DNA of 32,000 nt from SAR324 cluster bacterium (lineage in GTDB: Bacteria > SAR324 > NAC60-12), in NCBI GenBank assembly GCA_015232315.1, contig JADFZZ010000004.1:83414-115413 (forward strand). Direction: 5' to 3'. How positions within the stretch are numbered: position 1 is the first letter of the stretch; every line of letters starts with the position of its first letter. A program made the position numbers and the translations under genes. The notes beneath the pieces were generated by a model. It saw only the letters and a list, made by a program, of their open reading frames with translations, had not been told where the DNA came from and searched no databases. Shown here one piece after another: positions 1-32,000 of this stretch.

Positions 1-79
1 GATGGAAAAATAGATGAGTTTATCAAAGAAGCCCTTGTTCAGAAAATTTGTGATTAACCTAAAGTGATGAGAAAAATTT

Positions 80-571
80 ATGTCAAGCTGTTCATTTGAT
101 ATTGTTTGTGAAGTCAACCTTCAGGAACTCGACAATGGGGTCAATCAGGCTAAACGGGAAATTGAAACCCGTTATGATTTTAAAGGCAGTCATTGTGAGA
201 TCGAACTTGATAAGGAAAAATCATCGGTGTTGCTGACAGCGGATGATGACATGAAGATGAAAATGGTGATTGATATTTTATTGACCAAACTCATCAAACG
301 ATCTGTTCCTGTTAAATCCATTGTTTATGGAAAGACTGAGCCTACTGGACGTTTATTGAAAAAAACATTGACCGTTCAGCAGGGACTATCCAAAGAACAG
401 TGTAAAAAAATCACAACGTGTATCAAGGATTCCAAACTCAAAGTGCAGGCACAGGTAATGGGCGAACAAGTTCGGGTTACCGGGAAAAGTAAGGATGATC
501 TTCAGCAAATCATGGGATTGTTGAAAGGAATGGAACTGGATTTTGATCTTCAGTTTACAAATTACAGATAA
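80..571 (+). CDS. yajQ: YajQ family nucleotide-binding protein
   Basis: 163-aa ORF starting at ATG 80. It has the YajQ-like N-terminus SFDIVCEVNLQELDNGVNQAKREIETRYDFKGS and C-terminus VRVTGKSKDDLQQIMGLLKG...DFDLQFTNYR. Confidence 0.95.
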   Translation: MSSCSFDIVCEVNLQELDNGVNQAKREIETRYDFKGSHCEIELDKEKSSVLLTADDDMKMKMVIDILLTKLIKRSVPVKSIVYGKTEPTGRLLKKTLTVQQGLSKEQCKKITTCIKDSKLKVQAQVMGEQVRVTGKSKDDLQQIMGLLKGMELDFDLQFTNYR

Positions 572-573
572 TT

Positions 574-2379
574 TCAGTTCATTGGCGTCTGAGTGATCTG
601 TTTCACCGCATGGATCAGATCACTTTCCTGTGTGGCTGAGAGCATTAAAAATTCCAATCCGATGGTCCATTTATTGATGTAATCTTTTTTAACGCTGTTT
701 TTCTGCCATATGACTTTGCAAATAATTTGTATGGGATCCAGTTCAATAGCATGACCATCTTTTTCTGGCAAAAATACAATTTCAGCAATTGTGGTTTCCC
801 CCACTGTTAACGGTTCTTCCAACTCCATACGCATTCCAAACCTCGAAATATCCAGAGCGATCCCGGAAATCATGTTTTGCTTCATAAACAAGCGGGCCGG
901 CGTATAGACATCAAACCTTGGCGTGCGTCGTCGTCGTTGTTGGTTGAGATAGTAACTGGTTTCTTCCACAACACCATCCCAGAAATAATCCTCAGGCGGA
1001 TAACGCAAAAAATACCGGCAGCGTTGCAAATATTCACGCGTTATCACATCATCCGGATAAATCGCTTCACATTTTTCAAATAACTTTATGGCGTCTTCAA
1101 AGTGCTGACTTTTGTAGCGAATGATCCCTTCAAATAAAAATGCTTTGGTCTGCTGCTTTTTATCATAAATTTCAGGAGGATCATGATCAAAAACCTCAAA
1201 AATTGTAACAGGTACTCCTTTTCCCCGTATTTTAACCGTATCAATTTCACGAATGGCATAATCATCATCATTGATTTCCGCATGACTGTATCCCGTGATC
1301 AGAATACCGGCTTTGTATTGTTTGGTCAGTTGTTCCAGACGGGCAGAGATATTCACATGATCGCCCACCACGGTTGAATCCATCCTGTTTATGGTACCCA
1401 ATGCGCCGACGACGACAGCACCTGTATTGATTCCCACTCCAAAATGTATAGGTGGAAATTCTTTGGAACGATGTGCATTGTGATGTTGAATGGCTCTGTG
1501 CATTTCTATAGCAGACTGAATAGCTCTGTTGACCGAATTTTCTCTATCAAACAGTGCCATGATCCCATCGCCTATAAACTTGTCAATGAAGCCCCCATGA
1601 TCAGTGATCAACGGTTCCATCATGGTGAGGTATTCATTGAGAAATTCGAAGTTTTTTCGAGGAGTCATTTGTTCTGATATGCGGGTATAGGAGCGAATAT
1701 CAGAAAATAAAATGGTCAAAACTTCTTGATGACAATAACCCGGTGTCAAAAAATCAACGCCTTCCGCATAGATACGCTGGAGAAATTGTTTGGGAACAAA
1801 CACCTGAAACATTTTTGTGGTTTTTTCCTGTTCTAGTCGTGAGGCGATCAATTCACTGTTGGTTTCTTCAAGTTTCTGTTTGGCTGTTTTTAATTCTTCA
1901 GCCGTCCTGATGGCATTATCCGCAATCATGTATTGGATAGAAAGAGCCTCATTCAGTTCCGCTGTTTTAAGAGCGAGATCTCTTCTTTGTTCATATAAAC
2001 TGACAAAAATACGGACTTTGCTTTCCAGAATATAAGGATCAAAGGGTTTAGACAGAAAATCAACGGCGCCATGTTCATAACCTTTGAAGATATAATGATC
2101 TTCACGGAAAATGGCGGTGATGAAAATGATGGGAACATTGCGGGACAGGTCATGCTCCCTGATTCTTGCCGCAATCTCAAAACCATCAAGATCCGGCATT
2201 TGGATATCCAGTAAAACCAATGCCAGATCTTGCTCATGCGCAATCTCTATCGCACGTTTTCCTGAGGATGCGGTATAAATTTGAATGTTGAGAGACTTCA
2301 GGATGGCTTGTGTCAGAAACAGGTTTTCCTCACGATCATCTACAATCAGGATTTGAGGTGCAGGATAATTTTTAGCCAT
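574..2379 (-). CDS. Response regulator with class III adenylate cyclase domain, short TPR-like segment and C-terminal PilZ domain
   Basis: REC domain (ILIVDDREENLFLTQAIL, LVLLDIQMPDLDG, FLSKPF), coiled-coil linker, CHD cyclase (ILFSDIRSYTRISEQM, GGFIDKFIGDGIMALF, MDSTVVGDHVNISARLE), TPR-like FLFEGIIRYKSQHFEDAIKLFEKCEAIYPDD, and PilZ (RRTPR = RxxxR; DISRFG = DxSxxG). Confidence 0.93.
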   Translation of the reverse strand: MAKNYPAPQILIVDDREENLFLTQAILKSLNIQIYTASSGKRAIEIAHEQDLALVLLDIQMPDLDGFEIAARIREHDLSRNVPIIFITAIFREDHYIFKGYEHGAVDFLSKPFDPYILESKVRIFVSLYEQRRDLALKTAELNEALSIQYMIADNAIRTAEELKTAKQKLEETNSELIASRLEQEKTTKMFQVFVPKQFLQRIYAEGVDFLTPGYCHQEVLTILFSDIRSYTRISEQMTPRKNFEFLNEYLTMMEPLITDHGGFIDKFIGDGIMALFDRENSVNRAIQSAIEMHRAIQHHNAHRSKEFPPIHFGVGINTGAVVVGALGTINRMDSTVVGDHVNISARLEQLTKQYKAGILITGYSHAEINDDDYAIREIDTVKIRGKGVPVTIFEVFDHDPPEIYDKKQQTKAFLFEGIIRYKSQHFEDAIKLFEKCEAIYPDDVITREYLQRCRYFLRYPPEDYFWDGVVEETSYYLNQQRRRRTPRFDVYTPARLFMKQNMISGIALDISRFGMRMELEEPLTVGETTIAEIVFLPEKDGHAIELDPIQIICKVIWQKNSVKKDYINKWTIGLEFLMLSATQESDLIHAVKQITQTPMN

Positions 2380-2606
2380 TGTGAATCTACAATAAAGTTC
2401 AAATTTTTAAACTATTCAATGATTTTTCCATAACAAACGAGATCGGAGATGTCGAATTAATTGTTGCGATCACAATGAGAATTGAGGCCAACATTCCGAA
2501 TAACAGCACAAAGTGAACGCCTATGAAAATAGTTGGATCTGGTTGATGATTTGCATTAAAGTCATGATGTACTTGCCAATTCAAAAATAGTGCGAAATCA
2601 TTCAGA

Positions 2607-3065
2607 TTGATTCCCCAAACAGGTTATATGGCTATGATTCAAGATTCCATGCTGGCCCTGATTATCAGGTTTGTGGCAGGAAATAAAAAAATAAATTTTT
2701 GTGACAATGAGTTCATTCAACAACAATTGGATGAAATCCAGGCCTTTATTGAGCAGTTTCCTGAAGCAGAGCAGGAATATCAGGCAATGGTCTGGATCCA
2801 GACTTATGCCAGAAAATACCGTGAGACCTGGGAAAAAGAAATCATTACTCAGGAAATGGCTCATCAACGCTGTGCGGACTGCCCCTTGAGGAGCGGTGCA
2901 AGTTATTGCGAAATTCACAAACAATGGCTGAATCTTCTGGAACAATACATCCATCAGGATATTGGCTCACAGCAATATGTGGAATCGTCTCTTCAGTTGC
3001 TGGAAGATCATAAAAACTCTCTAAAAATCAAGGGGCGACCACAGGTTGTGTCAATAGGATGCTGA
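2607..3065 (+). CDS. Hypothetical protein with C-x2-C-x8-C-x2-H motif
   Basis: 152-aa ORF. Contains CADCPLRSGASYCEIH, a possible metal or cluster ligand set. The start may be one of the internal ATGs. Confidence 0.6.
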   Translation: MIPQTGYMAMIQDSMLALIIRFVAGNKKINFCDNEFIQQQLDEIQAFIEQFPEAEQEYQAMVWIQTYARKYRETWEKEIITQEMAHQRCADCPLRSGASYCEIHKQWLNLLEQYIHQDIGSQQYVESSLQLLEDHKNSLKIKGRPQVVSIGC

Positions 3066-4046
3066 CAGCAGTTGCGGATTTTCCATGAGTGTTTTCATCA
3101 CACGTTCTACAGGCAGATTTTCTGTGCTGAAATCAAGCACAGGATAACGATGAAGAATTTCAGCACTGATTTCTCTCAATTGCTTCATCGGCAGACGGAT
3201 ATGGACATGGGTTCTTTCCTCATTCCATCTGGTATCCAGAGATGTCCAGAACATATCATCCCTGGATATTGGCGCCGCAAATAAAAAAGAAACATCTTTT
3301 TCTTCACCCAACAACTTCTCAAACTCCTGTATGGGACCATCAAAACGTTTCCCACCCTGAAAAATGAGCACCAGCCTTGAGCAAAGCGCCGTGACATCAG
3401 CCATATAGTGCGATGTCAGAATGATCGTGCTTCCGGTTTCCTGATGATAGGATTTAATAAATTCCCTGATTTTTTGTTGTGCGATCAGATCCAATCCAAT
3501 AGTTGGTTCATCCAGAAAAATAATCTCTGGTTGATGGAGTAGTGACGCCATCAATTCAACTTTCATCCGTTCACCCAGGGATAATTTTCGAACATGGACA
3601 TGAAGGATATGTTCAACCTGTAACAGGGAGGAAAGCAACGCAACCCTTTGTTTGAAGGTATTCCGCTCTATTTCATAGTATCGTCCCAGCAGTTCAAACG
3701 AATCCATAGCTGGTAAATCCCACCACAGTTGCGATTTTTGTCCCATAACCAGCGCGATTTTTTTTCGAAACAGGCGCTCTCGTTTTTCAGGGACATGGCC
3801 CATCACAGAGAGAGAGCCCCCTGAGGGGACAATGATCCCGGTAAACATCTTCATTAAGGTTGTTTTTCCTGCGCCATTGGGACCAAGTAAACCAATGATT
3901 TCGCCATGCTTCACACTCAGATCAAAGGGTTTGACTGCCTCATTCATTTCATGGTTGCGATAAACAAGAGATTTCAGTGCTCCTTTCAATCCGGGAGACT
4001 TTCGATAGATGCGAAATGCTTTATAAAGTCCTTGTGCTTCAATCAT
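3051..4046 (-). CDS. ABC transporter ATP-binding protein (ABC-2 / COG4586-like exporter ATPase)
   Basis: Walker A GLLGPNGAGKTTLMKM, signature LSLGERMKVELMASLL, Walker B IIFLDEPTIGLD, H-loop ILTSHY. The start at 4046 (MIEAQGLYKAF) fits better than 4073. Confidence 0.9.
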   Translation of the reverse strand: MIEAQGLYKAFRIYRKSPGLKGALKSLVYRNHEMNEAVKPFDLSVKHGEIIGLLGPNGAGKTTLMKMFTGIIVPSGGSLSVMGHVPEKRERLFRKKIALVMGQKSQLWWDLPAMDSFELLGRYYEIERNTFKQRVALLSSLLQVEHILHVHVRKLSLGERMKVELMASLLHQPEIIFLDEPTIGLDLIAQQKIREFIKSYHQETGSTIILTSHYMADVTALCSRLVLIFQGGKRFDGPIQEFEKLLGEEKDVSFLFAAPISRDDMFWTSLDTRWNEERTHVHIRLPMKQLREISAEILHRYPVLDFSTENLPVERVMKTLMENPQLLSASY

Positions 4047-4132
4047 TGCCGTTCTCTGGAATAATGCTTGCAAACCGTAAAAACAGTTAAATTTATGAAA
4101 GATGTTATGAAATCAATCTCAAGGCGGGGTTA

Positions 4133-4591
4133 ATGTTTCCTTCCCGAATAAGATTTAAAATATTTATTCTGGTATGTGTTATGGGGTTATTCAGTTGCGC
4201 AGGTAAACGTCCGGAAAATCTTGGAGTCAAAGATCAACACTTGGCTCCTTGTCCCAACAAACCCAATTGTGTTTCCAGTCAAAGTCAGGATGACTCGCAT
4301 TTCATCAAGCCGTTGACATATCTTGGCACTGTTGAGGAATCCAGGCAATGGTTGAAAGAAATTATTACATCCAAGCCCAATACAACGCTGATCAAGGAAG
4401 AATCAGATTATTTCTGGTTTGAGTTTAAATCGGCCTTGATGGGATTTGTGGATGATGTGGAATTTTATTTTCCGCAATCGGAACAGATCATTCATGTACG
4501 TTCAGCTTCTCGTCTGGGATATTCGGATATGGGTGCCAATCGTAAAAGGATTGAACTCCTTCGTCAGACCTTCTCGCCGTCAGCTCAATAA
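4133..4591 (+). CDS. DUF1499-like lipoprotein
   Basis: N-terminal hydrophobic signal with lipobox-like VMGLFSC-AG. Core CPNKPNCVSSQSQDDSHFIKPL...VDDVEFYF...IHVRSASRLGYSDMGANRKRIELLR is typical of DUF1499. Confidence 0.85.
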   Translation: MFPSRIRFKIFILVCVMGLFSCAGKRPENLGVKDQHLAPCPNKPNCVSSQSQDDSHFIKPLTYLGTVEESRQWLKEIITSKPNTTLIKEESDYFWFEFKSALMGFVDDVEFYFPQSEQIIHVRSASRLGYSDMGANRKRIELLRQTFSPSAQ

Positions 4592-6939
4592 AGATTTCCA
4601 CAAAGCCATACTCCGTATCGGGTACATTCTTGCTGATCCGTCGCGGGGTACAGCATCAATTGATGAGCCGATGAGGCTTCTTTGGATCGTTCGTCAGCCT
4701 GGACTCTGGCTGCATAGAGTGCACCCATGTGTAGTTTGACAATATTTTCAATGTACCCCTGCCTGAAACTCAGTGAAATAGACCCATCCATTCGTTCCTT
4801 TTCCTCTTTATCCAATAGTTGATGGATCCTATTCAAGGACTCTATCCGTCTATTCTCATTTGTCTGAAACGAAAGGCGTGCTTTCTGGAGTTCTCCTGAA
4901 GTCTGAATTTTTTTGCCTGTTCTGGTCCTGGCAAGGTCAGGATTATCCTGAAGCACAGAATATTTTCGCATGGCAACAGTGTATTCTTTATTGCGGTTTG
5001 CCTGACGTGCTTCTTCCATCAAAACAAGGGCCGTTTCTTCAGGGGGGGTTAATTGTGATTCAGTGTTCAGACGAACGCGTTCAAGATCCGACAAATTCTG
5101 ATCAATCGTGTCATATTCATCCGCATAGGGAAACGCTCTTTGAAACTCTACCATCATTGAATATCCACCTCTCATGGCTCTTGCCATAGCAATCTGGTGA
5201 ATCTGTTTTACCGCATCAAGTGCCTCAGGAACATTGGGATATTTTTGCAAAAAATTCAGATATCCCGCAATGATGTTTGCGTTCCTTACTTTCGCATAGA
5301 TATCACTGATCGCTTTGCGGGCATGTGAACTGGCAGGATAAAGGGCCACAAATTTCTCAAATTTTTCAACATCCTTTTCTTTTTCATACAAACTGAGCAG
5401 AAGCCCTGTTGCCAGCGCGGCTTGCGGAGTATACGGGAATTTTTTAATGAAAGTTTCGTATCCTTCTTCTGTGTTTCCGGAGTGGTAAACTTCGAATTGT
5501 CTGTCGATGGCCTGGCTCACATGACGTGATTGGGGATGCCGTTGAATAAACTGATCATAGCCCTCAACGGTGTTCTGAACCTGATACAGTTTTAATATCG
5601 ATTCAATCGCACCACCTGTATGGGATGACAATGGATAGCGTTCAATAAATTCAAGGTATCCATCAATCGAAGGTGTTTCCTCATATTTTTGAAACAGACG
5701 ATCCCTTGCGGTTTCCGCTGTGGATGTCCCGTCAAACAGATCAATAAAATTCTGGTAGGATTCAATCGAATTTTTGAGAGTCGCCTGTTCCAGTTGCTGA
5801 TCAAGAATCATTTGTTGATCCACACCAAGTGATTGAGGACTTTCTTTAATTTGTAAGGCCAGGAGAGGTGCCATTTTTTCCAGGGCCTGTAAAGCAAGCG
5901 GCGAGTTTGGATACTGTTGACGGAATAGTTGATAGCCTTTCAGGGTGTTGGTTTGTATTGCCTCCCTCCAGGTTAAGGATTCCTGGAGTAAAATAGCATC
6001 ATTTATAAAACGACCATAAGGAAACTGAGCCAGATAGGTTTTGACGGCTTGAAGCGTATCAACTCTCAGACTTTCCGCGTATAAAGCTGATTCAAGGTTC
6101 AACCGCATCAAGGCAACATATTTGCCTTCAGGAAAATATTTGAGATAATCCAGCGCATTCCGCATTAATTCATTGCTTTGACTTTCTGACAGGTTGGATG
6201 GTTTTTGAAATGATAAGGATCTGTCAGGAATCCACCCGGACTGATTGTTTGGTAAGGCAAGACGGGTCCATTCCTGCTGGTGAGCAAGAATATCAAATTC
6301 ACCTGCGGCATTGATCGTAGAACCTGTCGGTGAATCATAACCTGGAGATTCATGAACTGTCAGTGGAACGATTTGAATAATTGCAATGTGTTTCATGGCG
6401 ACAGGACCAGGATAAAATAATTCTTCCATTTCCCGCATGGCCTCATTCAAAAATTTCCCTTGAGGAAATTCTTTCAAATACAGGAGATACGGACTCGGTT
6501 TTTTCTGTTCCCTGGCAAACTGAATCAGGATGGTTTCCTTGATTTCATTGACTTCCGCAACATATTTTCCCCGGGGATATTGTTCCAGATATTGATCACA
6601 CACTTCGCGTGTGTGCAGGGTCTGTACCTGTTCAAACAGCCATTGTTCAATCAGGTTCTGAACGTCCTGAACATAGTGTCCCTGAGGAAATTGTTTGAGA
6701 TAACGCTGGTAGGCATCCTTGGTATGCTGGTGTTTGGCTTGTTCAAACCAGGCTTTATCCAGCAGTTGTGAGGCTTCAGAAGAAAATTCGGAATCGGGAT
6801 AGTTTCTGATAAAATCTTCATAAGAAGTTATTGTATTTTGTTGTTTGGCTTTTTCAAAGGCTCCAGACGCTCCGCATCCCACCAGAATGGTAAATGTGAT
6901 GAATATAAGAATGGAGGCCTTTGACACAGAATCTGCCAT
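4585..6939 (-). CDS. Large repeat-rich lipoprotein with degenerate TPR/BamD-like repeats and an embedded SH3-like segment
   Basis: Signal peptide and lipobox (ASILIFITFTILVGC-GAS) from an internal ATG at 6939. About 14 copies of a Y.xFl..yP.s..a..A unit, with a GS/SH3-like segment (NNQSGWIPDRSL). Confidence 0.8.
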   Translation of the reverse strand: MADSVSKASILIFITFTILVGCGASGAFEKAKQQNTITSYEDFIRNYPDSEFSSEASQLLDKAWFEQAKHQHTKDAYQRYLKQFPQGHYVQDVQNLIEQWLFEQVQTLHTREVCDQYLEQYPRGKYVAEVNEIKETILIQFAREQKKPSPYLLYLKEFPQGKFLNEAMREMEELFYPGPVAMKHIAIIQIVPLTVHESPGYDSPTGSTINAAGEFDILAHQQEWTRLALPNNQSGWIPDRSLSFQKPSNLSESQSNELMRNALDYLKYFPEGKYVALMRLNLESALYAESLRVDTLQAVKTYLAQFPYGRFINDAILLQESLTWREAIQTNTLKGYQLFRQQYPNSPLALQALEKMAPLLALQIKESPQSLGVDQQMILDQQLEQATLKNSIESYQNFIDLFDGTSTAETARDRLFQKYEETPSIDGYLEFIERYPLSSHTGGAIESILKLYQVQNTVEGYDQFIQRHPQSRHVSQAIDRQFEVYHSGNTEEGYETFIKKFPYTPQAALATGLLLSLYEKEKDVEKFEKFVALYPASSHARKAISDIYAKVRNANIIAGYLNFLQKYPNVPEALDAVKQIHQIAMARAMRGGYSMMVEFQRAFPYADEYDTIDQNLSDLERVRLNTESQLTPPEETALVLMEEARQANRNKEYTVAMRKYSVLQDNPDLARTRTGKKIQTSGELQKARLSFQTNENRRIESLNRIHQLLDKEEKERMDGSISLSFRQGYIENIVKLHMGALYAARVQADERSKEASSAHQLMLYPATDQQECTRYGVWLCGNLY

Positions 6940-7057
6940 TTTAAAACCGTTACACACCAGGAACAATTAAATAATTAATATGAACTTTTGAAAGGTGCCC
7001 TGAATTTTAATGAAAGTGTTTGATGAAAATTTGCCTAAAAATGGATGTCCTGAAACA

Positions 7058-8065
7058 TTATGATTGAGTAAAATCAATCAACTGTTCCAGCTTTTTCATC
7101 GCCATGCCATTTTCCACGAGTTCTTTTGCCTGGGCGATACCCTCTTTCAATGTTGCGGTTTTTTCAGCAACATACAATGCCGCCGCGGCATTTAATATTG
7201 CGACATCTTTGGCAGTACCCAGATATTTTCCTGAAAGGATCTGGCGAATCATTTGAGCGCTTTCGTCGGCACTGTTGACACTCAATTCTTTCAGCGATCC
7301 TTTTTTCATTCCAAGATCTTCCGGAGTCAAACTATAGGTTTTGACCAGTCCATTTCTGAGTTCTGCGACATAGGTTTTGCTGGTTGTTGTTAATTCGCAT
7401 AGTCCATCCTCTCCTGTCACCACCATCGCGTTTCGGCTTCCAAGTCGCTGAAGTGCCTGGGCTAGCTTGTGAGTCCACTCCACAGAGGGAACCCCCAAAA
7501 CCTGGTCCATGGCTCCTGCTGGATTGGTAAGAGGTCCCAGAATGTTGAAAATGGTAGGTATTCCCAGTTCTTTTCGGATAGGTCCCGCAAATTTCATGGC
7601 CGGGTGATGTTTTATCGCATAACAGAAACAAATATTGGTTTGGGCAAGGCACTGTTCCACTTTTGGCAAATCAATATTGATATTCACCCCCAGTGCTTCC
7701 AGCGCTTCAGCACTGCCACTTTTGCGGGTATTGCTCCGGTTTCCGTGTTTTGCGACAACCGCACCGCCAGCCGCGGCAATAATCGCGGCGCAGGTGGATA
7801 TGTTGAACGTGCTGATTCCGTTTCCACCAGTACTACAGGTATCTACGGCATTAGCGGGGGCCTGAATGTGTGCGGACTTTTGACGCATCGCTGTTGCCGC
7901 TCCGGCAATTTCTTCTACATTTGCGCCTTTAGCTTGCAGGAGCGCTAAAAAGGCCCCCGCCTTGATTGGTGTTGCGTCTTCACTCATGATCCACTGGATC
8001 GCTTGATGCGATTCATCAAATGTTAAATCCTGCAATTTCAATAATTTTTGCAACAATTCATTCAT
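7058..8065 (-). CDS. trpD: Anthranilate phosphoribosyltransferase
   Basis: DTCSTGGNGISTFNIST, AKHGNRSNTRKSGSAEALEALG, MKFAGPIRKELGIPTIFNILGPLTNPAG are diagnostic. The likely start is MNELLQKL (8065); the ORF-track start at 8104 overlaps the upstream gene's stop. Confidence 0.97.
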   Translation of the reverse strand: MNELLQKLLKLQDLTFDESHQAIQWIMSEDATPIKAGAFLALLQAKGANVEEIAGAATAMRQKSAHIQAPANAVDTCSTGGNGISTFNISTCAAIIAAAGGAVVAKHGNRSNTRKSGSAEALEALGVNINIDLPKVEQCLAQTNICFCYAIKHHPAMKFAGPIRKELGIPTIFNILGPLTNPAGAMDQVLGVPSVEWTHKLAQALQRLGSRNAMVVTGEDGLCELTTTSKTYVAELRNGLVKTYSLTPEDLGMKKGSLKELSVNSADESAQMIRQILSGKYLGTAKDVAILNAAAALYVAEKTATLKEGIAQAKELVENGMAMKKLEQLIDFTQS

Positions 8066-8103
8066 TATTTCAGTCCTTTCTCTCTCAGGGTGTGGCTGAC
8101 TCA

Positions 8104-9378
8104 CTATTCATAAAATTTGAAATTTTTCAGTTTTTTCTTTCGTGAGCGGTCTTTCCGGGCAACGGTTCCCAAACCTTTATATTTGACATAGAGCAACAAT
8201 CGATCCAACAAATCATGCTCTTTTGTGGATAAATCCATGAACTTCAGACCATAAACCCATTGTTTATTCTGTTTTTTTCTGGTCATGATCCGTCCCCCCA
8301 GGGTCAGTGGACTGGATAGTGCTTCAGATTCAATGTTGACCCACGCCCAGGTTTTGGGTTTAATTTTGAAATGGGTCAGCAATCCCACCCCTCCCACAGA
8401 CATATCCACCAGAATGCCTTCAAAATTATCATTCAGGGTATGTCCGGAAACTGGAATATTGCAGGAATGACGTGGAGCAAATCGTTGTTCCAGGAATAGT
8501 TTACGAAAAAATATTGCATGGCTAAGCAACAATCTGGCGGATTCCTGATGAGAAATAGCGTAATTGAAATTGACCAGAAGATGATCGCCCATATGAAGAC
8601 GTGTGTCCAGTCTCACGGGAAGTCGAACAGGCCCGCTTAAGGAAGGATGGACAAAATCAACAATGGTCATTTGCTTTAGATCAACCCACTTTTCCCAGGA
8701 GCCTGTTTTGATACGTGCTTCAAAAGATAAAATACTCACATGCTCAACTGTTCCATCTACAAAAAGAATACTTTCTTCGTCTGACAACCGGCAAGTCAGG
8801 CCCGAAATAAAATTATGGATGACCCCCTGAAGATGAACATCCACCAACATGGTGCTTAGCGAATAGCGAGTGTCGGTGTTGATGGTTCCGAGATAAATAT
8901 GATAACCCAATAATGGAAGATACAACACCGCAAACAGTCCATGCAGGGCAATCAACACGCTTTTAAGTCCCGGCAAATCATGCGGACGTAAAAAATAAAG
9001 GGTGATTCCCGTAATGGACATCAGTGTAATCACGACCACTGACAAGAGTAGGAACAGCCATTGTTTCACGATCATTTTATCTGAAACGATACTTTCGCCA
9101 CCTTTACCAGTGGGATTCTGCAACACAATCAGGCTCAAAATTCCGGAACCGGTCATCCAGAAAATTCCAATGGTGATATGCCACCATCGGGTATCCCGAG
9201 CTAAAAAATCTCCCACATGGCGTAGTTCAACGATTTGAGAAATCCCCAGAGTATACAGTAACAGAATCATGGTCGCATTGAACCAGTGCAACCATCGTAT
9301 ACGGGGAGCGAATCGTGAAATGATGACAGTATCCTCAGGTGCTAACAGTTCCAGTCCGATACTTGCGGCATTTGTCAT
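8104..9378 (-). CDS. Cytochrome b561/FdnI-like di-haem membrane protein fused to a C-terminal PilZ domain
   Basis: Transmembrane segments with histidines at RIRWLHWFNA, RWWHITIGIFW, VLIALHGLFA and LLGYHIYLG. C-terminal PilZ motifs: RFAPR (RxxxR) and DMSVGG (DxSxxG). Confidence 0.85.
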   Translation of the reverse strand: MTNAASIGLELLAPEDTVIISRFAPRIRWLHWFNATMILLLYTLGISQIVELRHVGDFLARDTRWWHITIGIFWMTGSGILSLIVLQNPTGKGGESIVSDKMIVKQWLFLLLSVVVITLMSITGITLYFLRPHDLPGLKSVLIALHGLFAVLYLPLLGYHIYLGTINTDTRYSLSTMLVDVHLQGVIHNFISGLTCRLSDEESILFVDGTVEHVSILSFEARIKTGSWEKWVDLKQMTIVDFVHPSLSGPVRLPVRLDTRLHMGDHLLVNFNYAISHQESARLLLSHAIFFRKLFLEQRFAPRHSCNIPVSGHTLNDNFEGILVDMSVGGVGLLTHFKIKPKTWAWVNIESEALSSPLTLGGRIMTRKKQNKQWVYGLKFMDLSTKEHDLLDRLLLYVKYKGLGTVARKDRSRKKKLKNFKFYE

Positions 9379-9399
9379 GAAGGTCCTTGGAAAATATGG

Positions 9400-9960
9400 C
9401 TACAGATATTCGCCTGTGGCAACATTGTAATATTTTGAATATTCTTTACCGGTTTTGACATGACAGTCCACACACCGGACATCAGTATTATCCCGTTTCA
9501 TATCAAAATCGCCCTCATCCATCAATTGGTGTGCGTAACGGACATCAGCCTTGCTGTGATTATGACAACTAATACATTGAACTTTTCGATACGTGGTCCG
9601 GTTGGTGATATCTTGGTGGCATTCCTTGCACTTCAACGTGAAATGATATTTTTTTCCTTCGAGCACCAGAACTTTACTGTGATATAAGGCCGCAGTGGAT
9701 TGTTTCCATCCAAAAAAACTGGGTTGATGGCACAAATTACAGGTTCCCAAATCATTATGGGCTTCCGGACGATTGGTATGGCAACTGTCACAACGGCGCT
9801 GAATGCCGTAAATATTCAGTTTCAGGTCGCCCAACAATCCGCGCCCATGCCCAAACAGTCCAACGTCAAAAAATTGCTCATAGGGCGTTTCTCTTACGCG
9901 GGGATCAGTGCATGAAATGAGCAAAAAGCAGATTCCAATTATTCCAGTGATACGAAGCAT
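9400..9960 (-). CDS. Pentahaem c-type cytochrome, predicted lipoprotein
   Basis: Five CxxCH motifs (CDSCH, CNLCH, CKECH, CISCH, CVDCH). The start at 9960 gives MLRITGIIGICFLLISC-TDPR, a signal peptide with lipobox. Confidence 0.88.
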   Translation of the reverse strand: MLRITGIIGICFLLISCTDPRVRETPYEQFFDVGLFGHGRGLLGDLKLNIYGIQRRCDSCHTNRPEAHNDLGTCNLCHQPSFFGWKQSTAALYHSKVLVLEGKKYHFTLKCKECHQDITNRTTYRKVQCISCHNHSKADVRYAHQLMDEGDFDMKRDNTDVRCVDCHVKTGKEYSKYYNVATGEYL

Positions 9961-10015
9961 CAGGGGGTTTATATGAAGCAGATTACAAATTGAGAAGGCA
10001 ATGCCACAGTTTGAC

Positions 10016-10378
10016 TCAGGATTCTTCAACTTCCTGTTCCTCATCAGAATGTACATGATCCAGGACGGTAATCAAAATCAGGGAAAACAGTGCTCCTGAT
10101 ACAAAGCCTTGTCGAACAGGCCACCAATCGTGGACAAGAAACAGGTCCGATAACGCCAGAAACACAGGGACTAATCCAATTGCCACATACACCGCATTAG
10201 GGTTGCTTATTCGAACCTTGAACCGGATAAACCGGATCAAAAATGGAATGACAACGCCCCAAACAATGCCATATCCCCAGTCTGTGTTAAATCCTCCGGG
10301 AGACGGGATGCTGAAGATTAATAGAATCAGACAGGTCAGGTTGTAAGACGAAATATGAAATTTACCAATGGGAATCAT
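10016..10378 (-). CDS. Small hypothetical membrane protein
   Basis: 120-aa ORF with about three to four hydrophobic segments and an acidic C-terminus (HSDEEQEVEES). Same strand as, and immediately upstream of, the cytochrome genes. Confidence 0.7.
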   Translation of the reverse strand: MIPIGKFHISSYNLTCLILLIFSIPSPGGFNTDWGYGIVWGVVIPFLIRFIRFKVRISNPNAVYVAIGLVPVFLALSDLFLVHDWWPVRQGFVSGALFSLILITVLDHVHSDEEQEVEES

Positions 10379-10472
10379 GACACCTCAAACTCAATATTTT
10401 GAAAAAAAGAATTCTTACTTTTGCAGGTATGCTGTTTGGACGCACATGTCAATAATTAACAAAGACAAAATT

Positions 10473-10820
10473 CTATGATTCCTGGATATCGCTCAAATAA
10501 TAGCGCCACGCCGGAGCATGTTGCTCAATGTGGTGGATCAGTTTTTCAGATATTTCACGTAACAATGCGACCTGATCATCAGGATCCGGCAGATTGTAGG
10601 GTTGTATTCGTATCTGGATAGCTCCTCCAGCGGGTGTTTCTTGATTTTGTGTAACTTTAAGGAGTAATTCCTCTGGTTGAACAATATAATAGCAGGGGTG
10701 AGAATCGATGCTCTGTCCTGTTTGAACAGGTTTTCCAGATGTGGACAGCACCTCAACCAAAAATTCAAACACTTTCCGGGAAGAATCTGAATTGTCTAAA
10801 TATAAATCCCTAAACTTCAT
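10473..10820 (-). CDS. Hypothetical 115-aa protein
   Basis: Its start codon overlaps the kdsB stop by 4 nt (ATGA), consistent with translational coupling. No family recognised. Confidence 0.65.
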   Translation of the reverse strand: MKFRDLYLDNSDSSRKVFEFLVEVLSTSGKPVQTGQSIDSHPCYYIVQPEELLLKVTQNQETPAGGAIQIRIQPYNLPDPDDQVALLREISEKLIHHIEQHAPAWRYYLSDIQES

Positions 10821-11572
10821 GCTGGAGTTTCCTTTGTCTTGTGGGAGTTGTTCATTAAAAAACGCTCCACTTTAAGGATGTCGTCTGGATGATCCACACC
10901 AATCCCCTCAAATTTTGCGGGAACGCACAAAATCGGGTATCCACGTTCCAATATTCTTAGTTGTTCCAGTGATTCAGTGCTTTCCAGTTGAGTTTGAGGC
11001 CATTTACTGAATGCCAGCAGAAAATCTTTCCGGTAAAAATATATACCAAGATGTTTCCACATGGATTGCGGAGGGTGCCGGGGATAAGGAATTGCGGCTC
11101 TGGAAAAATACAAGGCATGGTTGTTCTGATTTAAAACAACCTTGACTACATTCGGATTATTAAAGTGTGTCTCCTCTGTGATCGGGAAAATCAAGGTTGA
11201 TATTGGACACTCACCTGTCCCCATTGTGGTTTCTACCAGGTTATTCAAATCATCTGGAGAAATGACCGGTTCGTCCCCCTGAACATTCAAGATCCATTCG
11301 CAGGATAGATGTTGTGCGGCTTCAGCCAGACGATCCGTTCCCGTAGAGTGATCGGGGCTGGTCATGATGACTTCTCCGCCAAAATCTTTTACAACCCGGG
11401 CAATTCGCTCATCATCCGTGGCAACCATCACCTTTTCAATTCCTGATTGTGTGACCTGTTGATATACACGCTGGATCATTGGCAGGCCCATGATCTTCAC
11501 CAGGGGTTTTCCGGGAAATCGTGTAGATGCGTAGCGAGCTGGAATAATGGCGACAACCTTATGAAATGTCAT
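10817..11572 (-). CDS. kdsB: 3-deoxy-manno-octulosonate cytidylyltransferase
   Basis: IIPARYASTRFPGKPLVKI, ATDDERI, DHSTGTDRLAEA, NVQGDEPVISP. Confidence 0.97.
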   Translation of the reverse strand: MTFHKVVAIIPARYASTRFPGKPLVKIMGLPMIQRVYQQVTQSGIEKVMVATDDERIARVVKDFGGEVIMTSPDHSTGTDRLAEAAQHLSCEWILNVQGDEPVISPDDLNNLVETTMGTGECPISTLIFPITEETHFNNPNVVKVVLNQNNHALYFSRAAIPYPRHPPQSMWKHLGIYFYRKDFLLAFSKWPQTQLESTESLEQLRILERGYPILCVPAKFEGIGVDHPDDILKVERFLMNNSHKTKETPA

Positions 11573-12010
11573 GATCAGTCTCAGAGCCAGGTTGAACAGA
11601 ATATTGGTGGTATTTGTATAAAATCCCTCATGAAAGCTATTCTTACAGAAATCCTTGAGGAGTGTCTATTCTAAAATTTGAGATTTTATGGCGCACATAT
11701 TGTCATCCATTGTGCATTTTATGTCATATGTTTCACGTTATTATCATTCGATGTAATTTAATAACATCAAATTAAGCCATAATATTTGTTCTGAGATTCA
11801 TGTTTTTAATATTTACCAGAGACAACTACGCAAAAATTTGGGCATTAAAAATATTACTAATATAATCAATAATTTGATTGTGTTTGTTTCAAAGAAACAG
11901 GGAATATAAAATATTGTTAAAAATAGTTAAAATTTATTTTTTTTAAGTAAAAAATTGTTAGATTGGCATGAATATTGAGTTAGTGAATCCGTCATGTTTA
12001 ATTCAGGATT

Positions 12011-12031
12011 GACTCGCAATGAATGTGAGTC
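12011..12031 (+). promoter_or_regulatory. Small hairpin in the leader of the porin-like gene
   Basis: GACTCGCA-ATGAA-TGTGAGTC: 8-bp stem including one G-T pair. It lies about 30 nt upstream of the start codon, with an AAAGGA ribosome-binding site at 12051-12056. Confidence 0.35.
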
Positions 12032-12063
12032 ATGTATGAATAACCCCAACAAAGGATGGATAT

Positions 12064-13095
12064 ATGATAAAAAAAATCGCAATTACCTCAATGGCTGCTT
12101 TTTTGAGTCTGTCTGTGGCAAATGCTAAATGTCTGGACCAACAGGAAACCAAATTATGTTTGGGTGGTGAAGTAGCCGGCGCATTACAAATCAGTTCCAG
12201 TGATAATGGCACAACATCATCATCTCATATTGCTACTCCTGGAAGAGCTGAGTTGACTGCGAATATTGTGTTACCAGAAAACAATGGCTGGCAAACAGAA
12301 GCCTATTATACCATTAGCTCTGACTCTAATGAAAAGCTGGATGACTATCGGATCAAGGTTTCTTCCGGTAATGTGTCAATTCTGGCTGGACGAGATGGCA
12401 TTGGCTACGTCAAACAAGGACAAAACTATGTGACAGAAATGGGATCAACCACTGTCGGAACCTATGGTGATGGAACGCTGCTCAATGATAACAATCTGGC
12501 GCTGGAATATAGAGTCAATGAGAATTTCGCAATGCGTGGTGGCTTGAGTTATGAGGCCTATGAAGCCGTTGCGGCACAGGCCGAAGTCCTCGATAGTACG
12601 ACGGGTGCCGTGATCACTCCGGCTCAGGATGCTATAAATGCTGATGCCATGGCCTTGGCGCTGGTGGCTGAAGCTAACGTTGCCGGCTTGGGATTTGGAC
12701 TTGAATTTGAAACCAAATCTTATGGCGAACCTGCGGATGCTCCAACAGGGTTTACCGCACCTGATGGGCAAACCACATTGACTGTTGGTCTGCAATATAC
12801 AATTGCTGACAAGTACACTCCCTACCTGAACTATGGATCTTTCACACAGAATGCTGATGTGACTGAAACAGGAATTGATTTTGGTGTTGACGCCAATCTG
12901 GATGTGGTCGGACTGACCGTTGGTATGGAAAATTATGACAGTGGAATTGATGGTGCTGACACAACAAGCAGCATATACCTGGGCGTGATCGCTGGTGTGT
13001 TTGGTGATACACAGGTTGGATTTCAATATCAAACCAGCACTACGGGTGATATTTCATCCAGTGAAACAATGGTTGAGTTATATAGCACATTCTAA
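12064..13095 (+). CDS. Outer-membrane porin-like beta-barrel protein
   Basis: Signal peptide MIKKIAITSMAAFLSLSVANA followed by alternating beta-strand-like segments typical of Gram-negative porins. Ends in an aromatic residue (VELYSTF). Confidence 0.82.
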   Translation: MIKKIAITSMAAFLSLSVANAKCLDQQETKLCLGGEVAGALQISSSDNGTTSSSHIATPGRAELTANIVLPENNGWQTEAYYTISSDSNEKLDDYRIKVSSGNVSILAGRDGIGYVKQGQNYVTEMGSTTVGTYGDGTLLNDNNLALEYRVNENFAMRGGLSYEAYEAVAAQAEVLDSTTGAVITPAQDAINADAMALALVAEANVAGLGFGLEFETKSYGEPADAPTGFTAPDGQTTLTVGLQYTIADKYTPYLNYGSFTQNADVTETGIDFGVDANLDVVGLTVGMENYDSGIDGADTTSSIYLGVIAGVFGDTQVGFQYQTSTTGDISSSETMVELYSTF

Positions 13096-13113
13096 CCATT
13101 CAAGTGGTTCTGC

Positions 13114-13141
13114 GATAACCCGTAGTCCCCCACGGGTTATC
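13114..13141 (+). terminator. Probable transcription terminator hairpin between convergent genes
   Basis: GATAACCCGT-AGTCCCCC-ACGGGTTATC: perfect 10-bp stem, 8-nt loop, 18 nt after the porin stop codon. The U-tract is weak. Confidence 0.6.
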
Positions 13142-13242
13142 TTAACCACTCAGTTCGGTTGGTTTACCAGTCGACCTGCCACCTTCCTGAAAGTAGCCTG
13201 ATCAAATTCAATGTTCTGACCCGACCAAACCGTTTCCGTTCA

Positions 13243-14517
13243 CTATTGTGCAGCTTGAGCCAACGCTTGTTCCAGATCTGCGACAATGTCATCAATATGC
13301 TCAATACCAATACAAAGCCGTATCATATCAGCGGTGACACCGGCTGACGTCAGTTCGGTTTCTGACAACTGTCTGTGTGTCGTTGATGCCGGATGCGCCG
13401 CTAATGACTTGGCATCCCCGATATTGACCAGACGTTTGAATAATTTGAGAGCATCATAAAATTTGACAGCGGATTCATAACCACCCTTGATTCCAAAAGA
13501 CATCAAGGCTGACGGTCGCCCCTTCGTATATTTTTGCGCGAGTTCATAATACGGCGAATCTGGAAGTGCCGCAAATTTAACCCAGGCAACCCTAGGATGT
13601 TGTTTTAAATATTTTGCCGCGGCCAGGGCATTGTCACAATGGCGTTCCATGCGCAATGGAAGGGTCTCGATTCCCTGTAAAATCAGAAACGCGTTCATCG
13701 GACTGATGGCAGAACCTGTATTTCTCAAGGGAACAGTACGGGCTCTTGCGATATAGGCGGCTGGTCCCATCGCGGCCGTATAAACCACACCATGATAGGA
13801 AGGTTCCGGCTTGTTCAACACAGGAAATCTTTCAGGGTATTTTTCCCAGGGGAATTTTCCGGAATCCACAATGAGTCCTCCCAGTGAATTTCCATGCCCG
13901 CCCATATATTTGGTCAGTGAGTAAACTACTATGGAAGCACCATAGTCAATTGGCCTGATGATAGCCGGAGCAACGGTGTTATCCACAATCAATGGTATTC
14001 CATGTTTTTGTGCCATTTTCGCAAGGGCTTCAATATCCACAATATTGCCTGCCGGATTGCCGATGCTTTCGCAATAGACAGCAACAGTTTTATCATCTAT
14101 CAAGGCTTCAAGGCTGGCGGCACTGTCATCCTTTGCAAAACGCACATCAATTCCCTGCTTGGGGAGCATGTGGGCAAACAAAGTATAGGTTCCGCCATAA
14201 AGCATGGGAACAGAAACAATATTGTTACCTTGTTCAGCAATCGTCAGAATGGAGTAATTGATTGCGGCACTGCCTGAACTGACCGCAAGTCCGGCAATTC
14301 CGCCATCCAGCGCAGCCACTCTTTTTTCCAGAACATCCGCAGTCGGATTCATGATTCTGGTATAAATATTTCCGGGAACCGCCAGGTTGAATAAATCAGC
14401 TCCATGCTGGGCGTTGTCAAATTCATAGGCGACTGTCTGATAAATGGGCACGGCCACAGATTTTGTGGTCGGATCTGTTTGATAACCGGCATGAATGGAT
14501 ATTGTTTCTGGTTTCAT
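13243..14517 (-). CDS. metY: O-acetylhomoserine aminocarboxypropyltransferase (PLP-dependent sulfhydrylase)
   Basis: SIHAGYQTDPTTKSVAVPIYQTVAYEFDN, YTRIMNPTADVLEKRVAALDGG, PLP-lysine region VVYSLTKYMGGHGNSLGG, and LVNIGDAKSLAAHPASTTHRQL. Confidence 0.95.
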   Translation of the reverse strand: MKPETISIHAGYQTDPTTKSVAVPIYQTVAYEFDNAQHGADLFNLAVPGNIYTRIMNPTADVLEKRVAALDGGIAGLAVSSGSAAINYSILTIAEQGNNIVSVPMLYGGTYTLFAHMLPKQGIDVRFAKDDSAASLEALIDDKTVAVYCESIGNPAGNIVDIEALAKMAQKHGIPLIVDNTVAPAIIRPIDYGASIVVYSLTKYMGGHGNSLGGLIVDSGKFPWEKYPERFPVLNKPEPSYHGVVYTAAMGPAAYIARARTVPLRNTGSAISPMNAFLILQGIETLPLRMERHCDNALAAAKYLKQHPRVAWVKFAALPDSPYYELAQKYTKGRPSALMSFGIKGGYESAVKFYDALKLFKRLVNIGDAKSLAAHPASTTHRQLSETELTSAGVTADMIRLCIGIEHIDDIVADLEQALAQAAQ

Positions 14518-14550
14518 AGTCTAATGAACTCCTAAGTTTAAGTTGAAAAT

Positions 14551-15609
14551 TCAGACAGTTTTTCCGGAACTGTCCGGTCGGACCAGCGGATGAGGATGAT
14601 CAAACGCGGTTTTTTGATAGACAAGGCCCAGCCAGTTGTTAAAAATGGCTTTTCCTGTGTCTCTCCAGGTATTATCAAGATAAGGTTCAATCCTTTGCTC
14701 AGGAAAGGGAGGAATGGGGGTTCCTTTTTCTTTGGCAATAAACACCATGAGTTTGTATTGTTCCGCAATGCTTTGGGCTTCAGGACTGAAATAATTTTCC
14801 GGGGAAGGCGGATAATCAGGTCGTTTTCCATCCAGAAATAACAGAATTTCACGTTTATATTCTTTCAGCAGACTGTTGCTGTCATATTCAGGATGTCCCT
14901 GTAGAAAGAAAATTCTGAAATTATCAGGACTGACGGCCATGTTAACCCCTCCATCCAGAGATTCGACCAGAATCTTCAATCCTGCCTTTTCGAGTTGTTC
15001 CCTCAAAAGGGTGTTGTATCTGGATTGCGGGACATCAAACCGGGTGTTGATATCTCTCAGGACAGGATGTTCCACCTGGGTGATCCGATGGCTATAAACG
15101 CCCCATAGTTTTTGTGGCAGCATGTATCGATCAATATTATACAGATGCTTCACCAGCGCATGCGTCGAAAGGCAGGAACAAAGCACGGAGGCCACATTTT
15201 CAGTAGCCCAACTGATGACTTCTTTCAGCGTATGCCAGAATGGTTGTTGCTCCAGCATGGGGCTGGCGACATTTGCGCCAGTGATGATCAGGGCATCAAG
15301 CCCCTGTTTTTTGACGCTCTCAAAGGATGTGTAAAAATTATTGATATAATCCTGGGTATCTTTTCCACGGGCAAGACCTGGAATTGAAAAGGGATGAATG
15401 TAAAACTGCGCAATCTGGTTACAACTGCCAATCAATCGCATGAATTGACGTTCGGTCGCCTGTAGTGCCGCATCAGGCATCATATTCAGCAGTCCAATAT
15501 TTAACTCTCTGATATCCTGATGCAGAGCATCTTTTAAAGACAGGACGTCCTGACCTTGTACACGTAATTGATCAAAAGTTGGCAATTGGCTATGTGCGAC
15601 TAAAGGCAT
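14551..15609 (-). CDS. metA: Homoserine O-acyltransferase, MetA family (acetyl or succinyl)
   Basis: LNIGLLNMMPDAALQATERQFMRLIG, LDALIITGAN, WATENVASVLCSCLSTHA, FFLQGHPEYDSNSLLKEYKRE. Confidence 0.94.
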   Translation of the reverse strand: MPLVAHSQLPTFDQLRVQGQDVLSLKDALHQDIRELNIGLLNMMPDAALQATERQFMRLIGSCNQIAQFYIHPFSIPGLARGKDTQDYINNFYTSFESVKKQGLDALIITGANVASPMLEQQPFWHTLKEVISWATENVASVLCSCLSTHALVKHLYNIDRYMLPQKLWGVYSHRITQVEHPVLRDINTRFDVPQSRYNTLLREQLEKAGLKILVESLDGGVNMAVSPDNFRIFFLQGHPEYDSNSLLKEYKREILLFLDGKRPDYPPSPENYFSPEAQSIAEQYKLMVFIAKEKGTPIPPFPEQRIEPYLDNTWRDTGKAIFNNWLGLVYQKTAFDHPHPLVRPDSSGKTV

Positions 15610-15987
15610 GGTACCTTTTCACATAAAATGTTTTCAAATCAGATGTTCAGCCATGGTGTTGCCGCGAACACTCATTGACTGATACCTCAACGATATAGGG
15701 TTGTTTATGGGTATTTTCAGGAGAGATAACGTCCACTCAGACTGAAAACCAAATAATGGAAGACAATGAACCATATCGAAATGATACTGTCGAGAAAAAT
15801 GGTTGAAAATTAAATGTGTGATTGACATTCTCTTTGGGATAACACAATAACAGATAAAATGACTGTTGATAAACCCTGAAAACATAATTTACGGTTCAAT
15901 CCCATCAAATTGTCTTAATGTATTCGACGGATTGGATGCCTGTGATACAGGTGTTTTTCAATGAATGATGGATATTGACCGCAATAT

Positions 15988-16034
15988 TAAGTACCCGATC
16001 AAAAGTTATTTAACATTTTTGATCGGGGTACTTA
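15988..16034. promoter_or_regulatory. Strong inverted repeat / hairpin upstream of the universal stress protein gene
   Basis: TAAGTACCCGATCAAAA / TTTTGATCGGGGTACTTA: about 17 bp with a single-nt bulge. The loop contains a smaller GTTA..TAAC palindrome. Confidence 0.6.
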
Positions 16035-16065
16035 TACAAATTTAAAAACCAATTGAAGGTTAGTT

Positions 16066-16893
16066 ATGGCTCCGAGGTATCTGGTTCCAATAGATTTTTC
16101 ACCGGTATCTGTCGATGTTGTACGGTTTGCGGACCAATGGGCTGTTCAGACAAAGGCTGAAATTTGGATCCTGCATGTCAGTCAGGCAACTTATACGTAT
16201 TATCCTGACCGGAAACAAAATGGTGAACTCCTTCCACAATCTGTGGATGATTTGAAATTGAAGGACTGGGTCGCAGCCCTCGATCTCAAGTCTCCTGTGC
16301 AGTGTTTTCATAAAACGGGGCTACCCTATTATGAGATTCTTCAGGCCTCCAGGCAGAAAGATGTGGCCTCCATCATTATGGCTGCCCATTCTCATGCCAT
16401 GAGGGATCGTCTGTTTCTTGGAAGTAACACGGATCATGTTCTGCATCATGCAACCTGCCCGGTGTTTGTTTACAAGAAAAACGGGCAGGTGTTTTCCGAG
16501 AATATTATTGTGCCGGTGGATTATCATGAAATCAACGCGCAAGTGATTCATTTTGCGGATCAATGGTGCCAAATCAATGGTGGAACGCTTAATTTCATTC
16601 ATGTGATCCGGAATGGAGAAGGCAAGGAGGTCGCAGACATGAATTTCTTTGAGCAGAAGCTGTTTGGATTTCTTGATGGTTTCAAGATCCAGTCTTCCTA
16701 TGAAGCTGTCATTCGTGTAGGAAAACCCTATTTGGAAATTTTGGCACTTCAGGAACAGATAAATGCCTGCTGGATCATGTTGGCGGCTCATTCCCACACC
16801 CAATTAGACCGCCTGTTGATGGGAAGCACTACAGATTATCTGGCTCATAACGCAAAATGCCCCGTTTATATTTTTAAACAGTCAACCAGTTGA
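16066..16893 (+). CDS. Universal stress protein with two tandem UspA domains
   Basis: YLVPIDFSPVSVDVVRFADQWA...IIMAAHSH...LGSNTDHVLHHATCPVFVYK, then a second copy IIVPVDYHEINAQVIHFADQW...MLAAHSHTQLDRLLMGSTTDYLAHNAKCPVYIF. Confidence 0.93.
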   Translation: MAPRYLVPIDFSPVSVDVVRFADQWAVQTKAEIWILHVSQATYTYYPDRKQNGELLPQSVDDLKLKDWVAALDLKSPVQCFHKTGLPYYEILQASRQKDVASIIMAAHSHAMRDRLFLGSNTDHVLHHATCPVFVYKKNGQVFSENIIVPVDYHEINAQVIHFADQWCQINGGTLNFIHVIRNGEGKEVADMNFFEQKLFGFLDGFKIQSSYEAVIRVGKPYLEILALQEQINACWIMLAAHSHTQLDRLLMGSTTDYLAHNAKCPVYIFKQSTS

Positions 16894-16933
16894 GTTCGAG
16901 GTTGAAGTGATATGCAATTGAAAGGATCAGATT

Positions 16934-19027
16934 ATGGCTTTATTTACTAAAATCAGCCCCTTGGCTCATGCGCCGTCAGGCATGACGCATGAGGGGCGGC
17001 AACTGGTGTTCAGTCTCTATGTGAAAGATGCTGAAAAGATTGAGTATCTGTTTTATCCCAACCCCTATCAAATGAAAATGGGGCAGCAATACTCCCGTCT
17101 GGAATGTGTAGAGTTGAACCTGAAAACATTCAGCGTTGGCAATCTTTGGAATTGGAAAGGGGAGTTGACCGCTGACTTTGACGAAAATTATGTGTTTGGC
17201 GTTGTCATCCGTATTTGGAAAATCGATCCTCAAACCGGAAAAGCCATTCCACATCTGGTCATTGACCCCTATTCCAGAGAAACCTCGGGTGGAGAACAAT
17301 GGCGACAATCAGAAGGCTTTGAAATTGATGCTAAAACGCTGAAGATTAAAAGAATTCCAAGAACATCTGTTCACGACCCATATGTGATCAGACGTTTGCC
17401 TGTATTACGCTATTATCACTACAATGTGGATCGACCTGCTCACCCACGAATACCGTTATCAGAATCCATTATTTATGAATGCCATGTCAGAGGTTTTACA
17501 AACAGTCCAACTTCAAGGGTTTCTGATCCAAAATATCGTGGCACCTATAAAGGTTTGACCGAGTGTATTCCCTATTTTCTGGAATTGGGAGTTACAACCA
17601 TTGAACTTCTGCCGATCTATGATTTTGATGAAAATGAAAACGTCAATGTTTCGCCCTTCACACGAGAACCGTTGATCAATTATTGGGGCTATTCACCGTT
17701 ATTGTTTCTGGCGCCCAAACAAAGCTATGCCTATAACATGGAGGATCCCATCTCCGAATTCAAGGAAATGATTGACGCCTTTCATGAGGCTGGCCTGGAA
17801 GTGATTCTGGATGTGGTTTACAACCATACCGCAGAACAGGGATCCGATGGTCCTATCGATCATTTTCGCTGGCTGGATGAGGAAACCTACTACATTTATC
17901 ACAAAACAAATCTGGCTAATTATTCAGGTTGCGGAAATACCCTGAATTGTTCGCATCCTGTGGTGAAACGACTGATTTTGCAAAGCCTTCGTTATTGGGT
18001 GAATGAAATCGGGGTTGATGGTTTCAGGTTTGATCTGGCTTCTATCTTGGATAGAAATCATGAAGGTCAGATGAATGCGTTCCCGTATCTCCTGTGGGAA
18101 ATTAAAAATGACCCGGCACTGTCGGCAGGCATCAAGGTCATTGCCGAACCCTGGGATAGTGGCGGGGGCTATCAACTCGGGCACATTGCCTATCATGCCT
18201 GCTGGGCAGAATGGAATGATCGTTTTCGTAATACGGTTCGAAAAGCTGTAAAGGGTGAGGATGGTATGATCTGGGGCATCATGAACAGTCTTGCCGGAAG
18301 TCCTGATGTTTATCAGTCGATTCAGAACGGACGTGATTTCAGCATCAATTTTCTCACGGCGCATGATGGTATGACCATGTGGGATCTTGTGTCCTACAAC
18401 CACAAGCATAATGAGGAAAATGGAGAAGAAAACCGTGATGGTACCAATGATAACTTTTCCTACAATTGCGGAATAGAGGGTCCAACGAAAGATATGGCCA
18501 TCAATAACCTCCGTTGGAAAAAAATGCGGATGATGCATTTAATGCTACAAATTTCAAATGGAACTCCCATGTTGCTTGGAGGCGATGAACTGGCACGCAC
18601 GCAGTTGGGAAACAACAATCTCTATTGCATTGATTCCCCCTTGAATTGGGTAGATTGGCGATTGGTGCAGAAAAATGTCCATTTGTTGCGCTTTGTCAAG
18701 CAGGCCATTGCCATCAGAAAACAATATCGGGATTTATTGTTTTCCACTGAAAGTCATTATTCCTGGTTTAACTCCGAAGGTGGTGAAGCGGATTATAGTT
18801 CTTATATTCGCACACTGGTCTGGCATATTTCACATCCCAGTCATCCTAAAAAAGCCATGTGCGTTTTGCTTAATTTTTTTCATGGTGCCATTGATTTCAA
18901 ATTTCCGGAGAGTGGACAGTGGTTTTGTGTCATGGATACAAAACAGGATTCAAATGTCATGGGCCGGATTATGAATAATATTGTCAAGGTTGCCGGTTTT
19001 TCAATACAGATTTACCGGCGTGTATGA
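16934..19027 (+). CDS. glgX: Glycogen debranching enzyme / isoamylase (GH13)
   Basis: ESIIYECHVRGFT, VILDVVYNHTAEQG, VDGFRFDLASILDR (nucleophile), IAEPWD (acid/base), INFLTAHDGMTMWDLVSYNHKHN, GTPMLLGGDELARTQLGNNN. Confidence 0.93.
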   Translation: MALFTKISPLAHAPSGMTHEGRQLVFSLYVKDAEKIEYLFYPNPYQMKMGQQYSRLECVELNLKTFSVGNLWNWKGELTADFDENYVFGVVIRIWKIDPQTGKAIPHLVIDPYSRETSGGEQWRQSEGFEIDAKTLKIKRIPRTSVHDPYVIRRLPVLRYYHYNVDRPAHPRIPLSESIIYECHVRGFTNSPTSRVSDPKYRGTYKGLTECIPYFLELGVTTIELLPIYDFDENENVNVSPFTREPLINYWGYSPLLFLAPKQSYAYNMEDPISEFKEMIDAFHEAGLEVILDVVYNHTAEQGSDGPIDHFRWLDEETYYIYHKTNLANYSGCGNTLNCSHPVVKRLILQSLRYWVNEIGVDGFRFDLASILDRNHEGQMNAFPYLLWEIKNDPALSAGIKVIAEPWDSGGGYQLGHIAYHACWAEWNDRFRNTVRKAVKGEDGMIWGIMNSLAGSPDVYQSIQNGRDFSINFLTAHDGMTMWDLVSYNHKHNEENGEENRDGTNDNFSYNCGIEGPTKDMAINNLRWKKMRMMHLMLQISNGTPMLLGGDELARTQLGNNNLYCIDSPLNWVDWRLVQKNVHLLRFVKQAIAIRKQYRDLLFSTESHYSWFNSEGGEADYSSYIRTLVWHISHPSHPKKAMCVLLNFFHGAIDFKFPESGQWFCVMDTKQDSNVMGRIMNNIVKVAGFSIQIYRRV

Positions 19028-19086
19028 GTTATGAACGGACCTTTGTCCTAACAGGAGTCCATCCTATAACATGAAAGGAAACTGAG

Positions 19087-20310
19087 ATGAATGTACTGAG
19101 CATGATACTGGCGGGAGGAGAGGGAACCCGGTTGTATCCACTAACGATTGACAGAGCCAAACCGTCCGTCCCTATTGGCGGAAATTACCGGATTATTGAT
19201 TTTGTGTTGAATAATTTCATGAATTCCGGAGTTCTGAAAATGTATGTACTGACCCAGTTCAAATCGCACTCACTGATGCGCCATTTACGACTGGGATGGA
19301 GAATTTCCGGTTTGACCCGCACATTCATTGACCCCATTCCCGCCCAGATGCAGACCGGAAAGAAATGGTATGAGGGCACGGCAGACGCTATTTATCAGAA
19401 TATCAACCTGATCAAGGATGAAGACCCTGAACTGGTGTGTATCTTTGGCGGCGATCACATCTACAAGATGGATATACAGCAAATGATCAAATTCCATCAA
19501 AAGAAAAACGCTGTGATGACTGTTGCGGCGATCCCGGTGCCAATACGTGATGCCCATCATTTCGGCGTGATTGAGGTTGATGACGATTGGAAAATGATCG
19601 GCTTTCAGGAAAAACCCAAAGAAAATCCCAAAACCATTCCGGGTGACCCTGACCATGTGCTGGCTTCCATGGGAAATTATGTGTTCAATACCAAAGAGTT
19701 GGTGGAAGAATTGATGGAAGACGCACAAAATGTTGATTCTGACCATGATTTTGGTAAAAATATCATTCCGCACCTATATCCACAGGGCGGCGTTTATGTT
19801 TATAACTTTCTGGAAAATGATATTCCGGGCATCAGTGAAAAGGAAAGAGGGTATTGGCGTGATGTAGGAACCATTGATGCTTATTGGGAAGCCAACATGG
19901 ATTTTATTCAGGTTGACCCCGTTTTTAATCTGTATAATCATAAGTGGCCACTGAATACATACAACCCTCCTTATCCTCCAGCAAAATTTGTGCATTTCAG
20001 CGAGATACGAACAGGACATGCTATCAATTCCATGGTGGCAACTGGAACCATCATCAGCGGCGCGATGGTCGAACAGTGCGTCATCAGTTATAATGTCAGA
20101 ATTCATAGTTTCTGTCATGTCAGTCAGTCGGTGATCATGGATAATGTGCAGATCGGCAGAGGCGCTCAGATTCAACGAGCTATTATTGACAAAGATACAA
20201 TCATCGCACCTGGTACGAGAATCGGTTACGATCTTGAAGCTGACCGAAAGCGGTTTCATGTCTCGCCCAATGGCATTGTTGTTATTCCCAAAGGAGTTCG
20301 CGTTGAGTAA
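19087..20310 (+). CDS. glgC: Glucose-1-phosphate adenylyltransferase
   Basis: ILAGGEGTRLYPLTIDRAKPSVPIGGNYRIIDFVLNN, GTADAIYQN, FGGDHIYKMD, YWRDVGTIDAYWEANM. Confidence 0.97.
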   Translation: MNVLSMILAGGEGTRLYPLTIDRAKPSVPIGGNYRIIDFVLNNFMNSGVLKMYVLTQFKSHSLMRHLRLGWRISGLTRTFIDPIPAQMQTGKKWYEGTADAIYQNINLIKDEDPELVCIFGGDHIYKMDIQQMIKFHQKKNAVMTVAAIPVPIRDAHHFGVIEVDDDWKMIGFQEKPKENPKTIPGDPDHVLASMGNYVFNTKELVEELMEDAQNVDSDHDFGKNIIPHLYPQGGVYVYNFLENDIPGISEKERGYWRDVGTIDAYWEANMDFIQVDPVFNLYNHKWPLNTYNPPYPPAKFVHFSEIRTGHAINSMVATGTIISGAMVEQCVISYNVRIHSFCHVSQSVIMDNVQIGRGAQIQRAIIDKDTIIAPGTRIGYDLEADRKRFHVSPNGIVVIPKGVRVE

Positions 20311-21781
20311 AAAATATAAAATTATCTTCACTATCTCTGAATGTAATGGATTTGCCAAGACTGGAGGTCTTGCGGATGTCGGAATGTCACTGCCACTTGC
20401 TCTCAAGGAACACGGGCATGATGTCAGGATTGTTATTCCATTTTACCGTGGTGTCTCCAGAAACTATAACACGATGACTGCTGTTCATTCCCTCGGTGTT
20501 CCGATGGGGGACCATGAGGCATGGTGTTCCGTACGTTATCTGATCGAAGAAGGCGTTCCTGTTTATTTTATTGAGCATAATGGATTTTTCGATCGGGATC
20601 GTATCTACGATGATGGAAACTATGAATATGGTGATAACGCCCTGCGGTTTGGCTTTCTCTCCCGTGCGGTGTTGCAATTATGCAAAGTTCTCCATTTCAT
20701 GCCGGATATCATTCACTGCAATGACTGGCAGACAGCAATGACACCCTATTATCTCAAGGAATATGAGCGCGATAATTATTTTTTGAGCAAAACCGCATCG
20801 GTTCTGACCATCCACAATGCGGCATTCCAGGGCAAATTCTGGGGTGGCTTTGCAGGGCCACTGGCTATCGCCCACAAAGATATGGTGTCAGACTGCTTTG
20901 AAGATTTCGGCATGATTAATTTTCTGAAGGGCGGTATTGCCTATGCCGACAAGATCAACGCAGTGAGTCCAGGTTATGCTGAAGAATTGACGACCTATGT
21001 GGGAAGTCATGGATTGCATGACTCATTCATGAGACGGCAACAGGATTTCAGCGGAATCCTCAATGGTTGCGATTATCATATCTGGGATCCTGAAATTGAT
21101 CATCTGATTCCTGCTCAATTCAGTCTCGATGACTTGAGCGGCAAAAAACTCTGCAAAAAAATGCTTCAGAAAAGTTTTAATCTTCCTCAGCTTTCTCACA
21201 CACCCGTGATCGGAATTGTCAGCCGATTGACCCAGCAGAAAGGCTTTGATTATACCCTGTCTGCGATGAGGGATATTCTGATTAATAATGATGTTCAGGT
21301 AGTGATCCTGGGCGCAGGCGAATCCTGGATTCAGGATGCCCTGCATGGCCTGGCCTGGGAATTTCCTGAAAAGTGTGGCGTGACGATCCGCTACAGTGAG
21401 GAAGTGGCCCATTATATCGAAGCCGGCAGCGATATGTTTTTAATGCCTTCTTTATTTGAACCCTGTGGACTGAATCAGATGTACAGTTTGAAATATGGCA
21501 CCTTGCCCATTGTTCGGGCTGTCGGCGGATTAAAAAACACAGTGGAACATTATAACATCCTCGATGGCAGTGGAACAGGGTTTGTGTTCCAGTTGCCAAC
21601 GAGCGGCGATGTGGTTCAGTGTGTGAACTTTGCCCTGGAAACCTATCATAAGCGCCCCACTCATTTCCAGAAAATGATACATCAGGCCATGCAACAACAC
21701 TTTGATTGGCGCAGTTCAACCATTAAATATGAAGAACTCTATGAAAGTGCGATTAAAAAACGTCAATCAGGGTCCCGGTAA
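20303..21781 (+). CDS. glgA: Glycogen synthase (ADP-glucose)
   Basis: ISECNGFAKTGGLADVGMSLPLAL, ILNGCDYHIWDPEIDHLIP, GIVSRLTQQKGFD, FLMPSLFEPCGLNQMYSLKYGTLPIVRAVGGLKNTV. Inferred TTG start at 20303 preceded by AAGGAG at 20291-20296. The longer ORF-track start at 20144 would run inside glgC. Confidence 0.94.
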   Translation: MSKKYKIIFTISECNGFAKTGGLADVGMSLPLALKEHGHDVRIVIPFYRGVSRNYNTMTAVHSLGVPMGDHEAWCSVRYLIEEGVPVYFIEHNGFFDRDRIYDDGNYEYGDNALRFGFLSRAVLQLCKVLHFMPDIIHCNDWQTAMTPYYLKEYERDNYFLSKTASVLTIHNAAFQGKFWGGFAGPLAIAHKDMVSDCFEDFGMINFLKGGIAYADKINAVSPGYAEELTTYVGSHGLHDSFMRRQQDFSGILNGCDYHIWDPEIDHLIPAQFSLDDLSGKKLCKKMLQKSFNLPQLSHTPVIGIVSRLTQQKGFDYTLSAMRDILINNDVQVVILGAGESWIQDALHGLAWEFPEKCGVTIRYSEEVAHYIEAGSDMFLMPSLFEPCGLNQMYSLKYGTLPIVRAVGGLKNTVEHYNILDGSGTGFVFQLPTSGDVVQCVNFALETYHKRPTHFQKMIHQAMQQHFDWRSSTIKYEELYESAIKKRQSGSR

Positions 21782-21853
21782 AACGGCTTCATTACCCCCT
21801 TGCCAGTTTTAACTTGTTATTTTGCTCTGCAAAGCCAATACAAAGCCATTCCT

Positions 21854-21877
21854 GAGCCTGTCTAGCAGAACAGGCTC
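21854..21877 (+). terminator. Intercistronic hairpin between glgA and glgB
   Basis: GAGCCTGT-CTAGCAGA-ACAGGCTC: perfect 8-bp stem, no strong U-tract. Confidence 0.35.
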
Positions 21878-21968
21878 TATCCAGCAACAGAATCAGTTCC
21901 TTCTTGATTAACGCATAGTTTCTCTTTCCATATTTCACATAAACTCATTTCCTTACAAGGTAGCGGTT

Positions 21969-24185
21969 ATGTCACGTATAAAATTATCGGACGCAGAAAA
22001 AGATGCTTTGGTTGCAGCTAATTTCCAAACACCACGATCAGTATTAGGTTTTCATGAAGTAAAAAGAACCACTCAACCACCGGTCTGGGTAATTCGGGTA
22101 CTGGAACATGACGCTGCTTCGATTCAAGTGTTGTGGGAGGAGCAGGAACCTCTGAGCATGGAAAAAATTCATGATGGGGGATTGTTCGAACTGGTCATGG
22201 CACCCCTGAAAGAACTGACCCCCTATAAATTAAAAATTACTTATGTCAATGGCGTTGAAGTGTTACGGAACGATCCCTATTATTTCACACCCCAGTTGAC
22301 AGAATATGACTGTTATCTGTTCAATCAGGGAAATCACCATCAGATCTACAGAAAACTGGGATCACACCCCACAAACATCGAAGGCGTGGACGGTGTATTA
22401 TTCGCGGTTTGGGCACCCAATGCCCAGCGGGTGAGTGTTGTGGGCGATTTTAATTTATGGGATGGCCGTAAAAATCCGATGCATCTGGTTGGACATTCAG
22501 GAATCTGGGAAGTATTCATCCCTCATGTGAAGCAAGGCGCTTTCTACAAATATGAGATCAAGGACAGACACGGAAGTATCCGTCTGAAAACAGACCCGTA
22601 TTGTGTGGCAATGGAGCAACGACCCTCCACGGCATCCATGGTCTATGATCTCGAGGGACATCAATGGAATGACCGTGGTTGGCTTGATCACAGAAAAAAC
22701 AGCAATATTTACAAGGAACCTGTCAGTATTTATGAAGTACATCTGGGTTCATGGAGAAGGGTACCCCATGAAGAAAACCGGTTTCTGACATATCGTGAAG
22801 CCGCTGATCAATTGATTCCGTATGTCAAGGATATGGGATACACCCACATTGAACTTCTGCCCGTTGCGGAACATCCGCTGGATGCCTCATGGGGCTATCA
22901 GGTTATCGGTTTTTTTGCCGTAACATCAAGGTTTGGAACACCTCATGATTTTATGTATTTCGTGGATCGGTGTCATCAGGAAGGTATCGGTGTGCTCGTT
23001 GATTGGGTTCCCGGACATTTCCCCAAGGATGAAACCGGTCTCGTCTATTTTGATGGAACGCATCTGTATGAACATGAGGATACCCGTAAAGGTGAACACC
23101 TGGAATGGGGAACTCTGGTTTTTAATTATGGCCGTCATGAAGTATCCAATTTTCTAATCTCAAATGCTTTGTTCTGGTTTGATGTTTACCATATTGATGG
23201 AATCCGGGTCGATGCCGTTGCCTCCATGCTTTATCTGGATTATGGCCGGAAAGAAGGGGAATGGCTTCCTAACAAATATGGTGGAAAAGAAAATGTGGAC
23301 GCGATTGATTTCATGCGGCGTCTGAATGAAGTGCTGTTCAGCTATCATCAGGGTATTTTGACTGTGGCTGAAGAATCAACCTCATGGACTGGAGTGACTC
23401 ATCCCACTTACACAGGAGGACTCGGGTTCAACTTCAAATGGAATATGGGGTGGATGAATGACACGTTGCGATATATGTCCAAAACCCCGGTCTACCGTAA
23501 ATATGATCATCATCTGATCACTTTTTCTCTCATGTATGCCTTCTCTGAAAACTTCATTCTGCCGATTTCGCATGATGAAGTGGTTCATGGAAAATCTTCG
23601 CTTCTCAGCAAAATGCCAGGTGATGCCTGGCAGCAAAGAGCCAATTTCCGGCTGTATCTGTTTTTCCAGATGGCACATCCCGGAAAACAGTTATTGTTCA
23701 TGGGGTCCGAGTTTGGTCAATGGCTCGAATGGAGCGAAGCACGAAGTCTTGACTGGCACTTGCTGGAATTCCACGAACATCGACAGTTGCAGGACTTTTG
23801 CCGCGAAAACAACTGGTTCTATCGCCGATATCCCACGCTGTACACCAATGATTTCAGTTGGAAAGGTTTTGAATGGATTGATCTGCATGATAATGACAAC
23901 AGCGTGCTTTCCTTTTTAAGACGAGGCGACGAAAACACTCAGGACCCACCCATCATTTTTGTGATAAACGCAACACCCGTTCCCAGAAACCAGTACATGA
24001 TCGGTGTCCCTGACAGTGGACTCTACCATAAAATTTTTGACACGGATTCTCCCCGTTTTGGTGGAAGTGGTTACAACAGGCAGGATACCATTCATAGCGG
24101 TTCACTGGAGTGGCAGGGTCGCCCATACTCACTTTGTCTCGATCTTCCCCCTCTGGCTGGAGTCGCCTTTAGTTTGAAACAATAA
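21969..24185 (+). CDS. glgB: 1,4-alpha-glucan branching enzyme
   Basis: VWAPNAQRVSVVGDFNLWDGRKNPM, YTHIELLPVAEHPLDASWGYQVIGFFAVTSRFGTP, GIRVDAVASMLYLDY, LTVAEESTSWTGVTHP, LPISHDEVVHGKSSL. Confidence 0.97.
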   Translation: MSRIKLSDAEKDALVAANFQTPRSVLGFHEVKRTTQPPVWVIRVLEHDAASIQVLWEEQEPLSMEKIHDGGLFELVMAPLKELTPYKLKITYVNGVEVLRNDPYYFTPQLTEYDCYLFNQGNHHQIYRKLGSHPTNIEGVDGVLFAVWAPNAQRVSVVGDFNLWDGRKNPMHLVGHSGIWEVFIPHVKQGAFYKYEIKDRHGSIRLKTDPYCVAMEQRPSTASMVYDLEGHQWNDRGWLDHRKNSNIYKEPVSIYEVHLGSWRRVPHEENRFLTYREAADQLIPYVKDMGYTHIELLPVAEHPLDASWGYQVIGFFAVTSRFGTPHDFMYFVDRCHQEGIGVLVDWVPGHFPKDETGLVYFDGTHLYEHEDTRKGEHLEWGTLVFNYGRHEVSNFLISNALFWFDVYHIDGIRVDAVASMLYLDYGRKEGEWLPNKYGGKENVDAIDFMRRLNEVLFSYHQGILTVAEESTSWTGVTHPTYTGGLGFNFKWNMGWMNDTLRYMSKTPVYRKYDHHLITFSLMYAFSENFILPISHDEVVHGKSSLLSKMPGDAWQQRANFRLYLFFQMAHPGKQLLFMGSEFGQWLEWSEARSLDWHLLEFHEHRQLQDFCRENNWFYRRYPTLYTNDFSWKGFEWIDLHDNDNSVLSFLRRGDENTQDPPIIFVINATPVPRNQYMIGVPDSGLYHKIFDTDSPRFGGSGYNRQDTIHSGSLEWQGRPYSLCLDLPPLAGVAFSLKQ

Positions 24186-24196
24186 GTGATTGAAGT

Positions 24197-24225
24197 GAAA
24201 TAATTGATAATTTGAAAATTATTTC
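24197..24225 (+). other. AT-rich intercistronic inverted repeat between glgB and glgP
   Basis: GAAATAATT...AATTATTTC: perfect 9-bp arms with an 11-nt loop. Confidence 0.3.
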
Positions 24226-24338
24226 TTTGCTTCCCGAATTTATTTTGCTAAGGGAAATTCAGGACAACTAACACAGATGGATCCATGTGAGGTCCATTGA
24301 CCTTATTCCCAAGTGTATAAAACAGTTTGAGGAGGACA

Positions 24339-26843
24339 ATGTCAGCACAAGAAACTAACAAATTATGGCAACACATTGCGGGTTACCGCAAGATGGACAA
24401 AGACTCTTTCATTGAGTCAATCGCGAATCACCTGGAATTTTCCCTGTGTAAAAACCGTTACACTGTAGATAACTTTGATATTTACTACAGCTTGGCTCTT
24501 TCAGTGAGAGACCGGATGGTGGAACTCTGGAATGATACGCAGCAGACCTACCACAATGAAAATGCCAAACGAGTTTATTATTTATCCCTGGAATATCTGA
24601 TGGGACGCAGTTTGTCCAACAGTCTGATCAATCTGGGGATCTATGATACTTGCAAACAGGCTCTTGCGGAAATTGGCTATGACATCAACGATATTGAAGA
24701 ACTGGAGCATGATGCCGGACTTGGCAACGGTGGATTAGGCCGCTTGGCCGCCTGTTTCCTGGATTCGATGGCAACCTTGCAGTTGCCGGCCTATGGTTAC
24801 GGAATTCGCTATGAATACGGAATTTTCAATCAGAAAATCGAAAATTGTGAGCAGGTCGAGCATCCGGACAACTGGTTGAGGGATGGTTACCCGTGGGAAA
24901 TTCCACGCTGGGACATGGTTTTTCCTGTTCAGTTCTTCGGGCGGGTGCATGAATATGTGGATTCCAACGGAAAAAAACGCTATGAACTGAGGGACACCCA
25001 GGACGTTATGGCAATGGCGTATGATGTGCCGATTCCCGGCTTCAAAAACCATACAGTCAATAATTTACGCCTCTGGTCAGCTCGCCCCACCAAGGAATTT
25101 GATTTCCACATGTTCAATAAAGGCGATTATTTCAAAGCCGTTGAAGAAGAACAGAAAAGTGAGACTCTTTCTAAAGTACTGTATCCCAACGACAAGGGCT
25201 TTGCAGGCAAAGAACTGCGTTTGAAGCAGCAGTTTTTCTTTGTTTCAGCCTCACTTCAGGATCTCATCCGCCGTTATAAAACAGACAATCAGTCTTTTGA
25301 CAAATTCCCGGATCAGGTGGCCATTCAATTGAATGACACCCATCCATCGATTGCTGTTCCGGAATTGATGCGATTGCTGATTGATATTGAAGGACTGGAA
25401 TGGGATACCGCATGGGACATCACCAAAAAAGTCTTTGCCTATACCAACCATACTGTTTTACCTGAAGCTCTTGAAAGATGGCCTCTCGACATGCTTGGCA
25501 ACCTTCTGCCACGACAATTGCAGATCATTTATCTGATCAACCATAATTTCCTTCAGGAAGTTCGGAAGCAGTTTCCAGGCGATGAGTCATTGATTGGCCG
25601 GGTTTCTCTGGTGAGTGAGAGTGGTGGTCGTCAAATCATCATGCCTCATCTGGCAATTGTTGGCAGTCACGCTGTAAACGGGGTTTCCGCATTGCACACT
25701 GAACTGTTGAAAACCACGGTCCTCAAAGATTTTTACGCCATTTATCCTGAAAAATTTCAGAATAAAACCAATGGCATCACTCCTCGACGCTGGTTGCGTG
25801 AATGCAATCAGGAGTTGTCAGCGCTGATCACCAGTAAAATTGGTGAAGGCTGGGTGACCAATCTGGACGAACTGAAAAAATTGATTCCGTTGGCGGATGA
25901 CAAAAATTTTCAGAAAGCCTGGCAGAATGTCAAACTGACCAAAAAGAAACAGTTTGCCCAATGGCTCAAGGATAATAAAAATATTGAGATCAATCCTAAT
26001 TCAATGTTTGATGTTCAAATCAAACGGATTCATGAATATAAACGGCAATTGCTCAATATTCTGCACGTTATCACCATGTATTCCCGAATCATCAGTAATC
26101 CGAATGGCAAGCATGTCCCTCGGACGGTGATTTTAGGCGGAAAAGCGGCTCCGGGCTATTACATGGCCAAGTTGATGATTCAACTGGCGAATGATGTGGC
26201 ACGTACCATCAATAACAATCCTGCGGTTGGTGATAAACTGCGAGTCGTCTTTGTGGAAAACTATGGCGTGTCTCTTGCCGAAAAAATCATGCCGGCTACC
26301 GAACTCTCCCAGCATATTTCCACGGCGGGAACAGAAGCGTCCGGAACAGGAAACATGAAGTTCTGCCTCAATGGAGCGATCATCATTGGTACTCTGGACG
26401 GGGCGAATATTGAAATCATGGAGGAAGTGGGTGAGGAGAATACATTCATCTTTGGATTAAAAACTCCGGAAGTGATGGCACTTCAGGCTCAGGGCTATAA
26501 TCCAAGAGTGTATTACCAGGCTCATGAAGAACTTCAAAAAGCCCTGGAAATGATCAACACCGGTTATTTCAACCGGAATGATCCTCATTTATACAATGAC
26601 ATCTACAACTCGCTGGTATTTGATGATCAGTATCTGCTGTTGGCGGATTACGCGAGCTATATCGCCTGTCAGGAAAAAGTCTCTGAGACTTACAGTGATC
26701 AGGCAAAGTGGACGCGGATGTCGATTCTGAATACAGCCAATATGGGTAAATTTTCCAGTGATCGGACCATTGATGAATATGCAAAGGACATCTGGGATGT
26801 GAAACCTGTCAAAATTCGACCTGTTGGTCAGAAAATTCGTTAA
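24339..26843 (+). CDS. glgP: Glycogen/alpha-glucan phosphorylase
   Basis: YYLSLEYLMGRSLSNSLINLG, ELEHDAGLGNGGLGRLAACFLDSMATL, VQIKRIHEYKRQLLN, PATELSQHISTAGTEASGTGNMKFCLNGAIIIGTLDGANIEI. Start MSAQETN at 24339 behind GAGGAGG. Confidence 0.97.
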   Translation: MSAQETNKLWQHIAGYRKMDKDSFIESIANHLEFSLCKNRYTVDNFDIYYSLALSVRDRMVELWNDTQQTYHNENAKRVYYLSLEYLMGRSLSNSLINLGIYDTCKQALAEIGYDINDIEELEHDAGLGNGGLGRLAACFLDSMATLQLPAYGYGIRYEYGIFNQKIENCEQVEHPDNWLRDGYPWEIPRWDMVFPVQFFGRVHEYVDSNGKKRYELRDTQDVMAMAYDVPIPGFKNHTVNNLRLWSARPTKEFDFHMFNKGDYFKAVEEEQKSETLSKVLYPNDKGFAGKELRLKQQFFFVSASLQDLIRRYKTDNQSFDKFPDQVAIQLNDTHPSIAVPELMRLLIDIEGLEWDTAWDITKKVFAYTNHTVLPEALERWPLDMLGNLLPRQLQIIYLINHNFLQEVRKQFPGDESLIGRVSLVSESGGRQIIMPHLAIVGSHAVNGVSALHTELLKTTVLKDFYAIYPEKFQNKTNGITPRRWLRECNQELSALITSKIGEGWVTNLDELKKLIPLADDKNFQKAWQNVKLTKKKQFAQWLKDNKNIEINPNSMFDVQIKRIHEYKRQLLNILHVITMYSRIISNPNGKHVPRTVILGGKAAPGYYMAKLMIQLANDVARTINNNPAVGDKLRVVFVENYGVSLAEKIMPATELSQHISTAGTEASGTGNMKFCLNGAIIIGTLDGANIEIMEEVGEENTFIFGLKTPEVMALQAQGYNPRVYYQAHEELQKALEMINTGYFNRNDPHLYNDIYNSLVFDDQYLLLADYASYIACQEKVSETYSDQAKWTRMSILNTANMGKFSSDRTIDEYAKDIWDVKPVKIRPVGQKIR

Positions 26844-26850
26844 TCTCTCC

Positions 26851-26880
26851 TGAGCCATGAAAATTATGTTTCATGGCTCA
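26851..26880 (+). terminator. Terminator-like hairpin at the end of the glycogen operon, between convergent genes
   Basis: TGAGCCATGAAA-ATTATG-TTTCATGGCTCA: perfect 12-bp stem, 6-nt loop, 8 nt after the glgP stop. The U-tract is weak. Confidence 0.65.
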
Positions 26881-26961
26881 TCTCACCCCCCGATTCCCGT
26901 CACCACGCTTTAAGATCCCTCATGGATGAAAATGTGACAACCTTCAAAAGGTTGATACAGC

Positions 26962-27828
26962 TCAGGAAATGAATTTCAAAAATGGCAGTTCCGGAGTGCT
27001 TGTAGAAAATCCTGCCGCGTGTTTGTGACCGCCACCACCAAAAGAAGCCGCGATCAGTGATACATCAGCGCCATCCTTGCTGGAGCGCATCGACCATTCC
27101 CGCATGTTTCCCCTATCCTGAAATCCCAAGGCGAAGGGATAACCTTTTCCCAGTTCATGCAACACTTCGCTATTGATGTTTCCGGGACTGTTGACCATGG
27201 GCACCTGATAACCCGCAAATTCCACCATCACCGACCGACGACAGAAGCTTTCAATCATCTGGTCAATGTAACGGCAGAGAACAGTTCCTTCCTGAATCAG
27301 TTGCGGAATTCCCTGTGGAGAAAAAAACGGAGTCCATGCGTCGAAAGTCATGGGATAACTGCGCAGTGCCGTATTGATTTCACGGGATTTTGGCAGTTCC
27401 CAAAGCCATAAATCCTTGTCCTGAATATAGCGCAACAATTCAGGTGGTGAGGATTTCTGGAAAAAATTCCAGGAAAGGACCGCTCCTGATCGATTCATAT
27501 CGAAGGTGGTACTCAGATTGGCATGTTCCTGTTCAAGGCCTTCCAGATCTTTGAGCGCACTCACATGGTGATCAACCAGAATCACTTGGCTGGATTGCTC
27601 ACAAAGTTTTTTCAGGATGGGACGTTTGAACGAAAAATCTACAATAATGACAATTGTGTTCCGGTCAACATCTGGAGGCGGGTTTCCATGAAACGCGGGA
27701 TGAAAGGAGATACGTGGGTGGTCCTGAAAACACTGACGGACAGACCATGCGGCCCCGAAGCCATCAAGGCAATCCCCATGATAAATAACAACAATGGGGT
27801 GATCTTTCAAATTTTTCAGGTTCAACAT
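26962..27828 (-). CDS. DHH/DHHA1 family phosphoesterase (NrnB-like)
   Basis: IYHGDCLDGFGAAW, VIIVDFSF, VILVDHHVSALKDL, and C-terminal FGGGGHKHAAGF (DHHA1). Confidence 0.8.
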   Translation of the reverse strand: MLNLKNLKDHPIVVIYHGDCLDGFGAAWSVRQCFQDHPRISFHPAFHGNPPPDVDRNTIVIIVDFSFKRPILKKLCEQSSQVILVDHHVSALKDLEGLEQEHANLSTTFDMNRSGAVLSWNFFQKSSPPELLRYIQDKDLWLWELPKSREINTALRSYPMTFDAWTPFFSPQGIPQLIQEGTVLCRYIDQMIESFCRRSVMVEFAGYQVPMVNSPGNINSEVLHELGKGYPFALGFQDRGNMREWSMRSSKDGADVSLIAASFGGGGHKHAAGFSTSTPELPFLKFIS

Positions 27829-27848
27829 GAATCTCCTTGCGACATGAA

Positions 27849-30443
27849 TCAAAAATCAAAATTGAGAATTTCCTTATAAATTATTTTCCCTTCATGAATC
27901 ATTGGATTTGAAGGAGAAAATTGAGATGAGACAATTTCTACCAGCATTTCAAGACGTTCTTCATAAAAATCCATTTCCAGAATCTGCTCCAGACTTTCCA
28001 TCAACTCTGAAGGTGGTTCAATGCCAGATGAGGGAAACCCCTCTCCCTGCCAGGACTGAATATCATTGAACGTTTTGTAAATGGTATGGATTCCCTGAAA
28101 ATAAAGGGCCGTCAACAACGAGGACGCAAACGCTGTTGTTTCAGCAGGTTTCGTTTCAGGTGTCCCACGATTGAAGCCTTCTTCAATCCTGGCCTTATAC
28201 TTCTGGCCGATCGCATCCATATGCTTGTTCACTACGGTGGTACAACTGGTGAGTAACTGCCGGATTGAATCTTTGCCAACCGGGTTGCTTTTGAACATCT
28301 CCCAGAGTTTTATCAGTGATTTGATTTGCTTGATTCCCTGCTTGATCGCTTCCAGCACCTGCTGTTGACGATCTTCTGCCAGGAGGAAAAGTCCCCATTG
28401 AAACAACTGGAGGATGAGTTTACTGTCTCCTGTGAGATCATACACGACTTTGGCAATGGCTCTTGCAATGTTAACCTGTGCTGAAACTGAACTCATAAGA
28501 GCTTGTGAATTTGTCCATTTAAATTTTTCAAAGAACCAGGGATTGCTTCGTAAAATATCCTGAAACACAAAAATGGCCAATGCGGAGGCCTGTCCCAGTT
28601 TCATTTCATCGAATCGCCGTTTGTTGCTTTCCATCTGTCGAAGTGTGTGGATCAACGAATATTTCTGATCACATTTTTCAATATAAAACAACCGTTCCTG
28701 AGGGTTGGCATCGCTGTTCTCAATTTCAGTAATTTCTTCAGGTGTCAGAACAAATGTCTCTCCATAGGTTTTGAGCTTTTCCATGAGCAGGAATGCCTGC
28801 GTGTCAGCCTGTGAATAAAATTGAATTTCACGCTCATATTTCTGCAAAAATTTTTCAGCCATCCCTTCCGGCATATTGGCCTTTATCTTCTGTTCCAGAA
28901 TCTTCAGCTTTTCCAACAGGTTGTTGCCGGTGGACTCGAATACAATTTTGTCCGTTCCCAACTGATCTATCGCGGTCTGCCCTGAAGCACTGCCTGACAG
29001 TTCCTGAAACTGAATTTTCATCTGAGCCAATTCCTGCGTCAACTCTCTGATGCGTAAAAGCACGCCGGATTCTGCAACCTTGGGTTCAGTTGGTTTTTGT
29101 GGAATGGAAGTTTCCGGTTTGGCTGGTCCTACTGGTGTGGGCGTCACATCAGTTTTTTGCGGTGCCTGGGGTTCATGTGCCTCATGTTTCATGGCAACAA
29201 TTTTTTCAAACGCCTTTTTTGCGGAATGCTCATCCGCTTCCGGAGATGGTTGAGGTTGAGCCTGTGCTGTGCGTTTGACGTGACGGACCAGTATGTTTAA
29301 GAATTGTTCAATTTTAAGTTTTTCAAGCACTTCTTCAATCGAGGTTCCGTTTTTCAGCAGGTCTGTTTCCAAAGCAAATACATCCGGAACATTTTTCAGC
29401 AGTGTCACAACTTTATTCATGAGTTCGGTTTCATCGGCCCTGCCCTTGATTTTTTTACGGGTGAATACCTGAATCTCTTTTTTGATTTTATGGATTTTAA
29501 GAGTGTTCAACAATCCTTCACACGGCTGATTGATACTATTGAGAATGAATACCTCCACCTGCTTGGCATCAATCCATTTATTCGTATAAAATTCATCCAT
29601 CAACTGAAACAATTGCTTTCGTTTTTCAAGTTCAGGAATAATGGCTGCGACACCCTGTTTTCTGAGCGAAATATACAATTCTGTTTTGAGCATTCCATAG
29701 TCATGCATCAAATCCAGTTGGCTCGTTTTGATGCCATTTCGCAAGGCATGGTCAAAGTCATTTCCCCTCTTCTGAATGATATCCAGATAACACAGATAGC
29801 TGAAATACCCCTGAAGCGTCAAATGTATCAGTTCAATTCCGACTTCTCCGCGGCGGGTCATGATATAGATTGTTGGCAGGATACTTTCACGACGGGAAGG
29901 CAACCCCCCCTGCTGGTCTGTTTTTTTAATTTCCTCCTGAATCTGTTTGAAATATTCCAGGAATTTGTTCAAGGCGTCATGATAGATTTCATCAAACCGG
30001 AGGGCCTGTTCTTCAATCTGTTTTTTAAGGGAGAGACACTCCTCCAGATTAAAATTTTCTACCAGCGCGATCATGTTCGTTTTGCTGGGGTCTTCCTGAT
30101 AAGCTTTGATGGCATCGTTCTGACTGATGGAATATAATTGGTGGTCTGATTTGAGATTATCCACCAGATCGTCGCCCAGGCCGAATTCCTGATTGCAAAG
30201 CGTCTGAAGGCTCGCGTCTTCGATTTTGGGCAATTTTTTCAGAATCCGCTGGACATCAATTCCGATAGGAGTGATTTCAACAGGATGCAGTCTCAGTTCT
30301 TTAAGATAAAAGGCCCGGGTAAGATCATGTGTTGCGGTTTCCGCAAACGCTTGTATGGCCTGTTCCATTTCATGATCATTTGCCGGAACCAGACCGCTGT
30401 TATGACAAAATCTTTCAAACATTCGCTGCAATGGTTCGTACAT
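27849..30443 (-). CDS. Large (864 aa) protein of unknown function, mostly helical/coiled-coil with a Pro/Thr-rich linker
   Basis: Long continuous ORF with heptad-like segments and a central low-complexity linker (HEAPQKTDVTPTPVGPAKPETSIPQKPTEPK). Its ATG overlaps the upstream TPR gene's TGA by 1 nt (TGATG). Confidence 0.8.
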   Translation of the reverse strand: MYEPLQRMFERFCHNSGLVPANDHEMEQAIQAFAETATHDLTRAFYLKELRLHPVEITPIGIDVQRILKKLPKIEDASLQTLCNQEFGLGDDLVDNLKSDHQLYSISQNDAIKAYQEDPSKTNMIALVENFNLEECLSLKKQIEEQALRFDEIYHDALNKFLEYFKQIQEEIKKTDQQGGLPSRRESILPTIYIMTRRGEVGIELIHLTLQGYFSYLCYLDIIQKRGNDFDHALRNGIKTSQLDLMHDYGMLKTELYISLRKQGVAAIIPELEKRKQLFQLMDEFYTNKWIDAKQVEVFILNSINQPCEGLLNTLKIHKIKKEIQVFTRKKIKGRADETELMNKVVTLLKNVPDVFALETDLLKNGTSIEEVLEKLKIEQFLNILVRHVKRTAQAQPQPSPEADEHSAKKAFEKIVAMKHEAHEPQAPQKTDVTPTPVGPAKPETSIPQKPTEPKVAESGVLLRIRELTQELAQMKIQFQELSGSASGQTAIDQLGTDKIVFESTGNNLLEKLKILEQKIKANMPEGMAEKFLQKYEREIQFYSQADTQAFLLMEKLKTYGETFVLTPEEITEIENSDANPQERLFYIEKCDQKYSLIHTLRQMESNKRRFDEMKLGQASALAIFVFQDILRSNPWFFEKFKWTNSQALMSSVSAQVNIARAIAKVVYDLTGDSKLILQLFQWGLFLLAEDRQQQVLEAIKQGIKQIKSLIKLWEMFKSNPVGKDSIRQLLTSCTTVVNKHMDAIGQKYKARIEEGFNRGTPETKPAETTAFASSLLTALYFQGIHTIYKTFNDIQSWQGEGFPSSGIEPPSELMESLEQILEMDFYEERLEMLVEIVSSQFSPSNPMIHEGKIIYKEILNFDF

Positions 30444-32000
30444 CAGTTCCCCCCTTTTAGCTTTTCATCCTCAGTTTCATTGCGTTCCCGTCGTTCCGCA
30501 TCCAGTTTGTATTGTTCCATCCGTTGTCTATGTTCAACCAGACGGTTGTAACGCTGAGTCACATCCTCAATCATTCCCATTTGTTTGGTGCGTTTGTAAA
30601 GCGTGACCAGTTTCATCAGCAGTTCCTTGTCCGGATTCAACCGCAAGGCCTCTTCATAGGAATTGATCGCTTTGTAGGGGAGATGATGCGCTTCGAAATT
30701 ATGGCCTTCCTTGATTTTCTGATAGTGGCTCTGCAATAATTCTTTTTCCCGTTCCACTTCTTCCAGTTTCTGGAGTTTCCTGCGTAATTCCCGCAGTTTT
30801 TCATCATTCTTCAACAACTCATAGGCATGAATACATTCTTCAAGAATGGGAATGGTTGGCATCATTTCAAAGCTTTTTTCATAAACATCCGCTGCCTTGG
30901 CATACCGGTTGTTGCTCATGTGGTCAGCGGCTTTTTCGTTCATGAACTCCACCAGTTTCTGCGTCAGTTTTTCCAGATCCTCCGGTTTGGCATTCATGCT
31001 TTTGGCCTTGCCGTAAGTTTCCAATGCACCATCAATATCCGACAACGTCAGTTTCATACTGATAATTTTATTCAGCAGGCTGAAGCTTTCCTCTTCGGAG
31101 AGAATCACCTCATACATTTCGAGAGCTTTTTTGGTGCTACCTTCCTCATAATATTGATCTGCCTGTTTTCTGAACTGTGTCATGTCATAATAGCCTTTGG
31201 ATTTTTCCAGCAGGGTTTTGGCATGCAGATAATATTTTCTGGCTAACAGCATGGATCCCTGCAAGGCATATAACCGGCCAAGATTGACAGTGGCGTAGCG
31301 ATTGTAGGGATTTTTTCCGAGCAGGACCACCAGTTTGTCGATGGCGGTTTCGGTGTGTCCACGCAACCCGGTGGCCAGGGCCAGAAAACATTTGAAATTT
31401 TCGTTTTTGGGATTGGTGAAACTCAACCGTGTATAAATTTTCCAGGCGGCATTGTATAAATTATTGTGGAGCGCAAACAGACCGAGGTACCTCAGAATTT
31501 CCAGGCCCTCCTCGGTTTTAATGCCGATAGTGTCCCGAACATGTTGCAGAATCTCTTTGGGATCGAGTTTGGTTTCTTTTTCTTTCTTTGAGTTTTTATC
31601 TTTTTTCCCACTTGTTGCGGTAGGTTCTTCGGGGTCTTCCTCCGGGACACCTTTGGCGTCATTAATTTCTTTCTGAATCTGGGTCAATATGTTTTTTCCC
31701 TCGGTAAAATCAGGAAGTTTGAAAAATTTCATGGATTCAAATTCTGAAATCGCTGAAATGGCGGATTGATCCACATAATCCGCTCGCGACATGGTAGCGG
31801 CCAGATTGTATTGGGCATAAGTGAATTTCGGATCAATCTTGATACAGCGTTCATACAATTTTTCTGCCTGATTGTAATTGCCGATCTTGCGATAGGCGTT
31901 GCCCAGCAAATTAGCGAGTTCCACATCGTTCGGCGCTTTCATCATCAGATTGGATCCAATCGCGATCACCCCGTCATAATTGCCCGATGATTTGTATTGA
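30443..32000 (-). CDS. TPR-repeat protein, 5' end truncated by the window edge
   Basis: TPR units ANLLGNAYRKIGNYNQAEKLYERCIKIDPKF, AATVNLGRLYALQGSMLLARKYYLHA-type, and PYKAINSYEEALRLNPDKELLMKLVTLYKRTKQ. The frame stays open from 31969 to the window end (…YKSSGNYDGVIAIGSN), so the true start lies outside the window. Confidence 0.85.
   Translation of the reverse strand, partial: QYKSSGNYDGVIAIGSNLMMKAPNDVELANLLGNAYRKIGNYNQAEKLYERCIKIDPKFTYAQYNLAATMSRADYVDQSAISAISEFESMKFFKLPDFTEGKNILTQIQKEINDAKGVPEEDPEEPTATSGKKDKNSKKEKETKLDPKEILQHVRDTIGIKTEEGLEILRYLGLFALHNNLYNAAWKIYTRLSFTNPKNENFKCFLALATGLRGHTETAIDKLVVLLGKNPYNRYATVNLGRLYALQGSMLLARKYYLHAKTLLEKSKGYYDMTQFRKQADQYYEEGSTKKALEMYEVILSEEESFSLLNKIISMKLTLSDIDGALETYGKAKSMNAKPEDLEKLTQKLVEFMNEKAADHMSNNRYAKAADVYEKSFEMMPTIPILEECIHAYELLKNDEKLRELRRKLQKLEEVEREKELLQSHYQKIKEGHNFEAHHLPYKAINSYEEALRLNPDKELLMKLVTLYKRTKQMGMIEDVTQRYNRLVEHRQRMEQYKLDAERRERNETEDEKLKGGN

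Follow-up and report, generated by a model that had tools for sequence, protein, structure and literature searches.

A predicted di-haem cytochrome b fused to a two-barrel PilZ module and encoded beside a pentahaem cytochrome c in SAR324 and Oceanospirillales

The present work describes a gene of a SAR324 cluster bacterium whose 424-aa product is, as our sequence comparisons confirm, a predicted di-haem cytochrome b joined to a degenerate PilZN-like barrel and a canonical PilZ domain. Our preferred reading, to which we assign a probability of about 0.55, is that this gene (here referred to as CytB-PilZ) codes for the membrane part of a small bc-type quinone/cytochrome c oxidoreductase with a built-in c-di-GMP receptor, through which it would be controlled allosterically. 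Cyclic di-GMP controls motility, secretion, polysaccharide synthesis, and transcription, and PilZ domains feed c-di-GMP signals into the proteins to which they are fused (BcsA, Alg44, YcgR). The gene lies in a window of 32,000 nucleotides, i.e. the whole stretch of DNA that was analysed, in which the first-pass annotation had proposed a fusion of a b-type cytochrome with PilZ; the open reading frame and all of the motifs quoted in support (RWLHW, RWWHI, ALHG, GYHIY, RFAPR, and DMSVGG) were found at 8104..9378 on the minus strand. NCBI holds an identical sequence as 'MAG: PilZ domain-containing protein [SAR324 cluster bacterium]', a label that names no cytochrome b. The gene and the domains of its product are:

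8104..9378, minus strand: CytB-PilZN-PilZ gene, 424 aa, ATG start, taken from the list of open reading frames
8845..9312, minus strand: predicted four-helix di-haem cytochrome b domain, residues 23-178, from PF01292, hhalign, and model helices
8560..8838, minus strand: degenerate PilZ-like (PilZN-type) beta-barrel, residues ~181-273, from model strands, Foldseek, and a motif remnant
8491..8550, minus strand: linker helices, residues 277-296, QESARLLLSHAIFFRKLFLE, strongly conserved and running straight into RxxxR
8194..8490, minus strand: canonical PilZ domain, residues 297-395, from PF07238

An AlphaFold2 model built from 23 sequences (mean pLDDT 81.3), for which an earlier structure prediction from two sequences only (pLDDT 37) was set aside, shows four transmembrane helices, two barrels, and a C-terminal helix, with helix 4 leading into the two-barrel, YcgR-like module after about 15 residues. 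The motif RFAPR occurs twice in the protein, at residues 22-26, where it is part of the N-terminal motif of the cytochrome b, and at 299-303, the copy that represents the true PilZ RxxxR. Since the four histidines of the cytochrome b part are invariant in 20 of 20 relatives possessing the N-terminus and RxxxR is kept in all relatives long enough to include it except the truncated P0006, the architecture of the family, as judged from these alignments, is not due to chance. At the nucleotide level, the window contained neither a c-di-GMP riboswitch nor any other RNA element, FNR-type boxes were absent from the promoter regions within its intergenic stretches, and promoter and terminator signals were no more than expected from shuffled sequence.

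The CytB-PilZ family is very small, amounting to some 20 sequence clusters out of billions of proteins, and its hosts are SAR324 and Oceanospirillales (Bermanella, Oleispira, and Saccharospirillaceae). When 1.84 billion representatives were searched exhaustively by HMM, the cytochrome b part had no close counterpart devoid of PilZ, the best cytochrome-b-only matches reaching E values of about 1e-5 or weaker. We conclude that the fusion arose long ago and is monophyletic. The weak HMM matches also included long proteins, which were considered as independent fusions of this kind and rejected, as they proved to be REC-PilZ, GGDEF-PilZ, TPR-PilZ, GYF-PilZ, and similar proteins. The first-pass annotation was aware of no characterised example, in agreement with our literature searches, in which PilZ combined with b-type cytochromes or with quinol or electron transfer led to no paper on this family. 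Cytochromes are not mentioned in the PilZ domain survey by Galperin and Chou.

The neighbours of CytB-PilZ in the window include:

9400..9960, minus strand: pentahaem c-type cytochrome gene, 186 aa, 21 nt upstream of the CytB-PilZ start
10016..10378, minus strand: small membrane protein, 120 aa, upstream, a possible accessory
10473..10820, minus strand: 115-aa protein of unknown function, a possible accessory

The 186-aa cytochrome c carries a lipoprotein signal (LLISC) and five CxxCH motifs together with six further histidines. Of 16 loci retrieved independently, all by way of CytB-PilZ, 15 have a homologue of this cytochrome gene immediately upstream of CytB-PilZ, and the linkage is reciprocal, with CytB-PilZ downstream of every cytochrome c homologue examined; in L003, the two genes overlap by 4 bp. 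Both the cytochrome c gene and the degenerate second barrel (~181-273) between the two domains had escaped the first-pass annotation. As for the possible accessories, the TARA scaffold L019 has a 65% identical copy of the 120-aa protein beside the cytochrome c/CytB-PilZ pair, as well as a 41% identical copy of the 115-aa protein that adjoins the pair. The former protein belongs to no Pfam family and is absent from the Oceanospirillales loci, and the latter matches no Pfam or NCBIfam family. Besides, a gene for cytochrome c', a class II, NO/CO-binding cytochrome c family, adjoins most relatives of CytB-PilZ; in the window, no homologue of cytochrome c' or of p119 was found. Cytochrome c' and cytochrome b561 may be linked in an operon in Rhodobacter, which carries no weight in our argument; a literature search for a published link of this sort returned nothing informative.

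The cytoplasmic half of the protein forms two consecutive barrels in the model (strands within 181-273 and 304-380), with RxxxR (299-303) in the linker that connects them. The middle barrel retains a 'V-x-(D/E)-I-S/N-x-x-G/R-F' remnant and has lost RxxxR. The linker helices are modelled at 277-285 and 288-296, and their residues L284, L285, F290, F291, L294, F295, and L296 show no or almost no variation. The top Foldseek matches are c-di-GMP-bound two-barrel receptors, namely PlzA (7mie, E 4.6e-8), VCA0042, MrkH, MotI, and YcgR; the alignments to receptors of this type, including PP4397, extend over 220-243 columns at E values of about 5e-8 to 1e-6. At the level of sequence families, the middle barrel has no Pfam match of its own, in that YcgR_N (PF07317) and PilZNR (PF12945) gave none in the window protein even at E <= 1 and none in any of the 23 family members at E <= 0.01. 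Because of this missing PilZN match, we regard the modelled cytoplasmic half as YcgR-like by fold and not as a member of the YcgR_N/PilZNR families.

That the nearest structural counterparts of this half are YcgR-type receptors, which work through bound partner proteins, speaks for a different reading of the protein: the di-haem cytochrome b, together with the cytochrome c, could be a redox sensor of the quinone pool or the periplasm, or a mere anchor, with the PilZN-PilZ module as an output that binds another protein, e.g. of the flagellar switch or stator, under the influence of c-di-GMP. Redox and c-di-GMP inputs would then be integrated and electron flow would not be gated. Gene neighbourhoods provide further hints in this direction, as L025 lacks a nearby cytochrome c gene and has, on the same strand, a stand-alone fliM immediately preceding CytB-PilZ, and an MCP gene is found two genes downstream in L003-L005. 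However, the fliM linkage occurs once among about 20 loci, L026, the sister of L025, has the standard cytochrome module, and there are no flagellar or chemotaxis genes near CytB-PilZ in the window. The lack of a Pfam PilZN or PilZNR match in the middle barrel likewise counts against this alternative, and a pure anchor would have no need for haem ligands that are invariant at all four positions, nor for an obligate partner with five haems. Overall, we consider the sensor or anchor unlikely and retain the controlled oxidoreductase as our working model.

The motifs of the predicted c-di-GMP receptor are located as follows:

8470..8484, minus strand: PilZ motif RxxxR, R299-F-A-P-R303, aligned to RxxxR of Alg44
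8389..8406, minus strand: PilZ motif DxSxxG, D325-M-S-V-G-G330, aligned to DLSAGG of Alg44

The proposal that the C-terminus is a PilZ domain with both c-di-GMP motifs was borne out, with a PF07238 match at E 1.2e-13 (51.7 bits versus a cut-off of 22.5) and RxxxR and DxSxxG both intact; PilZ is matched by 21 of the 23 family sequences, at best with an E of 7.1e-19. The family profile matches the Alg44 PilZ crystal-structure sequence (E 4.6e-4) as well as BcsA PilZ, and the PilZ domains of Alg44, BcsA, MapZ, and YcgR are also among the Foldseek matches. Across homologues, the motifs are retained, yet with variation in the second one, which reads D/N/S-x-S/G/C-x-G-G: the largest sub-clade, i.e. 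the main Oceanospirillales clade, has DIGxGG, a Ser-to-Gly exchange that yields DxGxxG instead of DxSxxG, and NLSFGG and SLSVGG are each seen in a single relative. These deviations, a middle barrel that is clearly without motifs, and the presence of the non-binding PilZ structures 3ph1 and 3rqa among the Foldseek matches would fit a PilZ module that no longer binds c-di-GMP and serves as a structural or adaptor scaffold, or as an assembly domain, of an ordinary bc-type quinone oxidoreductase, comparable to the non-binding PilZ of xanthomonads. We judge this to be rather improbable. RxxxR is kept in every relative that reaches this position (P0006, the exception, being truncated), the second motif almost always has its Asp and its Gly-Gly, and the PilZ HMM scores are solid; the window protein itself has both canonical motifs at a typical spacing of 22 residues. 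What is more, the conservation of these motifs over 30-40% identity is the pattern of a ligand site.

For the cytochrome b domain, four haem ligands are predicted:

9286..9288, minus strand: His31 codon (RWLHW, residues 28-32), predicted cytoplasmic-side haem ligand, aligned to FdnI His18
9178..9180, minus strand: His67 codon (RWWHI, residues 64-68), predicted periplasmic-side haem ligand, aligned to FdnI His57
8941..8943, minus strand: His146 codon (ALHG, residues 144-147), predicted periplasmic-side haem ligand, aligned to FdnI His155
8899..8901, minus strand: His160 codon (GYHIY, residues 158-162), predicted cytoplasmic-side haem ligand, aligned to FdnI His169

The first-pass annotation had likened the N-terminus to cytochrome b561/formate dehydrogenase gamma, and this resemblance stands. 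In the window protein, the match to Ni_hydr_CYTB/PF01292 covers model positions 2-177 of 179 and scores 31.7 bits, just 1.6 bits over the Pfam cut-off of 30.1; the same family is matched by 20 of 20 relatives (best E 3.3e-16) and is listed in the precomputed Pfam annotation of all 14 full-length clusters. When compared by hhalign with the FdnI-type profile (1KQF_C, against which the FdnI reference sequence was checked), the domain aligned over 161 columns with 98.9% probability (E 2.2e-17), the four histidines falling on H18, H57, H155, and H169 of FdnI, which we take to be its haem ligands (Jormakka et al. 2002). The spacing of 14 residues between His146 and His160 equals that of FdnI. This similarity was recovered only by profile-profile comparison: sequence searches of the solved structures with the whole protein and with the N-terminal family profile retrieved no cytochrome b. 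Four long helices are present in the AlphaFold2 model (25-53, 64-87, 100-129, and 136-165), and the hydropathy scan shows hydrophobic segments. From the alignment, H31 and H160 are predicted to be placed for a cytoplasmic-side haem and H67 and H146 for a periplasmic-side haem, such that transmembrane helix 4 would give one ligand to each. Both termini are probably cytoplasmic, an orientation taken from the homology to FdnI and from the need of PilZ for the cytoplasm. Among the quinone-site residues of FdnI, hhalign indicates that only Q106 (FdnI Q113) and H160 (H169) are kept, and the equivalent of Asn110 is hydrophobic. A haem-free four-helix anchor that merely resembles cytochrome b and tethers a PilZ receptor to the membrane without redox chemistry would accommodate the borderline Pfam score of the window protein, the lack of a sequence match to any solved cytochrome b, and the PilZ-only NCBI label, but is very hard to reconcile with the alignment of all four FdnI ligands at 98.9% probability, their invariance in 20 of 20 relatives, the PF01292 scores of other members (up to E 3.3e-16), and the obligate linkage to a pentahaem cytochrome c.

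How might such an oxidoreductase operate? The pentahaem cytochrome c would dock at the periplasmic face and exchange electrons with the outer haem, and quinone or quinol would be the partner of the inner haem, in line with FdnI and the Cbc complexes of Geobacter. On binding of c-di-GMP at RxxxR/DxSxxG, the two barrels could be clamped to each other in the manner of VCA0042, PlzA, and YcgR. Via the conserved linker helices and then helix 4, this movement might reach the haem/quinone site on the cytoplasmic side and switch the flow of electrons on or off. For most relatives, it is probably the periplasmic cytochrome c' encoded alongside that the electrons serve. The first-pass annotation had already proposed that c-di-GMP gates electron flow, a suggestion drawn from the sequence, and the obligate pentahaem partner and the attachment of the receptor directly to a helix with two haem ligands render direct gating more plausible. 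In its full form, the proposal is that c-di-GMP, bound to the PilZN-PilZ module, is itself the direct switch of electron transfer across the membrane, from or to the quinone pool and the periplasmic pentahaem cytochrome c, and that in the Oceanospirillales relatives, electrons would thus be supplied to or withdrawn from the adjacent NO-binding cytochrome c', tying c-di-GMP signalling to a periplasmic NO-handling electron path; to this fuller proposal, we give slightly less than even odds. NO sensors modulate c-di-GMP signalling.

Our literature search returned no report of c-di-GMP acting directly on a haem-containing electron-transfer protein. If true, CytB-PilZ would be the first respiratory electron-transfer protein with gating by a second messenger, adding a post-translational layer of control to bacterial respiration and redox stress handling and linking the switch between biofilm and planktonic life to bioenergetics. 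With one membrane protein and one small cytochrome c, it would offer a compact, testable system for the allosteric tuning of quinone-linked electron flow by a nucleotide, as well as a natural design for ligand-gated electron conduits. Even if gating were false, the family would still show a c-di-GMP receptor being localised in a new manner and would add a new branch to the FdnI-type cytochromes b.

Four groups of known systems share features with CytB-PilZ. With FdnI (the gamma subunit of E. coli formate dehydrogenase-N, 1KQF chain C) and HydC/HyaC/PhsC of PF01292, it has in common four helices, predicted to span the membrane in CytB-PilZ, an N-terminal 'RF..R..HW', a 'H.YLA....TR.SL..M' at the end of helix 4, and a periplasmic redox partner encoded upstream; with FdnI, the histidine positions (one each in helices 1 and 2 and two in helix 4, 14 apart) align column for column. 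The partner differs, being a pentahaem lipoprotein cytochrome c for CytB-PilZ and the Fe-S subunit of a molybdo- or NiFe enzyme for the FdnI group, and so does the C-terminus, a short cytoplasmic helix in FdnI and a PilZN-PilZ module of roughly 245 residues in CytB-PilZ. In addition, the quinone-site Asn110 of FdnI is not conserved, and the similarity is too low to be picked up by anything but profile methods.

The CbcL and CbcBA proteins of Geobacter are quinone oxidoreductases that combine a di-haem cytochrome b with a multihaem cytochrome c (PMC6295460; doi 10.1101/2021.04.15.440034). Like CytB-PilZ, they pair a di-haem b of the FdnI/HydC kind with a periplasmic multihaem c, either fused or adjacent, a likeness of architecture. 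The Cbc haem counts are seven or nine, in contrast to five for CytB-PilZ and its partner, control of CbcBA is transcriptional and exerted by BccR, and, unlike CytB-PilZ, no Cbc protein has been reported with a domain for a nucleotide second messenger. To our knowledge, SAR324 and Oceanospirillales are not known as metal reducers.

Among c-di-GMP receptors, YcgR, MotI/DgrA, PlzA, VCA0042/PlzD, PP4397, and MrkH display the same succession of a PilZN-like barrel, an RxxxR linker, and a PilZ barrel as the cytoplasmic half of CytB-PilZ. Yet YcgR-type receptors are soluble proteins whose targets are the flagellar motor or DNA, whereas the module of CytB-PilZ is covalently attached to a predicted haem-binding membrane domain, its first barrel falls into no PilZN Pfam family, and an extra, highly conserved helical hairpin precedes RxxxR. 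In BcsA and Alg44, finally, a PilZ domain sits at the C- or N-terminus of a membrane protein and controls it allosterically upon c-di-GMP binding. While their membrane parts are not homologous to that of CytB-PilZ, and while BcsA and Alg44 control polysaccharide synthesis or secretion where CytB-PilZ would control electron transfer, the principle is the one that we propose here.

The first-pass annotation had proposed a PilZ domain fused to a b-type cytochrome-like membrane protein. Both Pfam domains were indeed matched within one reading frame, here called CytB-PilZ, and all motifs quoted for it were recovered, RFAPR in two copies:

Window 8104..9378, minus strand: CytB-PilZ, 424 codons, ATG start
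Residues 22-26 (window 9301..9315, minus strand): RFAPR, first copy, part of the cytochrome b N-terminal motif
Residues 28-32: RWLHW
Residues 64-68: RWWHI
Residues 144-147: ALHG
Residues 158-162: GYHIY
Residues 299-303 (window 8470..8484, minus strand): RFAPR, second copy, the PilZ RxxxR and the only one of the two that is a c-di-GMP motif
Residues 325-330: DMSVGG

PilZ (PF07238) was matched with an E-value of 1.2e-13 (residues 297-395), and Ni_hydr_CYTB (PF01292, 'prokaryotic cytochrome b561') with 31.7 bits against a cut-off of 30.1 bits, over the whole length of the Pfam model (residues 23-178). The identical NCBI entry bears the sole name 'MAG: PilZ domain-containing protein [SAR324 cluster bacterium]', and contig JADGBI010000074.1 (assembly GCA_015231535.1) is a match to the window. 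We consider it highly probable that a cytochrome b is here combined with a PilZ domain of the c-di-GMP receptor type. The further reading that c-di-GMP gates electron transfer through this protein, in either direction or sign, is assigned a rough probability of 0.55.

In an AlphaFold2 model built from 23 sequences, the cytoplasmic half contains beta-barrels at about residues 181-273 and 304-380, joined by a conserved helical hairpin (277-296), and a C-terminal helix (385-409). When compared with the PDB by Foldseek, its best matches were two-domain c-di-GMP receptors, namely PlzA (7mie, E 4.6e-8), VCA0042, MrkH, MotI/DgrA, YcgR and PP4397, over 220-243 aligned columns, with the single PilZ domains of BcsA, Alg44 and MapZ ranking below. 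The predicted fold is that of a YcgR-like two-barrel receptor rather than a lone PilZ domain. As the first barrel retains just a remnant of the PilZ signature (e.g. VVDISLRRFRV in the relative P0005, VEHVSILSFEA in the window protein), lacks RxxxR and matched no Pfam family, we regard it as PilZN-like in fold only.

CytB-PilZ is preceded by a gene for a second cytochrome:

Window 9400..9960, minus strand: pentahaem cytochrome c, 186 aa, 21 nt directly upstream of CytB-PilZ

This protein has a lipoprotein signal peptide (LLISC), five CxxCH motifs, six additional histidines and weak Pfam matches to cytochrome c3/c7. Of the 16 distinct loci that were retrieved through CytB-PilZ and have upstream DNA present, 15 carry a homologue (40-59% identity) immediately before CytB-PilZ; in one of the relatives' loci (L003) the two genes share a 4-bp overlap. 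The cytochrome c family comprises 12 clusters only, and a reverse look-up of three members at four distinct loci found CytB-PilZ adjoining at each (4/4). Linked from both sides, the two genes therefore form an obligate pair. The only locus to break the pairing, L025 (3903..6242, Logan SRR11190876), carries P0005 (33% identity), has no CxxCH motif or cytochrome c gene within 7 kb, and places a stand-alone fliM immediately upstream of CytB-PilZ on the same strand, which hints at a YcgR-like partner-binding role. This single neighbour and the fold likeness to YcgR-type effectors speak for an alternative in which the cytochrome serves as a redox sensor or anchor and the target of the YcgR-like module is a different protein; since nearly all remaining genomic contexts argue against it, we consider this alternative unlikely.

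Other neighbours differ between the relatives and the window:

L003 4448..5286: cytochrome c' gene, with equivalents in L001, L006-L018, L021-L023 and L026
L024 1326..1850: cytochrome c' gene, convergent, downstream of CytB-PilZ
L003 7366..8409: Porin_4 outer-membrane porin gene, directly after CytB-PilZ, also in L006, L007, L021 and L023
Window 10016..10378, minus strand: 120-aa membrane protein, upstream of the pair, no Pfam family, 65% identical copy in L019
Window 10473..10820, minus strand: 115-aa protein, upstream of the pair, no Pfam family, 41% identical copy in L019

Nearly all relatives have a cytochrome c' family gene (PF01322) beside CytB-PilZ. In most loci, the Oceanospirillales ones and several others, it is accompanied by a gene for a secreted, uncharacterised protein (p119; about 111-135 aa), and the two genes are divergent from the cytochrome c gene; L020 holds just a short, convergent downstream fragment resembling cytochrome c'. 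No cytochrome c' or p119 homologue was found in the window, from which the Porin_4 gene that often follows CytB-PilZ in Oceanospirillales loci is also absent. As the obvious periplasmic client in most relatives, cytochrome c' suggests, speculatively, a role in NO/CO handling, an idea inapplicable to the window because the gene is missing there. The 120-aa and 115-aa proteins, whose homologues adjoin the cytochrome c/CytB-PilZ pair on the opposite strand of a TARA Oceans scaffold (L019 1095..1975), may be lineage-specific accessory genes. On the other side, the longest open reading frame of trpD (anthranilate phosphoribosyltransferase; 7058..8104, minus strand) has a GTG start that shares one base with the CytB-PilZ stop codon, and it may be co-transcribed with the cytochrome genes; the NCBI-called product is shorter (335 aa). 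No riboswitch or other Rfam element was found in the window.

Judged by its motifs, the second barrel is a canonical PilZ domain. Of the two motifs named in the first-pass annotation, RxxxR is kept in every relative extending to that position, except the truncated P0006, whereas the second is loosened to D/N/S-x-S/G/C-x-G-G and reads DIGxGG (Ser to Gly) in the largest sub-clade, a caveat for ligand binding there, not in the window protein. In the family profile, both motifs align with their counterparts in the crystal structure of Alg44 PilZ, and QESARLLLSHAIFFRKLFLEQR, directly preceding RxxxR, is the most conserved stretch of the entire protein. While the motif variants in some members would fit a PilZ domain that has lost c-di-GMP binding, RxxxR and Gly-Gly are strongly conserved, and such a loss seems distinctly improbable.

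Because the single-sequence PF01292 score was marginal and neither the protein nor the family profile matched a solved cytochrome b by sequence, we collected the family and tested the cytochrome b identity in three ways. PF01292 was matched by all 20 relatives with an N-terminus (best E 3.3e-16), and H31, H67, H146 and H160 are invariant in these 20. Besides, the family's N-terminal domains were compared with a profile of E. coli FdnI, the formate dehydrogenase-N gamma subunit (sequence verified as PDB 1KQF chain C), and three unambiguous PF01292 proteins, yielding 98.9% probability (E 2.2e-17, 161 columns). The four histidines align to FdnI His18, His57, His155 and His169, which are the ligands of the two haems in the published FdnI structure, and the TM4 histidines are spaced by 14 residues in both proteins. 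The proposed cytochrome b likeness is thereby upheld, and a membrane part without haem is very unlikely.

When 1.84 billion representative proteins were searched exhaustively by HMM, only eight had both the cytochrome part and the cytoplasmic module, two of them truncated, and four C-terminal fragments were matched as well; the remaining matches (E 1e-9 to 1e-3) carried either PilZ or cytochrome b but not both. None of ten candidates checked (the nine longest PilZ-only proteins and the cytochrome-b-only P0033) was an independent fusion. In a word-indexed search of 5.8 billion clusters, 14 full-length clusters were found, all annotated PF01292+PF07238 and two named 'cytochrome b subunit of formate dehydrogenase' by JGI. 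GTDB species representatives with CytB-PilZ are Bermanella, Oleispira, a Saccharospirillaceae bacterium and 'Gammaproteobacteria bacterium 45_16_T64', and the nearest relatives of the window protein (48-52% identity) come from TARA Oceans scaffolds. The family is very small and uncultivated-leaning. As no close PilZ-less relative of the cytochrome b part was found, the fusion looks old and monophyletic.

The window holds a second unusual PilZ fusion, a 601-aa protein (574..2379, minus strand) combining a receiver, a class III adenylate/guanylate cyclase (PF00211) and a C-terminal PilZ (E 8.9e-11) with intact RRRRTPR and DISRFG motifs, an arrangement that suggests c-di-GMP control over cyclic mononucleotide synthesis. 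A DUF520/YajQ-family protein is encoded at 80..571 (plus strand; E 8.5e-62). Some members of this family have been reported as c-di-GMP binders; if this one is, the window's first 9.4 kb would encode three putative c-di-GMP effectors. An ordinary glycogen metabolism cluster (16934..26843, plus strand) comprises an alpha-amylase-family enzyme, glucose-1-phosphate adenylyltransferase, glycogen synthase, branching enzyme and glycogen phosphorylase. The 864-aa (27849..30443, minus strand) and 343-aa (12064..13095, plus strand) open reading frames have no significant Pfam family.

Were c-di-GMP to gate electron transfer, the pentahaem cytochrome c would exchange electrons with the outer haem, and the inner haem with quinone/quinol. 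Ligand binding would bring the barrels together around RxxxR, as it does in VCA0042, PlzA and YcgR, and this movement could pass through the conserved linker helices and a short tether to TM4, the helix ligating both haems. It might thus change how accessible the cytoplasmic haem/quinone site is, or its potential.

PilZ and cytochrome b are both well-known domain families, and control of a host protein by a fused PilZ is an established principle (BcsA, Alg44). What appears new is the combination, in which an electron-transfer subunit containing haem bears a c-di-GMP receptor and has its own dedicated cytochrome c partner. In agreement with the earlier impression that no characterised example exists, the open-access literature yielded no description of a PilZ-cytochrome b combination, an earlier database listing of the architecture being possible, and cytochromes go unmentioned in a survey of PilZ-related domains. 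For specialists in c-di-GMP and bioenergetics, CytB-PilZ is surprising and directly testable, with a case that rests on inference. In the Oceanospirillales loci, the Porin_4 protein and the lipoprotein multihaem cytochrome are loosely reminiscent of porin-cytochrome conduits. A parallel in parts is found in the Geobacter bc-type inner-membrane quinone oxidoreductases, which pair an FdnI/HydC-like di-haem b with a multihaem c, either fused or adjacent (PMC6295460; doi 10.1101/2021.04.15.440034). CytB-PilZ and its pentahaem partner match this parts list, to which they add a c-di-GMP receptor.
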